64,000 nucleotides of DNA from Candidatus Aenigmatarchaeota archaeon. Lineage in GTDB: Archaea; Aenigmatarchaeota; Aenigmatarchaeia; PWEA01; JACQIF01. A program made the translations under genes and the position numbers. The notes under the pieces were generated by a model. It was given only the letters and a program-made list of their open reading frames with translations, did no database searches and had not been told where the DNA came from. The stretch is from positions 64,001 to 128,000 of the forward strand of contig CP066684.1 in the NCBI GenBank assembly GCA_016432325.1. Reading direction: 5' to 3'. Positions within the stretch are counted from its first letter, which is position 1. Each line of letters opens with the position of its first letter. This document shows, in pieces, positions 1-64,000 of this stretch.

Positions 1-13
1 AATGGTGTAGTAA

Positions 14-697
14 ATGGGAAAGGTCATTCGTGCACAGAAGAAGGGCAAGTCGCCGAAGTACTGGGCGCCTTCGCACAGGCATCCGGGCCTGCCCAAGTAC
101 ATCGAAGGAACGCTCGTCGTGAAAGACATAATCCACGGGGTCGCGCGCAACACGCCTCTGCTCAGGGTTCAGGGCGCGAACGCGTCGGCGCTGATGATAG
201 CGTCGGAAGGCGTCGCGACAGGGGACACCGTCTCTGTAGGCGCAGGGGAGACCAAGCCCGGGAACGTCCTTCCTCTCGCGCAGATACCGGAAGGCGTTCC
301 GATATTCAACATCGAGGCCCAGCCAGGCGACAACGGCGCTTACGCGCGCAGCGGCGGTTCATTCGCATTCATAGTTTCCAAGAGCGCGGGGGTTGTCGTT
401 CGTCTCCCGTCCAAGAAGACACGCACGTTCAATCCGTCGTGCCGCGCAACGATCGGAACGCCGGCAGGAGCCGGACGCAAGGACAAGCCCTTCGTGAGCG
501 CAGGCGCGCGCTTCCACTATATGAAGGCCCGCGGCAAGGCGTACCCTGTCGTGAGCGGCGACAAGATGAACGCGGTGGACCACCCGTTCGGCGGCCGAAC
601 CAAGAAGGGAATCCCGAAGACCGTGTCGCGCAACGCGCCTCCTGGCGCGAAGGTCGGCTCGATAGCCGCGAGCCGCACGGGACGCAGGAAGAAGTGA
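14..697 (+). CDS. rpl2: 50S ribosomal protein uL2
   Basis: MGKVIRAQKKG start, MNAVDHPFGG, PPGAKVGSIAASRTG motifs; operon position. Confidence 0.97.
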   Translation: MGKVIRAQKKGKSPKYWAPSHRHPGLPKYIEGTLVVKDIIHGVARNTPLLRVQGANASALMIASEGVATGDTVSVGAGETKPGNVLPLAQIPEGVPIFNIEAQPGDNGAYARSGGSFAFIVSKSAGVVVRLPSKKTRTFNPSCRATIGTPAGAGRKDKPFVSAGARFHYMKARGKAYPVVSGDKMNAVDHPFGGRTKKGIPKTVSRNAPPGAKVGSIAASRTGRRKK

Positions 698-703
698 TGA
701 GAG

Positions 704-898
704 ATGCCAATTTACACAGTTAAGATAACCGCGGAGTGCGAGACGGTATACGAGTTGCGCGACGAAGAAATTGATATCGTTGGCGGTTGGGGCATGGACG
801 CCGAATCTGCCGAGAGTCTCGTAAAGAGGTTGGGGAAGGTTGCGCGAGAGGGGCTGCCCGGGACTACAGGTCCGACAGACATGCATTACGAAATATGA
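704..898 (+). CDS. small hypothetical protein inserted between uL2 and uS19
   Basis: 64-aa ORF exactly filling the gap, co-oriented; no recognisable motif. Confidence 0.55.
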   Translation: MPIYTVKITAECETVYELRDEEIDIVGGWGMDAESAESLVKRLGKVAREGLPGTTGPTDMHYEI

Positions 899-909
899 GT
901 TGACGACGA

Positions 910-1287
910 ATGGCAAAAGAATATCTCTATCGCGGGCGCACGGTTGAAGATTTGAAGAAGCTGAGCCTCGAGGAGTTTGTGACGCTGCTGCCGTCCCGCG
1001 CGCGACGCTCTTTAAAGCGCGGCCTGTCCGACGACCAGAAAACTCTGCTCAAGGACATTCGCGCAAACGCGAGCGTGAAAACGCACGTGCGCGATCTCGT
1101 GATACTGCCCGAGATGGTCGGGAAGAAAATATCGGTGTACAACGGGAAGGAGTTCGTCTCATTCGACGTGATACCGCAGATGATAGGCTTCAGGCTCGGG
1201 GATTTCGCGATAACGATAAAGGAAGTCAAACACTCTTCGCCGGGCATGGGCGCCACGCGTTCGTCCAAGTTCGTGCCGTTGAAGTAA
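910..1287 (+). CDS. rps19: 30S ribosomal protein uS19
   Basis: YRGRTVEDL, KTHVRDLVILPEMVG, GATRSSKFVPLK. Confidence 0.97.
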   Translation: MAKEYLYRGRTVEDLKKLSLEEFVTLLPSRARRSLKRGLSDDQKTLLKDIRANASVKTHVRDLVILPEMVGKKISVYNGKEFVSFDVIPQMIGFRLGDFAITIKEVKHSSPGMGATRSSKFVPLK

Positions 1288-1288
1288 G

Positions 1289-1855
1289 GTGGTTCGTATT
1301 GTAGGATATCCGGTTCAGATAGGGGAAAGGGAAGCGAAGGCCGCGATAGTCTACGCTCCTGTCTCGACCAGAAACTCGCGGGCCGTGTGCAGGCGCATCA
1401 ACGGGATGCCCCTCGAAGCCGCAAAGAAGTATCTGGGAAGCCTGCTCGATGAAAGCGCGAACATAAACGGCCGCCACCACACGTTCGCGGCCGAACAGAT
1501 ACTCGTGCTGCTCGAGAGCGCGCAGAAGAACGCCGAGTTCAGGGGGCTCGGCAAGACGCGCATCCGCACGATAATCGCGGAAGAGGCGCGCCGCATGATA
1601 CGCCGCAAGCGCAAGGGCGGCCGGCAGTTCAAGCTCACGCATCTCAAGGTCGTGCTCCAGGAGGTAGAGAAGCCGAAGGAAGGCGCCAAGAAAGGCCCCA
1701 AGGCAATGGAGACAGCGACCGAAAAGAAAGCAGGCGACGCGGCTGCGGACAAGAAATCAGAAGAGACGGTCGAAAAGCAGACAGGCGAAGAAAAAACAGA
1801 GAAGACCGAACACGCGAAGGAAAAGAAACACGAAAAACACGAACACGCTCACTAG
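1289..1855 (+). CDS. rpl22: 50S ribosomal protein uL22 with Lys/Glu/His-rich C-terminal tail
   Basis: VSTRNSRAVCRRINGM, LLESAQKNAEFRGL, THLKVVLQE; operon order. Confidence 0.93.
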   Translation: MVRIVGYPVQIGEREAKAAIVYAPVSTRNSRAVCRRINGMPLEAAKKYLGSLLDESANINGRHHTFAAEQILVLLESAQKNAEFRGLGKTRIRTIIAEEARRMIRRKRKGGRQFKLTHLKVVLQEVEKPKEGAKKGPKAMETATEKKAGDAAADKKSEETVEKQTGEEKTEKTEHAKEKKHEKHEHAH

Positions 1856-1865
1856 GTGTGACGAT

Positions 1866-2801
1866 ATGGCAAGCATCAAAAAGACATTCGTGAACAAGGG
1901 CATAAGGAAACTGACGATAGAGGAGTACCTCAGGAACAGCTTCCAGAAGGCGGGTTACTCGCACTCGGACATCAGGCGCACGCCTTTGGGGATGCAGATA
2001 ACCGTTCACGCCGACCGCGTGGGCCTCATAATCGGCAGGGGAGGCCAGACCATAAACGCGATGACCGAGAAACTTGAAAAGGATTACGGGCTCGAGAACC
2101 CGAGGCTCAACGTGGAAGAGATAGGCAAGCCGTTCCTCAACGCGAAAATCGTCGCCGAGGAGATAAAGAACGCGGTGGAGAAAAAGGTCAACCACCGCAA
2201 GATTTGCAACATCATGATGCAGAGAATACTTGCAGCCGGCGCAGTCGGATGCCAGATACGCATAAGCGGTCGCATAGGAGGCGCCAAGTCGCGCAGGGAC
2301 AAGTTCAACATCGGTTACCTGAAGCACTCCGGGCAGTATGCGAAGGATCTCGTGGACACGGCCACGGTGGAAGCGCAGACGAAGCTCTCTTCGATAGGCA
2401 TCAAGGTCAAGATAATGAGATCGAAGCCGGAGGCGGACATAGCGTCGCTGCGCGCAATCATGGAGAAGAGACCCGAGGCGGCGCAGGCCGTTCAGCTCAG
2501 ATGCCCTGTCTGCAGCAAGGATTACGACAACGAACGTTCGCTCAAGATACATATCGGTCAGAGACACCCGGAGGCGCAGGCGCCTGTCGCATCCGCGCAG
2601 GCGGACGCGTCGCCGCCTCAGGAAGACACCAAAGTCGCGCAGCTGCTCGAAGGCAACGTCTCAGACGTCAGGAAGAAGATAGAAGATGCCAGAAGGCCGG
2701 ACGTCAAACTGCTGCTCAGGTCCGAAAAGGAAGGCAAGAACAGGAAAGGAGTCGTCGAGTATCTGGAGAGACGCGTTGCGGAGAAGGAGGCGAAATCGTA
2801 A
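1866..2801 (+). CDS. rps3: 30S ribosomal protein uS3 with C-terminal C2H2 zinc finger and helical extension
   Basis: KH motif GLIIGRGG, GCQIRISGRI, GIKVKIM; about 120 extra C-terminal residues. Confidence 0.96.
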   Translation: MASIKKTFVNKGIRKLTIEEYLRNSFQKAGYSHSDIRRTPLGMQITVHADRVGLIIGRGGQTINAMTEKLEKDYGLENPRLNVEEIGKPFLNAKIVAEEIKNAVEKKVNHRKICNIMMQRILAAGAVGCQIRISGRIGGAKSRRDKFNIGYLKHSGQYAKDLVDTATVEAQTKLSSIGIKVKIMRSKPEADIASLRAIMEKRPEAAQAVQLRCPVCSKDYDNERSLKIHIGQRHPEAQAPVASAQADASPPQEDTKVAQLLEGNVSDVRKKIEDARRPDVKLLLRSEKEGKNRKGVVEYLERRVAEKEAKS

Positions 2802-3037
2802 TGAGCATCATACGCGCGAAGGAGATGAGGTCGATGGAAGAGCGGGAACTTCGCAAGCGCGTCGACGAGTTGAGACTCGAGCTTACGAAATCGCAGGCTC
2901 AGGTGGCCATAGGCGGCGCGCCGCCGAATCCGGGCAGGATAGGGGAGATAAAGAGAACAATCGCACGCGCGTTGACGATAAGGAGGGAGCGCGCATCAAA
3001 GTCACAATCGCAGAAACCCGCAAAACGAGGTGCATGA
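2801..3037 (+). CDS. rpl29: 50S ribosomal protein uL29
   Basis: MSIIRAKEMRSM...NPGRIGEIKRTIARALT; TAATG overlap with rps3. Confidence 0.95.
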   Translation: MSIIRAKEMRSMEERELRKRVDELRLELTKSQAQVAIGGAPPNPGRIGEIKRTIARALTIRRERASKSQSQKPAKRGA

Positions 3038-3091
3038 AACATGGTTTCATACCTCCTCGCTTCGAAAAAATCCAGAGGTGACAAGAAATAG
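3034..3091 (+). repeat. gene-start hairpin element before sui1
   Basis: ATGAAAC-ATG-GTTTCAT stem, anti-SD ACCTC, SD GAGGTG; uORF 3041-3091. Confidence 0.7.
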
Positions 3092-3414
3092 CAGAAGTAT
3101 GCCCCAACTGCGGGCTTCCAAAGGCTCTGTGCGTCTGCGAGACGATGGCCAAGGAGAGCGAGAAGATAAAAATCTCCGTGGAGAACAGGCGATTCGGCAA
3201 GGACGTTACGATAGTCGAAAACGTCCTTGAGGGCATGAATCCCCAGATGATAACGAAGACGCTAAAGCAGAAACTCGCGTGCGGCGGGACATACAAGAAC
3301 GGCCGCATAGAACTGCAGGGCGACCACCTGAGACGCGCCGAGGAAATCCTCGTCTCACTGGGGTTCGACAAGGCGCAGATAGAGAAAGGCGGCAGAAAAA
3401 GGATGGGCCGGTGA
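3088..3414 (+). CDS. sui1: translation initiation factor aIF1/SUI1 (apparent ATA start)
   Basis: AEVCPNCGLPKALCVCE zinc knuckle lies in frame upstream of the ATG at 3145; LKQKLACGGT, IELQGDH; SD GAGGTGA 6 nt before ATA; in-frame TGA at 3079. Confidence 0.9.
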   Translation: MAEVCPNCGLPKALCVCETMAKESEKIKISVENRRFGKDVTIVENVLEGMNPQMITKTLKQKLACGGTYKNGRIELQGDHLRRAEEILVSLGFDKAQIEKGGRKRMGR

Positions 3415-3698
3415 TGCGTACGATAACTCCGGGAAACGTCGTGAATCATGAGCTGATAGGGTTGAAGGTGAAGGTCGTGGAAGCGGATAATAAGGCACAG
3501 AAGGGAATCGAAGGCCGCGTCGTCGACGAGACGAAGGGCTCGCTCGTCGTGGAAACGCAAAGAGGAGAGAAGAAAGTGGATAAGAAAGGACGAACGTTCG
3601 CATTCACAATCCCAAGCGGGAAGCGCGTGCGCGTCGACGGAAACGTCATCGCGTATCGACCGGAAGACCGCATCAAGCGAAGATTGGAGAAGTGGTGA
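3414..3698 (+). CDS. rnp1: RNase P protein Rpp29/POP4
   Basis: NVVNHELIGLKVKV, GIEGRVVDET, RPEDRIK; canonical position after sui1. Confidence 0.94.
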   Translation: MRTITPGNVVNHELIGLKVKVVEADNKAQKGIEGRVVDETKGSLVVETQRGEKKVDKKGRTFAFTIPSGKRVRVDGNVIAYRPEDRIKRRLEKW

Positions 3699-3701
3699 AG
3701 G

Positions 3702-3887
3702 ATGAAAGTAATCGAGGTTAGAGACAAGAGGAGAGTCGAACACTATCTGGTTCCCTCCGGAACGCTGGCGGATTTGGAGAGAAAGGCGATAGCGCTCGAT
3801 GACGTGATTCCGCTCTGCGATAGACTGCCCGAATACAAAGGGCATGTCGATTATACAGTAACGCTTGAGAGAAAGGTGGCGAAATGA
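3702..3887 (+). CDS. small hypothetical protein inserted between rnp1 and uS17
   Basis: 61-aa ORF with GGTGA SD and ATGA overlap to rps17. Confidence 0.55.
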   Translation: MKVIEVRDKRRVEHYLVPSGTLADLERKAIALDDVIPLCDRLPEYKGHVDYTVTLERKVAK

Positions 3888-4225
3888 GCGTGCGTGACAT
3901 AGGAATCGACGTGACGAAACCGGCCGGTACGTGCAGCGACGCGAAGTGCCCGTTCCACGGAACTCTGCCCGTGCGCGGTCGAGTCTTCAAAGGCGAAGTG
4001 ATAAGCAGCCTCGCTGCGAAATCCGCCACAGTGCGCTGGGAGTTCGCCCAGTTCGTCACGAAATACGAGCGCTATGCGCGCAGAAACACCAAGGTCGTGG
4101 CTTACAGTCCTTCATGCATAGGCGCCAAGAAGGGCGACATCGTACGAGTCGCGGAGTGCAGGCCTCTGAGCAAGACGAAGCGTTTCGTAGTCATCGAAAA
4201 AGTAACTGCAGGTGAGAAAAAATGA
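3884..4225 (+). CDS. rps17: 30S ribosomal protein uS17
   Basis: CSDAKCPFHG, ECRPLSKTKRFVV. Confidence 0.97.
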   Translation: MSVRDIGIDVTKPAGTCSDAKCPFHGTLPVRGRVFKGEVISSLAAKSATVRWEFAQFVTKYERYARRNTKVVAYSPSCIGAKKGDIVRVAECRPLSKTKRFVVIEKVTAGEKK

Positions 4226-4281
4226 AATGTCAACGCCATTTCAGATTTACCTCACACAAGACACAGGAGGTTCGGTAAAAA
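4222..4281 (+). repeat. gene-start hairpin element before rpl14
   Basis: AAAAATGA duplicated; TGAAATG/CATTTCA stem; ACCTC...GAGGT; uORF 4222-4278. Confidence 0.75.
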
Positions 4282-4680
4282 ATGAGACCCGTCTCGGCCA
4301 GGATAATCAAGGGAATCAACCACAGCGCGTGGCTGGACTGCGCGGACAACTCAGGAGCGAAAATCCTCAGGGTGTTCACGGTGAAAGGTTACAAGGGAAC
4401 CAAGCGCCGCATGGTAAAGTGCGGCGTCGGAGACGTCATAATGTGTTCCGTAAAGCGCGGAACCCCGAAGATGAGGGAAGAGACGCCTCTGGCCGTTGTC
4501 ATACGCCAGCGCAAGGAGTACAGGAGATACGACGGCCGCCGCATAAAGTTCGAGGACAACGCGGCCGTACTGGTCAACGATCGCCTGGAGCCGCGCGGCT
4601 CTGAGATCAAGGGCGCGGTGGCAAAAGAGGTAGTGGTCCGGTTCCCGAGCGTCGGGAAGATGGCCAGCATAGTGGTGTAA
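4282..4680 (+). CDS. rpl14: 50S ribosomal protein uL14
   Basis: CADNSGAK, FEDNAAVLV, IKGAVAKE. Confidence 0.97.
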   Translation: MRPVSARIIKGINHSAWLDCADNSGAKILRVFTVKGYKGTKRRMVKCGVGDVIMCSVKRGTPKMREETPLAVVIRQRKEYRRYDGRRIKFEDNAAVLVNDRLEPRGSEIKGAVAKEVVVRFPSVGKMASIVV

Positions 4681-4682
4681 AT

Positions 4683-5201
4683 ATGCGCATAAGATCCGTC
4701 CAGCCGAGAAAACAGCGCGCGTACGTGTACAACGCGCCCCTGCACACTCGCCAGAAGCTCGTGCACGCGGCCCTGGACAAGAAACTGCGCAAGGAATACG
4801 GTCGGCGCTCGCTCGCGCTGAGGAAGGGAGACAAGGTCGAAGTGATGAGAGGCTCGTTCGCCGGCGTCAGAGGCGAGATAAAGGAAGTGGACCTCAAAGA
4901 CCTGCGAGTTACGGTGGACGGCGTGAAGAGGAAGAAGGCAGACGGAACCGAAGTGCAGGTTCGCATGCATCCCTCGAATTTGAGAATCATCGAAGCCCTG
5001 GTGGACGACAAGAAACGCGCTCGCATAATAGAGCGTTCGGGAGGCAAGGTCACACTCACAAAGAAAAAGACAGAGAAGGAGGCAAAGGCCGCACACACGG
5101 AAGGGGTAAAGTGTCCCCTATGCAGCGAGACGTTCGAAAACAACGCGGCGGCCAACGTGCACGTGACAGAGAAGCACAAGGAGTACGCACAACAGCAATG
5201 A
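4683..5201 (+). CDS. rpl24: 50S ribosomal protein uL24 with C-terminal C2H2 zinc finger
   Basis: QPRKQR, KOW motif KGDKVEVMRG, HPSNLRII; tail CPLC-x12-H-x4-H. Confidence 0.96.
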   Translation: MRIRSVQPRKQRAYVYNAPLHTRQKLVHAALDKKLRKEYGRRSLALRKGDKVEVMRGSFAGVRGEIKEVDLKDLRVTVDGVKRKKADGTEVQVRMHPSNLRIIEALVDDKKRARIIERSGGKVTLTKKKTEKEAKAAHTEGVKCPLCSETFENNAAANVHVTEKHKEYAQQQ

Positions 5202-5211
5202 CGGTGAACAT

Positions 5212-5904
5212 ATGGTTCGTGTAAAAAGGATTTCAGCGCCGGCGACATTCCCGGTACCGCGCAAGACAGGAGGCAGGTTCGCCCCCACTCCCAGCGCAGG
5301 TCCCCATTCAAAGAGCGAGTGCGCTCCGCTCCTGACGGTAATAAGGGACGCACTGAAGCTGGCTTCGACTGCAAAGGAGGCCCGCGCAGCCATAGTCTTG
5401 GGCAAGGTCACTGTCAACGGCGCCGTGCGCAAAGATTACAGGTTTCCCGTCGGGATATTCGACGTGGTCGGAGTCGCAGGCGAACACTATCGCGCGCTCC
5501 CGACTGCCAGCGGACTGGCGTTCATGAAGACGCCGAAGAAGGACGCTGAACTAAAGCTGTACAGGGTTGAGAACAAGACCGTCGTGCGCGGAGGCCGCGT
5601 CCAGATGAACCTGAGCGACGGAACCAACATACTGGCCGATGCCGGCGCGTACGCGACAGGAGACACGCTGGCCCTCAAACCCGATTTAAAGGTTGCGGCC
5701 CACGTGAAACGGGCCAAAGGCGCCGTCTGCGTGCTCATCCGCGGCCGCAACATCGGCAAACTCGCCGTGATTGAGAGCGTCAACCTCGTCCGCGGGACAG
5801 GAGAGAACACGGCGAACCTCAGGCTCGGCGATTCGGTCATACAGGTTCCCGTGAACACGATATTCGTGGTCGGCGACAAGGAGCCGATAATCAAGATGGA
5901 GTAG
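5212..5904 (+). CDS. rps4e: 30S ribosomal protein eS4
   Basis: KRISAP, GPHSK, VRKDYRFPVGIFDV. Confidence 0.96.
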   Translation: MVRVKRISAPATFPVPRKTGGRFAPTPSAGPHSKSECAPLLTVIRDALKLASTAKEARAAIVLGKVTVNGAVRKDYRFPVGIFDVVGVAGEHYRALPTASGLAFMKTPKKDAELKLYRVENKTVVRGGRVQMNLSDGTNILADAGAYATGDTLALKPDLKVAAHVKRAKGAVCVLIRGRNIGKLAVIESVNLVRGTGENTANLRLGDSVIQVPVNTIFVVGDKEPIIKME

Positions 5905-5911
5905 GGTTACG

Positions 5912-6478
5912 ATGCAGGAGACAAAGATGGAAAATGCGATGCGCGACATTCGAACGCGTAGCGTTCGAAGCGCTTCGAACCCGATGTTCGAAGGAGTGCG
6001 CGTGGAAAAGGTGACGCTCAATATAGGAGTCGGAGAAGGAGGAGACAAGCTCCAGAAGGGAGCGACTCTCCTGAACGCTCTCGCCGGCCAGACCGTTTAC
6101 ATGGCCAAGGCGCTGAAGCGAACGACCTTCGGCACGCCGCGGGGCAGGCCCATAGGCGCGAAGGTCACTCTCCGCGGAGCGAAGGCCGAGGAGTTCATAA
6201 AGCTCGCGTTGCGTTCAAAGGACAACAAGATCCCGGAGAAGGCGTTCGACAGCACGGGCAACCTCTCGTTCGGGGTCGCGGAGCACATAGACCTGCCGGG
6301 CGTGCGTTACGATCCCAAGATAGGAGTATTCGGCATGGACGTCTGCATCACGCTGGGAAGGCCCGGATACAGGGTGAAGAAGAAGGCCCGTCCGACGCGC
6401 GTGGGAAAGACGCACCTGTTGACGCGCGAGGACGCGATGGAGTTCATGCGCAAGAAGTTCGGGGCTGAACTCGTATGA
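5912..6478 (+). CDS. rpl5: 50S ribosomal protein uL5 (alternative start 5927) carrying an in-frame palindromic insert
   Basis: [32 protein letters not shown]. Confidence 0.96.
5949..5992. repeat. in-frame double hairpin insert in rpl5
   Basis: two TTCGAAC-n-GTTCGAA hairpins. Confidence 0.8.
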
Positions 6479-6618
6479 CGGAGAAAATGAAGAACGTAAA
6501 GAATTGCAGGCGTTGCGGCAAGAGCAACGGAGGAATAATCACGCGATACGGCCTGCTGTACTGCAGGCAGTGCTTCCGCGAGGTCGCGGAACAGATAGGA
6601 TTCAGGAAGTATGATTAG
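6475..6618 (+). CDS. rps14: 30S ribosomal protein uS14 (zinc type; absent from the ORF track)
   Basis: manual translation [15 protein letters not shown]...[23 protein letters not shown]. Confidence 0.95.
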
Positions 6619-6626
6619 GTGGGAAC

Positions 6627-7013
6627 ATGAGGCACGACACGCTCGCAGACGCGCTTTCGGCGATAAGAAACGCCGAGCACGTGGGGAAGAAGAGTTGCGT
6701 AGTCCCGGCTTCGGCCCTCGTCAAGAACGTGCTGGCGCTGATGCAGAAGCGCGGTTACGTCGGGGAGTACGAGTTCGTGGACGACGGCAAGAGCGGCTTC
6801 TTCCGCATAGCGCTCGCGGGCAAGATAAACGACTGCGGCGTCGTGAGGCCGCGCTTCTCTGTGGAGCGCAACAAGTACGTAAAGTGGGAGAAGAGATTCC
6901 TGCCGTCGGACGGCTTCGGCTGCCTGCTGGTTTCCACGTCCAAAGGGGTCATGGACAACGACGAAGCGAAGAAGGCGCGCACAGGAGGCGTGCTGGTAGG
7001 ATACATCTATTAG
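6627..7013 (+). CDS. rps8: 30S ribosomal protein uS8
   Basis: DTLADALSAIRNAE, VSTSKGVM. Confidence 0.97.
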   Translation: MRHDTLADALSAIRNAEHVGKKSCVVPASALVKNVLALMQKRGYVGEYEFVDDGKSGFFRIALAGKINDCGVVRPRFSVERNKYVKWEKRFLPSDGFGCLLVSTSKGVMDNDEAKKARTGGVLVGYIY

Positions 7014-7022
7014 GTGTTCGGC

Positions 7023-7544
7023 ATGGAAGCGACTATTGAAGTTCCAGAGGACGTCACAGCAGTGATGGAAGGCGCGAACGTGCGCGTCAAGGGACCGAAG
7101 GGCGAACTTTCCAGAAGTTTCAGGAGCCCCTTGGTCAGCGTGGCCCTTCACGACGGCGCGTTCAGGATAACGTCCCGCGACGAGCGACGCGCGACACGCG
7201 CGCTAGTCGGCACGTGGCGAGCGCACCTGCGCAACATGTTCACCGGCGTCACGGCCGGCTACGAGAAGAAGATGAAGATAATCCACGTCCACTTCCCGAT
7301 GAGCGTCAAGATAGAGGGCGCCCGCGTGGCGGTGCAGAACCTGTTGGGACAGAAGAGTCCCAGATACGCGCGCATAGAGACCGGTGTAGAGGCGAACATC
7401 GAAGGCGACGAAATATCGGTAAAAGGAACGAGCAAGGACGCCGTCGGACAGACCGTGAGCAACATAGAGACAGCCACGAAGCTGGCCAACAGGCGCGACC
7501 GCCGCAGGTTTTACGACGGCGTGTATCTCGTGAAGGCGAAGTAG
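7023..7544 (+). CDS. rpl6: 50S ribosomal protein uL6
   Basis: VKGPKGEL, HFPMSVK, DRRRFYDGVY. Confidence 0.96.
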   Translation: MEATIEVPEDVTAVMEGANVRVKGPKGELSRSFRSPLVSVALHDGAFRITSRDERRATRALVGTWRAHLRNMFTGVTAGYEKKMKIIHVHFPMSVKIEGARVAVQNLLGQKSPRYARIETGVEANIEGDEISVKGTSKDAVGQTVSNIETATKLANRRDRRRFYDGVYLVKAK

Positions 7545-7592
7545 TTCAAAAGTTTCCCGTGCGAAGCAAGGGAAGCCTGAAATGGTGAGGAT
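7543..7592 (+). repeat. hairpin element before rpl32e
   Basis: AGTTCAAAAG duplicated; TTCCC/GGGAA stem inside TTCA/TGAA. Confidence 0.55.
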
Positions 7593-7970
7593 ATGTCAGA
7601 AAAGTTCAAAAGGCAGATGTGGTGGCTGAAGAAGCTCGGCAAGAGCTGGAGACGGCCGCGAGGCAAGCAGAACAAGCTGCGCCAGGAGATGAAAGGCAAG
7701 GGCAGGCTGCCCACAGTGGGTTACGGAAGCCCTGCGGCAGAGCGCGGCAAGCACCCCTCTGGGATGTACGAATTCATGGTGTTCAACGTCGCCGATGTCG
7801 CGCGTGCAGACGCGAAACATGCGATTCGCATCGCGGGCTCTGTCGGAACGAGGAAAAGGCTGGACATCATGAAGGCATGCAAAACGAAAGGGCTGACTGT
7901 CCTGAATCCGGGTAAAAAGACGATTGAAATGATGAACCAGAAAGCAGACAAGAAGGAGGCAAAGACGTGA
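7593..7970 (+). CDS. rpl32e: 50S ribosomal protein eL32
   Basis: KFKRQ, SWRRPRG, VGYGSP, HPSG, VLNP. Confidence 0.94.
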   Translation: MSEKFKRQMWWLKKLGKSWRRPRGKQNKLRQEMKGKGRLPTVGYGSPAAERGKHPSGMYEFMVFNVADVARADAKHAIRIAGSVGTRKRLDIMKACKTKGLTVLNPGKKTIEMMNQKADKKEAKT

Positions 7971-8152
7971 TCATACACAGGAGCGAAAATGCGTGCCCGA
8001 TATGCGGCATAGTGGGACAGCCGATCGTCCTGAACGAGGGTTCAAAGGCGCATAAGGCCCACAACTGCCGCACCTGCGGGACCGTGTTCAACGCCTTCGG
8101 CGTGATACTTTCGCCGCACGAACACGCGGCGGATGAGATGGAGCTAAACTAG
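7967..8152 (+). CDS. small zinc-ribbon protein (CxxC...CxxC)
   Basis: CPICG and CRTCG; GTGA overlap with rpl32e; GGAGG SD. Confidence 0.7.
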   Translation: MIIHRSENACPICGIVGQPIVLNEGSKAHKAHNCRTCGTVFNAFGVILSPHEHAADEMELN

Positions 8153-8161
8153 GGTGTACGT

Positions 8162-8214
8162 ATGAACCAAATGAAACCACCGTTTCAAAAGTTCATGCAG
8201 TGCAGGTGAAGAAC
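8162..8214 (+). repeat. gene-start hairpin element before rpl19e
   Basis: ATGAACC duplicated; ATGAAC..TGAAAC-CACC-GTTTCA..GTTCAT. Confidence 0.75.
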
Positions 8215-8685
8215 ATGAACCTGAAAAACCAGCGAAGGATGGCGGCAACGGTCTTGGACTGCGGCAACGACAAGGTATGGATGGACCCAGCGCATGAGGC
8301 CGACATAGCCCAGGCCATAACGCGCGCCGACGTGCGCCGGCTCCTGCTGAAGGGGTACATAAAGAGGGCGAAGGTCAACCTTCAGTCCCGCGGCCGCGCG
8401 CGCGTGCTGCGCCAGAAGAAGCTCAAGGGCCGCAGGAGCGGACCTGGCAGCAGGAAAGGCTCGGCTCTCGCAGGCATGACCAAGAAGCGCCGCTGGATAG
8501 GAACGATACGGCCGCTCAGAGTGCGTCTCCGCGAACTGCGAGACATAGGGGCCCTGAAGGAAGGTTCGTATCGCCACCTCTACCGCATGGCCAAGGCAGG
8601 CGCGTTCCGTTCAAAGTCGCACTTGAACCTGTACATAAAGGAGAAAGGTCTCATGAACGAGACGCCGAGCAAGAAGGTGAAGTAA
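8215..8685 (+). CDS. rpl19e: 50S ribosomal protein eL19
   Basis: MNLKNQRRMAA, KVWMDP, GPGSRKG. Confidence 0.96.
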   Translation: MNLKNQRRMAATVLDCGNDKVWMDPAHEADIAQAITRADVRRLLLKGYIKRAKVNLQSRGRARVLRQKKLKGRRSGPGSRKGSALAGMTKKRRWIGTIRPLRVRLRELRDIGALKEGSYRHLYRMAKAGAFRSKSHLNLYIKEKGLMNETPSKKVK

Positions 8686-8689
8686 CGAT

Positions 8690-9172
8690 ATGGCAAGGTC
8701 AGCGATCCACATAGTTCAGCACAGGCGAAGAAGGGAACAGAAGACGGACTACCAGCTGCGCCTCTCCCTGCTGAGAAGCGGGATGCCCCGCGTTGTCGTG
8801 CGAAAGAGCAACCTGTACGTGCGCGGGCAGATAATAAACTACGAAACCGCGGGAGACCGCGTTGTGGCGCAGGCCGACAGTGCAGAGCTGAAGGCGATGG
8901 GATGGAAGCACAGCTGCGCGAACGTGGCGGCTTCGTATCTCACGGGCCTCCTTCTCGGCAAGAGAGCCGGCGTGAAGGACGCGATCTTCGACATCGGCCT
9001 GCAGAGAAGCACCAAAGGGAACGTGCTCTACGCGTTCCTCAAAGGCGTCGTCGACGCCGGCGTTGCGGTGCCCCACAATCCTGAAATCATGCCCCCGGCA
9101 GACAGGCTGAACGGCAAACACATCAAGGCAGAGGCCGAGTTCGAGACTGTAAAGAAAAAAATATTGGGTTGA
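8690..9172 (+). CDS. rpl18: 50S ribosomal protein uL18
   Basis: RRREQKTDY, RVVVRKSN, AASYLTGLL. Confidence 0.96.
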   Translation: MARSAIHIVQHRRRREQKTDYQLRLSLLRSGMPRVVVRKSNLYVRGQIINYETAGDRVVAQADSAELKAMGWKHSCANVAASYLTGLLLGKRAGVKDAIFDIGLQRSTKGNVLYAFLKGVVDAGVAVPHNPEIMPPADRLNGKHIKAEAEFETVKKKILG

Positions 9173-9176
9173 TGTT

Positions 9177-10001
9177 ATGGCAAACGAAGATGCAAAGAGC
9201 GTTGTGATTCCGGCAGACATTGAGGAGATAGTCGCAGCTCCAGAAGATGCCGCCAAGCCCGAGGCTGTCGAGAAGGTCGAACAAGAAGTGTCTCTCGCCG
9301 CGCAACGAGGGCTGCAGGACTGGGTGCCGAAGACCGAGCTGGGCAGGAAGGTCATGAAAGGAGAAGTCACGAGCATAAATTACATCTTCCAGAAGGGCTG
9401 GACGATATTGGAGGCCGAGATAGTGGACTTCCTTCTTCCCAACATAGAGAACGATATCATACTCATCGGAGGCAGCACAGGCAAGGGAGGAGGCATCCGA
9501 AGAATCCCAGGTCGTCGCACAGCGCGCATGCACAAGAGCGGCCGCCGCTTCAAGACGTCCTGCATGGCCGTCGTCGGCAACAGGGACGGTTACGTCGGCA
9601 TAGGAATGGGCAAGGCCGTCGATTTCAGGCTCGCCGCGGCAAAAGCGGCCAAGGATGCAAAGCTCTCCATAATGCCCGTCCAGAGGGGTTGCGGTTCGTG
9701 GGAGTGCGGTTGCCGCACGCTGCACACGATTCCCGCAACGGTTGACGGCAAGAGCGGCAGCGTGCGCGTCAAGCTGATGCCCGCGCCCAAAGGCGTCGGC
9801 CTTACCGTCAGCGACGAGGCCAAGAAGGTGCTAGGGTTGGCGGGCCTGAAGGATGTGTGGATAAAGTCCCGCGGCCAGACGCAGTCACGCGTCAACCACA
9901 TGCACGCGGTGTTCAACGCTCTCCAGAATCTCAACACCAAGAAGTTCTCCGACGTCGCGAGAGAGAAGTGCGCCATAAAGGCAGGAGCGGCCCTTGGGTG
10001 A
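9177..10001 (+). CDS. rps5: 30S ribosomal protein uS5
   Basis: WVPKTELG, RGCGSWECGC, PAPKGVGL. Confidence 0.97.
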   Translation: MANEDAKSVVIPADIEEIVAAPEDAAKPEAVEKVEQEVSLAAQRGLQDWVPKTELGRKVMKGEVTSINYIFQKGWTILEAEIVDFLLPNIENDIILIGGSTGKGGGIRRIPGRRTARMHKSGRRFKTSCMAVVGNRDGYVGIGMGKAVDFRLAAAKAAKDAKLSIMPVQRGCGSWECGCRTLHTIPATVDGKSGSVRVKLMPAPKGVGLTVSDEAKKVLGLAGLKDVWIKSRGQTQSRVNHMHAVFNALQNLNTKKFSDVAREKCAIKAGAALG

Positions 10002-10006
10002 TGACG

Positions 10007-10381
10007 ATGATGATTGCTGTGGTAAGGATACGGGGGAGCGTCGGTACGCGCACAGACGTTGAGGACGCTCTCATACAGATGGGCCTCAAGGAACAGCACT
10101 CGTGCGTCGTGGTACCTCAGATACCGTCGTATCTGGGAGTGCTGCGCAAGGTAAAGGATTACGTCACTTGGGGAGTCGTGGGCGAGGACGTCGCGAAGAA
10201 GCTCCTCGTCGCCAAGAAACTCAAACATTCGGACGATAAAACGAATCCGTACAAAGGGCTGGTGTTCCACCTGGCTCCTCCGAGGAAGGGTTTCAAGAAT
10301 TCGATAAAGACCCCCTATCCGCGGGGCGAACTCGGGGACAGGAAGAACACGATCGGAGAGCTCATAGAGAGGATGATTTAG
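10007..10381 (+). CDS. rpl30p: 50S ribosomal protein uL30
   Basis: IAVVRIRG, KVKDYVTWG, FHLAPPRKGF; start could be 10001 or 10010. Confidence 0.94.
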   Translation: MMIAVVRIRGSVGTRTDVEDALIQMGLKEQHSCVVVPQIPSYLGVLRKVKDYVTWGVVGEDVAKKLLVAKKLKHSDDKTNPYKGLVFHLAPPRKGFKNSIKTPYPRGELGDRKNTIGELIERMI

Positions 10382-10382
10382 C

Positions 10383-10787
10383 ATGGTTGTTCGCAGAGAG
10401 CGTGCTGTTCGAAAGAAAAGAGGCAGCAAGTGGCACGGCTGGGGAGGCAAGAAGAAGCACCGCGGTGCAGGCTCGCGCGGAGGCCACGGTTTCGCCGGCT
10501 CGATCAGCCACAATCTAATATGGGCCAGCCGCGTTGCGCCGGACCGCATGGGCAAACACGGCTTCTCCAGGCCGCAGAAGGTTCTGACATTCTCCAGAGC
10601 CGCGAACGTGGGAGACATTGAACGCCTCGCAAAAGGCTCGAAGGACGTCGACCTCAACGCGCTCGGCTTCGGAAAGCTCCTGTCAAAAGGTTTCATCACA
10701 AAACCCGTCAAGGTCACTGTCAAGGCCTGCTCTCCGGGAGCCAAGGAGAAGATTGAGAAGGCAGGCGGCTCTGTTATAACGGGCTGA
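10383..10787 (+). CDS. rpl15: 50S ribosomal protein uL15
   Basis: RGAGSRGGHG, KEKIEKAGG. Confidence 0.96.
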   Translation: MVVRRERAVRKKRGSKWHGWGGKKKHRGAGSRGGHGFAGSISHNLIWASRVAPDRMGKHGFSRPQKVLTFSRAANVGDIERLAKGSKDVDLNALGFGKLLSKGFITKPVKVTVKACSPGAKEKIEKAGGSVITG

Positions 10788-10792
10788 GTTTG

Positions 10793-12313
10793 ATGGCAGC
10801 ATATACAACCGCCCAGAACGCCAATGAGGGACCGGTAAACGTCCCACCGCAAACCGTTCAGCCGTCAGCGCAGTCTCCTGTTACACTTTCTCTCCGCGAC
10901 GTATACGTCAAGTTCATCAACTGGCTGCCCGGACTGGACAAGCCGAGGGAAAAGTTGCTGTTCAAGACGAAGCTCATATGGACCGCGGCCATGCTGCTGT
11001 CGTTCTACGTGATGAGCGAAATCCGCGTCTGGGGTTCCGGCGACCCCGCGGGCAACCTTGCCCTCGCAGAGACGGTCCTCGGTTCGCAGATAGGAACTCT
11101 CATGACACTCGGCATCGGGCCCATTGTTACGGCGTCCATAATACTACAGTTGATATCGGGCAGCGGCATGATACGCATAGACACGTCGACCCATCAGGGC
11201 CGCGCCGTTTACCAGGGAACGCAGAAGGTTCTGGCCATCGGCTTCGCGTTCTTCGAGGCGATCGCCTTCGTGATGTTCGGGGCTGTCCCCCCTGCCTCTG
11301 CGGGTCTCGGGCTCGCCGCGGCCGTGATGTTCCAGATAGCTCTCGGAGGACTCATAGTGATACTGATGGACGAGGTCGTCTCCAAGTGGGGCATCGGTTC
11401 TGGCATATCCCTCTTCATCGCCGCAGGAGTCGGCCGCGAGATATTCATACGCGCCTTCAACTTCGTCGGCCAGGGAGGGGTCATAAGGCCCGTCGGAAAC
11501 ATTCCCGTTGCCGTCAGCAGCTTCATGTCAGGGGCTCCGGGCAACGCCTTCATAGCGCTAGTGCCGATAGCCATCACGATTGTCGTGTTCTTCATAGTCG
11601 TCTACGCCCAAGCAATGAAAGTGGAGATACCGATGACGATAAACGCCCTGTTCGGCAAGCGCGTGGCGCCGGGATGGCGCGGCCTCAGTCACAGGTATCC
11701 GCTCAAGCTTCTCTACACTTCGAACATCCCCGTCATACTGATGTCCGCGCTTCTCGCCAACTTCCAGCTGTGGGCGACGCTTCTACAGTCCCGCGGATCG
11801 CCGATTCTCGGTACGGTCGGAGCCAGCGGGATCGCTGAAACAGGACTCATCTCGTGGATATCGCCGCCGACCCAAGTGCCTTTCTCCGAGATAATGATAG
11901 CCGCTCTGGATCCGTCGGTTTCGGTCAACCCCGACGCGTGGAGGTGGATTACGTACGCCATCTTCCTCACGGCCGGCTCCATAATATTCGCGTTCTTCTG
12001 GGTCAACACGGCAGGTCTCGATTCCAAGACGATGGCGCAGAAGATGCATAACGCGGGCTTCGGCGTGCCGGGCTTCCGCAGCGACGTTCGCGTCGTGGAA
12101 CGCGTGCTGGACCGCTACATACCGGCGCTGACCATACTCTCGGGCGCTTTCATAGGGCTCCTCGCGTCATTCGCGGACTTCGCCGGCGTGCTGGGCAGCG
12201 GCACCGGAATCCTGCTCGCAGTCATGATAATATACAACCTCTACGAACAGATAGCCCAGCAGCACGTGGAAGAGATGCATCCGATAATGCGCAAGTTCAT
12301 GGGTGGTACGTGA
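10793..12313 (+). CDS. secY: preprotein translocase SecY
   Basis: LGIGPIVTASII, KWGIGSGISLFI, YTSNIPVIL, GSGTGILL. Confidence 0.97.
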   Translation: MAAYTTAQNANEGPVNVPPQTVQPSAQSPVTLSLRDVYVKFINWLPGLDKPREKLLFKTKLIWTAAMLLSFYVMSEIRVWGSGDPAGNLALAETVLGSQIGTLMTLGIGPIVTASIILQLISGSGMIRIDTSTHQGRAVYQGTQKVLAIGFAFFEAIAFVMFGAVPPASAGLGLAAAVMFQIALGGLIVILMDEVVSKWGIGSGISLFIAAGVGREIFIRAFNFVGQGGVIRPVGNIPVAVSSFMSGAPGNAFIALVPIAITIVVFFIVVYAQAMKVEIPMTINALFGKRVAPGWRGLSHRYPLKLLYTSNIPVILMSALLANFQLWATLLQSRGSPILGTVGASGIAETGLISWISPPTQVPFSEIMIAALDPSVSVNPDAWRWITYAIFLTAGSIIFAFFWVNTAGLDSKTMAQKMHNAGFGVPGFRSDVRVVERVLDRYIPALTILSGAFIGLLASFADFAGVLGSGTGILLAVMIIYNLYEQIAQQHVEEMHPIMRKFMGGT

Positions 12314-12984
12314 TGGAGTTCCTTGTGACGCATGCGGCGCTGTCCATAGCAGTTGTGGCACTGGTCACGTCATTCGCGATAACCCTGATTTACAAGTACA
12401 CGATGGACCAGAACAAGGCGAAAAATATCCGTCTCGAACTGGAGGAGCTCAAGAAGAAGGCGGTGGACGCACAGAAGGAGAACAACCAGAAGGACTCGAA
12501 GAAGTATCAGGACAGGATGATGGAGATTTCCCACGACCAGATGCGCATGAGCATGAAGCCCATGATGGTAACATTCGTTATCGTGATACCCGTCTTCGTT
12601 TGGCTGCTGCCCCTGCTCTATGCGGTGCCGTCCGTGACGCTCACCGAAGGCTCCGGAACGCTCGTTTATCAAGGAGTCGATATTCCTGTTACGCTGACAA
12701 CCAACAGCGATCCTGTTTTGACCATCGGAGCCGTTCCTGTGAACGGCGAGACATACGGCAAGGAGGTGAAGTTTCCCAACACCGTAGTCGTCAATGAAGG
12801 AGGGTATATGTTCCAGCCCGTGTTGTACAACAAGGAGACCTCGCGGCTCGAGGCTAAGCGCATTGTTGTAACGCTTCCCGTACCTCTGCCGTTCTTCGGT
12901 TCTGAGTTGGGCTGGATAGGATGGTACGTATTCTGCTCGTTACCGCTCGGCATTCTCACAAGGAAGCTGATGGGCGTCGTATGA
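12313..12984 (+). CDS. DUF106/EMC3-TMCO1 family membrane insertase (Oxa1 superfamily)
   Basis: TM, coiled coil, KPMMVTF, C-terminal LGWIGWYVFCS; conserved position after secY. Confidence 0.88.
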   Translation: MEFLVTHAALSIAVVALVTSFAITLIYKYTMDQNKAKNIRLELEELKKKAVDAQKENNQKDSKKYQDRMMEISHDQMRMSMKPMMVTFVIVIPVFVWLLPLLYAVPSVTLTEGSGTLVYQGVDIPVTLTTNSDPVLTIGAVPVNGETYGKEVKFPNTVVVNEGGYMFQPVLYNKETSRLEAKRIVVTLPVPLPFFGSELGWIGWYVFCSLPLGILTRKLMGVV

Positions 12985-13943
12985 TGAACAAGGATTGGCT
13001 CGTTCGTTCGGAAGAGATATCAGACATGCGCTTCGGCTGCTATCCCGGCGCGCGTACTGTCGAAAATCACATAAAAAACGGAATCGTCGTCATAGACAAG
13101 CCCCCGGGTCCGACTTCCCATCAGGTTACGGCTTGGGTCCGCGACATGCTTGGTTTGAAAAGGGCGGGCCACGCAGGCACGCTTGACCCCAAGGTTACGG
13201 GCGTGCTGGTGACGGCTCTGGAGAACGCGACGAAGATAATGCCCGCCTTGATGGGCGCGCAGAAGGAATACGTCGCCGTCATGAAAGTTCACCGCGACGT
13301 GACGGACGCGGAGCTCGCGGACGTCGTTAAAAAGTTTCTCGGCAAGATAAGGCAGACGCCGCCGCGAAAGTCCGCGGTCAAACGCGTCGAACGCACACGC
13401 GAAGTGCAAGAACTGGAAATTCTGGAGCGCGACGGCAACGACGTGCTGATGCGCGTTTCGTGCGAGGCCGGAACGTACATCCGCAAGCTCATATCGGACA
13501 TGGGTGTGCTTATCGGCGGTGCGCACATGGCCGAGCTGCGTCGCGTGCGCTCCGGATTCTTCGGCGAAAGCGCGCTCGTGCGCATGCAGGACCTCAAGGA
13601 CGCGTACGACGTCTGGAAGGAGACAGGCAACGAGGACGAAATCCGCAAGCTCGTCATGCCTGTGGAAGAGGGCGTTGAGCACCTGAAGCACGTGATCGTC
13701 AAAGACACGGCCATCGACGCTTTGTGCAACGGCGCGCCGCTTTCGAGCGGCGGCGTGCTGAGGCTTGAAAAAGACGTTCGCGCAGGCGATCTTGTCGCGC
13801 TGCTTTCCGCCAAAGGCGAGCTCGTCGCGATAGGCAAGGCCGCCGCCGGCGCGGAAGCAATCCACAAGGAGCGCGTGATGGCCGTGCGCACAGACCGCGT
13901 GGTCATGGCCCGCGGCGTCTATCCGAGGACGTGGAAGGTTTGA
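12981..13943 (+). CDS. cbf5: H/ACA pseudouridine synthase Cbf5 with PUA domain
   Basis: DKPPGPTSHQV, GHAGTLDPKVTG, EAGTYIRKL. Confidence 0.96.
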   Translation: MMNKDWLVRSEEISDMRFGCYPGARTVENHIKNGIVVIDKPPGPTSHQVTAWVRDMLGLKRAGHAGTLDPKVTGVLVTALENATKIMPALMGAQKEYVAVMKVHRDVTDAELADVVKKFLGKIRQTPPRKSAVKRVERTREVQELEILERDGNDVLMRVSCEAGTYIRKLISDMGVLIGGAHMAELRRVRSGFFGESALVRMQDLKDAYDVWKETGNEDEIRKLVMPVEEGVEHLKHVIVKDTAIDALCNGAPLSSGGVLRLEKDVRAGDLVALLSAKGELVAIGKAAAGAEAIHKERVMAVRTDRVVMARGVYPRTWKV

Positions 13944-13977
13944 TGTTTATATATAATTCAACGGCAAACGTGATTCA

Positions 13978-14154
13978 ATGCCCAAATCCAAACTCGAAAC
14001 CCTTCTCGAAGTGCTGGCCTGCCCCAAGTGCAAGGGCGACGTGCGCCATTTGAAAAAAGAGAGCGTCCTGGTCTGCGAACGGTGCCACCTCAAATACAAG
14101 ATTCTCGAAAATGACGTTCCTGACATGCTCATCAAGGACGCGGAGGCGTACTGA
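13978..14154 (+). CDS. Trm112-family methyltransferase activator (absent from the ORF track)
   Basis: manual translation LLEVLACPKCKGD...LVCERCHLKYKILENDVPDML. Confidence 0.88.
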   Translation: MPKSKLETLLEVLACPKCKGDVRHLKKESVLVCERCHLKYKILENDVPDMLIKDAEAY

Positions 14155-14552
14155 TGTTCGTCCGCGTCGCGGGCGCGCGGCTCGAAGTGGACGAGTCCCT
14201 GATCAGGAACAAGAGCAGGGACGATATCGCGAAGGACGTTGACGCGTACATGAAGCGCAGGCGCCTTACGTTCGAGGACTACGACGTGGACATGAAACCG
14301 TTCACGCACTTCCAGAGGCGCGTGCTCGTGGAGATGCGCCACATACCGTTTGGAATGACATTTTCGTACAAGCGCTTGGCAGAACTGGTGGGCAGGCCGC
14401 ATGCGTACCGCGCTGTTGCAAACGTCTGCGCGACGAACGCTCTGCCGATAATAATTCCGTGCCACCGCGTGGTCGGTTCGCACTCTCTCGGAGGCTACTC
14501 GGCCGGACTCGGCGTCAAGAAGGCATTGCTGAGACTTGAGATGGGTCACTGA
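14154..14552 (+). CDS. ogt: O6-methylguanine-DNA methyltransferase
   Basis: active site PCHRVV, RAVAN, LGGYS. Confidence 0.92.
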   Translation: MFVRVAGARLEVDESLIRNKSRDDIAKDVDAYMKRRRLTFEDYDVDMKPFTHFQRRVLVEMRHIPFGMTFSYKRLAELVGRPHAYRAVANVCATNALPIIIPCHRVVGSHSLGGYSAGLGVKKALLRLEMGH

Positions 14553-14601
14553 CCTGCCTGAAACTGCGCGGTTGCAAAGTCACCTGTCTTCTGCCTGGTA
14601 A

Positions 14602-15000
14602 CTACTCAACCGTCAGAGTGCCTGTATTCTCGTATATCGAGTCTGAGAACGTGTACGTGCCCGGACGCGCGGCGAAAGTGAATGTGCGCGTCTCTTCAGG
14701 CGGGATTATCTGGTCTATGCTGTAATCGGGAAGCGCGAAGCCGTGAGTGCTCGTCGCCGCGTTGCGGACTGTTATTGTAACCTCGCCTGCGGCCAGTGCG
14801 ATTGAAGAGGGCGCGAAGCCGCTGTCGTCTATTACGAGCGAAGCGGTCGACGGAAGGTTGGATTTGGCGTGTCCGGCGCCTTCTGCGGACCCCTGCGTGC
14901 CTCCGAGCGGACTCGTGGCCCCGCCCATGAGCGCGAATGCCAAAGCACCGACAACAATTAGAATGCCAATACCGAGCTCGAGTTCGCGCGTATACTTCAT
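14602..15000 (-). CDS. membrane-anchored cupredoxin-like domain protein
   Basis: N-terminal TM; FAPSSIAL, THGFAL, PGTYTF; the copper-ligand Cys appears to be missing. Confidence 0.7.
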   Translation of the reverse strand: MKYTRELELGIGILIVVGALAFALMGGATSPLGGTQGSAEGAGHAKSNLPSTASLVIDDSGFAPSSIALAAGEVTITVRNAATSTHGFALPDYSIDQIIPPEETRTFTFAARPGTYTFSDSIYENTGTLTVE

Positions 15001-15178
15001 AAACCCTTTACGGACGGCCCATTAATAAAGTTTTAAAAGCGCTATTGCGCGGACAGTCGGGTTTAAATAGCTACTGCGGAGCGCGGTAATTTTAAAACAA
15101 CGCATTGTTTTATATAGGTGCTGTTGCGTACAACGTACAGACCCTTTTTGAGGTTTCAATGTTTCTACGGTGACTATC

Positions 15179-15811
15179 ATGACAGACCAGATGGAAAGCA
15201 AGAAGACCGGGACAACCAACGTTGTGATCAGATACAACGGAGGCATAGTTCTCGGCGCTGAAAAGAAAGTGACGATGGGATACCTCGTGGACGGCACGCA
15301 CGTCAGAAAGGTGTATCCCATAGACGAGCACATAGCCATGACGATAGCGGGCATGGTAGGAGACCTGCAGTCGATCGTACGGTATCTCCGCGCCGAAGTG
15401 AAGCTCTACAAACTCCAGAAGGGCGAGCGCATCGGGGTGCGTTCTGCGGCTACGCTCTTGGCTAACATACTCCAAGGCGCCAAGTACTTCCCTTACATGG
15501 GGCAGTTTCTCCTGGCAGGAGTAGACAACAAAGGACCGCAACTGTATTCGCTGGACGCATACGGAGGCGTGGTCGACGGAGAGGACTATCTGGCGGCCGG
15601 CAGCGGAATGCCGTACGCACTGGGCGTTCTTGAAGACCAGTACAAATCCAACATCACGCGCGACCAGGGAATAACGTTGACACTCAAAGCGCTGCGCGCA
15701 GCCACAAAGCGCGACATAGCTTCAGGCGGCGACGGCTTCACGATAATAGTTATAGACGAGACGGGTTCCAAGGAACTCTCCGAGAAGGAGATAGACTCCT
15801 ATCTTAAGTGA
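15179..15811 (+). CDS. psmB: proteasome beta subunit
   Basis: KTG|TTNV processing site, AMTIAGMVGD, GSG, RDIASG. Confidence 0.96.
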   Translation: MTDQMESKKTGTTNVVIRYNGGIVLGAEKKVTMGYLVDGTHVRKVYPIDEHIAMTIAGMVGDLQSIVRYLRAEVKLYKLQKGERIGVRSAATLLANILQGAKYFPYMGQFLLAGVDNKGPQLYSLDAYGGVVDGEDYLAAGSGMPYALGVLEDQYKSNITRDQGITLTLKALRAATKRDIASGGDGFTIIVIDETGSKELSEKEIDSYLK

Positions 15812-15861
15812 CGGCCAAAAGATTCTCGAAACCGAGATAAGGAAACAAAAGGTGTACTCTG

Positions 15862-17733
15862 GTGAATATAATTGACGAAGTGAAGGCAGGGCTGCCTGCG
15901 GACGCGGACGTCTCTGACATCGCGTTCGAAGGCTCTGAGATTGTAGTATACGTGAAGAACCCCGAGACGTTCACGGCCAACGGGACGTTCATCCGCGCGC
16001 TTGTCTCCAAACTCAAGAAACGCATCGAGATACGGCCGGACCCTTCGATAACGAAGGACATGGAGGAGGTGCGCGAGACGATAAAGAAGGCCATTCCGGA
16101 AGCGGCCGGCCTCGAGGAGATAACATTCGAACCGGCATTCTCGCGCGTCACCATCGAGGCCCTAAAGCCCGGGCTGGTCATAGGCAAGGGTGGCGAGCTG
16201 CTGAGGAAGATAAAGAGCGACACCCACTGGGCGACTGTCGTGAAGCGCGCGCCTGCGATACAGTCGGATGTCGTGGCGACGATACGAAAAGTTCTTTTCA
16301 AGGAGTCCGAGTTCCGCCGCAAGTTTTTGAACGATATCGGCAAGCGCATCCACACGGCGGACAAGAAGGAGATAGACTGGGTGCGCCTGACCGCGCTGGG
16401 GGCGTTCCGCGAGGTCGGCCGCTCGTGCATGCAGATATCCACGCCGAACAGCCGCGTCATCATGGACTGCGGTGTGAAGCCTTCCACGAAGCCGGAGTAT
16501 CCGTATCTGCAGATTCCCGAATTCGACATCCGCGCGCTGGACGCGGTCATAATTTCGCACTCTCACCTCGACCACGTGGGGTTCATGCCCTATCTGTACG
16601 AATACGGTTACGAGGGTCCTGTCTATTCCACGTCGCCGACGCGCGACCTTATGACCCTGCTGTGCCTGGACTACGTGGACATCGGCGAACGCGAGGGCGG
16701 AGGGTCGCCTTACACGACACGGGCCGTCGAAAAGGCGATAAAGCATTCCATAACGCTTGAATACGGCGAGGTCTCGGACATCACTCCTGACATGCGCGTC
16801 ACCCTGCAGAACGCCGGCCATATGCTCGGCTCGGCGCTGGTCCACCTGCACGTCGGCGAGGGGCTGCACAACATCGTCTATACAGGGGACTACAACTTCG
16901 AGCGTTCGAAGCTGTCAGAGCCCACGTTCACGGATTTCCAGCGCATCGAGACCCTGATAACGGAGTCAACGTACGGCGCCGCGAACGCAATACAGCCTTC
17001 GCGCGTCGACGCGGAGCGCAAACTCATCGATAAAGTCATGGCGACTCTGAAGCGCGGCGGGAAGGTGCTGATACCGTCTTTCGCGGTGGAGCGCGCCCAG
17101 GAGATGATGATAGTCCTCGCGACGCAGAAGGACTTCAACTATCCCGTGTATCTCGACGGCATGCTGTGGGACGCGACGGCCATACACACCACGTATCCTG
17201 AATACATGTCGCGCGAACTGCAATACAAGATATTCCACCAGGGCGAGAACCCGTTCCTGAGCCCCATCTTCAAGCGCGTCGGTTCGGCCACGGAACGCAA
17301 GGAGGTCATAAACAGCACAGAGCCTTGCGTCGTGATAGCCACGTCGGGGATGCTCGTGGGCGGGCCTTCTGTCGAATACCTGAAGCACTTCGCCGAGGAC
17401 GAGAAGAATACGCTCCTGTTCGTCAGCTACCAGGCTGAAGGTACGCTAGGCGCGAAGATCCAGCGGGGATGGAAGGAGATACCTCTCGAGGAGAAAGGCA
17501 AGCGCGTGCTCGTGAAGGTGAACATGGAAGTCGACGTGATAGACGGCTTTTCCGGGCACTCCGACAGGAACCAGCTGCTTTCGTACATCCACAGGCTCCG
17601 CGATCGTCCGAAAAGGGTGATATGCGTGCACGGGGAAGAGTCGCGCTGTCTCGACTTGGCGCACGCGATACACAAGAACTTCAGAATAGAGACGCTGGTG
17701 CCGAGGAACTTGGAGACCGTGAGGCTTGTTTGA
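15862..17733 (+). CDS. beta-CASP ribonuclease aCPSF1/FttA
   Basis: KH domains, SHSHLDH, AGHMLGS, GFSGHSD; canonical neighbour of psmB. Confidence 0.96.
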   Translation: MNIIDEVKAGLPADADVSDIAFEGSEIVVYVKNPETFTANGTFIRALVSKLKKRIEIRPDPSITKDMEEVRETIKKAIPEAAGLEEITFEPAFSRVTIEALKPGLVIGKGGELLRKIKSDTHWATVVKRAPAIQSDVVATIRKVLFKESEFRRKFLNDIGKRIHTADKKEIDWVRLTALGAFREVGRSCMQISTPNSRVIMDCGVKPSTKPEYPYLQIPEFDIRALDAVIISHSHLDHVGFMPYLYEYGYEGPVYSTSPTRDLMTLLCLDYVDIGEREGGGSPYTTRAVEKAIKHSITLEYGEVSDITPDMRVTLQNAGHMLGSALVHLHVGEGLHNIVYTGDYNFERSKLSEPTFTDFQRIETLITESTYGAANAIQPSRVDAERKLIDKVMATLKRGGKVLIPSFAVERAQEMMIVLATQKDFNYPVYLDGMLWDATAIHTTYPEYMSRELQYKIFHQGENPFLSPIFKRVGSATERKEVINSTEPCVVIATSGMLVGGPSVEYLKHFAEDEKNTLLFVSYQAEGTLGAKIQRGWKEIPLEEKGKRVLVKVNMEVDVIDGFSGHSDRNQLLSYIHRLRDRPKRVICVHGEESRCLDLAHAIHKNFRIETLVPRNLETVRLV

Positions 17734-17775
17734 GTTTCAAGTTCTGCCATATACGAGGACACGGCCTTTATCTAA

Positions 17776-18444
17776 TTACGTTCGGCCGTATTTACGAACT
17801 TTCTCACAGCGTTTTATTATCCAACCAAATAGGTCGACGAGGGGTTTATACATGGATCCGGTTGCGGTAAGAATAAGAGTAACAAATGCGATGAAAATCT
17901 CTATCGGATAGACTCTTTGCCCAACGTCAGTGCGGATATCATAAGACAACCTCTCAATAGGACAGAAACAGTTAGATCCCTCGCAGCCGTCTTTGCTCTC
18001 TATATAGAGACGATCTATCCCTATACGACATTCCGCCGACTGGTATGGAACCCACATTTCTTCGTGTGCAATCAGGCGAGTTATATTCCCATTCACGATA
18101 AAATTCTTAAACCGCCGGCTATGGTAGACCCTTTTGTATTCTGGTATTGGGTTGCCTGTACCATCAAGACAGCTCCATATAAATGAATATCGAAGGTCTC
18201 TCTCGAATTTCGTGAGGTCGCCATTGATTTCTAATTCCATTGTTGTAAGGGCGCTTTCATGTTCTATCAAGAAAAACGGACTGAATACTCCATACCACGA
18301 AGATGGCCTCGTCGATATGTCTATTCGATTTAGCTCCGCCGATGAAGCTTGACTACAAGATCGATTGTATTCTTCGGCGTTCACGAACTCTGTCTGTAGA
18401 ACGAAGAAGAAAGACAGCAGGAGTAAAAACAGCTTCCACTTCAT
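17776..18444 (-). CDS. hypothetical protein with signal peptide and C-terminal TM (AT-richer segment)
   Basis: 222-aa ORF with hydrophobic N and C termini. Confidence 0.65.
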   Translation of the reverse strand: MKWKLFLLLLSFFFVLQTEFVNAEEYNRSCSQASSAELNRIDISTRPSSWYGVFSPFFLIEHESALTTMELEINGDLTKFERDLRYSFIWSCLDGTGNPIPEYKRVYHSRRFKNFIVNGNITRLIAHEEMWVPYQSAECRIGIDRLYIESKDGCEGSNCFCPIERLSYDIRTDVGQRVYPIEIFIAFVTLILTATGSMYKPLVDLFGWIIKRCEKVRKYGRT

Positions 18445-18476
18445 TAAACAACCCCCATGGATAGGAGAGTTCCTGC

Positions 18477-19001
18477 TTATGTATCTTTCGATGCCATGTG
18501 TCTCTTACCTTCGTGGGGGAATATTCCCAACTTCATTAAAACCACGTCAAAGAAGCTCAACGAAGCGAGCATGAGACTCAGAGAGGCCGTGATGATAAAC
18601 GCGTCTCTAAACATACTCTCCACATAGGGATATTCTACCAAAAACAGGAATGTAAGAGCGGCCATGAAGAACTCCAGAGATGATACTGTTGCCAAAAGAA
18701 GAGCTCGATTCGCCGCGCCCGATATGTTAAGAAGTCCGTACATGAATGACGCGGTCACGAACGCTATAGACCCGAGAGCGAATACGTCCACAGGTTTTAA
18801 TTCTGGTAAACCGAGTCCACTCGAAACGGCAGACAACACGCCAAACCCGACAAGAAGTGTCCCTTGGCCAAGTAAGATCCCTCTCCCGCGTTCTGTTGTA
18901 AGTTGAAAATTGGCCGTGATAGGAAGCGCTATTCTCGCAATACCGTACCCAATAAATAGTATTGAGGCCGCTAGAAGGCCAAGAGTGAACGCGTCAATCA
19001 T
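18477..19001 (-). CDS. hypothetical multi-pass membrane protein
   Basis: about 5 hydrophobic segments; SD AGGTG. Confidence 0.65.
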   Translation of the reverse strand: MIDAFTLGLLAASILFIGYGIARIALPITANFQLTTERGRGILLGQGTLLVGFGVLSAVSSGLGLPELKPVDVFALGSIAFVTASFMYGLLNISGAANRALLLATVSSLEFFMAALTFLFLVEYPYVESMFRDAFIITASLSLMLASLSFFDVVLMKLGIFPHEGKRHMASKDT

Positions 19002-19060
19002 CTGTCAACACCTTTCCTAAGTTACGCTAAACAAAATAAAAAAAGAACGGCCGCGCGTTT

Positions 19061-19435
19061 CTATCGCGCGGCAGGTCCCGGAGCAGGGCCAAGAACGGCC
19101 TGTCCGGGTTCAGAACGATCGACACGCGCGAAGTTCGGCGTGATTATCACGAAGTTCTCATCGACTCCTGCGATGTCTCCGTTTATCGCCATTACCGTCT
19201 TGCGCAAGCGCTCGACCGCGCGCTTGAGTTCGCTCATGTCCTTGTCCTTCAAGCCTTTGATCTTGACGAAGACTATGTTGCCTTCCCTGACCATTTTCTG
19301 GACCGGCTCGACGTCGGCGTAGTCGTTTATCTTCGCGATTCTTATCGGAATCGAGCTCGCGTCGTGCGCGCTGTGGTGCTCGACCTCGACAAAGTCGTCT
19401 TCAGACGCTTCCCTTTTCAAAAAATCCCATGCCAT
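19061..19435 (-). CDS. sepF: cell division protein SepF (DUF552)
   Basis: REGNIVFVKI, GDIAGVDENFVIITP. Confidence 0.9.
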   Translation of the reverse strand: MAWDFLKREASEDDFVEVEHHSAHDASSIPIRIAKINDYADVEPVQKMVREGNIVFVKIKGLKDKDMSELKRAVERLRKTVMAINGDIAGVDENFVIITPNFARVDRSEPGQAVLGPAPGPAAR

Positions 19436-19539
19436 CTCAAATCACCTTCTGTTTTTAATCCTCCCGACTGCGTTTTATTGTGTTCTAGGTGATATTTAAA
19501 GGCTCGGGAGCCCGTTGCGCATTTAAACGGCTTCGGGGT

Positions 19540-20973
19540 TCAGTAGCTCCTTCCGAAGTACGCGGCGTGGCTGGCTCCCTTGCCGCAATACACGCATTCG
19601 CCCTTGACAGGTTTCGTATTGAGTCCGTAGGGCAGGCACGATATCTTGGCGCCCGTCTCCTCCCTGACTCCGTCTTCGCAGGTTCTCGAGCCGCACCATA
19701 GGGCGCGGATGCGATTCCCATCGAGGTGCTTCTTGAGCTCCGTCATATTAGAAGCCTCCTTCGTGTGCTCATCGGCAAATTTCTTTGCCTTGCTGTAAAG
19801 ACTCTTCTGTATCTCCTCGAGCGCGGCCTCCGCCTTCTCGCGGAGTCCCGTGAGCTTCACGGCCGTCTTCTTCCCGTCGTCCCTTCTGACGAACACGGCT
19901 TCCTTTGATGCCATGTCCCTTGGGCCGCACTCTATGCGCAGGGGCACTCCTCGCAGTTCCCACCAGTTGAACTTGAATCCCGGCGTATAGGCGTCTCTGT
20001 CGTCCACGTGCACGCGCAGTCCGGGGAGCTTCTCGGAGATTTCGTGGGCGTATTTGAGAACCTCCGTCTTGTTTTCGTCCTTGTATATTGGAACTATGAC
20101 GGCTTGTACAGGCGCAACTCGAGGCGGTACTATCAGTCCCTTGTCGTCCCCGTGCGTGGCGAAGAGTATTCCCATCGAACGGGTCGTGAAGCCCCATGAG
20201 TTCTGGTAGACGTGCTGGTCCTTCTCGTCTTTGTCCTTGAACGTGATGCCGAAGGGCCTGGAAAAGTTCTGTCCCAGATGATGCGAGGTGCATCCCTGTA
20301 TGACCCAGCCGTCCGGCATCATGATTTCCAGAGTGGTCGTATATTCCGCGCCGGCAAACTTCTCTTTCTCCGACTTGAGACCCGAGACGACGGGGACCGC
20401 CATGAGGTCCTCGTAAACCGCTCTGTAGTCCTCTCTCGCGTCCTCGACATCGCGTTTCGCCGTTTCCTTGTCCGCGAATGCCGTGTGGCCCTCCTGCCAG
20501 AGAAACTCCCGCGTTCTCAGGAAGAGCATGGGATGCTTGAACTCCCAGCGAACGATGTTGCACCATTGGTTTATCTTGAGAGGCAGGTCGCGCCACGAGC
20601 GTATCCATTTGGCGAACGACTCGTACATTATGGTTTCTGACGTCGGTCTCACCGCAAGGCGTTCTCCGAGCTTGGTCTCTCCCGAATGGGTGACCCAGGC
20701 GACTTCAGGAGCGAATCCTTCTATGTGCTCCGACTCTTTCTTGAGCAACGACTCCGGTATGAACATCGGGAAGTATGTGTTCTGAACGCCGCGGGCCTTG
20801 AACCTGTCGTCGAGCGCGCGTTGAATCCTTTCCCATATTGCGTGCGCGTACGGTCTTATCACCATGCAGCCGCTGACCGAGGAGTGGTCGGCGAGCTCGG
20901 CCTTCTGCACGATTTCATTGTACCACTCGCTGAATTCGGATTTCTTGTGCTGCATTCCAAGCTGTTCTGACAT
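19540..20973 (-). CDS. proS: proline--tRNA ligase (archaeal/eukaryotic type)
   Basis: RPTSET, FLRTREFLWQEGHT, C-terminal FGRSY. Confidence 0.98.
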   Translation of the reverse strand: MSEQLGMQHKKSEFSEWYNEIVQKAELADHSSVSGCMVIRPYAHAIWERIQRALDDRFKARGVQNTYFPMFIPESLLKKESEHIEGFAPEVAWVTHSGETKLGERLAVRPTSETIMYESFAKWIRSWRDLPLKINQWCNIVRWEFKHPMLFLRTREFLWQEGHTAFADKETAKRDVEDAREDYRAVYEDLMAVPVVSGLKSEKEKFAGAEYTTTLEIMMPDGWVIQGCTSHHLGQNFSRPFGITFKDKDEKDQHVYQNSWGFTTRSMGILFATHGDDKGLIVPPRVAPVQAVIVPIYKDENKTEVLKYAHEISEKLPGLRVHVDDRDAYTPGFKFNWWELRGVPLRIECGPRDMASKEAVFVRRDDGKKTAVKLTGLREKAEAALEEIQKSLYSKAKKFADEHTKEASNMTELKKHLDGNRIRALWCGSRTCEDGVREETGAKISCLPYGLNTKPVKGECVYCGKGASHAAYFGRSY

Positions 20974-21017
20974 TCACCGAACCTCGTGAGGCAAGTTTGA
21001 AATCCGCATGATTTCAT
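20974..21017 (-). repeat. gene-start hairpin element before proS
   Basis: ATGAAATC-ATGCG-GATTTCA...CCTCAC GAGGTTCGGT, similar to the rpl14 copy. Confidence 0.7.
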
Positions 21018-21074
21018 GCGTACGTCCACCGTCGTACGACAGATATTAAAGCCTACGGAACCTATATAAAACGT

Positions 21075-21344
21075 ATGAACGATCGTGCCTTGAACGTCGA
21101 TGAGCGCGACACGCGCTTCTTCCATTTCAGGCCTTGGGCGCGCGTTTGCGAACGGATGCGCGGGCTCACCACGCACTACGTCGAGGACCACGGGTTTGAC
21201 GCGGTTCCCTGCGGCCAGACGCATCCCGCGCAGGCGGACCTGCGGATGTACGGTCTTGAATTGGGCCACTTCCCCGAGGCGGACTGGGATTTCAAGCCTG
21301 TCTGCTCGCAGGTTGGGTTGGAACATTTCGAAGAGAGCGCATGA
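21075..21344 (+). CDS. hypothetical protein
   Basis: 89-aa ORF filling the gap after an AT-rich TATATAAA element. Confidence 0.45.
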   Translation: MNDRALNVDERDTRFFHFRPWARVCERMRGLTTHYVEDHGFDAVPCGQTHPAQADLRMYGLELGHFPEADWDFKPVCSQVGLEHFEESA

Positions 21345-21378
21345 AGAATCGGCCACAGTTTCGTTTCAAGCTGCTCCT

Positions 21379-22254
21379 CTAGGCGAATTTTGTCGCGTCT
21401 ATCCAGTCGGCCTGCAGGCGCAACGGTTCGATTCTGTCGTGGAGCGATTCGGGCAGTAGCTCCTTGAGGCGTGCCGTCCCGCGTTCTATCGATTCAGTCG
21501 TCGTTTCCTTCCCCCTCCTCGGCGCGAAGCGCATGGAGACTATTCCACGCATCGTTTGTTCAAGGAACTCCCCGTCGACCACGCGAACGTAGTCCGCGCC
21601 CCAGTCGCAGTAGTCCGACCTTAGAACGGAGAAGCCGACGATGAAATCGTTCCGCACGACGTCTGGATCAAACAGGCCGTCCGGGAGGATGCACTCTTTG
21701 GCGAAGCTCTCGAAATCCTCGTACCTTCCTGCCTTCAACTCTTCCTCGCCGGCTCTGCCTTTCTTTATGAGCCCTTGATTCTCGCCGTCGAGGCCGGGTC
21801 CGTAATGGGGACGCGGGATCGTTATGTCGGAGAGGAGTATTGGGTTGCGGATGAACGGTGTGTGCGCTGTTTGGACGATGAGGTAGTTGTTGTGGTCCAT
21901 CATTCCAAGAACTTCGCGTAGCGCGGCTTCTCTTTGCTCCCTCGTGAGATACGGATAGACGGCTCCAACAGCATTGTATATGGGCGCGGTGATGGATTCA
22001 TGCGGCCCGCCTGCCATAGCCATGACGTAGCTGGCACCCAATCCATCTGGTCCGTCATAAGCGTCACGGATCGCTTTGCCCATAGAGGGCCTTATCAATT
22101 TTATGCCTTCTTCCGGATTCCTTTTCATCTCTTCGAGGAGGTGTTTGCCGTAGGCATTGCCCGCATTGTCGTAGTTCTTTAGCGCCCTGTCCAGCCCCTT
22201 CATCATTTTGTCGACATCGTCGCAACTCTCGCCTTCCGGTTCCCCCATGCGCAT
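21379..22254 (-). CDS. hypothetical protein
   Basis: 291-aa ORF with genome-typical codon usage. Confidence 0.75.
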   Translation of the reverse strand: MRMGEPEGESCDDVDKMMKGLDRALKNYDNAGNAYGKHLLEEMKRNPEEGIKLIRPSMGKAIRDAYDGPDGLGASYVMAMAGGPHESITAPIYNAVGAVYPYLTREQREAALREVLGMMDHNNYLIVQTAHTPFIRNPILLSDITIPRPHYGPGLDGENQGLIKKGRAGEEELKAGRYEDFESFAKECILPDGLFDPDVVRNDFIVGFSVLRSDYCDWGADYVRVVDGEFLEQTMRGIVSMRFAPRRGKETTTESIERGTARLKELLPESLHDRIEPLRLQADWIDATKFA

Positions 22255-22302
22255 TCTTGGAAGCGAAAAGATTTATATAAGTTATCGCGCCTTAAGGAAA
22301 CC

Positions 22303-22476
22303 ATGAACGAACTCGTCAGAAACGACCCTCTCCTCTCAAGGCTCCGCCGCGAGTCCGCGGAAGCGCTGGGTGTCGCGCCTGAAGAGATAGACAACATGTG
22401 CCTCTCGGACCTCGAACGCCGGCTGGGTCTTAACAGATACGAACCGGCTTGCGCGTACGCGACCAACGGCCACTAG
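22303..22476 (+). CDS. small hypothetical protein (absent from the ORF track)
   Basis: 57-aa ORF MNELVRNDPLL... with TTTATATAA and AAGGA upstream. Confidence 0.55.
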   Translation: MNELVRNDPLLSRLRRESAEALGVAPEEIDNMCLSDLERRLGLNRYEPACAYATNGH

Positions 22477-22524
22477 AGCCTCCAAAGTTATATCCGTCTT
22501 TCTTCCAATTAACCGGGGGCAGTC

Positions 22525-23709
22525 ATGCGAATAGCTTTCATATCAGACACGCACTTCGGCTTCGGCCGCTCGACAGAGCGAAGCGAAGACGCTTGGGATA
22601 CATTCGAGGAGGCTGTCGCGCGCATCGAAGAGCTGGAGTGCGATTTGATAGTGCACGCCGGCGACATGTTCGACACCAAGCTGCCTAGACCAGAAGAGTG
22701 GTCACGCGCTCTGCGGACATTGGCGAGACTGAAGACGCCGCTTGCAGTCATCCACGGCAACCACGAGCGCCGCGGCAAGGGGCTGACCAATCCTGTCGAA
22801 GGCCTCGCGCAAGGCGGACACTTCGACTACATCAACGCGAACCACAAGCTCTATGAGTTCGGAGGAGCGCGCGTCGCCGTTCACGGCATAGGATGGGTTC
22901 CGGAGGCGTACGCCCGTGACGTTCTCCAGCATTGGAATCCCAAGCCCGTTGAAGGCGCATTCAATATTCTGGTGATGCACCAGTCGATACATCCGTTCAT
23001 CTTCAATCCGATAGAGCCTCCTTCGATACGCTTGGAAGACCTGCCCGCAGGCTTCGACCTGTACGTGGACGGTCACATACACGAGCATCAGGTCACGACA
23101 GCGCACGGCAAGCCTTTCATGATTGTCGGTTCGACGGTGACGACGCAGGTGAACAAGGCCGAAGCGAGCGGGGGCAAGAGCTTTGTAGTCGTGGAAGTCG
23201 ACGGCGCGAAGACCAACATACAGACCGTTCCTCTCCTGTCCGCGCGGCGGGTTTTTTACAAGGAGATAGAGATAAACGACCGCCCGCCCCAGGAGACTAA
23301 GAAGCTCGTGGAGGCTTATGTGGAAGACGTTCTGAAACAACGCTTCGACAGGAAACCCCTTATCCGCGTTCGTGTTAAAGGAAGACTTCCGAAAGGCGTC
23401 TCGTTCTCCGATACGAATCTCAAGGACCTGCGCGACGCGTATGCGGAGAAATGCATTTTGAGCATCGGCTCACGGCTTTCGGAGGAATCATTTGGGCGCC
23501 ACGTACTTCAGGAGATACGCGAACAGCGCCTTTCGCTCGACGAGCTGGGCTTCAAGCTCCTGCGCGAGTTCCTGAAACAGCAGAAGTCGGGCTTCCGTTT
23601 CGAGGATGTCTTCGAGCATCTGGTGGAAGGCGACGCAGAGGCGACTCTTGTGACGTTGCTGGCGGAAAAGAGAGAACAGATGGAAAGACCGATGGGCGTT
23701 CCTGCATGA
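22525..23709 (+). CDS. mre11: DNA double-strand break repair nuclease Mre11
   Basis: SDTHFG, GDMFD, GNHE, GHIH; adjacent to rad50. Confidence 0.94.
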   Translation: MRIAFISDTHFGFGRSTERSEDAWDTFEEAVARIEELECDLIVHAGDMFDTKLPRPEEWSRALRTLARLKTPLAVIHGNHERRGKGLTNPVEGLAQGGHFDYINANHKLYEFGGARVAVHGIGWVPEAYARDVLQHWNPKPVEGAFNILVMHQSIHPFIFNPIEPPSIRLEDLPAGFDLYVDGHIHEHQVTTAHGKPFMIVGSTVTTQVNKAEASGGKSFVVVEVDGAKTNIQTVPLLSARRVFYKEIEINDRPPQETKKLVEAYVEDVLKQRFDRKPLIRVRVKGRLPKGVSFSDTNLKDLRDAYAEKCILSIGSRLSEESFGRHVLQEIREQRLSLDELGFKLLREFLKQQKSGFRFEDVFEHLVEGDAEATLVTLLAEKREQMERPMGVPA

Positions 23710-23737
23710 GTTCCCTGATCAACATGGTGGTTTGGCA

Positions 23738-25744
23738 ATGATTACGAAGCTTACGTTGAAAGGATGGCGCTCTCACTGGGACTCGACGCTCGAATTTTCG
23801 GAAGGCACGAACGCCCTGATAGGCGTGATGGGTTCCGGCAAGTCGAGCGTTCTGGACGCGATATCGTTCGCGCTGTTCGGCACGTTTCCGGCGTTGAGCG
23901 CGCGGCGGCTCGTGCTGGAGGACGTGATAATGAAGCGTCCGCAGAAGAGAGCCGAGGCCGAGGTGAGACTCGAATTCGAATGGAACGGCGTTGCGTACGA
24001 GATAATGCGCAGGATAGACCGCGACGGCAGGCGCGTCGCAGAGATACGCAAGGAAGGCCGCCTGCTCGATTCTGGAGTTACAAAAGTTACGGATGTCGTC
24101 GAGCGCGTGCTGCACACGAACTACGACCTTTTCTCGCGGGCCGTCTACGCGGAACAGAACGGCCTGGACTACTTCCTCACGTTGCAAAAGGGCCAGAGGA
24201 TGAAGCGCATCGATGCGCTGCTTCGCATAGACCGCTTCGAAGCCGCGCGTTCCACGTGTACGACAGTGCTCAATCGCATACGCGACAGCGTCCGGGACAA
24301 GAGCGCGTTTGTTAGAGAGATGGAGAGCGGCGACGGGATGAGGCGTGTCGATGGGATAGAGAGCGAAATGCGCGAGCTTGATGGGAAGCGCAGGAACCTG
24401 AAGCTGAAGGAGATGGAAATAGCGACAGCAACGAACAAGATGGAAGAGGAGATCCAGAACGTGCGCAAGAAGGAAGTTGAGATACGCTCTCTTGATGTCG
24501 AGAAGAGCAGGCTGCTCGGTTCGATAAGGATTCTTGAAACAGACGCCGTTGACGTGCGCGCGGACGTTCTGGCAGAGAAAAAGAAACTTCTCGCAGAAGG
24601 GATGCCGCATATTCAAAAACAAAAGGAGACCAGGGACAGGAAACTGCGCGACCTGACAAATATGAGACAGCGATTCGAGATGGCTATAGAAGAGGCCGCG
24701 CGGCGCATCGAAGCGCTCAAATCGGCAGGCGCAGTATGCCCTACATGCGAGCAGCCCATAGACGAGGCTCACAGGAGTGCGCACGTCGTTGAGAAGGAGG
24801 CCCACATAAAGGAGCTTCGGGGCAATATCGAGCACGCTCTGAAGCATCAGGCGGATGCGGAGAAGGAACTGGCCGAGTCGTCTGAACTGATGGAATCGTG
24901 CAGGGAAGAGCTCCATGAACTGGACAAGAGAATTGCGCTCTGCGAGCAGGCCGCGACAAAAAGGAAACTTCTTGAAGAGAATACGCGAAAGCTTTCCGTT
25001 CTTGAGGTTCGAATGGCAGAGATGCGCGCCGCCATGGACGGGGTGTCCACGGACGGCTTGCAGGACAGGCTGCGCGTGTCGTCTTCGGCGCTGGCGTCCT
25101 TGCGCACAGAGCTGCGGGGCGTTGAGAACGTTCTGATAGACAGAACGAACGAGCTGGCGCGCCTGCGCGAGCGCCAAGCGCTCTTTGACAAGCACCGCGA
25201 ACAGATACAGAAGATGGAAAGCCTGGCAGATGACCTGAGGAAGTTTCAGTCCGCTCTCGAAGAGACGCAGACCGCGCTCCGCCGCGAGTTCGTGGTCGCT
25301 GTGAACGCGACGATGTCGCAGTTATGGGAAACGCTCTATCCGTACGAAGATTACATCGACGTTCGTCTGGGCGTCAGCGATGACTACACGCTCGAATTGA
25401 AAGAGAACGCGGGAGACTGGGTTCCTGTCGAAGGAGTCGCTTCAGGCGGTGAGCGCACGACGGCTCTGCTCGCGCTGCGCATGGCATTCGCGCTCGTACT
25501 CGCCCCCAACCTGCGGTGGCTCGTGCTGGACGAGCCGACGCACAATCTCGATGCGAACGCGGTGGAACAGCTCGCCGAAGTGCTGCGCGACCGCATCGGC
25601 GAGTACGTCGACCAGGTCTTTTTGATAACGCACGACGAAAAGCTCGAAGACGCGGTCACCGGATATTTGTACCGTCTCGAAAGGGAGCGCGAGAAGAACG
25701 AGCCCACGCGCGTCGTGCGCGTGATGAACCCAACAACCGTTTAA
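23738..25744 (+). CDS. rad50: Rad50 ATPase with short coiled coil
   Basis: Walker A GVMGSGKS, zinc hook CPTC, SGGE signature, LDEPT. Confidence 0.95.
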   Translation: MITKLTLKGWRSHWDSTLEFSEGTNALIGVMGSGKSSVLDAISFALFGTFPALSARRLVLEDVIMKRPQKRAEAEVRLEFEWNGVAYEIMRRIDRDGRRVAEIRKEGRLLDSGVTKVTDVVERVLHTNYDLFSRAVYAEQNGLDYFLTLQKGQRMKRIDALLRIDRFEAARSTCTTVLNRIRDSVRDKSAFVREMESGDGMRRVDGIESEMRELDGKRRNLKLKEMEIATATNKMEEEIQNVRKKEVEIRSLDVEKSRLLGSIRILETDAVDVRADVLAEKKKLLAEGMPHIQKQKETRDRKLRDLTNMRQRFEMAIEEAARRIEALKSAGAVCPTCEQPIDEAHRSAHVVEKEAHIKELRGNIEHALKHQADAEKELAESSELMESCREELHELDKRIALCEQAATKRKLLEENTRKLSVLEVRMAEMRAAMDGVSTDGLQDRLRVSSSALASLRTELRGVENVLIDRTNELARLRERQALFDKHREQIQKMESLADDLRKFQSALEETQTALRREFVVAVNATMSQLWETLYPYEDYIDVRLGVSDDYTLELKENAGDWVPVEGVASGGERTTALLALRMAFALVLAPNLRWLVLDEPTHNLDANAVEQLAEVLRDRIGEYVDQVFLITHDEKLEDAVTGYLYRLEREREKNEPTRVVRVMNPTTV

Positions 25745-26382
25745 GCGAATTCTTTGCCGTCGTTGAAGCGGCGATCGTAGTCTCCAAGCCACTCCTCGAC
25801 ATGGTCTTTCATGGCAGCTTTGTGGTCGTCGAGCCTCTTCCTGTAAACATTGATACCCGCAGGAAGCTTGCCCTTCCTTTCAGGAGGTAGCTTGTTGACA
25901 GTGTGACGGAATGCTCCCAGGCTCTGCGACTGAAACGCATGGAAACGATCTACTTTCTCGTCGACCCTATGCAGTTCTGTCATGTCGAATTCGTCGTTTC
26001 GAAGTATTCTCGTTGTTTCACGTTCGTATGCGTTGAGGTTGGAAATCATGCTTTTCACGGAGGATACCATGTCGCTGGCACGGGACACGTAGAGGCGTCT
26101 GCATAAATCGGCGTAGTCGAGAAAACACATTGGCTCGTCCAAGTCGCCTTCCTTCTTCCTCTTCAGACCCAAGTCCTGAAGGGTCTCACCATATGTGAGC
26201 TCGCCGCGCATCCAGGCGCCCAATATGGCACGCCACTCCTCCTTGGTGTTCAGCATGAGTCTCATGAGCTGGGAGTCGGCGGCGACTGTATTCACCATCG
26301 AGTTTTTGAGCACTTGTTTCCTGTCTTGAAGAGTTTCGGCTGTAACGAACATGGAATCGCCTTGCCAGACAAGGTTATGCAT
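25741..26382 (-). CDS. hypothetical helical protein
   Basis: 213-aa ORF. Confidence 0.65.
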   Translation of the reverse strand: MHNLVWQGDSMFVTAETLQDRKQVLKNSMVNTVAADSQLMRLMLNTKEEWRAILGAWMRGELTYGETLQDLGLKRKKEGDLDEPMCFLDYADLCRRLYVSRASDMVSSVKSMISNLNAYERETTRILRNDEFDMTELHRVDEKVDRFHAFQSQSLGAFRHTVNKLPPERKGKLPAGINVYRKRLDDHKAAMKDHVEEWLGDYDRRFNDGKEFA

Positions 26383-26405
26383 AGAAAGCTTTATATGTCG
26401 CTTAG

Positions 26406-26960
26406 TTAACGCTGCACGCCTGCCCCGAACTCAATTCTCTTGTTTGTCCAGAGTTCCCATTCTTTCTGAGCCGCGACATCTTCCTCGGTCTGCGGCTTGC
26501 CGACGAACCTGCCGCCTTCCAAGAGGACGCTGCGCGGCACAGGAGGCGCCCTGTCTCTCGCGGGGTTAAAAAAGCCTGTCCTTTCGTGGTAGCTTCCCAC
26601 GGCATCTGTGTTAAGAAGAACGCTAGCGTAAACCGGTAACATCACGCGCCTTTCTCTGACGCGTTCCAGACTATCCATTACAGGAATCGTTACAGTACCG
26701 TCTTTTATCGTGACTTTTCCGTAGTTCACTCTGCTTGGATCTATCTTGAGAACATCTCTGGCATAGTCTGCGATGAAGGCGCGGCCACCGTCACCAAGTA
26801 CGTCGCCTGGCGTCTCTGTAATTGCCCGCACAACCCTGCCGTTGCGGCTTCTAGGTTCGCTGAACTCATCGTGTTCCATTGAAAAATCGTAATGTTCCAT
26901 CCAGATACCCACAACATGTTTCGGGTCGTGTCCCCGATATGCCGACTGTAGCGCACGCAT
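26406..26960 (-). CDS. hypothetical protein
   Basis: 184-aa ORF. Confidence 0.6.
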   Translation of the reverse strand: MRALQSAYRGHDPKHVVGIWMEHYDFSMEHDEFSEPRSRNGRVVRAITETPGDVLGDGGRAFIADYARDVLKIDPSRVNYGKVTIKDGTVTIPVMDSLERVRERRVMLPVYASVLLNTDAVGSYHERTGFFNPARDRAPPVPRSVLLEGGRFVGKPQTEEDVAAQKEWELWTNKRIEFGAGVQR

Positions 26961-26998
26961 ATTTATAGTACACGCGTGCGAGTCGATTAAACAAACGT

Positions 26999-28534
26999 TT
27001 ACTGTTCGCCGTCGTCCATCAGCGCCGCCGCGTCGCTCTTCCTCTGCGCGCTGCCCTTGGCGTATGCGACGGCCGCCTCTTCAAGAGGCACGCCGCGCTC
27101 GCTTTTCTTGGAGCGGCGCTCGCGCACGCGCACGAATATCGGATAGTTCACGGCCTCTCCCACGATGAGCGCTTCGCCGACGCGCAGGCTCGATATGATG
27201 TCGAGCACGTCGCGCGTCAGTCCTTCGGACGACTTTCCGATGTGGTCGAGGTCGTAGGGATTCGTGACGCGCAGAATTATGTGCGTGTTGCATTGGCTGA
27301 GCGCCGTTGTAGAAAGCTGTATCGGCCTCTGCGAAATCAGGCAGAGCGAGGCGTGGAACTTGCGACCCTCGCGCGCTATCTTCTCTATGACGTTGCGGCT
27401 CAGCGCTCCTTCCTTCGAGACGCCTTCGGGCGCGAAGTTGTGGGCCTCCTCCACGAACAGGACGAACGGCGGCACTCGCCCGTCCATCCGCGCCTGGAAA
27501 AGCTTGCGGCCGAGATACGCCACGAGCATCTGTCTCTTTTGCAGAGATGTCGTGTCAGATACGTCAATGACTGTTAGGTGGCCCGGCTTCGCAAGAACGT
27601 CCATGGACGGGTTGTCGGCCACGCCGAAGAATCCGGTGTTGCGCAGCTTGTAGAGGTTCGCCATCAGAACGTCTTTTGTGTTCGATTTTATGCGCTCGTC
27701 CGCGGCAATCTTGTTCGCAACTTCCGTGAGACCGAAGACCTTCCCCTTGAACTCCTCGCGCATCTCGTCTATGACGCGCTCGAGCTCTCTTTTCTGCACG
27801 GACGTCATTTCAGGAATCAGTTCTTCTATGAGATGCACGGACAGATCAGGCACTCCAATCTTGAAGTCGCGGCCCGAAACCACGGTCGTCTTGTTCCTGT
27901 ATTTTTCGTCTTCTGCGAAACCCATGTATTCGCCGTGCGTGTCTATCATCACTGCGGCGATTTGGCCGTCTTCCGGTTTGCGTTCCAGCAGCTCCTCGAT
28001 GAGAACGGATGTAAGGTAAGACTTGCCTCCGCCTGAGATGCTGAGTATCGCCAGATGCTTCTGGAAAAGCTTGGTGAGGTTCAGGCGAGCGTCAACGTCG
28101 TGATTGCCCAAGTTGCCCATGTGCAATCCTTTCTTGGCGTCGAGTCCTATGAAAGAGGCGAGCATCTTGTCGTCTGCCACGTGCACGGGCGTGCCCGGAG
28201 ACGGGGGGAAGGCCGGCCTTTGAAGCACGGACGAGAACACGGCGAGAGGCTTGGCTTCTCCTATCAGGAACTCCCAGCGGCTCACGGGGAAGAGATCGGA
28301 CATCTTCTTGCCGGAGCGCTCGTATTCGCGCACGGACTCGGCTCGCTGATAGTAGCGGTTCGACTTCACGATGTCAGATACGCGCGCGATGAGAACTCCT
28401 TCGTGGCTCTCCACCGTGACGAACTGGCCGCGCCTTACGGGGTTCGCCTCGTCTATTACGAAAGAGAAACCGGTGACGCTCGGCCCTTCGTCTGTCGAGA
28501 TTACCGTTCCTATCTGGTTTGCCAGAATGCACAC
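26999..28534 (-). CDS. herA: HerA helicase/ATPase
   Basis: HAS barrel, HLAILSISGGGKS, VEEAHNF, IAREGRKF, SQRP. Confidence 0.94.
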   Translation of the reverse strand: MCILANQIGTVISTDEGPSVTGFSFVIDEANPVRRGQFVTVESHEGVLIARVSDIVKSNRYYQRAESVREYERSGKKMSDLFPVSRWEFLIGEAKPLAVFSSVLQRPAFPPSPGTPVHVADDKMLASFIGLDAKKGLHMGNLGNHDVDARLNLTKLFQKHLAILSISGGGKSYLTSVLIEELLERKPEDGQIAAVMIDTHGEYMGFAEDEKYRNKTTVVSGRDFKIGVPDLSVHLIEELIPEMTSVQKRELERVIDEMREEFKGKVFGLTEVANKIAADERIKSNTKDVLMANLYKLRNTGFFGVADNPSMDVLAKPGHLTVIDVSDTTSLQKRQMLVAYLGRKLFQARMDGRVPPFVLFVEEAHNFAPEGVSKEGALSRNVIEKIAREGRKFHASLCLISQRPIQLSTTALSQCNTHIILRVTNPYDLDHIGKSSEGLTRDVLDIISSLRVGEALIVGEAVNYPIFVRVRERRSKKSERGVPLEEAAVAYAKGSAQRKSDAAALMDDGEQ

Positions 28535-28554
28535 CCGTCCCTTATTTAATCGTT

Positions 28555-29385
28555 ATGGATATAAACGGCTCCATGGAAGGAGTCCGCTTTGTCACGAACG
28601 AGGCAGCGATGCTCGTAGATGACGCGCTCGTGATAGGCGAGCTGCATATAGGATACGAGACCGAGCTTTACCGCAACGGCGTCTTCCTGCGTTCGAACAC
28701 CGGAGCGATGCTCAAAAGAATCCAGAAACTGATACGCGAGACGAAGGCCAGGAAGCTGTTTATCATCGGCGATTTGAAGCACAACGTTACGAACATAACG
28801 TGGCAGGAGCGCCGCGAGGTTCCGAAGTTTCTGGAGGAGCTTTCCAAGAGCGTGGAGGTGCATGTCGTTCCGGGAAACCATGACGGTCTTATAAAGGAGC
28901 TGGTTCCGAAGGGCGTGCGTTTGCACAACCAATCAGGTTACAAATACAAAGACGCGTACTTGACACACGGCCACGCGTGGCCTTCCGCGTCCGTGTGCTC
29001 GGCCTCCATGCTCATAATGGCCCACCTGCATCCTGCGGTGGAGTTCCGCGACAAGCTCGGTTTTCGCTCGGTCGAATACTGCTGGCTGCGCGGCGATGCG
29101 AACGCGGACGCTCTGCACAAGAAGTACAGGAAACAAAGAGACAAAATCAAGACCAAGAGCGTCATCGTCGTACCGCCTTTCAATAACCTGACAGGAGGAA
29201 TGCCTGTCAACCGGCCGCTCGCAGAGAATTTGGAATCTCGCGGTTCCAAACTTCGGAACCGCGGTTCCGAAAAGGAGATATCGCCGATAACGCGCAATCA
29301 CGTCGTACGCGTACGCGAATGCGACGTGTTCCTTCTGGACGGCACGCATCTGGGGAAGGCCGGGGAGATTAAAGCTAAGGCTTGA
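28555..29385 (+). CDS. ICC-like metallophosphoesterase (COG1407-like) with in-frame palindromic insert
   Basis: GELHIG, GDLKH, GNHD, THGH, AHLHP. Confidence 0.88.
   Translation: MDINGSMEGVRFVTNEAAMLVDDALVIGELHIGYETELYRNGVFLRSNTGAMLKRIQKLIRETKARKLFIIGDLKHNVTNITWQERREVPKFLEELSKSVEVHVVPGNHDGLIKELVPKGVRLHNQSGYKYKDAYLTHGHAWPSASVCSASMLIMAHLHPAVEFRDKLGFRSVEYCWLRGDANADALHKKYRKQRDKIKTKSVIVVPPFNNLTGGMPVNRPLAENLESRGSKLRNRGSEKEISPITRNHVVRVRECDVFLLDGTHLGKAGEIKAKA
29229..29271. repeat. in-frame double hairpin insert in the phosphoesterase gene
   Basis: TTTGGAA/TTCCAAA and TTCGGAAC/GTTCCGAA. Confidence 0.7.
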
Positions 29386-30082
29386 TCCTCTCCGCCTTCT
29401 CGTAGTACGCAAGGAAGAGCTGCTTCATCAGCTTGGCGAAGGCTTTGTCCCGTATTTGGACATGGACCTCGGTCTTGATGAGCGCTATCAGGACGCGCTC
29501 GTCGTCCTGCACGCTCAAAGCAACGCCTTCATTGTGTATGGGTCGTATGTTCTTGTGTATCTTCAGCCATTTGCGTACGTTCTCTTTCGTCTCTGCGTCG
29601 TATCTCGCAAGCACCTTCAGGTCGATTCCACGCTTGACGCCGCTCGTCGTATCGCGCGTCCATTCCGGCTTGAATTCTGAGGAGTATTTGATGGAATAGC
29701 TGTACTGCTTACTCTCTGGAGCCTCTCTTATCAACCTGTTGAAGTTCGCCTTCTCCTTGGTCACGAACACGGCTTCTGTCGGCCGCGTCTCGTGTGCGGC
29801 CTTGAGTTTCTCGACTTCCTTGCCCAGCTCAAGCAGTTCCGTGACGCGCTTCTCTATGAGGTCCTGTATGGCTGTCGGAGACTCGGGCGTGTACGTCTTG
29901 GGCTTCTCCGGCGTCACCTTGACGAGGCCCTTCAGGACGAGGCTTTCCAGAACGTCGTATATTCTGCCGTATGGCACGCCGGACGCAGCCGAGACCTGCG
30001 CGGCCGTTCCCTTGCCTACGCGCAGGAGCGTCTCGTATGCGTTGCTCTCGAACTTGTTGAGGCCCAGCGCTTTCAGATCCAT
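29375..30082 (-). CDS. TrmB-family transcriptional regulator
   Basis: LGLNKFESNAYETLL, SGVPYGRIYDVLESLVLKGLV. Confidence 0.92.
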   Translation of the reverse strand: MDLKALGLNKFESNAYETLLRVGKGTAAQVSAASGVPYGRIYDVLESLVLKGLVKVTPEKPKTYTPESPTAIQDLIEKRVTELLELGKEVEKLKAAHETRPTEAVFVTKEKANFNRLIREAPESKQYSYSIKYSSEFKPEWTRDTTSGVKRGIDLKVLARYDAETKENVRKWLKIHKNIRPIHNEGVALSVQDDERVLIALIKTEVHVQIRDKAFAKLMKQLFLAYYEKAERIKP

Positions 30083-30170
30083 GCAACCACTAAGGTTGTA
30101 TTTGCGGCTTGCCTGTATTAAAAGGACCATAGCGCTGCGTCGTTCCCTCTGTGCAACCACGCCGGTTGTG
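30082..30170. promoter_or_regulatory. two palindromic operator-like sites TGCAACC-N5-GGTTGT(A/G) between trmB and the divergent nucleotidyltransferase gene
   Basis: sites at 30082-30100 and 30152-30170. Confidence 0.65.
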
Positions 30171-30228
30171 GCAGACCTTTATCTCCTTCTTCGGCCATTG
30201 TGTCATTACCATTTGGGGATGATGGTAA

Positions 30229-30921
30229 ATGCAAACGAATGATGCGCCTCCGAACGTTCGCGTGATAGGACTCTTCAGGCAGGCCATCAAGGAACGCCCT
30301 GACCTCATCGGAGAGTACAAAGCCATAGCTCTTTTCGGTTCCGTTCTGCACAAACCGGACTTCAACGACGTGGACCTCGTGACTTGCGGCAACATAGAAA
30401 ACAACGAGGAATTTCTCATTTATCTAAAACAGTTCCTTGAGAAGGAGGGGTTCGAGGTAGACATTTTCGTCCATGTGGCGCAGGAGCCCAAGAAGCAGCA
30501 CCCCAAACACATAATCATACAGAACGTGAGCCTTCTCCCAACGAAGGATGCCATTATGCAAGATCTATGGCGCAACTGGCCGGACCTCATCAATGAAATT
30601 GTAGAGAACTCGCTGCTTCTGCATGGCTCATGGGACGGCGTTCCGCATTTCGAGGTACGCGAGGTAGACTTCTATAGAGGCTGGTTGGGGCAATGCGGCC
30701 ATATAGACAGAAAGGAAGGCGCAGGCGTTTGCGCCCACTATATCGAAAAGATGCTGTCCAAACTCGCCGAGAGGCATCCGCGGATGAGCGGTGCGCAGGA
30801 GACTGGGAGGAGGCTGCTCGGCGTCTTTGCCAAAGACGACTGGGTCGCCGCGAGGGAAGAGGCGACGATACTACTCGTGCAGAAGATATTGGAAGTCAGA
30901 GGCGAGTCGTCGGCTATATAA
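30229..30921 (+). CDS. minimal nucleotidyltransferase (Pol-beta superfamily) domain protein
   Basis: IALFGS-x7-NDVDLV motif. Confidence 0.7.
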   Translation: MQTNDAPPNVRVIGLFRQAIKERPDLIGEYKAIALFGSVLHKPDFNDVDLVTCGNIENNEEFLIYLKQFLEKEGFEVDIFVHVAQEPKKQHPKHIIIQNVSLLPTKDAIMQDLWRNWPDLINEIVENSLLLHGSWDGVPHFEVREVDFYRGWLGQCGHIDRKEGAGVCAHYIEKMLSKLAERHPRMSGAQETGRRLLGVFAKDDWVAAREEATILLVQKILEVRGESSAI

Positions 30922-30954
30922 CAGATTTAAGAATGTCTCCCCTCAACTTCCCGC

Positions 30955-31809
30955 ATGCGCATACTCGCCATCGGCTGCTTCCACGGCAGGATTCCAACGG
31001 GCTTCAAGAGATACGTAAAAAAGAACAAGATAGACGCGATATTCGCTCTCGGCGACTACCCGGGTGAGCGCATGCGCACTCTATACTTCAAGCACTCAGG
31101 CCTAGCGAAAAGAGACAAATGGGGCTTCTACGACTGGAGTCCCATAGACAAGTTCCTTGGTAAGAGACGCGTCGCGCGCATGGAGGCCTGCGACAGAAAA
31201 GACGGCGTACGTGTTTTGCAGGGCTTGAACGGTTTGGGCGTGCCTGTATACACGACATACGGCAATCACGACAATACTGAACACTGGCCTTACGGCGAAA
31301 TAGGATACAACAGAAGAAACCTTCTCGAAGACGTCATCAAGCCGTTCAAGAACATAACGTTCCTCGATTATGATACCGCGCGGCTGGGCGACTACACGCT
31401 CGCTTTTTCTGGAGTCAAGTACCCGAACTTTTACAAGGAGGATACTAAACGCGTGCACGCGAAGAAGGTTGACGTCCGCGCGGAGGAGAGAAGCAATCTA
31501 CTGAGAATGATAGAGGATCCAGAATTCACCGTGGTCGTAACGCACGCTCCTCCTTACGGAACGGGACTTGATCGTGTCAACGACAGGAAAAAGCCAGGTT
31601 ACGGCCAACACTTCGGCGACGACGTTCTCAGAGGCGTCGTCAAACGCAAGCAGCCTCGCCTCGTCCTCTGCGCTCATTTCCATGAGAATCAGGGAATGAC
31701 GCGCATAGGCAAAACGCAGGTCGTCTGCACGGGTTACGGCAAGAAAGGGCAGGCCGCTTTGATAGAACTGGGCAAGACGCCAAAGGCGCGGTTGGTAAGG
31801 ATACGCTGA
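30955..31809 (+). CDS. Icc-related metallophosphoesterase
   Basis: GCFHG, GDY, GNHD, THAPP, AHFHE. Confidence 0.88.
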   Translation: MRILAIGCFHGRIPTGFKRYVKKNKIDAIFALGDYPGERMRTLYFKHSGLAKRDKWGFYDWSPIDKFLGKRRVARMEACDRKDGVRVLQGLNGLGVPVYTTYGNHDNTEHWPYGEIGYNRRNLLEDVIKPFKNITFLDYDTARLGDYTLAFSGVKYPNFYKEDTKRVHAKKVDVRAEERSNLLRMIEDPEFTVVVTHAPPYGTGLDRVNDRKKPGYGQHFGDDVLRGVVKRKQPRLVLCAHFHENQGMTRIGKTQVVCTGYGKKGQAALIELGKTPKARLVRIR

Positions 31810-31815
31810 ACGCGT

Positions 31816-32208
31816 CTACCACGTCTCCACTTTCAGCCCCTTTATCCTGCCGAAGTGCTTCACGTTTCGCGTGACGAGCGTTTCGTTGTGCGCTATGGTG
31901 ATGGATCCTATAAGCGCGTCCATATTGTCTATCTGCTCGCCGCGCAGTTTCAGATTCCCTATTATCTGTCCGGCCAGGCTGGCCGCCAGACTGTCCAGAT
32001 GAAGCATTTCCAGGGTTGCCAGAAAGGAATCGACCGTGTGGACGGCGCCCTCCTTACGTGACATAACGGCACCCTCGACCAGCTCGACCGCGTTGATGAC
32101 CGTTGTCCTGAGTGGCCCGCCGCGATTCTCGATGTCGCTAAGAGCGCGAATTGCCGCGGCGTCCTTTCTGAGCACACCTATCATCAGGTCGCTGTCCAAG
32201 AACACCAT
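31816..32208 (-). CDS. vapC: VapC PIN-domain toxin
   Basis: FLDSD, DALIG, LVTRNVKHF. Confidence 0.92.
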   Translation of the reverse strand: MVFLDSDLMIGVLRKDAAAIRALSDIENRGGPLRTTVINAVELVEGAVMSRKEGAVHTVDSFLATLEMLHLDSLAASLAGQIIGNLKLRGEQIDNMDALIGSITIAHNETLVTRNVKHFGRIKGLKVETW

Positions 32209-32432
32209 CAAAACCGCCTCGATTTGGAGCGGCGGAACTCGTTCATGGCTTCCTTCATCCTTCGGAACGTGGCATCGTCTATGTCTGCCCATACGCCCGC
32301 GAATTCGAGCGGGGAACGCTTCCGTTCGCCGCCGGTGAGCCTCACGACAACGTCGGAGAAGGACTCGCCATGGCCCTTCCGTTCCTTGAGTCTTCTGTAG
32401 GCGTCGTCGGAGAGAGATACCGGTTTTGTCAT
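32208..32432 (-). CDS. vapB: VapB-type antitoxin (DUF217-like)
   Basis: SLSDDAYRRLK...ESFSDVV; TGATG overlap with vapC. Confidence 0.88.
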   Translation of the reverse strand: MTKPVSLSDDAYRRLKERKGHGESFSDVVVRLTGGERKRSPLEFAGVWADIDDATFRRMKEAMNEFRRSKSRRF

Positions 32433-32440
32433 GGAAATAG

Positions 32441-32460
32441 TATATACGTATACGTATATA
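32441..32460. promoter_or_regulatory. perfect 20-bp palindrome TATATACGTATACGTATATA, likely vapBC operator/promoter
   Basis: immediately upstream of the vapB start. Confidence 0.7.
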
Positions 32461-32554
32461 TATGTTTCCGTGGTGTCGGTGTCACGTATTTAAGGTGGTG
32501 ACATGTGAATCCATTTAAATAGCTTTGCAACAACCTCGGTGGTGGTAGAATGCC

Positions 32555-33466
32555 ATGCGAGTGTTGCACGTTTCGGACATACACGAGGCCCGTCCCAAGA
32601 AGGGCGAAGGCCCCAGCTCTAAGATGCAGGGCATCGCCAGACAGGCCGATGCAAAGGCCATAATATTCCACGGGGACCTTACAGCAGGAATCTGGTGCGA
32701 CCAGAACGGTTCCGGGCAGTTTTTCGACAGAATGGGCGAATTGAAGGGCGAGGCTCGAAATAAGGAACAGGTCATAGGCGACATGGGCACGGTTCTTAGA
32801 AACTTTACTTATGTTGACGGGATGACGGACCCTCTGCCGGTTTATGCGGTTACAGGGAATCACGACGGAATTACGCGCTACGCGGTTTCTGGCGACAGGA
32901 TAATAGGCCAGAAGCACGAGACTGTGGGACTGGATATTGCAAACGAGACTCCAGGAGTACGCTCTTTGAATTTCAGGACAGAAGATATTGGAGACCTCAC
33001 GTACGGCGGCGTTCCGGGCCACAAATGGATAAGACGCGGGGGCGCGACTCCTGTCGAGTTCTCCGAACACGATATTAAGGAAAAACTGAGTGGTCTTGGT
33101 GCGGTAGACGTTCTAGTTGCGCATAGCCAGCCTGCTGGCACGCTTCTGGACAGAACCGCTTTCCCGCCGCTCCCTGAAGATCGTTCGAGCTTCCCTCCGA
33201 TACCGGGCGAGATTCCGATAATGGACGGGTCCGGATACAAATCGCACGGAGGCTCGTACTCCATTAGAAGCTACATAGACAAGGCGCAGCCTCTCGGCTT
33301 CGCAGGCGGGCACATCCACGAAACCAGCGGACAGAGCGACTTGCTCGGTCGCACGAGAGCATACAGCGTTCCATTCCAGCAGCACGGCGGCCACTCGGTC
33401 GCCAACGGAAACGTCTACGTGATAGACTTCGCAGACGGGACATTTGAAAAGATTCCCGTCGCCTAG
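32555..33466 (+). CDS. metallophosphoesterase
   Basis: SDIHE, GDL, GNHD, AHSQP, GHIHE. Confidence 0.88.
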   Translation: MRVLHVSDIHEARPKKGEGPSSKMQGIARQADAKAIIFHGDLTAGIWCDQNGSGQFFDRMGELKGEARNKEQVIGDMGTVLRNFTYVDGMTDPLPVYAVTGNHDGITRYAVSGDRIIGQKHETVGLDIANETPGVRSLNFRTEDIGDLTYGGVPGHKWIRRGGATPVEFSEHDIKEKLSGLGAVDVLVAHSQPAGTLLDRTAFPPLPEDRSSFPPIPGEIPIMDGSGYKSHGGSYSIRSYIDKAQPLGFAGGHIHETSGQSDLLGRTRAYSVPFQQHGGHSVANGNVYVIDFADGTFEKIPVA

Positions 33467-34548
33467 AAAGGCCTGCTCTCTCGCCTCAACTTGTAGAGTG
33501 ACGGAAGGTCTCCCACGCGGTCGACTATGTATGAGTGTATCGTCGTAAGTTCCTCTTCACGAAGCTTGGCGCGCGAATCCGCTTCTATTATCACCGCGGG
33601 AATTCCGTATTCCGCGTTCTGGGACGAAATCGGGAGGATCAGGGACGCGAGCTTGTCCGCAGTGCGTACGGCGTCGCCTTTCGCATAGAACTCCACGCGT
33701 ATCGGACGGTCGTATTCGACGGTCTTCAGGTAGAACGCGTAGAGGTTGTTCGCGTGCTCGCCTAGATCTGCGATAACGGCGTTAGTCGCCGGGTCGCCTA
33801 GACGAAAAACAAAAGAACGCTCTCCGGGCTTCAGGACGTGGAATAGAAGGTTCGTATCACGCGTGCGCGAAAGGATGTCCTGGAGTTCCTTCGTGTCAGT
33901 GCCAACCCTGCTCAATACCTTCGCGGCTATCATTTCGGAAAAGTGCGTGGAACGCGAATCTTCAACCACGCCGGCCAGGAGTTTGTGGGACGCGAACGCG
34001 CGTTTGTACAGTTCGAGAAGTTCCGCATACTTGGGCCACACGCCGTCGCCTTTCTTTGGCCGCGAAGAAGGATGCGGCACGAGCGAACCGTCCGCGAGCA
34101 CGAGGTCCGGCGAGAGCGTGCTCACGTTAGAAAGCACGTGCGCTTCGGTCGCCATTCGTTCGATGTCCGCGGCGTGCGCGAAATCCTGTTCTGAGTAAGG
34201 ATCTGTTATCACAGACAGTCGCGGCGTCGCAAGCGGGTCGGGGAAGTACGTTACATTGGCAAGGTTTCCGTCAGCATAGTCGAAGACGGCCGCGACAGCG
34301 CGCGTCAAAATCAGGTCTATCGCATGGTACGCGTGCTTCACGAGCCCGCCGTCCACGCCGGCGACGCGCAGGCGCTTCAGCGGGTCGGCCGCGACAGGTA
34401 TGGCCATCCTGTCTTCGAGAATCTCCGCGTCCTTGCTTATCGCGGCGCCCTTTATCTCGCGCAGGAAAAGGCCGAGCCTGTGGCGCTTGTCTTCCAGCGT
34501 CTTGACGCGTTCGGCCGCGTCAGAAAGTTCCGACAGTATGCGTTCCAA
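33463..34548 (-). CDS. nurA: NurA 5'-3' nuclease
   Basis: GVDGG, LADGSL, YGIPAVIIEADSRAK; close to herA, mre11 and rad50. Confidence 0.9.
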   Translation of the reverse strand: MERILSELSDAAERVKTLEDKRHRLGLFLREIKGAAISKDAEILEDRMAIPVAADPLKRLRVAGVDGGLVKHAYHAIDLILTRAVAAVFDYADGNLANVTYFPDPLATPRLSVITDPYSEQDFAHAADIERMATEAHVLSNVSTLSPDLVLADGSLVPHPSSRPKKGDGVWPKYAELLELYKRAFASHKLLAGVVEDSRSTHFSEMIAAKVLSRVGTDTKELQDILSRTRDTNLLFHVLKPGERSFVFRLGDPATNAVIADLGEHANNLYAFYLKTVEYDRPIRVEFYAKGDAVRTADKLASLILPISSQNAEYGIPAVIIEADSRAKLREEELTTIHSYIVDRVGDLPSLYKLRRESRPF

Positions 34549-34619
34549 AAGGACACCCCGCCTTGCTGAAGGTTAAATAGACGACTGCTTATTTATAGAA
34601 ACAGTCCAAAGGGCGAAAG

Positions 34620-36671
34620 GTGAATGACCTCAAACATGCGAACGCGTTGAAGAAAAGGAAGAAGATACAATCGAGTTCTAAGAACGCCAAAAAAACCGGA
34701 AAGAAGTTTTACATCACCACGGCTATCGATTACGTCAACGCAAAGCCCCACATAGGCCACGCCCTCGAGAAGACGCAGGCCGACGCGCTCGCGCGGTACC
34801 ACCGGCTGAAAGGGGACGATGTCTTCTTCCTCACAGGCACGGACGAGCACGGTACAAAAGTCCTCAGGGCCGCGAAGGACGCCGGAGTAGAGCCGCAGGA
34901 ATTCTGCGACAGCGTGTCGGAAAGGTTCGTCGAGCTCACGAAGCTGTTGGACATAAGCAACGACGACTTCATCCGCACGACCGATCGCGTGAAGCACTGG
35001 CCCGGCGTTCAGAAGCTGTGGGAGCTTTGCAAGCGCGACATCGTGAAGAGAAAATACAAAGGATTCTATTGCGTGGGCTGCGAAGCGTTCGTGCTGGAAA
35101 AGGATTTGACGGACGGCCTGTGCCCGATACACAAGAAGAAACCAGAGGTGGTGGAGGAAGAGAACTACTTCTTTCTCTTGTCCAGATACGCCAACAGGAT
35201 AAAGGAAGCCATAGAGAAAGACGTTTACCGCGTCGTGCCGCAGTCGCGCAAGAACGAGATACTTTCTCTAATCAAGGAAGGACTGCAGGATGTCAGCGTT
35301 TCGCGTCCGAGACACGTCCTGCCGTGGGGCATCCCCGTTCCGGGAGACCACGATCATACGATTTACGTCTGGATAGACGCATTGCCCAACTATGCAACTG
35401 CGGTAGGATTTGGGCGCGACGAGAAGACATTCGACAAGTGGTGGCCTGCGGACGTTCACGCGATAGGAAAAGATATCCTGCGTTTCCACGCGGCCATCTG
35501 GCCCGGGTTGCTCCTGTCTGCAGGATTGCCCCTACCCAAGACGCTCTTCGTGCACGGCTTCATAACCAGCGGCGGCGAGAAGATGTCGAAGACTCTGGGG
35601 AATGTTGTCGATCCTGTGGAGTACGCGCAAAAATATGGAAGCGACGCTTTGAGATACCACCTGTTGGCAGAACTGCCTTCGCAGGACGACGGCGACTTCA
35701 CAAAAGAGCGCTTCATCAGAGTCTACAACTCGGCACTGGCGAACGAGCTGGGCAACCTTGTGATGCGCGTCACGACTCTGACGACGAAGCATCTCGGAAC
35801 CAAGCACCCGCAGGTCCTCGGAGAGTCTCTGAAGACAACGGCCGAACGTCTGGCTGAAGATTTTGGGAAACATCTGGAAGCGTACGAGTTTGACAAAGCC
35901 TGCGCGGCTGTTTGGACCTTGGTGCGCGCCGCCAATAAATATCTCAACGAGAGCGAACCTTGGAAGATTGCGAAGGACAAGGAAAAGTTCGAGGCTGTCC
36001 TGTACAACATAACGGAGTCCTTGCGCTTCCTGAGCGTCCTGTGCGAGCCGATAATTCCGAAAACGGCCGCGAAGATACGCGAGCAGTTCGGTTTCCCAGA
36101 GCCTTCATTGAAAGAGCTCGAATGGGGTTATGTGTGCAAAGGACAGATACGCGAGGCGCCGCCGCTGTTCCCCAAAATTGAAACTGCGGAGAAGGAAGAA
36201 GACCCATTCGCGGCTTTTGATCTCCGCGTCGCCCGTGTTCTGAGCGTCAGCGAGCACCCTGACGCCGAGAAGCTGTACGTTCTTCAGCTCGATTTGGGCG
36301 AGGAGAAGAGACAACTCGTTGCAGGACTGCGTGCGCACTACGCGAAAGAGGAACTGATTGGAAAGAAGGTTGTTGTAATCGCAAATCTCGAACACGCGAA
36401 GCTGCGCGGCGTCGCGTCCGAAGGAATGCTGCTGGCCGGAGACGATGGTAATCATGTGGGGGCGTTGAACGTTAAGAATGCGGCGCCCGGAACGCAGGTC
36501 AGCGCGCAGGGCATCAAGCCTGCGCCTAAGGCGCGCGTCACGCTGAAAGAGTTCCAGAAGATAAAACTCGTCGTCGGAGACGGCGGCGTCTACTACGGCG
36601 AACGCCCTCTCGTCGCCGGGGCCGAACGAGTAAAAGCCGAACGCGTCGGCAAGGGAGCGCAGGTGCGCTAA
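34620..36671 (+). CDS. metG: methionine--tRNA ligase with C-terminal tRNA-binding domain
   Basis: HIGH, GTDEHG, KMSK, C-terminal OB fold (SEGMLLA). Confidence 0.97.
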   Translation: MNDLKHANALKKRKKIQSSSKNAKKTGKKFYITTAIDYVNAKPHIGHALEKTQADALARYHRLKGDDVFFLTGTDEHGTKVLRAAKDAGVEPQEFCDSVSERFVELTKLLDISNDDFIRTTDRVKHWPGVQKLWELCKRDIVKRKYKGFYCVGCEAFVLEKDLTDGLCPIHKKKPEVVEEENYFFLLSRYANRIKEAIEKDVYRVVPQSRKNEILSLIKEGLQDVSVSRPRHVLPWGIPVPGDHDHTIYVWIDALPNYATAVGFGRDEKTFDKWWPADVHAIGKDILRFHAAIWPGLLLSAGLPLPKTLFVHGFITSGGEKMSKTLGNVVDPVEYAQKYGSDALRYHLLAELPSQDDGDFTKERFIRVYNSALANELGNLVMRVTTLTTKHLGTKHPQVLGESLKTTAERLAEDFGKHLEAYEFDKACAAVWTLVRAANKYLNESEPWKIAKDKEKFEAVLYNITESLRFLSVLCEPIIPKTAAKIREQFGFPEPSLKELEWGYVCKGQIREAPPLFPKIETAEKEEDPFAAFDLRVARVLSVSEHPDAEKLYVLQLDLGEEKRQLVAGLRAHYAKEELIGKKVVVIANLEHAKLRGVASEGMLLAGDDGNHVGALNVKNAAPGTQVSAQGIKPAPKARVTLKEFQKIKLVVGDGGVYYGERPLVAGAERVKAERVGKGAQVR

Positions 36672-36724
36672 AGTCACTTTACCACCGCGGTGGTAGTGCC
36701 TGTTATTTATAGGACGGCAGCCAA

Positions 36725-36988
36725 ATGCGGATTATGGCCAGGCTAAAGACGATAACGCTGCGCGACATACCGCTGGAACAGGCGAAGACGGAGATTCTTG
36801 AGTACGTGCAGAGGAAAAAACGGGTGTGGACATCGGAAATAGTCGACGACTTGGCTCTGGACTTGTTGCTGACGGCAACCGCCTTGGAGGAGCTGGAGAA
36901 GGAACGCAAGATAGAGAGGAAGGACGATGACGATTCTAACGAAGAAAGGCGACATAGTAAAAGGCAAGAAGCTGGTCTGTCAGTATAG
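36725..36988 (+). CDS. small winged-helix-like protein
   Basis: EILEYV...TSEIVDDL...ALEELEKERKI pattern. Confidence 0.6.
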   Translation: MRIMARLKTITLRDIPLEQAKTEILEYVQRKKRVWTSEIVDDLALDLLLTATALEELEKERKIERKDDDDSNEERRHSKRQEAGLSV

Positions 36989-37115
36989 AAAGGAACACAA
37001 AGCCCGTCTTGTCAATCTCACAGGCGGCCACAAAGGAATGCAGAGAGTCGTGGAAGGACTGCCGGCCGAGGCCATCGTAGATCTTGAATGGGGACCTATT
37101 GCAAACCGCGTCTAA
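36927..37115 (+). CDS. small hypothetical protein
   Basis: 62-aa ORF overlapping the preceding gene, purine-rich SD. Confidence 0.4.
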   Translation: MTILTKKGDIVKGKKLVCQYRKEHKARLVNLTGGHKGMQRVVEGLPAEAIVDLEWGPIANRV

Positions 37116-37126
37116 AGAGATGCGTC

Positions 37127-37732
37127 TTAGAGCAACGCCAGCGCGGCCCCTGTAACAATCGGTATCGTCACGTTATCGTCTATTGGAAAGTCGAACGCTT
37201 CTACGAGGCTCGAAACGAACGCTGCCGCGATGGCAAGGCCTATAGGCGCAAAAAAATAGGAGACGCCGAGAACGGAGAAGAACATCGCCGCCGTGCCTTC
37301 CCAGCTCTTGTGGTTGCTGATGAATCTGGGAAGCTTGTGAGTGCCGTGATGGACGCCGACGAGAGTCGAAACGGAATCGCCTATGGACAACGCGACGATG
37401 GAGAGAGTCGCGATCTGCGGCGCAAACAATATCATACTCGCTCCGATGCCGAGACCGAATGTCATCGCGCCCTTCATCGGCCGCACGTTCGGGCGTTCGC
37501 ATGCCTTTACAATAGTACAGACCGCGTCTTCTGCGAGGCTCAACGGCCAAGGCACGTATCTCTGAAGCGCCTTGCGGCGCATGAAGAATTCGGAGTACAA
37601 TAAAGAGAGCCCCGTTGCCAGAATGAGCAGCATACCCATTGTTTTGAAGTCAATGCCCCACGGTATCAGTACAAGCAGGATGCCGCTCATGTGAATGAGC
37701 TGCCTGGAAAACTCGCGCCTGTTGACTGTCAT
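37127..37732 (-). CDS. dolichol/phytol kinase-like (SEC59 family) membrane protein
   Basis: RQLIH, GDSVSTLVG, KSWEG, IDDNVTIP. Confidence 0.88.
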   Translation of the reverse strand: MTVNRREFSRQLIHMSGILLVLIPWGIDFKTMGMLLILATGLSLLYSEFFMRRKALQRYVPWPLSLAEDAVCTIVKACERPNVRPMKGAMTFGLGIGASMILFAPQIATLSIVALSIGDSVSTLVGVHHGTHKLPRFISNHKSWEGTAAMFFSVLGVSYFFAPIGLAIAAAFVSSLVEAFDFPIDDNVTIPIVTGAALALL

Positions 37733-37765
37733 ACGCTTAATAATCGGCCTTTGAATATAACCGAT

Positions 37766-38839
37766 ATGCGTCCGAAGGGAGTCTCGCCTGTTATTGCGTC
37801 CATAATCCTCGTTCTGATAGCGATAGCCTCAGGGGCCGCTTTCCTGACTTTCACTGGAAGACTCGCCGGGCAGTCGCAGGCCGCGGGAGAAGAACAGACT
37901 GTGCGAGCAGTGGAACTCACGGCCACCACATTCACCATAGGCTCTGTGAAAGACCAGCGCATTTTCGTAACGAACACAGGCGGCGCGGATATCGGCACCA
38001 ACAGCCTCGACGTGCGCATCGACGACACGCGCGTCAACTATACGCAGGACGAGACGATAGAAAAGGGCGGCTCCGGTACGATAACGCTTGCCGGCTTGTG
38101 GAGGTTCGGTCTTGGAGAGCATACGCTGAAGGTTTCTGGAGCGGCCTACTCGGTGACGAAACAAATCAGAATCGTGCCCGCGGACGGGCGCGTGCTGGAT
38201 TTGCGTTTTGAGGAAGGTTCAGGCACGGTCGCCAACGATTTGAGCGGCAACGGCAATACAGGAACGCTGACCAACGAACCGGCATGGACGAAAAGCACGC
38301 CTTCTCGGAGCTCGCAGAACGCGCTCGGATTTGACGGGAACAACGACTATGTCAGCATTCCTGACAGCCAGCTGTTCAACATAACGTCGATAGATTTCAC
38401 GATAGAAGGCTGGGCGTACGTGCCTGCGGTCGGCGCAAACGGCTACGCAATATCCAAGGGCGAGTCGGGCTACTCCCCGCCGGCGACCAGCATGTGGTAC
38501 GTGTACGTAACAGAGAATGGGCCGAGCCTGAGCAGGCGCGCATTCGGGGCGGGCAGCGACGAGAGCATAGCAGGCCCCACCGTGTTGCATGGCATAGTCG
38601 GCAAGTGGTTCCACTTCTCCATCTCCCGCCAAGGAAGCACGTACACGCTGTACCAGAACGGAGTCACTACCGGCACCGCCTCGACAGCCAACGCGCCTTA
38701 CAGCAACACGCAGCCGCTCTGGATAGGCGCCAGAAAACACGCCGGCACGACCTACGCGTTCGAGGGGACGTTAGACGAGATTCGTATCTACAACCGCGCG
38801 TACACTCCAGAACAGCTCTACGTAATGGAAGAAGTCTGA
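37766..38839 (+). CDS. pilin/archaellin-like class III signal peptide protein with LamG domain
   Basis: KG|VSPVIASIILV; FEEGSG, ALGFDG, GTLDEIRIYNRA. Confidence 0.88.
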   Translation: MRPKGVSPVIASIILVLIAIASGAAFLTFTGRLAGQSQAAGEEQTVRAVELTATTFTIGSVKDQRIFVTNTGGADIGTNSLDVRIDDTRVNYTQDETIEKGGSGTITLAGLWRFGLGEHTLKVSGAAYSVTKQIRIVPADGRVLDLRFEEGSGTVANDLSGNGNTGTLTNEPAWTKSTPSRSSQNALGFDGNNDYVSIPDSQLFNITSIDFTIEGWAYVPAVGANGYAISKGESGYSPPATSMWYVYVTENGPSLSRRAFGAGSDESIAGPTVLHGIVGKWFHFSISRQGSTYTLYQNGVTTGTASTANAPYSNTQPLWIGARKHAGTTYAFEGTLDEIRIYNRAYTPEQLYVMEEV

Positions 38840-38883
38840 TTACTTTATGAATAGTTCAAAGAAAGTTTGAAACCGCCGTTTCC

Positions 38884-39657
38884 TTACTTCTTGCCTTTCT
38901 TCTCGGTCTTGACGCCTTCCACGATGCGCGCCAGTTCGCGCACGTTGTCCGTCAGCGCCGGCAGGAAGTCCTTGAACGCGCGTTCCACAGAACTGACGCG
39001 TCCTTCCAACGACTGCAAAGATTCGCTGGTTTCGGTCAACAGCGTCTTCATCTCCGCCTTCTCCGTGTCTTGATTATCCATCATCTCGTTGAGCTTCCCT
39101 TCCAGAGAGTCCATCCTCTCCATCGATGCGCCGTAGAGGCGGTCCAGTTCCGCGAGATGCGCTTCGACGTCTTTCCACTTCTCGTTGATTACCTCTTCGA
39201 TAAGCTCTTCGAGAGCGACCTCCTCGTGCGCTGTCATTTCGACAACGCCTGCGCCTGACGGAAGCTCCTCGAGCTCTCTGGGATACTGTTCCTGAGGCAT
39301 CTGTATGCCGAAATCGTCAGGAGGCGTCTGCGCCTGCGGCGCGGGCGGTGGCAGAGGCCCTTGCGGAGGAGCAGGCATCCTCTGCATCTGTAGAGGAGGA
39401 CCCTGAACGCGCGGCATTGGAGGAGGGGAAGGCATGCGCAGTGCTTGCTGAGGCGGCGCCACGGGTTGCTGAATAGCGGGCTGCGGCGCAACGTCGCCGC
39501 CGACGGTGAACTTCAAGACGCGGTTTAGCGCCTTCGCAACCTGTTCGTTGGAAAATCCTTGTGACCGTAAGGTCGTTATTATCTCGCGCTCGCTGCGGCC
39601 TTCAGACGCGAGTCTCTGGACCTCTTCGACCGGCACACGCTCTTCCTGCTGTTCCAT
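38884..39657 (-). CDS. coiled-coil protein with Pro/Gln linker, probable pilus accessory
   Basis: 257-aa ORF adjacent to the pilus locus; EELIEEVINEKW. Confidence 0.75.
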   Translation of the reverse strand: MEQQEERVPVEEVQRLASEGRSEREIITTLRSQGFSNEQVAKALNRVLKFTVGGDVAPQPAIQQPVAPPQQALRMPSPPPMPRVQGPPLQMQRMPAPPQGPLPPPAPQAQTPPDDFGIQMPQEQYPRELEELPSGAGVVEMTAHEEVALEELIEEVINEKWKDVEAHLAELDRLYGASMERMDSLEGKLNEMMDNQDTEKAEMKTLLTETSESLQSLEGRVSSVERAFKDFLPALTDNVRELARIVEGVKTEKKGKK

Positions 39658-39783
39658 TTACTGGTCCCTCCTCGCCTTTCCGAGTGTACGAGACTGCGGT
39701 CTCGACATGTTCGGCCGAGGGCCGAACTTTTCGAACCGCTGTTCGAAAATGTCGAAACTTTGTTTCGTACACGGTAAATCCAT
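39658..39783 (-). repeat. multibranch gene-start element
   Basis: TAAATGGA duplicated; four nested hairpins; 41-aa uORF ends in TAA abutting the ATG. Confidence 0.85.
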
Positions 39784-39787
39784 TTAA

Positions 39788-40186
39788 TCACTTTTTCGGT
39801 TTGGGACGGTCGGCCAACTCTTCCCTTACAATCGCTTTTACCTCTGTTTGCGTCGCATAGTGGGTGCGCAGGGGGCTGAGCAGGTCTATGTAGCTCTTGA
39901 ATTCCTCGAGATCCGAGCGAAGCGAGACCTTGTTCAAGAACTTCTTCGTGTTGGATACCTCTGTTTCCAGTTTCAAAATCTTGGTATTTAAATCTTCCAG
40001 AGCCTGCTCGAGCGCGCCGGCGCGCGTGCGCATCTCCTCGGTTCGCTTGAGGGAGGTGGTCTCGACGCTCATCTGTTTGGCTTCCATGCTGCGCGCAATC
40101 TCCTCGAGGTTGCGTATGCGGCGCATAGCCTCCTGCAGGACGCGGACGACTTCCCCAAAAGCCTCTTCGGCCGTGCGGGCGGCCAT
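39788..40186 (-). CDS. coiled-coil protein, probable pilus accessory
   Basis: 132-aa heptad-rich ORF; strong SD. Confidence 0.75.
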   Translation of the reverse strand: MAARTAEEAFGEVVRVLQEAMRRIRNLEEIARSMEAKQMSVETTSLKRTEEMRTRAGALEQALEDLNTKILKLETEVSNTKKFLNKVSLRSDLEEFKSYIDLLSPLRTHYATQTEVKAIVREELADRPKPKK

Positions 40187-40254
40187 TTACCGGTCCCTCC
40201 TCATGCTTCTAATAGGTAAATATGAAACGGCAGTTTCATGCATGTCCTTCCCAT
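40187..40254 (-). repeat. gene-start hairpin element
   Basis: ATGAAAC-TGCC-GTTTCAT; ATTTACC/GGTAAAT; 3' end GAGGAGGGACCGGTAAATGG. Confidence 0.75.
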
Positions 40255-40365
40255 GTAATGTTCTTTAACCCGCCATAAAAAGGTTCTAAAAGGTTTAACG
40301 CGCGGCGCGGTACGCTTAAAGCAACAGCTTTAAAGGTTAATTAGCCGTTGTGCGAAAATCAACAT

Positions 40366-42006
40366 ATGCGTCTCAAGGGCATCTCGGGCCTTATGGTTGC
40401 CATCTTCCTGACGCTGATAGCCGTAGGACTGGCCTTCGCTTTCCTTGTCTTCGGTCGTTCAACTCAGGAGACCTTCGAAAAGGAGGTAGGCGGAGGAGTG
40501 GAAGGGCAGATAAGCTCTCTGCAGAGCGGGTTGGCAATAGCGAACGTCAACGCGAACAACGTCACTGTGAAGAACACCGGTCGCACGAACCTCGACGTCT
40601 CTAAGATTGACGTGCTTCTGGACGGGAAAAAGGCGTCGACGTCCGCGACAGCTGCCACGATTGTTCCGGGCGGCACTGCGGTCCTAACGTTGACGGGTTT
40701 TGTTCCTGGTGTGCATGCAGTTCGTGTGACAGGACCCGGAGGCGTCGGAGACGAAGGCGACTTCGGAGTCGCACCGTCTGGCGTCGTCGCGCTGTGGGAT
40801 TTTGAAGACGAAGACGCGAATCCGGACGATTCGGTCGGGACGAACAACGGCAGACTCAACGGTTCGACCGTGCTGCTCTTGCACTTCGACGAGGGCGCCG
40901 GAACAAAGGCTTACGACTCGACAAACTACAAGAACGACGGCACGTTTGTGAATAATGCTCTTTGGGGAGCCGGAGTGTCCGGCAACGGCGTGAAGCTCGA
41001 CGGCGTCGCCGCCAGCATTACGGTGCCGAATTCGCCTTCAGTAAACAATATTGGACTGTTCACAACAGAGGCGTGGTTCAGGTGGGACGCCCAAGGAGTC
41101 TCTCAGGTTCTCGTAACAAAATCAGACGCCCATCTCTACATAAGCGGCGCAAACGTGCTGAGCTCGTACTTCGGGGGATCCCCGTGCGCTTCCGGCGTCT
41201 CAATATCCAGAGGAGCGTGGTACCATAGCGCCGTAACTTTTGACGGCACCAACGTGAGGATTTACGTCAACGGGGACCTCAAGGCCACGTGCGCGCGGAC
41301 AGGCAACACAGGCACCGCGAACCTATTCGTCGGGCAGAACGGAATAGGCGGCCAGTTTTTCAACGGCACAATAGACGAGGTCGCGATACATGGGCGTGCA
41401 CTGTCTGCGGACGAAGTTGGTTCGCACTACGACGCGAAGCGCGCGCTGTTCTCCGAATACGTCAAGGGCTTCGCAGGAACGGCCGTGCGCTTTGACGGGG
41501 TTAATGATGATGTGGAAGTGCCCAAATCTGCCGCGCTCGATCCGGGCGCGCAGGTCAGCCTTGAAACGTGGATAAAGAGCGATCCGTCGAATCCCATGAA
41601 CACGTGCTGCCAGGGTCTTGTATCGACGGACTTCTACAACATCGGCGTGTCGACCGGCGGCGTTTATTTCGCCATAAGCTCGAACAGCGGAGCCAGCTAC
41701 CCCTTCACCGGCACGGTCGCGGTCTCCTCGGGCGTGTGGCACCATATCGTCGGAACCTATGACGGCACGGCTGTGCGGCTGTACGTTGACGGCGCGCAGG
41801 CGGCGAGCGCTCCGGCCTCTGGCGCGGTTTCGCCGATGATGGCCAACAGTTTCCTTACCGTGGCGTCCGAGGACGGTAGGACAGCATGCGGCGCTCAGTG
41901 CATAGGCGTCCGCTACTTCAGGGGCGACGTGCAATACGCCGCGGTCTACAATCGCGCCCTGAGTGCGCAGGAGATAAAATCCATATACGATGCATCCACG
42001 GCTTGA
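40366..42006 (+). CDS. class III signal peptide protein with two LamG domains
   Basis: KG|ISGLMVAIFL; two WxHxxxTxDG / AxxxRALS sets. Confidence 0.88.
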   Translation: MRLKGISGLMVAIFLTLIAVGLAFAFLVFGRSTQETFEKEVGGGVEGQISSLQSGLAIANVNANNVTVKNTGRTNLDVSKIDVLLDGKKASTSATAATIVPGGTAVLTLTGFVPGVHAVRVTGPGGVGDEGDFGVAPSGVVALWDFEDEDANPDDSVGTNNGRLNGSTVLLLHFDEGAGTKAYDSTNYKNDGTFVNNALWGAGVSGNGVKLDGVAASITVPNSPSVNNIGLFTTEAWFRWDAQGVSQVLVTKSDAHLYISGANVLSSYFGGSPCASGVSISRGAWYHSAVTFDGTNVRIYVNGDLKATCARTGNTGTANLFVGQNGIGGQFFNGTIDEVAIHGRALSADEVGSHYDAKRALFSEYVKGFAGTAVRFDGVNDDVEVPKSAALDPGAQVSLETWIKSDPSNPMNTCCQGLVSTDFYNIGVSTGGVYFAISSNSGASYPFTGTVAVSSGVWHHIVGTYDGTAVRLYVDGAQAASAPASGAVSPMMANSFLTVASEDGRTACGAQCIGVRYFRGDVQYAAVYNRALSAQEIKSIYDASTA

Positions 42007-42049
42007 TATTTTATAGTGGTTCGTACATACGTGATAGGAGTTGCACGAA

Positions 42050-44311
42050 ATGGCAGACGCCGTCCCCGAAGCCCCGCCGAGATACGAGCTAAAAGACACC
42101 ACGCTGCGCGTGCGGCCTGCAGGACTTCTGTACGAGTCTGGCGTTGAGGACTCTGATGCGTGCATGGCGCAGGTCGTGGACGCGCTGGCGAAGAACAAGA
42201 GCGCGCAGAGCGTTGCGGTCGTGGGAACGCGCGAGTACGAGTACAGCCTTGAAGAGACGCAGATGCTCAAGGATGTCGCGCGCGCCCTTGAAGAGATAAT
42301 CCGCGGGGCGTATCTCAGCGTCCACACGCTCGGAGAGTACAGAGACTACGTCGCTGACGACTTTGCGTACGTGCAAGCGCTCGTGATGACGAAGCTCTTG
42401 GGCGACCCTCTGGGCGTCTACGTCGACCTCAAGCGCCGCACCCGCCACATCAACGTCCGCGCGCGTTCCGTGGAAGGCAAGCGAACGGAGGCGTACAACT
42501 CCCTTATGAACAACGTCATCGTCCCTGTCCTGCAAATATTGGAGAACACGTCTCTCGTGCGCAACGCGAAACCGTTCCTCACCGGCTACAAGATAGGCGA
42601 TCGATCGGCGTACCGCCAGCTTTTCCACCCGACGGTGCGGCCCGTATTCATGCAGACGCGCTACCAGACGGAGATGCCGGAAGGCGCGGAGATAGTGGAT
42701 CGCTATGCGCTTCGGGACGGCGTTGAAGTTGAAATCTACCGCGTACGCGGCTCCGTGCGCTACGTGTACCACGCGATTCCGCCTGAGTTCCGCCTGAGCG
42801 AGGATCAGTATACGATTCTGGACGCGGCCCGGCGCTATATGATAGAACACAAGCCGCGGGAGATCGAATTCGCAGACCCCGAACGCATGCGGGAGATCTT
42901 CGCGAACATAGGCCGCGATCTCGTGACGGACATAGCAAACCAAATGGGACTGTCGCTGACACGCGATGAGACGGAACGCCTGACGTCCATACTGACGCGC
43001 TACACGGCGGGTCTTGGAGTCCTGGAGATACTGCTCTCCGACGAGAAGATACAAGACGTCTACATCAATTCGCCCATCGGGCAAAATCCGATATACGTTT
43101 TCCATCAGGACTATCAGGAGTGCGTAACGAACTTCATACCGACGCAGGAAGACGCGGAGTCCTGGGCCACGCGCTTCCGCCTCGTCTCCGGACGCCCGCT
43201 GGACGAAGCAAATCCCGTTCTCGATACGGAAGTGGTCGTGCCGGGAGGACGCGCAAGGGTCGCGATAGTGACGCGCACGCTTTCGCCGCAGGGGCTCGGG
43301 TTCTCGCTGCGCAGGCACAGGGACGATCCGTGGACCTACCCGCTGTTCATACACCCGAAGACCAGATATTTCAACGAGTTGTTCGCCGGACTCATGTCTT
43401 TCATCGTAGACTATTCGCGCACGTTCTTGATAGCGGGCACGCGTTCGTCGGGCAAGACGTCGCTGCTCAACGCCTCGCTGCTCGAGGTGATGCGCAAATA
43501 CCGCATCGTCACTGTGGAAGACACGCTTGAAATTCCTGTCAACCGCCTGCGCGCTCTTGGCTACAACGTGGAGTCATTGAAGTCGCGTTCTGTGATAACG
43601 CAGGTCGAGACCGAATTGCCGGCGGACGAGGCGATACGCACGTCGCTGCGTCTCGGCGACTCTGTCCTCATAATAGGAGAAGTGCGTTCACTCGAAGCGA
43701 AAGCCCTGTACGAGGCGATGCGCATCGGCGCTTTGGCAAATACGGTCGCAGGAACGATACACGGCGACTCTCCTTACGGCGTGTTTGATCGCGTCGTGAA
43801 CGACCTCGGCGTTCCTCCCACCTCGTTCAAGGCGACGGACCTCATAATAATATGCAACATGATGAAGAGCGCCGACGGCATCCACCGCTTCCGTCGCGTG
43901 ACGAGCGTGACGGAAGTGCGCAAGCACTGGAAGAACGACCCCCAGGAAGAGGGAGGGTTCGTGCCTCTCTTGCAGTACTCTTCCAAGGAAGACATTCTCA
44001 AGCCGACGGACACGCTCCTGAACGGCGAGTCTTTCATACTCAACGAAGTCGCGTCGTCCGTGCGCGAGTGGTCGGGCAACTGGCAGGACGTCTGGGAGAA
44101 CATCCTCTTGCGCGGCAGGATAAAGAAAGCAATAACAGAATACGCGATCGCGAGCGGCAAGCCGGACTTCATGGAAGCGCCCTTCGTCGTCGAGTCGAAC
44201 GACATCTTTCACCTCGTTTCCGAGCAGCTGCGCGCGGAAACAGGCTCGATACCGGCGGAGCGCGCGTACAACGCGTGGTACGACTGGTTCAAGGCGCGCG
44301 TGAAGTACTAG
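42050..44311 (+). CDS. type II/IV secretion ATPase (VirB11/TadA/ArlI family)
   Basis: Walker A GTRSSGKT, TVEDTLE, IIGEVR, GTIHG. Confidence 0.95.
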   Translation: MADAVPEAPPRYELKDTTLRVRPAGLLYESGVEDSDACMAQVVDALAKNKSAQSVAVVGTREYEYSLEETQMLKDVARALEEIIRGAYLSVHTLGEYRDYVADDFAYVQALVMTKLLGDPLGVYVDLKRRTRHINVRARSVEGKRTEAYNSLMNNVIVPVLQILENTSLVRNAKPFLTGYKIGDRSAYRQLFHPTVRPVFMQTRYQTEMPEGAEIVDRYALRDGVEVEIYRVRGSVRYVYHAIPPEFRLSEDQYTILDAARRYMIEHKPREIEFADPERMREIFANIGRDLVTDIANQMGLSLTRDETERLTSILTRYTAGLGVLEILLSDEKIQDVYINSPIGQNPIYVFHQDYQECVTNFIPTQEDAESWATRFRLVSGRPLDEANPVLDTEVVVPGGRARVAIVTRTLSPQGLGFSLRRHRDDPWTYPLFIHPKTRYFNELFAGLMSFIVDYSRTFLIAGTRSSGKTSLLNASLLEVMRKYRIVTVEDTLEIPVNRLRALGYNVESLKSRSVITQVETELPADEAIRTSLRLGDSVLIIGEVRSLEAKALYEAMRIGALANTVAGTIHGDSPYGVFDRVVNDLGVPPTSFKATDLIIICNMMKSADGIHRFRRVTSVTEVRKHWKNDPQEEGGFVPLLQYSSKEDILKPTDTLLNGESFILNEVASSVREWSGNWQDVWENILLRGRIKKAITEYAIASGKPDFMEAPFVVESNDIFHLVSEQLRAETGSIPAERAYNAWYDWFKARVKY

Positions 44312-44604
44312 CGCACTCCAATCCCGAACATCACACGCAGTTCTTCCGAAGGCTGCCACGGCGGGTCGAAGACCACTTCCACGTTTACGTCGCTGACGCC
44401 TTCCAGAGCGCGCACGCGTTTCTTCATGTCGTCCACGAGAGCGGGTCCGTACGGGCAGAAAGGAGTCGTGAAGGTCATCCTGATGTAGACGGAGCCGTTT
44501 TCGACGCGCACTTCATAGACCAGATTGAGCGTTATGATGTCCATTCCTATTTCAGGGTCCTTGACCTGTTTCAGGACGTTCGTGACCTCTTCTTTGGTCG
44601 GCAT
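44308..44604 (-). CDS. DUF59/SufT-PaaD Fe-S assembly protein
   Basis: VKDPEIG, TTPFCP, FDPPW. Confidence 0.92.
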   Translation of the reverse strand: MPTKEEVTNVLKQVKDPEIGMDIITLNLVYEVRVENGSVYIRMTFTTPFCPYGPALVDDMKKRVRALEGVSDVNVEVVFDPPWQPSEELRVMFGIGVR

Positions 44605-44670
44605 GAGAAGGATAGGAAAGGCACGCTTAAATATTGACTTTTATTAACCGCCCGCTTCAAGTTAGACAAT

Positions 44671-44727
44671 ATGGCAGAAACAGATGTTTCGTATCTACAG
44701 CTCAGATACGCAAAGAGGGACCCGTAG
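44671..44727 (+). repeat. gene-start hairpin element before the tadC-like gene
   Basis: ATGGC duplicated; GAAAC/GTTTC and CGTATCT/AGATACG; GAGGGACCCGTAG-ATG. Confidence 0.8.
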
Positions 44728-46809
44728 ATGGCCGGCGATAAGAAGAAAGGACCTTCTCCGGAAGAGATAAGACGGGAAGAGATTACGCGAATCCTGCGGG
44801 AAGAACGCATGCGGCTGCCCGTGCGCGAGTCGCAAGCCGCTCCTAACACGGCGTTTACGAGTAGGGAGTACCAGACGTTCATGGCGGAGGAGCGCTTCAG
44901 GGAGAAGCCGACCCTGTACGAGCGCGCAGCGCGCCTCGCCGGCCGTCTGAATCTGGAGCCCGACGCCGATACGAAAAAGCAGATGGAAGAGAACATAAAG
45001 TTCGCGCATCTTGACGTTACGCCTGCCGGAGCGTTCTCCCTTGCAATAGTAACGCCGATGCTGATAGCGGTCTTCGCGACTCTCGTGTTCTTCCTGCGGG
45101 TCGTCGGACTCACGGAGACGATGACTCTGTTCATGGGTTCGATTATCGCGTTTTACCATCTCTACAACTATCCGAAGAGCGCGGCCAAGATATTCCGCGT
45201 CAAGGCGGCGTCCGAAATAATACTTGCAGTAATCTACATGGTCATCTACATGCGTTCGTCTCCGAACCTCGAGGGCGCGATTAGATACGCGGCCGTCAAC
45301 CTGACGGGCCCGTTGGCGTACGATCTTCGCAAGCTCCTGTGGGACGTCGAAACGGGAAGGTACGCGACGATGGAGGACGCGCTCGATACGTACCTCTTGA
45401 GGTGGAAGACCAACGAAGAGTTTATAGAGTCGATAAATCTGATTCGCAATTCGATGGAGCAGCCGGAGTCGCGGCGCCACGCGGTTTTGGACGAGGCGGT
45501 GAACGTCGCTCTTACAGGAACGCGGGAGAAGATGCAGAAGTATTCGCAGTCTCTGAGAATGCCTGTGACGCTCATCCACACGATGGGCATCATCCTTCCG
45601 ATACTCATACTGGTTATGTTCCCTGTTCTGATTTTGTTCCTGGGAAAGCAGCTGAACCCGTGGGTTCTCGTGATCGGTTACGACGTCGTGTTGCCGATAA
45701 TAATCTACCTGCTGATTATGCGCGTGATGGAGAGCAGGCCCGTGGGGTTCTCCGTTCCTGACGTGTCTCTGCATCCGAAGTTCACGCCTCTCGGCAAGGT
45801 GAAAATCGGGGGGAAGCTCTACCAGATGTGGCCGTTCACAGCGGCGCTGACGTTCGCGCTCGTCGGGATATGCGCGTATTTCCTGGTGCCCGTGTACGAC
45901 AAGATAACCCTTGAGGCCCTAGGCCTTTCTGTGGCCGTGACCTGGGCGCTGGGCATCGGCATGATGGTCCACTTCCTGACCGGCACATCAGGACTGCTCA
46001 AGATACGCGGAGAGATAAAGAAGATTCAGGATGAGTTCGGCGAAGCACTGTTCCGTCTCGGAAACACGCTCTCTCTTGGAGCGCCTCTTGAAAAGGCGAT
46101 AGAAGACACCGTGCAGAAGTCCGCGGACCTGTCGATATCCGAGCTCTTCAGGCGCGTATTGAACAACGTGCGCCAGGGCCAGCTAAGCTTCGAGGCCGCG
46201 TTCTTCGACAAGCGCTACGGCGCGATATGGGACTATCCTTCGAAACTGATAATCAACGTGATGCACATCGTGATTGAAGCGACAAAGAAAGGGGTGCGCA
46301 TCGGCGCGAACTCGGCGATCGCAATTTCAAAATACATCCGCCAGATCCACGCCATAGACGAGGATCTGCGCGACATGCTTTCCGAGGCGACGACGAGCAT
46401 GCGATTCATGTCCGCGTTCCTCGGGCCTATGATAGCCGGCGTCACGGTCACGATGGCCGGCGTGATGATGCTGATATTCCAGCAGCTCGGCGCGAGTATC
46501 GCGGGCCTGCAGAACACGAACGTCCCGGGCTTCAGCCAGCTGCTGATAGGAGGCTGGGGAGAGTCCGTGGCGCAGATGCCCATCGCGGTCTTCCAACTCG
46601 TTGTTGGAATCTACATCCTTGAGATGATTTACCTCCTGTCGGTTCTGGAGATAGGAATAGAGAGCGGACCCGACGACATCGTGCAGATGCGCCACACCGC
46701 GGCGTGGTCTATATTAATAGGACTTTTGGTATACAGTTTCAGCCTCGTGATAACATGGTCCATCTTCGGAGCGTCTATACAATCCTTGATAACAGGAGGC
46801 GCGCTTTAG
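44728..46809 (+). CDS. TadC/ArlJ-like pilus membrane platform protein
   Basis: two T2SSF-like halves with multiple TMs, downstream of the ATPase. Confidence 0.85.
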   Translation: MAGDKKKGPSPEEIRREEITRILREERMRLPVRESQAAPNTAFTSREYQTFMAEERFREKPTLYERAARLAGRLNLEPDADTKKQMEENIKFAHLDVTPAGAFSLAIVTPMLIAVFATLVFFLRVVGLTETMTLFMGSIIAFYHLYNYPKSAAKIFRVKAASEIILAVIYMVIYMRSSPNLEGAIRYAAVNLTGPLAYDLRKLLWDVETGRYATMEDALDTYLLRWKTNEEFIESINLIRNSMEQPESRRHAVLDEAVNVALTGTREKMQKYSQSLRMPVTLIHTMGIILPILILVMFPVLILFLGKQLNPWVLVIGYDVVLPIIIYLLIMRVMESRPVGFSVPDVSLHPKFTPLGKVKIGGKLYQMWPFTAALTFALVGICAYFLVPVYDKITLEALGLSVAVTWALGIGMMVHFLTGTSGLLKIRGEIKKIQDEFGEALFRLGNTLSLGAPLEKAIEDTVQKSADLSISELFRRVLNNVRQGQLSFEAAFFDKRYGAIWDYPSKLIINVMHIVIEATKKGVRIGANSAIAISKYIRQIHAIDEDLRDMLSEATTSMRFMSAFLGPMIAGVTVTMAGVMMLIFQQLGASIAGLQNTNVPGFSQLLIGGWGESVAQMPIAVFQLVVGIYILEMIYLLSVLEIGIESGPDDIVQMRHTAAWSILIGLLVYSFSLVITWSIFGASIQSLITGGAL

Positions 46810-46934
46810 GCGGAAAGGGAGACATTTCGATAGGACTGACCAAGTGGCTTGAGCTGATCGTAGCGGCTATCGCCGTGGTCTTGGTGCTGATAATGGCGTG
46901 GGGCCAGCTGTGCCATCTCGCCAACGCGTGTTAG
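46806..46934 (+). CDS. small pilin-like protein, start codon uncertain
   Basis: KG|DISIG plus hydrophobic helix; no ATG/GTG/TTG after the GGAGG SD. Confidence 0.55.
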   Translation, partial: LGGKGDISIGLTKWLELIVAAIAVVLVLIMAWGQLCHLANAC

Positions 46935-46943
46935 GTGGTTATC

Positions 46944-47039
46944 ATCGAACTATTGAAACTGCGTCTCGGAACGCCGCGTTCCGAGTATTTCGAACCGAAG
47001 TTCGAAAAGTTTCAAAGTTCCTCCAGAAGGTGCGTATAA
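46944..47039 (+). repeat. multibranch gene-start element before a pilin
   Basis: ATCGAACTA/ATGGAACTA duplication; TTGAAACT/AGTTTCAA enclosing two hairpins; TAA abuts the ATG. Confidence 0.85.
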
Positions 47040-47183
47040 ATGGAACTACCGACAGGAATAATAGTAGCGGTCGTCCTGATAATAGCAATGGCAGTCTTGC
47101 TGCTGTCTGCCGGCGGACAGGTGGCGCAGGCCGGCGTCAAGGTCATAAGCGACTGCGGAATATACTGCGCTATAAAAGGGTGA
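47040..47183 (+). CDS. small pilin-like protein lacking a basic leader (absent from the ORF track)
   Basis: MELPTGIIVAVVLIIAMAVLLL...CGIYC; compare KG|LELPTN at 54075. Confidence 0.7.
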   Translation: MELPTGIIVAVVLIIAMAVLLLSAGGQVAQAGVKVISDCGIYCAIKG

Positions 47184-47187
47184 TTGA

Positions 47188-47379
47188 ATGGCGTACAACT
47201 GGACGACCATCGCGTTGGCTGTCATACTGTTCCTGATAGTCGCCGTGGTCGTGATAGCCGGCACAGCGCAGGCAGGACAAGCGGTCGGCCAGTCAGGCGG
47301 CGGAGGCGCATGCAACATCTACTGCGTGATGAGAGACGCGATACAGCCTCTTCCGGCGCCGGGCTTCTGCGGGTGTTGA
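47188..47379 (+). CDS. small pilin-like protein
   Basis: hydrophobic helix plus CNIYC; resembles 47040. Confidence 0.7.
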   Translation: MAYNWTTIALAVILFLIVAVVVIAGTAQAGQAVGQSGGGGACNIYCVMRDAIQPLPAPGFCGC

Positions 47380-47380
47380 T

Positions 47381-47587
47381 ATGAAGTTACGTCTCAAAAA
47401 TGGCGCGTCGGGCCGGCAAACGGGCGCAAAAGGAGATTCGAACATAGTCTGGTGGCTCGGCGCATTCCTGATAGCGTTGATCGTTCTGGTTGTTATCGTG
47501 CTGCTCACGCAGAACACGCAGAGTACGGCGCAGGCCGGTTGGGAAGGCGTAAAGGACCGTCTGCGGGGCATAACGGGGTTGGGCTGA
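47381..47587 (+). CDS. small pilin-like protein
   Basis: KG|DSNIVWWLG plus TM. Confidence 0.7.
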   Translation: MKLRLKNGASGRQTGAKGDSNIVWWLGAFLIALIVLVVIVLLTQNTQSTAQAGWEGVKDRLRGITGLG

Positions 47588-47757
47588 TGGACTCCAGAGG
47601 AGACGTGCAGTACTTCATGCTGGCCATAGTATCTTTCGTTATAATCCTTCTCGTGGCGATATCCCTGCTGATACTGTTCGGCGGTGACGCGGGCAAGCAG
47701 ATGGAATGCGCCATTGGATTGTTCCAGGCCACGGGCTGCCCGACGCAGGTGACGTAA
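47587..47757 (+). CDS. small pilin-like protein
   Basis: MDSRG|DVQYFML plus TM; TGATG coupling. Confidence 0.7.
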   Translation: MDSRGDVQYFMLAIVSFVIILLVAISLLILFGGDAGKQMECAIGLFQATGCPTQVT

Positions 47758-47921
47758 TGGTGTTCTCGGCGGCAGAAAGCAAGTTCGCGCTCGTGATAGG
47801 GATAGTCGTGATGCTCATAGTCATCGCGGGAATCTTCATCTTCCTTTCCACGCAGCTCTCGCCCGAGTTCGGAACGTACGTCAATAACCTGAACTTCAAC
47901 TTCGAACTGCGGCACAGATAG
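47757..47921 (+). CDS. small single-TM pilin-like protein
   Basis: TAATG coupling; hydrophobic helix. Confidence 0.6.
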   Translation: MVFSAAESKFALVIGIVVMLIVIAGIFIFLSTQLSPEFGTYVNNLNFNFELRHR

Positions 47922-48004
47922 AACTCATAAACCCCCTTTCCACTCGACGTGGTTTTTAAACGCGACGCGCGAACTATTAAATCCTCCTTATCCGTACTAG
48001 GCGC

Positions 48005-48454
48005 ATGGCCGCTCTCAAGTACATAATAATAGCTGGTCTTCTCGGCGCCGCGCTTGCCGTGGCGGGCTTCGCGGCGGCGACAGGCGGCTTCGAGAGGGAG
48101 GCGGAGCGCAGCGCGCTAATCGCGGCTTTCCCGATAACAGAACGCATAACCTCGGGCGTGAACCTGATGCTCTCTCAGGAGGAAACGGGTTTCATCGAGG
48201 TCGCTCTGCCGCCGATAAGATGCGAGATTGCGTTCAACGAGCCTTATGTCGAAACGACCGTACGCAGAGGCGATATTTCTCAATCGTACGGCCTGTTCGT
48301 TTTCGGTGGCGTCAATCTGAACGTGAATCCGATAGAATGCCCGACAGAGGCCGAGCTTAAGGACGGCAAGAAGGTGCGCGTCAATATTACGCGCATTGAC
48401 GTCGGCGGGCCAGTGTTCGTCAAGAGAGTTGTCCTGGAGGGGACGGTCTTATGA
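48005..48454 (+). CDS. pilin-like/secreted protein
   Basis: N-terminal hydrophobic helix, within the pilus locus. Confidence 0.7.
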   Translation: MAALKYIIIAGLLGAALAVAGFAAATGGFEREAERSALIAAFPITERITSGVNLMLSQEETGFIEVALPPIRCEIAFNEPYVETTVRRGDISQSYGLFVFGGVNLNVNPIECPTEAELKDGKKVRVNITRIDVGGPVFVKRVVLEGTVL

Positions 48455-49224
48455 AAGGCGCTGCTCTATCAAAGCCGATCTTCCTCTTTTTCGCAATTCT
48501 GTTCTTCGTGATAATGATGGTCTTTCTCATAGCCAGCTTCAACATCACGCCTACTGAAATCAATACCGCATCGAAAGAGATCGTTGCCGTTGACATACTT
48601 CACAGGCTGACGTCGTCGGATGCGTGCCTGAGTACGGGAGAGGCAGGAATACTTGACGCCGTCAAACTTCAGGACGCGGTCAACGGCGGCAGGGAACATA
48701 GTTGCGCGTACGTTCCTAATGCGGGCTACCACGTGCACGTCACAGACCTTCGCACGGATGACGAGTGGGCTTTCGGTTACGACACACCCGACGACTCTAT
48801 AGAAACGAAACACGCAGTCGCAATACAATACAACGACGGTTCTGTGAATCCCGGAGAGCTCACGTTCGCGTACTCGTACAGGGACGCGGATCTGCTTTTG
48901 TTCATAACAGGCCAGGCTTCGCAGACGTTCTACAGAGGGGACAATTACGACAACAGGAGAAAGGCCGAGTTCACGATAGGAAAGAGAGAGACCTTCAGCA
49001 GAAACGGCGTGTACAACGAAGTCTCGACTCTCTGCATGACGCGTCAAGACGAGGAGGAGAGATGCAAGGACCTGCCTGCCGGAGTGCGTGTCATTGTCGA
49101 TGGAGTGTTGCCGGCATACCCTTCTGTTCTTGAACAGACCAAAAACAAAATAATAACGTGGAGGGAAGGAGACGTGGTCCATGTGGTCGTCTGCGGCGTC
49201 ACAAGCTGCGGAACATACGGTTGA
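48451..49224 (+). CDS. pilin-like protein
   Basis: MKG|A plus TM. Confidence 0.75.
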   Translation: MKGAALSKPIFLFFAILFFVIMMVFLIASFNITPTEINTASKEIVAVDILHRLTSSDACLSTGEAGILDAVKLQDAVNGGREHSCAYVPNAGYHVHVTDLRTDDEWAFGYDTPDDSIETKHAVAIQYNDGSVNPGELTFAYSYRDADLLLFITGQASQTFYRGDNYDNRRKAEFTIGKRETFSRNGVYNEVSTLCMTRQDEEERCKDLPAGVRVIVDGVLPAYPSVLEQTKNKIITWREGDVVHVVVCGVTSCGTYG

Positions 49225-49228
49225 TATC

Positions 49229-49678
49229 ATGAAAGGACAGATAGTTACGAATCTCGTGATGATAGCGATACTGGCGATAATGGCAGTCGCCTCCATAGGC
49301 TTCTTCATATGTGTGAACGTCGGCGACGCTTGCAGCCTCGCCAAGAAGGGCGGCTTTGAGAGCGAGGTGACGGAGAACTTCCTGACAGACTCGCAGGCGC
49401 AGTCGGAGCTCAACGCATATCTTGCCGTTAAAGACATGGACGATAACGTCGCGACTCTCTGGCTGCTTTACAAGACTACAGGCGACGCCGGCTACAAGGA
49501 CCGCGCCAAGACCGTTTATGAAACGATGTTCGCCAACAGGCAGACGCGTCTTTTCGTCGATAGAGAATCGTTTGCGACGCGAGACTGTTCTCCTGAATTG
49601 AACGACCCGTCGGCCACGCGCAAGATTCCGCTGCCGTCGGGCCAGCAGATGTCAATGACGCTGGGGTTGTGTCGATGA
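49229..49678 (+). CDS. pilin-like protein
   Basis: MKG|QIV plus TM. Confidence 0.75.
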   Translation: MKGQIVTNLVMIAILAIMAVASIGFFICVNVGDACSLAKKGGFESEVTENFLTDSQAQSELNAYLAVKDMDDNVATLWLLYKTTGDAGYKDRAKTVYETMFANRQTRLFVDRESFATRDCSPELNDPSATRKIPLPSGQQMSMTLGLCR

Positions 49679-51981
49679 GTAAAGCGCAGATAGCAGAGAT
49701 GACGTGGATAGCCATAGGCGGCATACTGATGGTCGCCCTCGTGTTGGGTTTGACCGTTTCTGCGATTCTGGCCGGCCAGGCAGGCGACGCAGAGGACGAG
49801 GCGATAGGAGTCAAGACCGCGCTCGACTACTCCGACGATTACGGCTCGCTCGCGGCTCGTTCGTCGCTGCACGGCTCGCTATACGAGAACGGTTTGAACG
49901 GCGGCTTCTACACCGCCGCGCCGCCTGCAGGCACGGAAACGATAGGCGGCGTTGCGTACGTCTACTGGAAGAGGGGAGACACTACAGGAGTCCCATCCGC
50001 AGGCACTATCACAAAAGAACTGCATGCGGGAACGCAAGCCCTTTTTTCAAGCCACATTTCAAATGAGGGCGTTGAACTGCGAACTCCTCCGGGAGCCGCA
50101 GTCGCGCTCGATCTGGACACGTCAGGAGTTTCTGGGGAGTTCCGTGCTGAAATCGTAGACCGCGGCAAGGCGCCTGCGATAAGGATAGGAGGCGACGGCC
50201 GCGTCGCCGAAACAGAGAGCGTCGCAGCCCGTTACCTGCGGCTGCGCAGGGTCGGCGAAATACTCACGCAGCACTCCTCGGGTCTCATCGATTCGCGCGT
50301 CCACGATGCCGTTCGGAGCGTTCAAGACCACCAGACGAACAGCGAGAGCACATGCGGACCTTCTTCATGTGACGCGTCGCTCAACTCCTGCGGCGGCCAG
50401 GACCGCTTGTGCCCGGGTAACCAGATAAGCGGAGACCCGCACGCGGCCGCGCAGAGCGCCGTTACGTCATTACAGAATGACTTGAACGCGCGGTTCGCGT
50501 CAGAGAACATCCGCTTCGAGATTTCAGTCGTGAAAAACGCCGTGAACAAAGTTCCGATAACGCATGTCGAGGACAACAGCGGCTCTGGAACGTACTATCG
50601 TTGGCATACGACTGAGACAGAGCCGGTCGAGACGTGCAGACCCGCAACGACAGCCGACAAATGCGCCAGCATAAAGGGCGCCGGCTGCTTGACGAGAAGT
50701 AAGTGTACTACGGAATCAGGCAAGCCGACGAGGACGCGCGAGTGCACAGGAGGGAAGGTGTGTTGCCTGCTGCCGCCAGAGACGTCGCCTCGCGTGTGCA
50801 CGACAGCTCCGGGATCCACGACTTCGGACTGTTCCGCGAACGCGGCATACGCATGCCCCTGCGCGTACTGCGCGAACGCGCATTATGATATGGCCTATCA
50901 GTACGACTACACAGTTCGCGTCAGCGTGATAGATTCGAATGTTCAACTACTGACAAAAGACGGCCTGCAGAATCCGAAGATGGTCTTCCTTGTGGAAGGT
51001 TTGCACGTAGACGACAACGCGTGCGGCAGCGACGGCCACGACTGCGGCGCGCCGTTTGCGTCCACCACGCCTCTGGAGTCGGAGACCGTGAACTCCATCG
51101 ATTGGCTTACAGGCGTCTCGGAGACGCCTACGTCTTCTGGAGAGATTCCTCCGGAACTCGGCGGTCCTGAAGACGCTGTGTGGTTCGCTTACAACAGCGA
51201 GTCTTACGCGTGCACTGACAACATCCCGCTCTCTGCCGCATACTTCCACGGCAACCGCACGGCGTTCTACGAAATCGGCTGGAGCTTCAACAACGACCAT
51301 CCGAAGACGGCGAACGTGACGGCCACAGTCGCCCGTTTCGACGCTCATTCCTGCAACAATTTCGCTTCCTCGACAGACATCCGCACAGCCGCGTTCCATC
51401 TTGGTTCAGCGCGTGCGGGCACCGCGAACTCGGGGCTCTACACGATACGGATGAGCGCCTCTGATCTCAACGCATACAGGGACGGCTACGTTGTGAAGGT
51501 CGCGGTGGATTTGTACGACTCGGATACAGGCGCGCGCCTGCTGCAGAACACTACAACAGGATACTACGCCGTCTTGCCTGTCCCGAATTCGGAGTACAAC
51601 GTCAGGTGGACCAACCACTCGGACGGCGTCGCGCACTTCTACAAGGGCTTCACGCAGTCAGGGACATGGAGCAGCGCTGCTGCTAGGTGCGATGCGGACG
51701 AGGCCAGCCTTGCAACAATAACAAACGACGAGGAGAACACGCGAGCGTTCCTCGCCGCAGGCGTGCCCTCGAGCGGCCGATATTGGATTGGGGCCACGGA
51801 TACGGCTGCAGAAGGAACGTGGATATGGGTTACAGGAGAGCTCTGGAGCTTCACGAAATGGGCAGGCGGGCCGAGCGCCGAGGACTGCGCCGCCCTGATA
51901 GGTTCTACGACCACGCAGGCCAGCTACTGGGAATCTCTGGGTTGCGGTGTGCCCCAGACGGGCTTCGTCTGCGAAAAGTAA
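49675..51981 (+). CDS. large pilin-like adhesin with Cys-rich region and C-terminal C-type lectin domain
   Basis: MSKA|QIAEM; TWSSAAARC, LATITN, YWIGATD, EGTWIW, FVCE. Confidence 0.85.
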   Translation: MSKAQIAEMTWIAIGGILMVALVLGLTVSAILAGQAGDAEDEAIGVKTALDYSDDYGSLAARSSLHGSLYENGLNGGFYTAAPPAGTETIGGVAYVYWKRGDTTGVPSAGTITKELHAGTQALFSSHISNEGVELRTPPGAAVALDLDTSGVSGEFRAEIVDRGKAPAIRIGGDGRVAETESVAARYLRLRRVGEILTQHSSGLIDSRVHDAVRSVQDHQTNSESTCGPSSCDASLNSCGGQDRLCPGNQISGDPHAAAQSAVTSLQNDLNARFASENIRFEISVVKNAVNKVPITHVEDNSGSGTYYRWHTTETEPVETCRPATTADKCASIKGAGCLTRSKCTTESGKPTRTRECTGGKVCCLLPPETSPRVCTTAPGSTTSDCSANAAYACPCAYCANAHYDMAYQYDYTVRVSVIDSNVQLLTKDGLQNPKMVFLVEGLHVDDNACGSDGHDCGAPFASTTPLESETVNSIDWLTGVSETPTSSGEIPPELGGPEDAVWFAYNSESYACTDNIPLSAAYFHGNRTAFYEIGWSFNNDHPKTANVTATVARFDAHSCNNFASSTDIRTAAFHLGSARAGTANSGLYTIRMSASDLNAYRDGYVVKVAVDLYDSDTGARLLQNTTTGYYAVLPVPNSEYNVRWTNHSDGVAHFYKGFTQSGTWSSAAARCDADEASLATITNDEENTRAFLAAGVPSSGRYWIGATDTAAEGTWIWVTGELWSFTKWAGGPSAEDCAALIGSTTTQASYWESLGCGVPQTGFVCEK

Positions 51982-52326
51982 TCACTTCGAGGACTCCACT
52001 TCCCTTGTCCTTCTTTCCAGAAGCTTCCTGCAGTCTTCCGTGGTGTCGCCTATTTCATTTATGAGCGTCTTTTGTGAAGGCGTCGCTGTGAATAAGACTT
52101 TTCTCAGAAGAGTGTCGTAAGTATTCAGCCACGTTAAACACCGTTTCGCCTTTGAAATGAATCCCCTCCTAATCTCTTTGGGTTCCCACGCTCTTGAGGC
52201 CTTTTCCAGATTCTCGTGGAACTCCCTCTCGTTCTCGCGGAATGACTCGACGCAACTGTCTATGTCTGTCTCCTTTTCTATGCCCTTTGAAGACGGTTTG
52301 CGTCCGAAGATGTTAAAAAGTCCCAT
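51982..52326 (-). CDS. hypothetical protein
   Basis: 114-aa AT-richer ORF. Confidence 0.55.
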   Translation of the reverse strand: MGLFNIFGRKPSSKGIEKETDIDSCVESFRENEREFHENLEKASRAWEPKEIRRGFISKAKRCLTWLNTYDTLLRKVLFTATPSQKTLINEIGDTTEDCRKLLERRTREVESSK

Positions 52327-52385
52327 AGACTCATATTGGCCGCGAACTATTTAAATACCGCCGCATAATTTCACGCGGTTCTTCC

Positions 52386-54074
52386 ATGGCCAAGGAGATA
52401 CTCGCGGCAATGATAGTCGCAATAATCCTCATGCTGCTCGCCGTGACGTCAGGCTCGCTGTTCGTTGCGGAGGGCCAGGCCAAGGGCACGGCCTCGCTGA
52501 CCATCGCCAACGAGGCTACGTGCGCGCTCGCTCCGTGGCTGCAGGAGTGCAAGGAACTTGAAGAGAAGAAGGCGCGGGAGGAGGCGACAAGCGACTTGCA
52601 GAACGTGTTTATTGCGGCCGCGACGGACGCTGATAACGTGGAGCGAGACGCGTACACATATTCTTATGCAAAAGGTGAGACAATTTCAACAGGCGTCATC
52701 AACGACGATGCGGCAATCAAGACGGGCTCTGCCGTGACGGTTGTGCCTTACGGCACGAACAGACTCTTTGTTGCGTATGCGAGGAAAAGTCAGAGCAACA
52801 CGAACGACGAGGGTTATTATTATAGCGCGTACACCGTGAATCAGGATGGTAGCATATCCCCTTCGGGAAACGGTGTGATAGACGATAGATGCGATATGCA
52901 ATCCGAGCCTGCTATGGACGCGGCCGCTTTCGATAGCAACTCCGACGGCACCATAGACGGCATACTCGTGGGGCTGACGTGCAACGGCGACGGGTACGAT
53001 AACAGCGACCAGAACGATAACAATGACGAGTATACTTTCTACCGATACGTCATCCAAGAGGACGGTTCTCTGACAAGGCAGGACGCGGGCTCCGACAGGG
53101 TACCATCTTTCGTCGCTGAGAATGCGGCACAGCAGCATATTTACATAAAACCTTCCATTACGATGACGGCGTTTAGTTCTGCAGGCGGCGCGCCGAACAA
53201 GGTCTTTATAGCATATGCACGGGAGGCGGATGGCGGAGGAAAGCCCATAGGATCGCCAGGAGACTACTATGCCTACAGAATCTACGATCCATCCAACCCG
53301 CCACCTGCCACGGCGAACGGCTGGCAGGCGGGATGGAGGAACCTACATACAGGGAAGACCAACGATCAGGCCGCAGGCTCCAAGCCCTGCAGCTTGGGCA
53401 GCGGAAGTACGATAGACTCCGCGCTTTACACAGATAACGCCGCCAATTCCGTAATAGTCGCTTATGCGTGCATATCGGACAACAACAAGGACGGCGGGAA
53501 CGACAACTACGAATACAGAATATACAGCAGCGGCGCAGAGAACATTCAGGGCGTAAAGCCGTTGTCAGATGCCCGACAGATAGAAACGTCTCTAGATTTC
53601 ACAGCCGCCCCCGAAGATCGCGCTAACAGAGTCCATACGATAGCGGTTGCGAGAATCGGACATAGAAAATCCTTTGTCGTTTATACGGAAACGATAAGTA
53701 ATCGTAATGGCAACGGTCCCGGACGCTACAAATATCGGGTTATCGATAACGGAGTGCTGACGCCAGAAGGTGACGCGCCAGACCTGCACGGTGGGGACTG
53801 CCACATATGGGATCCAAACGAGGATCTCTCCGGAGCGGGACCAAAAAAACAGCGAGGCGGAGCCTCGGTAAGCCTGTCGTATGACGTGCAGGGAAATAAG
53901 GTCGTCGCAATATACTCTTGTGATTCTGACGGCAAAGGTTCGCAGGACTCCTACAGCTACGCAATCTATAATGTCGCCACAAATGTTATAGAGAAGAGAG
54001 GCTATGCCATAACTCCTGCACAATTGGACAACGGCCCGTCAGTCGCGAGCGTCTACGTGCCAGGAGGCGGCTAG
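52386..54074 (+). CDS. secreted repeat protein (possible beta-propeller)
   Basis: N-terminal TM; repeated hydrophobic-VAY(A/S)C...Y-x-YRIY units. Confidence 0.75.
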   Translation: MAKEILAAMIVAIILMLLAVTSGSLFVAEGQAKGTASLTIANEATCALAPWLQECKELEEKKAREEATSDLQNVFIAAATDADNVERDAYTYSYAKGETISTGVINDDAAIKTGSAVTVVPYGTNRLFVAYARKSQSNTNDEGYYYSAYTVNQDGSISPSGNGVIDDRCDMQSEPAMDAAAFDSNSDGTIDGILVGLTCNGDGYDNSDQNDNNDEYTFYRYVIQEDGSLTRQDAGSDRVPSFVAENAAQQHIYIKPSITMTAFSSAGGAPNKVFIAYAREADGGGKPIGSPGDYYAYRIYDPSNPPPATANGWQAGWRNLHTGKTNDQAAGSKPCSLGSGSTIDSALYTDNAANSVIVAYACISDNNKDGGNDNYEYRIYSSGAENIQGVKPLSDARQIETSLDFTAAPEDRANRVHTIAVARIGHRKSFVVYTETISNRNGNGPGRYKYRVIDNGVLTPEGDAPDLHGGDCHIWDPNEDLSGAGPKKQRGGASVSLSYDVQGNKVVAIYSCDSDGKGSQDSYSYAIYNVATNVIEKRGYAITPAQLDNGPSVASVYVPGGG

Positions 54075-54380
54075 ATGTCCCGCAAAGGACTCGAACTGCC
54101 GACCAACACTCTCATAGTCATGGCCGTCGCAATCGTGGTACTGCTGGTCATGATAGTGTTCTTCACCAGCTCGTCGCAAACGTCCACCGGCGCCACAGAA
54201 CTGCAGAACCGCTTCCGTTCGGAATGCGTGACGTTCGTCAGCAGGAACTGTTGCGTGTCCGGGACGGACGTCACGTCCGGCACGTGCGACGCGTCTGCCG
54301 TGGCGCCGAGCGCAGGACTGGCCATCGGAACGACGGACGACACAAAGATAAAAGAGGCATGCTGCATAATCAAGCCATAG
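54075..54380 (+). CDS. class III signal peptide pilin, 6-Cys family
   Basis: RKG|LELPTN; C..CC..C..CC. Confidence 0.8.
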   Translation: MSRKGLELPTNTLIVMAVAIVVLLVMIVFFTSSSQTSTGATELQNRFRSECVTFVSRNCCVSGTDVTSGTCDASAVAPSAGLAIGTTDDTKIKEACCIIKP

Positions 54381-54388
54381 GTGTTTGG

Positions 54389-54682
54389 ATGTCAAAGAAA
54401 GGAATCGAACTGCCGGTGAACGCGCTGATAATCATGTTCCTGGCCGTGGTAGTTCTTGCCGGAGTCATCGCGATATACACGGGTGTCTGGCAGCCGTCCC
54501 AAAAGACGACGACGCAGGCCTCGGATTTCAACGCCGAATGCGCGAAGTACTCGGCTATTGGATGCTGTGGTGACGATACGCTGTCTGGATGCTCCACGCA
54601 GAAGAGCCAGGTCGTGAGCAAAGCATCGACGTTGGGAATAACGAGCGCGGCAGACGCCGTCAAGCGCTGCTGCGGCGAGTGA
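54389..54682 (+). CDS. class III signal peptide pilin, 6-Cys family
   Basis: KKG|IELPVN; C..CC..C..CC. Confidence 0.8.
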   Translation: MSKKGIELPVNALIIMFLAVVVLAGVIAIYTGVWQPSQKTTTQASDFNAECAKYSAIGCCGDDTLSGCSTQKSQVVSKASTLGITSAADAVKRCCGE

Positions 54683-54686
54683 TACC

Positions 54687-55019
54687 ATGGACAACAAGGG
54701 AGCTGAGATAGCGGTCAATGCCGTGATAGTCATGGTGCTCGCGGTGCTGGTTCTGGGAGCGGCCATAGGAATCTTCACAGGAGTCTGGAACCCGGGCAAG
54801 AAGACCACAGAAGGCATAGGCGACTTCAGCTCCGCGTGCGGCTCTTTCGCGGCAGCCGGATGCTGCAGGGACCCGCCTGCGGGCGGCTCTCTGCCTGCGA
54901 CGTGTACGGACACCGCAACAGCCGGCACGCTGGCCAAGAAGCTGCTCGATGCGGCAGGCGGCTTGGGTCTTTCTGCGACAGATTTCCCCGCGGCAAAGGA
55001 AAGGTGCTGCAAGGGCTAG
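54687..55019 (+). CDS. class III signal peptide pilin, 6-Cys family
   Basis: NKG|AEIAVN; C..CC..C..CC. Confidence 0.8.
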   Translation: MDNKGAEIAVNAVIVMVLAVLVLGAAIGIFTGVWNPGKKTTEGIGDFSSACGSFAAAGCCRDPPAGGSLPATCTDTATAGTLAKKLLDAAGGLGLSATDFPAAKERCCKG

Positions 55020-55130
55020 ATTTGGGCGCAGACAACCCCACCAAAACCTTTAAAAAGACCTGTGTGGAACAGAAAGCAGTAAAATTGAAGGGTGTAATAC
55101 TCTGGTTTTACGTTAAGGAGTTGACAATCG

Positions 55131-55200
55131 ATGCCTGAAATTTCCGAAACAAGTTTCGTCATTCCAGCCATGGGAGGTTTGAGATATGCCTGAAATCCCC
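55131..55200 (+). repeat. gene-start element at psmA, 67/70 identical to 60374-60443
   Basis: ATGCCTGAAAT duplicated at both ends. Confidence 0.92.
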
Positions 55201-55902
55201 GGAATGGGAAAACTGGGATACGACCGCGCAATAGTCACGTTCAGCCCCGATGGACGACTATTCCAAGTCGAGTACGCACGAGAGGCAGTTAAGAGAGGTT
55301 CGACTGCCGTAGGAATCACATTCAATGGCGGAGTCGTTCTGGCTTCCGTTCGCCTTGCAGACCCGCTGAGCGCGTCAGGCACCACGAACGAGAAGATACA
55401 GCAGGTAGACGATCACATAGGAATCGTTGCAGCGGGGCTCCTCGGAGACGCGCGCGTGCTCGTCGACAAGGCCCGCGTCAAGTCGCAGGTTCACAGAATA
55501 ACATATGACGAATCGATAGACGTTCCGGGTCTCGTCCGCTTCCTCGCCGACCTCAAGCAGGCTCACACGCAGTATGCCGGTCTGCGTCCGATGGGAGTAT
55601 CGTTCCTGATAGGAGGCGTCAACGATAATGCGTATCTGTTCGAAACCGATCAGGGCGGCTCGATATTCCAGTGGAACGCGCACGTCATAGGAAGAGGCGC
55701 GGACATCGTGCGCAAGGGATTGGAGAAGGACTGGAAGGCGGGCATGGACAGGAAGACTGCCATAGACGTCGCCGTACGCACGCTGAAGAAGGCCGAGAAA
55801 GACATATCGAAAGACAACATAGAAGTCGTAGTCGTCGACAAGGCAAAGGGATTCCAGAAGCTGTCTGGAAAGGACAGAACCGAGGCCTTGAAGAGTTGGT
55901 GA
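55186..55902 (+). CDS. psmA: proteasome alpha subunit
   Basis: GYDRAIVTFSPDGRLFQVEYA. Confidence 0.97.
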   Translation: MPEIPGMGKLGYDRAIVTFSPDGRLFQVEYAREAVKRGSTAVGITFNGGVVLASVRLADPLSASGTTNEKIQQVDDHIGIVAAGLLGDARVLVDKARVKSQVHRITYDESIDVPGLVRFLADLKQAHTQYAGLRPMGVSFLIGGVNDNAYLFETDQGGSIFQWNAHVIGRGADIVRKGLEKDWKAGMDRKTAIDVAVRTLKKAEKDISKDNIEVVVVDKAKGFQKLSGKDRTEALKSW

Positions 55903-56020
55903 GAAAATAGCATGCAGCCAAAGCGCCATTCCTTCTGTGGGTATCGGCGCGGAGGCAAAACGTAAAAACGAAACGCACGAAGCGTTTCAATCTTGCCGCG
56001 TTATGCGGCAAAGTGATTCG

Positions 56021-56719
56021 ATGGTAAGCACGGAGAAAGCGGTTGTTGCACGTCTAGAGTCACACGGGAAAAAGTTCGAGATACTCGTCGATCCGGACGC
56101 AGCGGTTCGGGTCAAGAAGGGAGACGACGTCACGGTCAAAGACCTCGTGGTGTATGAAAACGTCTACGAGGATGCAAAGAAGGGTACGCGGCACACCGAC
56201 GCGGACGTGCGTGCCGTGTTCGGCACGCAGGACTTCAAGGAGATCGCGTACCGCATAATCCGCAAGGGCGAAGTGCAGTTAACGACCGACCAGCGGAGGA
56301 AGATGAAGGAAGCGAAGGTCCTCGAAATTGCGGCGCTGATATCCAAGCGCGCCGTCGATCCGAAGACCAAGGCGCCCCATCCCGCGCAGAGAATCATAAA
56401 CGCGATGGAGCAGGCTCACGTGAATGTGAACGAATACGAGCCGGCCGTGTCGCAGGTGGAGCGCGTGATAGACGCGTTGCGGCCGATACTGCCGTTGAGC
56501 GTGGAACAGCTGGACTTGCAGGTTCGCATCCCGGCGTCGTACGTGGGAAAAGCGTACGGCCGCGTGCGCGATTTCGGCCACCTGAAAAAAGAGGAGTGGC
56601 GAAGCGACGGCTCATGGGTCGGCACGGTGGAAATTCCCGCCGGCATGCAGGGAGACTTCTACAGTCTCCTGAGCGGCCTGACTCACGGGGAAGGAGAGGC
56701 AAAGCCTCTCGCAAAATAA
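56021..56719 (+). CDS. ribosome maturation factor SBDS/Sdo1
   Basis: KFEILVDP, VDPKTKAPHP, IPAGMQ. Confidence 0.95.
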   Translation: MVSTEKAVVARLESHGKKFEILVDPDAAVRVKKGDDVTVKDLVVYENVYEDAKKGTRHTDADVRAVFGTQDFKEIAYRIIRKGEVQLTTDQRRKMKEAKVLEIAALISKRAVDPKTKAPHPAQRIINAMEQAHVNVNEYEPAVSQVERVIDALRPILPLSVEQLDLQVRIPASYVGKAYGRVRDFGHLKKEEWRSDGSWVGTVEIPAGMQGDFYSLLSGLTHGEGEAKPLAK

Positions 56720-56745
56720 CGATCAAAACACGAGGTGTATGAAAG

Positions 56746-57492
56746 ATGAATGGAACTATGGAAGAGAACGTGGAGAGCGCGCCGGCGCCTATGGATCCCG
56801 GAAGCGTTCTGATTGCAAGCAACAAGAGTATCGTCGTACCGGGCGAGCTCATCGCCAAAGGCGTTGACTTCTTGCCGGGCAGCGGCACGTATAAGGAAGC
56901 CGGAGAAGTGCGCTCGAAGGTTCTGGGCCTCGTCCGCATAAAGAGCGACAGGCTCATCAGCGTCGTCCCTCTTTCTGGCCAGTACATGCCTTTCGCAGGC
57001 GACGGAGTGATCGCAGTCATCGCGGACGTTCAGATATCGTCCTGGATGGCCGACGTCAACGCGCCTTACGTGGCGTTCTTGTCGCTCTCCGAGGGCGTAG
57101 AGGAGTACGTCGACTTGCAGAAGTCTGACCTCACGCACTACTACGACGTGGGCGACGTGATATACGCCAAGGTGCTGAGCGTTTCGAAACGCAAGGACGT
57201 GAAGCTCACGATGAGAGATCGCATGTGTCGCAAACTTCACGGCGGCAACACGATGAAAATAACGCCGACGAAGGTCCCGCGCCTGATAGGCAAGGGCGGT
57301 TCGATGATAGAACTGATAAAGCAGAAGACCGGATGCCACATAATCGTCGGCCAGAACGGCCTGGTCTGGATAAAAGGAGAAAAACAGGATCTGGCCGCGG
57401 AAGCCGTGCTGCTCGTTGAACGCGAGAGCCACGTGGAAGGGCTGACGGATCGCATGACGGCCTTTCTCGATTCGATACAGCAGGTGATATGA
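56746..57492 (+). CDS. rrp4: exosome RNA-binding subunit Rrp4
   Basis: IVVPGE, S1 domain, KH motif KVPRLIGKGGSM, GQNG. Confidence 0.95.
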   Translation: MNGTMEENVESAPAPMDPGSVLIASNKSIVVPGELIAKGVDFLPGSGTYKEAGEVRSKVLGLVRIKSDRLISVVPLSGQYMPFAGDGVIAVIADVQISSWMADVNAPYVAFLSLSEGVEEYVDLQKSDLTHYYDVGDVIYAKVLSVSKRKDVKLTMRDRMCRKLHGGNTMKITPTKVPRLIGKGGSMIELIKQKTGCHIIVGQNGLVWIKGEKQDLAAEAVLLVERESHVEGLTDRMTAFLDSIQQVI

Positions 57493-57493
57493 T

Positions 57494-58264
57494 ATGAGCG
57501 AAGAACACAAGAAGATTATTGTTGGAGACAGAAGGCCCGACGGCCGCGCACTCGACGAGATGAGACCCATAACAGCCAAGGCGGGCGTGATTTCGCGCGC
57601 CAACGGCTCCGCGCATTTCGCCATGGGCAGTACCGTCGCAATCGCCGCGGCATACGGCCCGCGCGAGCTGCACCCCAAACACCTGCAGGACCCGGTCCGT
57701 GCGTATCTCAAGTACGTCTACGCCATGGCGCCGTTCTCCACGCAAGATCGCGTAAAGCCCGGCCCGTCAAGACGCTCGACTGAGATAAGCGAAGTCTCTC
57801 GACAGGCGTTCAACTCCGTGATATTCCTGGAGGAGTTCCCCAAGGCAGGGATTGAAGTCTTCGTCGAGATACTGCAGGCCAACGCCTCGACGCGATGCGC
57901 AGGAATAAACGCCGCGTCAATCGCGCTCGCCGACGCAGGCGTGCCGATGACCGATCTCGTATCCTCCTGCGCCGCAGGCAAGGTCGACGGAAAGATAATC
58001 CTGGACGTCGCGGGAGAGGAAGACACGGAAGGAGAAGTGGACATGCCGATAGCGTACATACCCCGCAAGGACGAGATCGCGCTGCTCCAGATGGACGGCC
58101 TGCTGACTCTCGACGAGTTTAAGGAGGCGCTTGAACTGGCGAAGAAAGGCTGCATGCAGATACACGAAAAGCAGGTGGCCGCGCTGAAGGAGCGCTACGT
58201 GCGCGTCGCCTCTGAGATAGCGAAGAAGGGGCCTGTGCGCGAGAGCGCAGAAGAGGTGGCTTAA
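57494..58264 (+). CDS. rrp41: exosome exonuclease Rrp41
   Basis: RPDGR, YGPRE, PSRRSTEIS. Confidence 0.96.
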   Translation: MSEEHKKIIVGDRRPDGRALDEMRPITAKAGVISRANGSAHFAMGSTVAIAAAYGPRELHPKHLQDPVRAYLKYVYAMAPFSTQDRVKPGPSRRSTEISEVSRQAFNSVIFLEEFPKAGIEVFVEILQANASTRCAGINAASIALADAGVPMTDLVSSCAAGKVDGKIILDVAGEEDTEGEVDMPIAYIPRKDEIALLQMDGLLTLDEFKEALELAKKGCMQIHEKQVAALKERYVRVASEIAKKGPVRESAEEVA

Positions 58265-58320
58265 ATGATAACCAAAATCTTGAAACTCTGTTTCAAATTT
58301 TCGTACCAGAGGTGGATGAT
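58265..58320 (+). repeat. gene-start hairpin element before rrp42
   Basis: ATGATAAC(C/G)AAAATC duplicated (14/15); TTGAAAC-TCT-GTTTCAA. Confidence 0.88.
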
Positions 58321-59109
58321 ATGATAACGAAAATCGACAAGGAATTCATAAAAACGCTCGCCCGCGAAGGCAAGCGCGAAGACGGCCGCGCGTTCGACCA
58401 GTTCCGCGACCTGAAAATCGAGACGGGCTTCGCCAAGAACGCAGAAGGCTCGGCGCTCGTGACTCTCGGAGAAACGCGCGTGCTCGCAGGCGTGAAGCTT
58501 TCGGTCGGAACGCCGTTCGCCGACACGGCGAACGAGGGCGTGCTGATGGTGAACGCAGAGCTTGGCCCGAAGGCTTCGCCTGAATTCGAGACAGGCCCTC
58601 CGAAAGAAGGAGCCATCGAACTGGCCCGCGTCATAGACCGCGGCATCCGCGAATCGAAGTGCATCGATCTGGAAGCGCTTTGCATCACGCCGAAGGAAAA
58701 GGTCTGGATGGTGTCGGTGGATATAGACCCGATAAACGACGGCGGGAACATACTGGACGCCGCAGGCATAGCCGCGATTGCCGCACTGCACGACGTCAAG
58801 ATACCGAAACTCGACGAGGATGTAAGACCAATATTCGGCACGAACTCGGGAAAGCTCAAGCTGCGTCACATACCGATACCCGTCACGACATTCAAGGTCA
58901 ACGGGGCGCTCGTGATGGACCCTGACTTCGAGGAAGAAGCGTCTGCCGAGGCGCGTCTGACCGTGACGAGCGTCGAGGGTTTCCTCTGCGCGATGCAGAA
59001 GGGCGGCGAGAGCAACTTCAAGACAGAAGAGGTAGTGCGTGCCGCAGAGACGGCGTACGCCAAGGCGACGGAACTGCGTGAAGTCGTAAAACAGGCCGTC
59101 GGCCTTTGA
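58321..59109 (+). CDS. rrp42: exosome subunit Rrp42
   Basis: REDGR, AEGSALV, ELARVIDRGIRES. Confidence 0.96.
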   Translation: MITKIDKEFIKTLAREGKREDGRAFDQFRDLKIETGFAKNAEGSALVTLGETRVLAGVKLSVGTPFADTANEGVLMVNAELGPKASPEFETGPPKEGAIELARVIDRGIRESKCIDLEALCITPKEKVWMVSVDIDPINDGGNILDAAGIAAIAALHDVKIPKLDEDVRPIFGTNSGKLKLRHIPIPVTTFKVNGALVMDPDFEEEASAEARLTVTSVEGFLCAMQKGGESNFKTEEVVRAAETAYAKATELREVVKQAVGL

Positions 59110-59179
59110 CGTTTTACACTTCCCGCAGGAAGCTGTATATGCTTAAATAGCCTACATTGAAACAGAATCACGTGATGAT

Positions 59180-59434
59180 ATGCCGGCCAAGAAGATAGGC
59201 TCTGCAGGACGCTTCGGTTCGCGCTACGGACGCAAACTGCGCAAGGACGTCTCTGATATTGAGGCCGTTCAGCGCGCTTTCCACGAATGTTCGTCGTGCC
59301 GCAAGGTCGCGGTCAAGCGCGTTGCGTTCGGAATCTGGCAGTGCCGCTCGTGCAATCGCAAGTTCGCCGGAGGCGCGTTCAAGCCTCAGGCCCATCCTTT
59401 CAAAGAGACGATACAGAAAGCGGCGGGTGCGTAA
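59180..59434 (+). CDS. rpl37ae: 50S ribosomal protein eL43 (L37ae)
   Basis: GRFGSRYG, CxxC...GIWQCxxC, FAGGAF. Confidence 0.96.
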   Translation: MPAKKIGSAGRFGSRYGRKLRKDVSDIEAVQRAFHECSSCRKVAVKRVAFGIWQCRSCNRKFAGGAFKPQAHPFKETIQKAAGA

Positions 59435-59435
59435 T

Positions 59436-59576
59436 ATGCCTTACAAATGCCTTTCGTGCAGGAAAGAAATATCGACAGAAGACGTGAAGAAGCGCGTGCG
59501 CTGCCCGTACTGCGGCTACAGGATTCTCGTCAAGACGCGCGCGGCCGTGAAAACAGTGCACCTCAAGACTGGTTAG
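59436..59576 (+). CDS. rpoP: RNA polymerase subunit Rpo12 (P)
   Basis: YKCLSC...RCPYCGYRILVK. Confidence 0.93.
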   Translation: MPYKCLSCRKEISTEDVKKRVRCPYCGYRILVKTRAAVKTVHLKTG

Positions 59577-60066
59577 CCTTCACGGTCAGCACCGCTTTCA
59601 AAACGCCTGACGACGGCCAATACGATTTTACTTCGAAGTCCGTGTCCATCTCGAATTCCGGAGAAGTCCACTCGCTCTGAGGCGGAACCTTCGGAGAATT
59701 GAACTTTGCGCTTTTGAAGTCCAGACCGCCATAATAAACGTCTTCGGTCGTCTTGAACTTTATTTTTGCCTTCGTCTGTGCTATCGTGATGCTCGAGATG
59801 CGCGTGCCGTCCTCCCTGTAGAAGCCGTTGTCGTCTGCGAGGACCGTGTACGTCACGGTCTCGGGAGGCTGTTGCTCCTGTTGGGTCCGATTCTGTTCCA
59901 CCAGAGGTTCCTGCGGCGTTGTGTTCTGCTGCGCGGTTTCGTTGGCCATTTCCTGCTGTTCTATCTCTCCAGCGGCGTCTTGCCGAGCCTCTTCGCTCGG
60001 CGTCTGGTAGCCGCCTGTGCAGCCTGCCACGAGAACCAGAAGTGCAATAAAGGCGAGCTTGTTCAT
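59563..60066 (-). CDS. putative lipoprotein
   Basis: MNKLAFIALLVLVAG|C lipobox, Gln-rich linker. Confidence 0.75.
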   Translation of the reverse strand: MNKLAFIALLVLVAGCTGGYQTPSEEARQDAAGEIEQQEMANETAQQNTTPQEPLVEQNRTQQEQQPPETVTYTVLADDNGFYREDGTRISSITIAQTKAKIKFKTTEDVYYGGLDFKSAKFNSPKVPPQSEWTSPEFEMDTDFEVKSYWPSSGVLKAVLTVKANQS

Positions 60067-60114
60067 ACGCCACGTTGGCAAGCCCTATATAAAAAACCCG
60101 CGCGTACCAAACGC

Positions 60115-60333
60115 ATGCGCGCGACACTTGAGATAAAGACGAAGCATCCGAAGGCCGTTCTGGAAGCGATAGCCGTGGACGAAGAGACGTCGAAGCGCGT
60201 TCGCATCAGGCCAGGCGCGAAGGACGGCGTGTTGCGCGTTGTCATAGAGGCCGACGACTTCTCTGCGTTGCGCGCCGGCGTGACGACTTACATGCGTTTG
60301 GCCAAGGCAGCGCTTGCGGGTCTGGGCGAGTGA
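60115..60333 (+). CDS. pcc1: KEOPS complex subunit Pcc1
   Basis: IEADDFSALRAGVTTYMRL; position between rpoP and prefoldin. Confidence 0.85.
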   Translation: MRATLEIKTKHPKAVLEAIAVDEETSKRVRIRPGAKDGVLRVVIEADDFSALRAGVTTYMRLAKAALAGLGE

Positions 60334-60373
60334 TTTCCCGAACGTATAAATAGCTGCATATTCGTTTCGTTTT

Positions 60374-60443
60374 ATGCCAGAAATTTCCGAAACAAGTTTC
60401 GTCATTCCAGCCATGGGAGGTTTGAGACATGCCTGAAATTCCC
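60374..60443 (+). repeat. gene-start element at pfdB, 67/70 identical to 55131-55200
   Basis: direct sequence comparison. Confidence 0.92.
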
Positions 60444-60794
60444 CAGCAAGCGCAGCAGATGATAATGCAACTGCAGGCCGCGCAGCAGCAGTTGCAGGCG
60501 TTCGCCATGCAGAGGCAGTCGCTCACCATGCAGAAGCACGAGATTGAAAAGGCGACAGAAGAACTCACGAGCGCGAACGACAAGGAAGACGTCTACAAGC
60601 TATCCGGTCCCATAATGGTCCGTTCGACAAAATCAAAACTTCTGGACGAACTCAAGGAGCGCATAGCAAAGATAGATTCCGGAATCAAGCGGCTTGAAGA
60701 CCACGAGAAGAAGATAGCCGAAAAGGCGCAGGAGAACCAGACCAAGCTCGAAAAGATGTTTGCCCCGCCTGAAACCAAGGGACAGGCCGGTTAG
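60429..60794 (+). CDS. pfdB: prefoldin beta subunit
   Basis: coiled coils flanking VYKLSGPIMV. Confidence 0.93.
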   Translation: MPEIPQQAQQMIMQLQAAQQQLQAFAMQRQSLTMQKHEIEKATEELTSANDKEDVYKLSGPIMVRSTKSKLLDELKERIAKIDSGIKRLEDHEKKIAEKAQENQTKLEKMFAPPETKGQAG

Positions 60795-60835
60795 GCGCCC
60801 GATTTGTTTATTAATAAACCCGGACCATTCTAACC

Positions 60836-61177
60836 ATGGCTCTCGTGCTGGACCCGCTGACGCTGGGCGACACTCTCTCGGCGATAATACTGATAATCGC
60901 GGCCGTCATAAACTGGAAAGTATTCCACATGTACTACAAGTCTGCGGTAAAGCCGAAGGGCAGGTACTTCCTGACCCTCGGGCTTCTGCTGTTTGCCATA
61001 CTCAACCAGGGCGTCGCAGTCATACTGGTTTACAGCGGACTCGTCACCATAGAACTGACAAACACGAACCAGGCCGCTTACATAGTCTTCGTGCTGCTCA
61101 AGTCGGTGGGACCGATAGTGATATTTTACGCGAGCCTCCTGATGTATCAGGAAGCGAAGAGGCTTATCGTGGTCTAG
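60836..61177 (+). CDS. small membrane protein
   Basis: 3 hydrophobic segments. Confidence 0.65.
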   Translation: MALVLDPLTLGDTLSAIILIIAAVINWKVFHMYYKSAVKPKGRYFLTLGLLLFAILNQGVAVILVYSGLVTIELTNTNQAAYIVFVLLKSVGPIVIFYASLLMYQEAKRLIVV

Positions 61178-61545
61178 CCGCTCAGCAGCGCATAGTATTT
61201 CTCGACGGCACGACGGTCTATCTTCTTGTCGAAGAACGCGTGCGGCCGCGTCGCTCCGGAAAAAGTCTTGGGGATGTGGAGAAGTTCGTGTATCAGCGTC
61301 TTTGTCTGTTCCTCGAAGGACTGCTTGTCGAAATGTTCTGACAGCACTTCGATCACGTAGTGCGGACGCACGGCAAGCGCCTTCTGCCACACGCGCGGCA
61401 AAGACCATATCCGCGCGTACGCGCGCGCTTTCGAGCCGTGCGAACGGAAGCACTTGATGCGGAAGGGGTCCACGTGCTTCAGGTCGAGACGGTTCACAAG
61501 AGTATGCACGCGCGCTTCTATGTCCTCTGCTTTTTCGAATCTCAC
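61174..61545 (-). CDS. putative metallopeptidase
   Basis: HELLH motif, YARIW, YVIEV. Confidence 0.82.
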   Translation of the reverse strand: MRFEKAEDIEARVHTLVNRLDLKHVDPFRIKCFRSHGSKARAYARIWSLPRVWQKALAVRPHYVIEVLSEHFDKQSFEEQTKTLIHELLHIPKTFSGATRPHAFFDKKIDRRAVEKYYALLSG

Positions 61546-62138
61546 AGTATCTCCTCCGCTATTTCGAGCAGCCCGCGCAGGCTGTCTATGGCGTAGTCGG
61601 CCTTGTATTCGTTCTTCTCGGGTTCGACGAGATGGAACACCGTTGTCATTCCAAGGTCTTTCGCGGTTTCAAGATTCTCCTGCCTGTCGTCCACGAAAAC
61701 GCATTCGCTGGCGTTGACGCCTAGGGCCGCGCATGCCTTTCTGTAAATCGCAGCGTCCGGTTTCGCGCTCTTCACCTCCTCGCTGATTACCACGGCTTCG
61801 AACGCGTCCGCAATGCCGAAGCGCTTCAGCAGGGAGCGCAGGAGGAACGCGTCCGCGTTGGAGACGATGGCTATCGCATAGTTCTTCTTCAGCTCTTCAT
61901 GGACTGCTTTGAAGTCCGCGTCGAGTTTGAAGGTTTCGATGAGTCTCTGTTCGATACGCGCGTGGTCTTTGACGCCCATCTTTTTCCAGAACGCCTCGCG
62001 CGTGAGCTCGCCGCGCTCGTACGACTGGTAAATGGGCCTCACGCCGGCCATGTCCTTCTTCAGGAAAGCCGCGATCGTGTTTGTTATGTAGCGGGGCTGC
62101 GCTATCACTCCGAAGAAGTCCAGCAGGATCGCTTGCAT
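61542..62138 (-). CDS. HAD-superfamily hydrolase
   Basis: LLDFFGV, SNAD, KPDAAIY, FVDDRQEN. Confidence 0.9.
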   Translation of the reverse strand: MQAILLDFFGVIAQPRYITNTIAAFLKKDMAGVRPIYQSYERGELTREAFWKKMGVKDHARIEQRLIETFKLDADFKAVHEELKKNYAIAIVSNADAFLLRSLLKRFGIADAFEAVVISEEVKSAKPDAAIYRKACAALGVNASECVFVDDRQENLETAKDLGMTTVFHLVEPEKNEYKADYAIDSLRGLLEIAEEIL

Positions 62139-62170
62139 ACGCGTGTTTCCGCGCGCGAGGATAAATCCGT

Positions 62171-63178
62171 TTAGTCGTGCACGAGAGGCGCAATCTTGCG
62201 CGGTTCAAAGCCGTTGCCGTTGGTGGTGTCCTTGTGTCTAATTTCCACCCACCCCGCGACGCGCTCGGCAATAGCATCTGGAGTGAAGCCGGCCTTGCGG
62301 TACAGGTCTTTCGGCGAGCCGGTCTCCCCCTTCTCGGCCCCTATTCTGCGCATGTGGGTCGGATACCTCTCCGAAAGCACGTCAGATACACTGCTCCCCA
62401 GCCCGCCGTCTATGCTGTGGTCTTCTGCTGTTACGACAAGACCGGTCTTCCTTGCATACTGTTCGATAAGCAAAGAGTCTATCGGTTTTATGGACGAGAT
62501 GTTTATCACCGCCGCACTCACGCCAGATCCCTCCAGCAGTGCTGCGGCTCCCAGCGACGGTTCTATCAGCGCCCCATAGCTCATTATCGCTACGTCGTCG
62601 CCGTCGCGAAGCACCTCGCCCTTTCCTATAGACCATTCCCAGTTGTCGTCGTGCAACGTCAATACTTCTGCGCGGGTCATGCTCATCGTCGCGGGTCCCG
62701 CGTATTTCGGGTCTTTTACGTTTGCGAGTTTGACTGTCATCTGTTTCGCTTCAACCCAGTCCGCCGGGCATAACACGGTGTCCGAGATCGCCTTGTTGTA
62801 TGATAGATAGTTGAGAACCTGGTTGCTCACGCCGTCTTGTCCGACCTGCAAGCCGACATGGCTGCCTACCTTGCAGACGTTGAGCTTCGCGCGCCTGACT
62901 ATCTGTTCGAACGGTTCGGCGGCGAGTTTGGAGAATCCCTCGAAGGTGGCGTAATAGACGCGTTCGCCTGTACGATGCGCCGCACCAGCCGCCATTGTGA
63001 CGCTGTCCTGTTCCGCTATGCCCGCATCAACGATGCGCCGCGGGTACTGTGCAGCGAAGTCCGCGAGGGACATGGAATTGCCAAGGTCCGATACGTAAAC
63101 GCGGATATTGTGCGTCTTGGCCGCTTCCACAGCGCCCCGACCGAGGCCGCTTCTCATCGATTCGTGCTGGCCCTTCAT
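62171..63178 (-). CDS. transketolase C-terminal (pyrimidine-binding/C) subunit
   Basis: GIAEQ, GQDGVSNQ, SIKPID, AEDHSIDGGLG. Confidence 0.93.
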   Translation of the reverse strand: MKGQHESMRSGLGRGAVEAAKTHNIRVYVSDLGNSMSLADFAAQYPRRIVDAGIAEQDSVTMAAGAAHRTGERVYYATFEGFSKLAAEPFEQIVRRAKLNVCKVGSHVGLQVGQDGVSNQVLNYLSYNKAISDTVLCPADWVEAKQMTVKLANVKDPKYAGPATMSMTRAEVLTLHDDNWEWSIGKGEVLRDGDDVAIMSYGALIEPSLGAAALLEGSGVSAAVINISSIKPIDSLLIEQYARKTGLVVTAEDHSIDGGLGSSVSDVLSERYPTHMRRIGAEKGETGSPKDLYRKAGFTPDAIAERVAGWVEIRHKDTTNGNGFEPRKIAPLVHD

Positions 63179-63372
63179 GCGCGACTCCCTCCTTCTCCGC
63201 GCTGCACGGGAACCGCAGTCCCCGGCATTTTCGAACAGCGGTTCGAAACTTTACGAATAGCTATTCGTAAACTTGCGACCGCGTCGCAAGAGTTCGACCG
63301 AAGGCCGAACATGTCGGGAAGCTCCACTTCCCGTACAGGGAAGGATGAAACCGCGTGTTTCGTGCCCTTCAT
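63179..63372 (-). repeat. 194-bp multibranch element between the transketolase subunit genes
   Basis: ATGAAGGGC 9-bp direct repeat; seven hairpins; shares modules with the 39658 element. Confidence 0.9.
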
Positions 63373-64000
63373 AGTATCCCCTTGTTGACAAGCCGCCTGC
63401 GGAACTTCTCCTTACCGATATTGGTTTCTATCATGGCCTCTTCCATCTCCCTGTCGTCCAGACAGCGGCCGTGATATTTCGCGCCGCCCTTCTGCATGAA
63501 TCTGACGCCGCTTCCTTTGATCGTATTGGCGACTATTGCTTTCGGTCCTTTCTCGCGCACCCACGCCCAATCCAGCGCGTGCTTTATCTCGCCGTAGTTA
63601 TGGCCGTTTATCTGCATAGTCCTCCAGCCGAATGAGTCGAGTTTCATGTCCAACGGCTCCATATCCTTCGTGCGCCGCGTGAAGTCATCGTTCTGCGCTC
63701 CGTTCTTGTCTACCCATAGAATCGTTTCGAGCTTGTAGTGCGCGGCTGTCGCGACGGCTTCCCACACCTGTCCCTCATTCATCTCGCCATCTCCGACGAT
63801 TGCGATGACGTGCGGTCTCTTCATGGGATTTTTGATTTCGTCGCGCAGAGTGTGCTCAATGCCGTTCGCGAACGAAAGACCCTTGCCCAGACTGCCCGAC
63901 GGGAACTCGACTCCGGGCGTGGTCGTGTCGGCGTGGCCCGGCAATCCCCCGAGGGTGCGGAATGTAGGAAGAGAGCCATAGGGAATGTATCCCTGATGCG
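63369..64000 (-). CDS. transketolase N-terminal (TPP-binding) subunit, 5' partial
   Basis: LPGH, SGSLGKG, GDGEMNEGQVWEA, TIKG; frame stays open to the window end. Confidence 0.93.
   Translation of the reverse strand, partial: HQGYIPYGSLPTFRTLGGLPGHADTTTPGVEFPSGSLGKGLSFANGIEHTLRDEIKNPMKRPHVIAIVGDGEMNEGQVWEAVATAAHYKLETILWVDKNGAQNDDFTRRTKDMEPLDMKLDSFGWRTMQINGHNYGEIKHALDWAWVREKGPKAIVANTIKGSGVRFMQKGGAKYHGRCLDDREMEEAMIETNIGKEKFRRRLVNKGIL

Follow-up and report, generated by a model that had tools for sequence, protein, structure and literature searches.

How did two genes come to begin with almost the same DNA? The source organism is a tiny groundwater archaeon, and the genes concerned, psmA and pfdB, are unrelated housekeeping genes. 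In the window (the whole 64,000-nt stretch of DNA that was analyzed), psmA encodes the proteasome alpha subunit (55186 to 55902, forward strand; Pfam Proteasome and Proteasome_A_N) and pfdB encodes prefoldin beta (60429 to 60794, forward strand; Pfam Prefoldin_2). A preliminary description, made from the sequence alone, reported that a 70-nt block overlaps both gene starts and offered two readings of it, recent copying between the genes or a leader that coregulates them.

Two copies of one insert at psmA and pfdB

Pairwise alignment of 55131 to 55200 with 60374 to 60443 reproduced the reported match of 67 of 70 positions, the identity extending from exactly an ATG to 15 nt inside each coding sequence. 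The mismatches are located at element positions 6, 55 and 67. As had been described, two are synonymous, the first (position 6) in the frame of a short upstream open reading frame (uORF) and the third (position 67) in the main reading frame; the middle one (position 55) is a Tyr/His difference in the uORF. Translation yielded the expected 20-amino-acid uORF in each copy with its TGA just inside the main gene start, and the hairpin palindrome, the GGAGG motif and the MPEIP N terminus of both proteins were likewise present. The two blocks are copies of each other. Whole-genome BLAST and short-word BLAST placed the copy number in the 875-kb genome at two, those of psmA and pfdB only. Contigs from four public groundwater DNA runs of one study contained both flanks of the stretch, and in these contigs the 48-nt exact core common to the two genes formed a separate unitig with ∼2-fold the depth of the flanks, demonstrating that the block is no assembly artefact. 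Neither an empty-site allele nor a 5.2-kb deletion joint between the copies was detected in the same contigs, which break at the repeat and drop rare variants and hence give no evidence that such forms are absent.

Within each block there is an 11-nt direct repeat with a period of 55 nt, 55131 to 55141 being identical to 55186 to 55196 and 60374 to 60384 being nearly identical to 60429 to 60439; hence, each block consists of a 55-nt insert plus a duplicated start. The insert opens with a 4-nt linker, so that its small hairpin tip, of the form GAAAC-loop-GTTTC, lies 4 nt downstream of the first repeat; then come the start region in imperfect inverted copy, the ribosome-binding site GGAGG and ATGCCTGAAAT for a second time. 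The palindrome at 55145 to 55158 and 60388 to 60401 folds with a 5-bp stem and a 4-nt loop. The first 11 nt of the current psmA and pfdB coding sequences fall within the copied block. The 11-mer also occurs at genome position 480619, inside a gene, where no insert accompanies it.

Alignment with the same-genus genome G001 revealed a clean gap of exactly 55 nt at both psmA and pfdB, a finding at odds with an ancestral leader common to the two genes. The upstream DNA of G001 aligned as far as the upstream ATG in each case (55131 and 60374) and was followed by the gap, indicating that these ATGs are the ancestral starts; for psmA, the aligned upstream DNA included a ribosome-binding site as well as the ATG. 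In G001, without the element, PsmA begins MAEIPGMGK and PfdB begins MAEIPPQAQQ, and hence both N termini are native and neither has been transplanted. Recent copying, as proposed in the preliminary description, was upheld, the pair being far more alike than other related pairs, while the accompanying proposal that N-terminal codons had been transferred was not, as MAEIP is native to both genes of G001. Its suggestion that MPEIP is more native to prefoldin also failed, given the start of the element-free PsmA and given position 6, which points to psmA as the donor instead. More distant PsmA proteins begin MEI[MI]PD. Codon 2 of both genes has changed from Ala in G001 to Pro here, and this matching change could reflect a wider or patchy exchange between the psmA and pfdB starts.

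The element was missing at these genes from the congener, from all 40 relatives and from the metagenome loci. BLAST searches with the leader in the 40 relatives returned only short, chance-level matches, and exact-word scans of genome contigs and metagenome contigs did not find the core. None of the metagenome loci retrieved with Rrp41 was closer than G001, and two genome-contig loci retrieved with PsmA were without the element. An independent family element is present at the pfdB start of the genome G019, which represents a different family of the same order.

All parts of the psmA copy lie on the forward strand. A TATA-like box at 55049 to 55056 aligns with the same motif in G001 and with similar motifs in order-level relatives and is the probable promoter, which would imply a native 5′ untranslated region before the ancestral start. 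Direct repeat 1 (55131 to 55141), identified by the G001 alignment, is the ancestral start codon plus 8 nt and now forms the start of the 20-codon uORF (55131 to 55193), whose TGA overlaps psmA codons 2 and 3; in both genes, the TGA follows the A of the main ATG by 5 nt. The tip, GAAAC-AA-GTTTC (55146 to 55157), is the signature of the family described below. It is followed by the inverted copy of the start region, or anti-target (55161 to 55171), which pairs with 55131 to 55141 in the fold and complements repeat 1/2 at 9 of 11 bases, including the psmA-type base at position 6. An insert-borne GGAGG ribosome-binding site (55173 to 55177) is located 8 nt 5′ of the working ATG, which opens direct repeat 2 (55186 to 55196).

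The pfdB copy, also on the forward strand, has the same parts. A TATA box at 60345 to 60352 lies 21 nt before the ancestral ATG, and since the same motif and spacing are present in G001, the ancestral pfdB mRNA was probably leaderless, the transcription start being predicted from this spacing. Direct repeat 1 (60374 to 60384), the ancestral start, retains the pfdB-type A at position 6 and opens a 20-codon uORF (60374 to 60436). The tip (60389 to 60400) is identical to that of psmA, and the inverted copy (60404 to 60414) is psmA-type and hence mismatches pfdB repeat 1 at position 6; the start-region hairpin is weaker in pfdB than in psmA (−3.3 versus −5.0 kcal/mol). The insert-borne GGAGG (60416 to 60420) is again 8 nt 5′ of the main ATG. 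Direct repeat 2 (60429 to 60439), the working start, has the psmA-type T at position 6, indicating that it was imported and not duplicated from the pfdB target.

A family of hairpin micro-insertions

The same layout was found at more than 20 other gene starts of this genome, with a constant period of 53 to 57 nt. The tip motif GAAAC-N2-6-GTTTC occurs 59 times in the genome, compared with 4 occurrences of the reversed pattern and 1 to 22 for permuted 5-mers, and at least 20 tips are located 19 to 43 nt upstream of a gene start bearing a ribosome-binding site. Direct repeats of at least 9 nt flank 15 of the 59 tips, as against 2.5% of random places, and in 11 of these 15 the period is 51 to 57 nt. 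Repeat length is variable across the family (3 to 29 nt). The extended stems are more stable than those obtained with re-paired flanks (mean, −13.1 versus −9.8 kcal/mol; p = 1e-7). In this comparison the psmA and pfdB hairpins, at −6.2 and −4.0 kcal/mol, ranked among the least stable in the family, and these copies are thus degenerate members. Their membership is seen in the tip, the target repeat, the inverted target copy and the empty orthologous site.

The host genes are diverse and include those for L19e, L7Ae, L1, S12, Pop5, FKBP, ThrRS, LysRS, SMC, histone and Rrp42, together with HerA-like and PilB-like ATPases. In every informative case (13 genes, namely psmA, pfdB and 11 others), G001 had no element at the matching site, and G001 has family copies of its own that are absent from this genome. 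Several members lie in the window. One at the rrp41/rrp42 junction of the same operon (58265 to 58335, forward strand), absent in G001, repeats 15 nt of the rrp42 start, with a tip at 58282 to 58294 and a period of 56 nt. A large mosaic member before the gene for the transketolase C-terminal subunit (63170 to 63372, reverse strand) has a 9-nt start repeat, a tip at 63347 and additional hairpins. Two 57-nt members of a conserved subtype (40187 to 40243, reverse strand; 44671 to 44727, forward strand) are each situated just 5′ of a pilus-locus gene. Y1 transposase, TnpB and Cas1 were searched for in the genome as mobilizing enzymes and none was found, and no description of such elements in archaea was found in the literature.

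Origin of the pair

The best overall explanation, to which we assign a probability of roughly 0.7, is that a family insert formed at psmA and was copied whole into pfdB, with the gene starts being rebuilt. The insert belongs to the family of target-copying hairpin micro-insertions of ∼53 to 57 nt that this Aenigmatarchaeota-like genome carries at scattered sites, for the most part translation starts, and that are gained and lost between related genomes. In each of the two genes the ancestral coding sequence is interrupted by the 55-nt insert directly behind its first 11 nt. The old ATG now opens the 20-codon uORF ending on the new start, and translation would proceed from the downstream ATG by means of the ribosome-binding site that the insert supplies, leaving the protein unchanged. 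The insert would be tolerated because it rebuilds the gene start. Use of the downstream ATG, and coupling of the uORF to it, are predictions from the sequence. Within the family, the positions of uORF stops range from −20 to +16 relative to the main start, which leaves coupling possible but not as a precise feature shared by the members. The element itself is presumably largely selfish or neutral.

The direction of copying can be read from position 6. The native base is T in psmA (GCT in G001) and A in pfdB (GCA in G001). In both elements T is found in the downstream repeat and is complemented by the inverted copy, and A is present solely in the upstream repeat of pfdB. This one nucleotide position, read in three places per element, suggests transfer from psmA to pfdB. 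Formation at psmA is thus the most likely first event, and the whole unit would then have been copied to pfdB in a homology-dependent step, which would have been possible because both genes natively began ATGCCNGAAAT and so shared the 11-mer. Either general recombination acting on short homology or some process specific to the element may account for the copying. Two further tests of a psmA origin gave no significant signal: the likeness of the ribosome-binding segment of the insert to the native psmA ribosome-binding site was at the 92nd percentile, and the insert was not significantly complementary to psmA-specific downstream sequence.

A tentative extension, which we consider rather doubtful, is that the family as a whole spreads by copying guided by base pairing or homology, without a dedicated transposase. 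The flanking repeat and the inverted anti-target would together select a site of the same sequence, and later template switching in the hairpin would re-tailor the inverted copy to its new target. The psmA/pfdB pair would have been caught mid-move, with an imported start copy, the same 11-mer as target and a mismatch still uncorrected. Frame-breaking psmA inserts in sister lineages would imply, in addition, that inserts can be ignored by the RNA or the ribosome.

The opposite polarity, with the element arising at pfdB and then being copied to psmA, or derivation of both copies from a lost third one, is unlikely. In its favor, no more than 3 of the 70 positions distinguish the blocks, a single site provides the polarity, and the N terminus does resemble those of other prefoldin beta proteins. 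However, both the downstream repeat and the inverted copy are psmA-type in the two elements, the native pfdB upstream region has no ribosome-binding site that was available for duplication, and BLAST detected no third copy in the genome.

The other reading of the preliminary description was a coregulating leader such as an RNA thermometer; we now regard as improbable any selected leader, whether of this kind or a uORF attenuator, that links the expression of the proteasome and of prefoldin. Both genes serve protein quality control, the uORF stop overlaps the main start, and in the minimum-energy folds (−11.5 and −11.7 kcal/mol) the GGAGG is partly paired with codons 3 to 6. These folds, however, had z-scores of just −0.4 to −1.6 and were no better than those of shuffled sequences, and no Rfam match was obtained at E values up to 1 (50000 to 64000). 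The absence of the element from the relatives at these genes also tells against this reading, as does the presence of the same architecture before functionally unrelated genes. Further copies were lacking at the thermosome, psmB and prefoldin alpha. The weak z-scores, the lack of an Rfam family and the lack of conservation in relatives do not fit an RNA thermometer or other structured leader.

We consider it very unlikely that the 55 nt are removed or skipped in the RNA, with the upstream ATG in use, either as a splicing-endonuclease intron or by bypassing of the T4 gene 60 type. Identical 11-mers 55 nt apart could act as take-off and landing sites, a hairpin follows the first and a sequence resembling a ribosome-binding site precedes the second, and short, frame-breaking hairpin inserts in the conserved 5′ part of psmA in related contigs hint at removal. 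On inspection, these inserts did not fit a bulge-helix-bulge, matching take-off and landing codons or a slippery frameshift site. At psmA and pfdB, scanning of lengths of 50 to 60 nt for an archaeal bulge-helix-bulge intron, in which a 4-bp helix separates two 3-nt bulges, revealed none with the right geometry for a 55-nt excision, and a weak 51-nt candidate shared by the two copies makes a stop. Matching codons and a weak hairpin are present, but the would-be take-off codon is not followed by a stop. Moreover, removal is unnecessary, since the downstream copy starts with an ATG of its own, preceded by a GGAGG at suitable spacing.

Finally, independent de novo insertions, alike merely through a common 11-mer target, are most improbable: family repeats and inverted copies derive from the target, such that equal targets would give partly similar inserts, but the target-independent parts (an AA tip loop exclusive to these two copies among all family tips, the linkers and the 8-nt spacer) are identical too, and other family pairs with similar targets are far less alike, psmA and pfdB being the top-scoring pair among all tip sites (62.5 versus 43 for the next true pair).

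Known systems and implications

Mycobacterial interspersed repetitive units (MIRUs; Supply et al. 1997, as summarized in PMC3184786) resemble the family in their size of ∼40 to 100 bp, in their tens of copies at gene junctions inside transcription units and in their absence from the matching site in related species. In both cases the ends of small ORFs overlap neighboring genes, so that translation can pass on, and the overlap of the uORF stop with the main start is a junction-repeat feature of this kind. The likeness is functional, without homology or tandem arrays: the sequences are unrelated, MIRUs have short fixed direct repeats and form tandem arrays, and no inverted target copy or rebuilt gene start is reported for them, unlike the element described here (PMC3184786).

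The palindromic GC clusters of yeast mitochondria (GC42; PMC4478555) and the double-hairpin elements of fungal mitochondria are, like this element, geneless hairpin inserts of ∼40 to 60 nt that are quickly gained and lost between close relatives and merge into mosaics; here as there, homologous recombination is implicated in mobilization. In GC42 the target duplication is fixed at 2 nt and the body is conserved (PMC4478555), whereas the element has repeats of 3 to 29 nt and target-derived stems, is located on translation starts and provides a ribosome-binding site.

In phage T4 gene 60, the gap of 50 nt in the coding region is, according to a preprint, now viewed as a mobile-element insertion (bioRxiv 10.1101/2022.08.31.505936). 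It shares with the element an insert of ∼50 nt in a coding region, matching codons on both sides, a 5′ hairpin and a sequence resembling a ribosome-binding site before resumption. Gene 60 requires a stop after the take-off codon and lacks a second start codon. Unlike gene 60, the element brings a full start, and hence ordinary initiation would suffice.

Classical MITEs are also small, nonautonomous and multicopy, with filled and empty sites between relatives. In contrast, the 55-nt unit does not end in terminal inverted repeats and has no target duplication of fixed length, repeats ranging from 3 to 29 nt across the family, and no cognate transposase was found among those searched for (Y1 transposase and TnpB).

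On the reading preferred here, copying of a family insert from psmA into pfdB, the shared leader would be the footprint of a very small selfish DNA and not the signal of a proteostasis regulon. By settling on translation starts and restoring them, such an element would persist in a genome that is reduced and densely packed with genes, and many odd leaders of this archaeon, with a duplicated start plus a uORF, would thereby be explained. For annotation, this means that the ATG met first in frame may be a decoy. The psmA/pfdB pair would be a rare polarized example, in which a whole unit, including the start codon, was copied between genes sharing 11 bases. If a mechanism guided by homology or base pairing proved true, DNA would have a new means of spreading that requires no transposase, and leaderless genes would have a route to leaders bearing a ribosome-binding site.

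A short repeat inserted at the starts of psmA and pfdB

The sequences at 55131-55200 and 60374-60443 were identical on alignment at 67 of 70 positions, in agreement with the preliminary description. Identity extended from exactly an ATG to 15 nt inside the coding sequences of psmA (proteasome alpha, 55186-55902) and pfdB (prefoldin beta, 60429-60794), both assigned by Pfam. Both blocks also contained the reported 20-codon upstream ORF (uORF), whose closing TGA lies 5 nt beyond the main ATG, a small palindrome and a GGAGG located 8 nt upstream of the main ATG. An internal repetition had been missed: the initial 11 nt of the block return, at a distance of 55 nt, where the gene itself begins, and the layout is therefore repeat, 44 nt, repeat. 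BLAST searches at two sensitivities detected only these two copies of the block in the single-contig genome of 874,869 bp. Both loci were covered by contigs of four public groundwater metagenome runs from one study, and a 48-nt exact core (55137-55184) formed a separate unitig in these contigs, at approximately twice the flanking depth and with unitigs breaking there, demonstrating that the shared repeat is real. Short elements can fragment assemblies, and several copies in the same-genus congener G001 sit at contig ends.

The interval between the blocks is occupied by a conserved archaeal exosome cluster (SBDS, Rrp4, Rrp41, Rrp42, L37ae, a small zinc-ribbon gene and Pcc1, by Pfam). A 172-aa ORF with a signal-peptide and lipobox-like N-terminus but no Pfam match lies inside this cluster, between the zinc-ribbon gene and pcc1 (59563-60081, minus strand). 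In order-level relatives, the zinc-ribbon gene is immediately 5′ of pfdB.

The entire G001 genome was retrieved and matching gene starts were inspected. Protein identity with G001 was 81% for PsmA and 60% for PfdB; PsmA was 63% identical to that of another Candidatus Aenigmatarchaeota genome. At psmA and pfdB alike, the upstream DNA of G001 could be aligned as far as the upstream ATG, after which exactly 55 nt were missing, a same-genus comparison that settles the polarity as insertion. The upstream ATG of psmA stands after the native ribosome-binding region, while that of pfdB is 21 nt downstream of a TATA box found at the same place in G001, a spacing suggestive of a leaderless transcript.

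Recent copying had been proposed to have moved an MPEIP N-terminus, judged more native to prefoldin, between the two genes. Comparison of N-termini in relatives refuted this transfer. The element-free G001 proteins start MAEIPGMGK (PsmA) and MAEIPPQAQQ (PfdB), and those of more distant relatives start MEI[MI]PD and M.E.(I/V)SPEAQ, respectively. Both genes therefore have M-x-E-I-P as their native beginning, and the N-terminus of neither was transplanted. Codon 2 (55134 and 60377) of both genes specifies Ala (GCN) in G001, whereas the source genome has Pro (CCN) there, in the upstream and downstream repeats alike. This parallel difference might be a coincidence, or the two starts might have undergone wider or patchy exchange.

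A family of hairpin insertions with turnover

The hairpin tip GAAAC-N2-6-GTTTC occurred 59 times in the source genome, compared with 4 occurrences of the reversed pattern and 1 to 22 of permuted 5-mers, and at least 20 copies were situated 19 to 43 nt upstream of a gene start bearing a ribosome-binding site. Direct repeats 9 nt or more in length flanked 15 of the 59 tips versus 2.5% of 3,000 random places, with a period of 51 to 57 nt in 11 of the 15. The sequence following the tip was usually the inverted complement of that preceding it, and the extended hairpins were more stable than those formed by flanks re-paired between sites (means of −13.1 and −9.8 kcal/mol; Mann-Whitney p = 1e-7). The psmA/pfdB element exhibits all of the family features (the tip lies 4 nt past the repeat, the inverted copy matches at 9/11 positions, the insert brings a GGAGG and the period is 55) and is a degenerate member, as its hairpins are weak. 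Other members include a second subtype, with a conserved 57-nt unit immediately 5′ of the native ATG, and larger mosaics.

Further recurring hairpins, such as TTCGAAC..GTTCGAA and GGGAAG..CTTCCC, are chained in larger mosaics at 39700-39850 and 63170-63372 and, outside the window, at about 8300-8440 of G000:C1 (the source genome), upstream of prefoldin alpha, where one of the other recurring hairpins is also found. Several hairpin families seem to coexist in this genome and to merge with one another.

No element was present at the matching G001 start of psmA, pfdB, rrp42 or ten further genes, including those for L19e, ASCH, Pop5, FKBP, L1, a PilB-like ATPase, SMC and a histone, and G001 has copies of its own that are missing from the source genome, for example before S10. 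Both genomes carry elements before L44e, in different versions. Those of G001 are in tandem (L235, G001:C59 at about 1500-1700), and in each species the repeats and inverted copies agree with the N-terminal codons of that species, which differ between the two; either the element co-evolves with the host start or the site is hit repeatedly. The tip motif was enriched in G001 (18 versus 3), and some further members of the class showed enrichment too. In the genome G019, which belongs to another family of the order, the pfdB start (L056:1394-1540) has an independent element of this kind: the tip is the same, an inverted copy is present and the period is 53. Its repeat is a different one, 13 nt long, and spans the ribosome-binding site and start junction. 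These comparisons indicate that the family elements are insertions subject to turnover.

Similar targets could have given rise to similar elements in parallel, an explanation ruled out for psmA and pfdB by their score, the highest among all tip-site pairs (62.5; 43 for the next real pair), and by an AA tip loop found nowhere else in this genome. On the same evidence, the two blocks are copies of each other. The native base at position 6 of the 11-mer is T in psmA (GCT in G001) and A in pfdB (GCA in G001). The downstream repeat has T in both elements and the inverted copy complements T in both; A is retained only in the upstream repeat of pfdB, leaving a hairpin mismatch. Most simply, the unit would have arisen at psmA, with later copying into pfdB, whose downstream start would have arrived with the element rather than by duplication of the pfdB target. 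Two additional tests of a psmA origin were not significant, and this direction is hence moderately supported at best.

Related metagenome contigs contain psmA genes interrupted close to the 5′ end; the interruptions are one or two short hairpin-forming inserts, ∼20 to 32 nt long and not multiples of three (L098:1500-1640; L112:2830-2960, equivalent to L113; L093:470-640; L108:2740-2900; L109:2840-3010; L114:400-560). Some inserts are within the conserved YDR..FSPDGRLFQVEYA region, and the remaining ORF is intact. L108 and L109 have an insert at the same site, and compensatory changes, among them a G-U pair, maintain its stem. Genes of this kind ought to be disrupted if their inserts were neither removed nor skipped; no fit was achieved with a bulge-helix-bulge, matching take-off and landing codons or a frameshift site.

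Probable consequences for translation and possible mode of spread

A splicing-endonuclease intron at psmA and pfdB was not supported, and ribosome bypassing would be unnecessary. The stop codon that characterises bypassing in T4 is also missing here. A co-regulating leader, such as an RNA thermometer, had also been suggested. The leaders folded no better than shuffles, had no Rfam match and were not conserved beyond this genome; nothing indicates a selected regulatory role. A search for further copies found functionally diverse host genes and no such element at thermosome, psmB or prefoldin alpha, which refutes proteostasis-specific regulation. The old start probably opens the 20-codon uORF, which would begin at the transcript 5′ end in pfdB and follow the native leader in psmA. 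Ribosomes could either re-initiate after terminating at the TGA that overlaps the new start or load directly onto the GGAGG of the insert, and the PsmA and PfdB proteins would be unchanged.

A literature search found no description of such elements in archaea. Three systems are near in how they work: MIRUs, junction repeats with coupled small ORFs (PMC3184786); yeast mitochondrial GC clusters, tiny hairpin inserts with rapid turnover whose mobilisation is unknown (PMC4478555); and the mobile insert behind the coding gap of T4 gene 60. None of them is reported to combine target-derived stems with a rebuilt start.

Across the family, the target repeat varies from 3 to 29 nt, the period stays constant and each inverted copy is specific to its site, features that do not fit cut-and-paste transposition. 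The genome has no Y1 transposase, TnpB or Cas1. One hypothesis is that the family might spread by short-homology copying between gene starts, all of which have a ribosome-binding site and an ATG, and that template switching inside the hairpin would afterwards adapt the inverted copy to whichever target had been entered.

Follow-up and report, generated by a model that had tools for sequence, protein, structure and literature searches.

Introduction

Several kinds of small palindromic DNA are known to spread through genomes. MITEs, such as the Correia/NEMIS elements of Neisseria, end in defined inverted repeats, duplicate their target over a fixed length and have a related transposase. The GC clusters and double-hairpin elements of fungal mitochondria are found in organelle genomes at intergenic, intronic and coding sites, and we know of no double-hairpin element that systematically copies gene starts or forms relay reading frames. 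The Rickettsia palindromic elements (RPEs), reportedly described by Ogata and colleagues in 2000, are said to lie in frame inside bacterial proteins, where they stay open to translation, in a reduced genome.

Reduced genomes with a coding density above 90% leave hardly any safe landing sites for selfish DNA. Neighbouring genes whose stop and start overlap as ATGA are coupled in translation by termination-reinitiation (PMC6728339; PMC10666635). In Haloferax and E. coli, reinitiation needs the overlap and is almost lost at gaps of ~20 nt, and subunits of heteromeric complexes are over-represented among overlapping genes (PMC10666635). Here we describe an insert of palindromic repeat DNA at the least forgiving kind of site, the 4-nt stop/start overlap between the genes for two subunits of one enzyme, where both genes are nevertheless whole and formally still coupled.

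Results

An insert between two transketolase genes

The host is a groundwater archaeon of the Aenigmatarchaeota, whose genome is a single contig of 874,869 bp that includes an archaeal 16S gene. Positions refer to the window, by which we mean the whole 64-kb stretch of DNA that was analysed, unless they are given as genome positions. Near the end of the window a split transketolase is encoded on the minus strand, in the form of a Transketolase_N gene followed by a gene with Transket_pyr and Transketolase_C domains (Pfam). The N-subunit gene continues beyond the window edge to genome position 128376, and its frame ends in ...GGGATACTATGA, with the stop TGA at 63369-63371. The C-subunit gene starts with the ATG at 63176-63178, and homology to other C subunits extends from residue 7 onward. 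The two subunits are 34-35% identical (35% for the N subunit) to those encoded by an adjacent gene pair in a relative (G006), where both genes are 1 nt apart, which is the normal arrangement. In the host genome the ATGA-type overlap of 4 nt far outnumbers every other junction between genes, with 209 cases where neighbouring offsets have a background of 30-40. The parts of the locus, from the N-subunit gene to the C-subunit gene, are as follows.

63369-64000, minus strand: gene for the transketolase N-terminal subunit (from the ORF list; Pfam Transketolase_N, 2.6e-19)
63175-63372, minus strand: 65-codon bridging or 'decoy' ORF, with an ATGA overlap at each end
63364-63372, minus strand: upstream start copy, ATGAAGGGC, which supplies the first ATG of the decoy ORF, in an ATGA overlap with the N-subunit stop
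63347-63361, minus strand: hairpin GAAAC-ACGCG-GTTTC, of the (ATG)AAAC..GTTTC(AT) type that is the core of small cassettes
63339-63346, minus strand: inverted start copy and anti-Shine-Dalgarno word, ATCCTTCC, complementary to the GAAGG of the start copies and to the Shine-Dalgarno linker
63202-63338, minus strand: nested branched palindrome of 137 nt, the 'dumbbell' frame, composed of the parts from here down to 63202
63332-63338, minus strand: dumbbell piece CTGTACG
63317-63331, minus strand: dumbbell hairpin A, GGAAG/CTTCC
63310-63316, minus strand: dumbbell piece CGACATG
63293-63309, 63272-63290, 63250-63271 and 63229-63248, minus strand: four inner dumbbell hairpins
63223-63228, minus strand: dumbbell piece ATGCCG
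63209-63222, minus strand: dumbbell hairpin B, GGGAC/GTTCC
63202-63208, minus strand: dumbbell piece CGTGCAG
63179-63201, minus strand: linker of 23 nt with the C-subunit Shine-Dalgarno sequence (SD), GGAGGGAG, at 63185-63192
63170-63178, minus strand: downstream start copy, ATGAAGGGC, which is the real start of the C subunit
62171-63178, minus strand: gene for the transketolase C-terminal subunit, 335 aa (Pfam Transket_pyr and Transketolase_C)

A sequence-only reading of this stretch had proposed that a 9-mer is repeated at 63364-63372 and 63170-63178, both on the minus strand, that its first ATG overlaps the N-subunit stop as ATGA, that the 65-aa ORF ends in a TGA lying over the C-subunit ATG, and that seven hairpin stems stand between the repeats. 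These claims were borne out: the repeats are spaced by 194 nt, the overlapping stop is the TGA at 63369-63371, and all seven stems (7/7) are present in the sequence. The same reading held that removing one repeat plus the insert regains an exact ATGA overlap, which the sequence confirms. Its description of the locus as the largest copy holds for the repeat period, and does so among the clear cassettes of the census described below. Because the stop lies within the upstream copy and the start within the downstream copy, both subunit genes are intact.

The insert has an outer layer, consisting in this order of the upstream start copy, the GAAAC/GTTTC hairpin, the inverted start copy CCTTCC, the SD linker and the real start, with the dumbbell lodged between the inverted start copy and the SD linker. 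Nesting in the insert reaches three levels, namely cassette, dumbbell and inner hairpins. Two pairs of outer arms can be recognised, 63180-63195 with 63340-63355 (75% complementary) and 63202-63212 with 63328-63338 (91%), neither of which abuts the direct repeats, and their sequence is not conserved between copies. A flanking direct repeat of at least 9 nt is found by chance at ~3.5% of control positions. The identical insert is present in an independent Logan assembly (SRR12113430), and therefore it is not an artefact of one assembly; a second Logan contig with the exact C subunit breaks inside the insert, at CGTGCAG.

Dumbbells and small cassettes

The modules of the transketolase insert recur at about 19 other loci of the genome. 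Dumbbells of this family have the frame GTACG-hairpin-CGACATG...ATGYCG-hairpin-CGTAC with covarying stems, which the insert shares: its right half is exact (GTACG GGAAG..CTTCC CGACAT) and its left half carries two transitions (GCACG, CGGCAT). Half-frames of the form GTACG-hairpin-CGACAT occur 27 times genome-wide with 21 different 5-nt stems, and these stems are 94% paired, compared with 60% when the 3' arms are shuffled among copies; when scrambled control words replaced the half-frame words, only 1-3 such hairpins were obtained. The half-frames are distributed over about 19 loci, at which the central palindrome CGACATGTCG contains zero, two or four hairpins. Inner hairpins of the insert recur in the copies at genome positions 103686, 441668 and 664150, and one of them, together with an ATG, is identical at 23/23 positions to window 39729-39751. 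Flanking repeats of at least 8 nt are present at 6/19 dumbbell loci, against ~11% of control positions.

The distribution of the dumbbell is narrow. Of 201 genomes of the class that were searched, the full frame with its hairpin arms was found in three exact copies in the present genome and in one copy in a genome of the same genus (G001), and was absent from the 199 others. In GTDB, taken at one genome per species, the hairpin arms were found in the G001 record only among the 80 matches listed, the others looking like chance. The congener also carries a dumbbell in a tRNA intron, at a place where the present genome has other hairpins.

The outer layer belongs with a second, smaller type of repeat. 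Hairpins of the (ATG)AAAC..GTTTC(AT) type number ~49 genome-wide, and perfect ATGAAAC..GTTTCAT hairpins occur nine times here, compared with 0-1 in each of 60 other genomes of the class. A word complementary to the 5 nt that follow these hairpins was found upstream in 7 cases, downstream in 10 and on both sides in 4, whereas permutation gave 1.9, 3.6 and 0.3, respectively. When the inner layer is subtracted, the period of the insert is 57 nt, and other small cassettes have periods of 53-60 nt; the order of the parts is also that of a small cassette, and the decoy stop at +1 corresponds to an ATGA overlap. An end-to-end alignment of the outer layer with the cassette at genome 297986-298049 scores 75 (null 13.5 +/- 5.7), although the family-wide hairpin and internal repeats inflate this value, and the independent agreement amounts to 5/6 bases after the ATG, which could be chance. 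A G/T difference between the start copies of these two cassettes is matched as C/A in their inverted copies. The repeat is 9 nt long at the transketolase insert and 8, 9, 10, 11, 14, 18 or ~28 nt long at other copies.

Copying of native gene starts

Three junctions of the window at which cassettes occur, those at rrp41/rrp42, proteasome alpha and prefoldin beta, have orthologues without cassettes in G001. At these junctions the congener has the same first codons (MITK, M(A/P)EIP), and therefore the start word repeated in the cassettes was copied from native gene sequence, not imported. At prefoldin beta, the decoy ATG stands 17 nt after TATAAATAGCTG, which is the exact site of the real ATG in G001; the upstream copy occupies the ancestral initiation position, and the real start has been displaced downstream. 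The upstream copy at transketolase would likewise retain the ancestral ATGA overlap. Overall, members of the cassette family insert at native gene starts and copy them.

The presence of ATGAAGTGC in the cassette at genome 297986 raised the possibility that the 9-mer is borne by the cassette. We judged this less likely than derivation from the target, because only 5/6 positions after the ATG agree and ~0.4 such pairs are expected among the cassettes, because start words differ widely between cassettes, and because of the shared first codons at the three cassette-free junctions of the congener.

No relative was found to have this transketolase locus, and we infer the empty site at this junction rather than having seen it. 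Among 40 relatives searched, matches to the C subunit had at most 35% identity, and the match in G001 had only 23% and was paralogue-like; the best protein relative of the C subunit is 41% identical. The G001 contig with synteny to the neighbouring HAD-like gene runs out in that gene, short of the transketolase locus, and a one-protein scan of GTDB contigs for this locus gave no match. The predicted empty junction has the end of the N subunit fused directly to ATGAAGGGCCAGCAC. Insertion at this junction is presumed from the behaviour of the family.

The bridging reading frame

The sequence-only reading had expected the 65-aa ORF to lack protein homologues, and no credible one was found. A word-index search returned none and the ORF matched no Pfam family, while HMMER, run exhaustively against 1.84 billion representatives, returned only four weak matches (E 1e-8 to 1e-3, none at or below 1e-10), all of them long tandem-repeat proteins aligned in 3-6 stretches. 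The ORF has features that a genuine small protein would show, since its start is preceded by an SD-like AAGGGGA and it stays open for 65 codons; however, its sequence is made of palindromic modules that are also present at non-coding loci, and together with the search results this makes a protein gene scarcely credible. Judged by its modules, the peptide appears to be a translation of repeat DNA. The derivation of the insert from an element, proposed in the same reading, is supported by the shared modules, the alignment of the outer layer, the cassette-free junctions of the congener and an ORF without a homologue of its kind. We consider it probable that the 194-nt period arose when lineage-specific palindromic repeat DNA entered an ATGA overlap in two layers, and that the ORF is a by-product.

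An open frame in such DNA is not in itself surprising. Stop triplets make up 3.5% of triplets in hairpin arrays, compared with 5.0-5.3% in controls, and all six frames are open in 40% of arrays but in only 15-18% of controls; arrays are thus poor in stop codons and open frames come cheaply. The decoy frame remained open in 16% of dinucleotide shuffles, which, multiplied by one third for phase, gives ~5% for a frame that is both open and in phase.

Translational relay, chance or RNA switch

The position of the ORF between two overlaps suggests a way in which the insertion could be tolerated. Ribosomes that finish the N subunit would restart at the overlapping decoy ATG and read through the hairpins, melting the stem that sequesters the real SD, and would then terminate at the second ATGA and reinitiate at the C subunit, so that coupled synthesis of both subunits would survive an insertion that would otherwise abolish it. 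Both the translation of the ORF and its action as a relay are what we infer from the arrangement. We carried out an unbiased census of start-containing repeats of at least 8 nt, requiring a spacing of 25-270 nt, an intervening hairpin and, following the repeats, an ORF of at least 100 codons. Of 95 candidates, 16 had the first stop of the decoy frame at -12..+8 nt relative to the real start, whereas the two control frames gave 2 and 3 (Fisher p = 4e-5), and among clear cassettes the stop of the upstream gene was 0-18 nt from the decoy start in 8/12.

The RNA is predicted to fold strongly. The folding check suggested by the sequence-only reading gave -103.8 kcal/mol for 63150-63400 on the minus strand (z = -4.2), with 0/200 shuffles folding as well. 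In the predicted structure 6/7 hairpins coexist, and the GAAAC/GTTTC hairpin is replaced, its 3' arm pairing with the SD linker. According to the thermodynamic model, the real SD linker has a mean unpaired probability of 0.20, its partner being 63338-63355, which corresponds to codons 6-12 of the ORF, and the anti-SD word is predicted to be 98% paired. The AUG of the C subunit, in the same model, is unpaired with a probability of 0.85. When G:U and A:C mismatches in hairpins were compared on the sense strand genome-wide there was no excess of G:U, and therefore the data give no sign of selection acting on the RNA fold itself.

A simpler account is a neutral insertion of selfish or junk DNA, in which the frame is open and in phase by chance and the C subunit starts on its own SD. 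The scarcity of stop codons in the arrays, the ~5% chance calculated above and the lack of a strand-specific wobble bias are all compatible with it, and the C subunit, with a strong GGAGGG 8 nt upstream of a real ATG that is predicted to be 85% unpaired, could initiate independently of any relay. However, chance would not lead one to expect that decoy stops fall at the real start in 16/95 cases against 2-3 in control frames, nor that the SD, according to the model, is 80% paired to bases within the ORF, nor that the ATGA is exact at both junctions in a genome where ATGA is the dominant overlap. We regard neutral insertion as unlikely, while taking it seriously, and consider the translational relay plausible, with odds that are roughly even.

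The alternative pairings visible in the predicted fold also bring to mind an RNA switch that serves the host. In such a switch the inverted copy would pair alternately with the decoy start or with the real start and SD and thereby set the ratio of N to C subunit, this ratio would respond to translation of the upstream gene, and the cassette would be retained as useful and not merely tolerated. Start copy, real start and inverted copy all three covary with one another between cassettes, as GAAGG/CCTTC here and GAAGT/ACTTC at genome 297986, with further covarying sets elsewhere (GTAAAT/ATTTAC, GTAGAT/ATCTAC and GTAAGT/ACTTAC). Nevertheless, a process that copies the target in both orientations explains this covariation equally well, three orthologous junctions of the congener are free of such cassettes, and cassettes are found at unrelated genes, tRNA ends and introns. 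Moreover, no Rfam family matched at gathering score anywhere in the 64-kb window. A regulatory function of this kind is quite improbable.

The insert could also be removed from the mRNA, as an intron of the bulge-helix-bulge type or of another type, which would restore the ATGA pair. Related modules do occur inside tRNA introns of the genus, and it is true that removal of one repeat plus the insert would restore the overlap exactly. Scanning for two 3-nt bulges separated by a 4-bp helix at both boundaries, however, gave 4 matches against 2.5 expected in shuffles, none of them at the repeat boundaries; the 9-mer has no self-complementary 4-mer that could form the central helix, and the open frame is kept, which would be unnecessary if the insert were spliced. 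Removal at the RNA level is accordingly very unlikely.

Origin of the cassettes

We searched the genome for enzymes that could mobilise the cassettes and found no Y1 transposase, TnpB, reverse transcriptase, Cas1 or multicopy IS; the transposase search covered Y1, TnpB and multicopy IS. The RAYT (Y1) family PF01797 had no match in the genome, and control genomes do match it. Two tyrosine recombinases are encoded, one of them beside another copy of the dumbbell, and nothing ties either of them to the cassettes. A gene of ~270 aa without family assignment, present in two copies, adjoins hairpin arrays.

A fixed staggered cut does not fit the data, because the repeat varies in length from 8 to 28 nt and an inverted copy is added. 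The nested, modular build and the variable target copies point to an undescribed insertion process, and we found no published description of the family in the literature on palindromic repeats of Aenigmarchaeota and on MITEs of DPANN archaea. We tentatively raise the possibility, towards which we remain somewhat sceptical, that these are an undescribed class of archaeal hairpin cassettes, inserted by a process that copies the start of the target once directly and once inverted, so that a relay ORF or an RNA switch would be made by the element itself. If this were true, a cassette could sit in translationally coupled or leaderless gene starts without silencing them, made harmless through translation and not through splicing.

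Discussion

If the relay is real, it would be a new way of tolerating mobile DNA, and the locus would be a natural case on which to test the rule that reinitiation after termination requires an overlap. The findings also bear on annotation, as in DPANN genomes ORFs of this kind, and N- or C-terminal 'extensions' that run through hairpin arrays, are likely to be annotated as genes.

The insert is a new variant of small palindromic repeat DNA, and it shares features with each of the described systems. It resembles MITEs in being small, non-autonomous inverted-repeat DNA that is flanked by direct repeats, lies between co-transcribed genes and forms a long hairpin in the mRNA. Unlike in MITEs, the flanking repeats range from 8 to 28 nt where a target-site duplication of fixed length would be expected, the target is additionally copied in inverted orientation, stems covary while the junction words around them are fixed, and neither a transposase nor a related autonomous element was found in the genome. 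REP and REPIN sequences are likewise hairpin repeats, often paired and scattered at gene ends, but REPINs depend on a Y1 (RAYT) transposase, which is not present here. With the GC clusters of fungal mitochondria the insert has in common that very small double-hairpin mobile DNA nests in itself.

A further parallel, in terms of tolerance, is with the RPEs, which are also short palindromic repeats that spread in a reduced genome and are tolerated in expressed sequence by staying translatable; in agreement with this, the sense frame is open across the entire insert. The present insert duplicates a gene start, nests hairpin modules with covarying stems and makes a separate ORF between two genes, none of which RPEs are known to do. 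Lastly, as in ATGA pairs coupled by termination-reinitiation, both junctions are 4-nt overlaps and the genes encode subunits of one enzyme, a class in which overlaps are enriched. However, the cases described so far (PMC6728339; PMC10666635) are direct pairs only, whereas here two overlaps are chained through a meaningless 65-codon ORF made of repeat DNA.

Hairpin elements at gene junctions

Three other junctions of the window carry small cassettes (a start copy, a GAAAC/GTTTC hairpin, an inverted copy, an SD linker and the real start), whose upstream start copies open decoy ORFs of 19-20 codons. None of the three orthologous sites in the congener, a genome of the same genus, has a cassette. 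The window also holds a second framed copy of the dumbbell, the branched palindrome that recurs across this genome.

Window 58252-58335: small cassette, rrp41/rrp42
Window 55131-55200: small cassette, proteasome alpha
Window 60374-60443: small cassette, prefoldin beta
Window 39653-39790 (genome 103653-103790): second framed dumbbell copy

Across this dumbbell runs a 41-codon ORF that starts 4 nt past the upstream TGA, with the start codon included in the repeat TAAATGGA, and that ends in a TAA stop immediately 5' of the real ATG.

At the transketolase locus, an antisense ORF of 183 codons (window 62837-63388, plus strand) covers both the insert and the start of the C subunit. This ORF is probably spurious, its frame probably being kept open because the palindromes are stop-poor. 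In the congener, extra DNA of about 1.6 kb, absent here, separates the HAD-like gene from its neighbour (L049, G001:C1, 319-1913).

Hairpin elements elsewhere in the genome

The tRNA 3' end GGTCCACCA is present twice, flanking three-hairpin arrays (genome 830053/830148 and 641110/641201) which are homologous, with compensatory changes separating their stems. A tRNA 5' end, GCCTCGGTG, is likewise present twice, flanking a dumbbell copy (genome 784442-784551); directly adjoining this copy is one (782962-784149) of the genome's two tyrosine recombinase genes. Half of a dumbbell frame (genome 739099-739150) lies within an 803-codon ORF, whose reading frame apparently continues through it. A separate family of four-hairpin elements, about 95 nt each (genome 13806, 273202, 370006, 448811 and 607609), lies between co-directional genes, with conserved stems, variable loops and TTTAAA-like words at the boundaries.

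Further genes:

Genome 618754-619560 (L032:755-1561), minus strand: two-copy gene, copy 1
Genome about 810430-811248 (L033:631-1449), plus strand: two-copy gene, copy 2
Genome 637095-639272, outside the window: 16S rRNA gene

The copies of the two-copy gene are 86.6% identical over 597 nt, and their homology ends exactly at a five-hairpin array. The product, of about 270 aa, has no family in Pfam or NCBIfam; its Atlas neighbours are hypothetical proteins of Nanobdellota. The 16S rRNA gene extends over about 2,180 nt, compared with 1,478 positions in the archaeal model, and therefore probably contains one or more introns or inserts.
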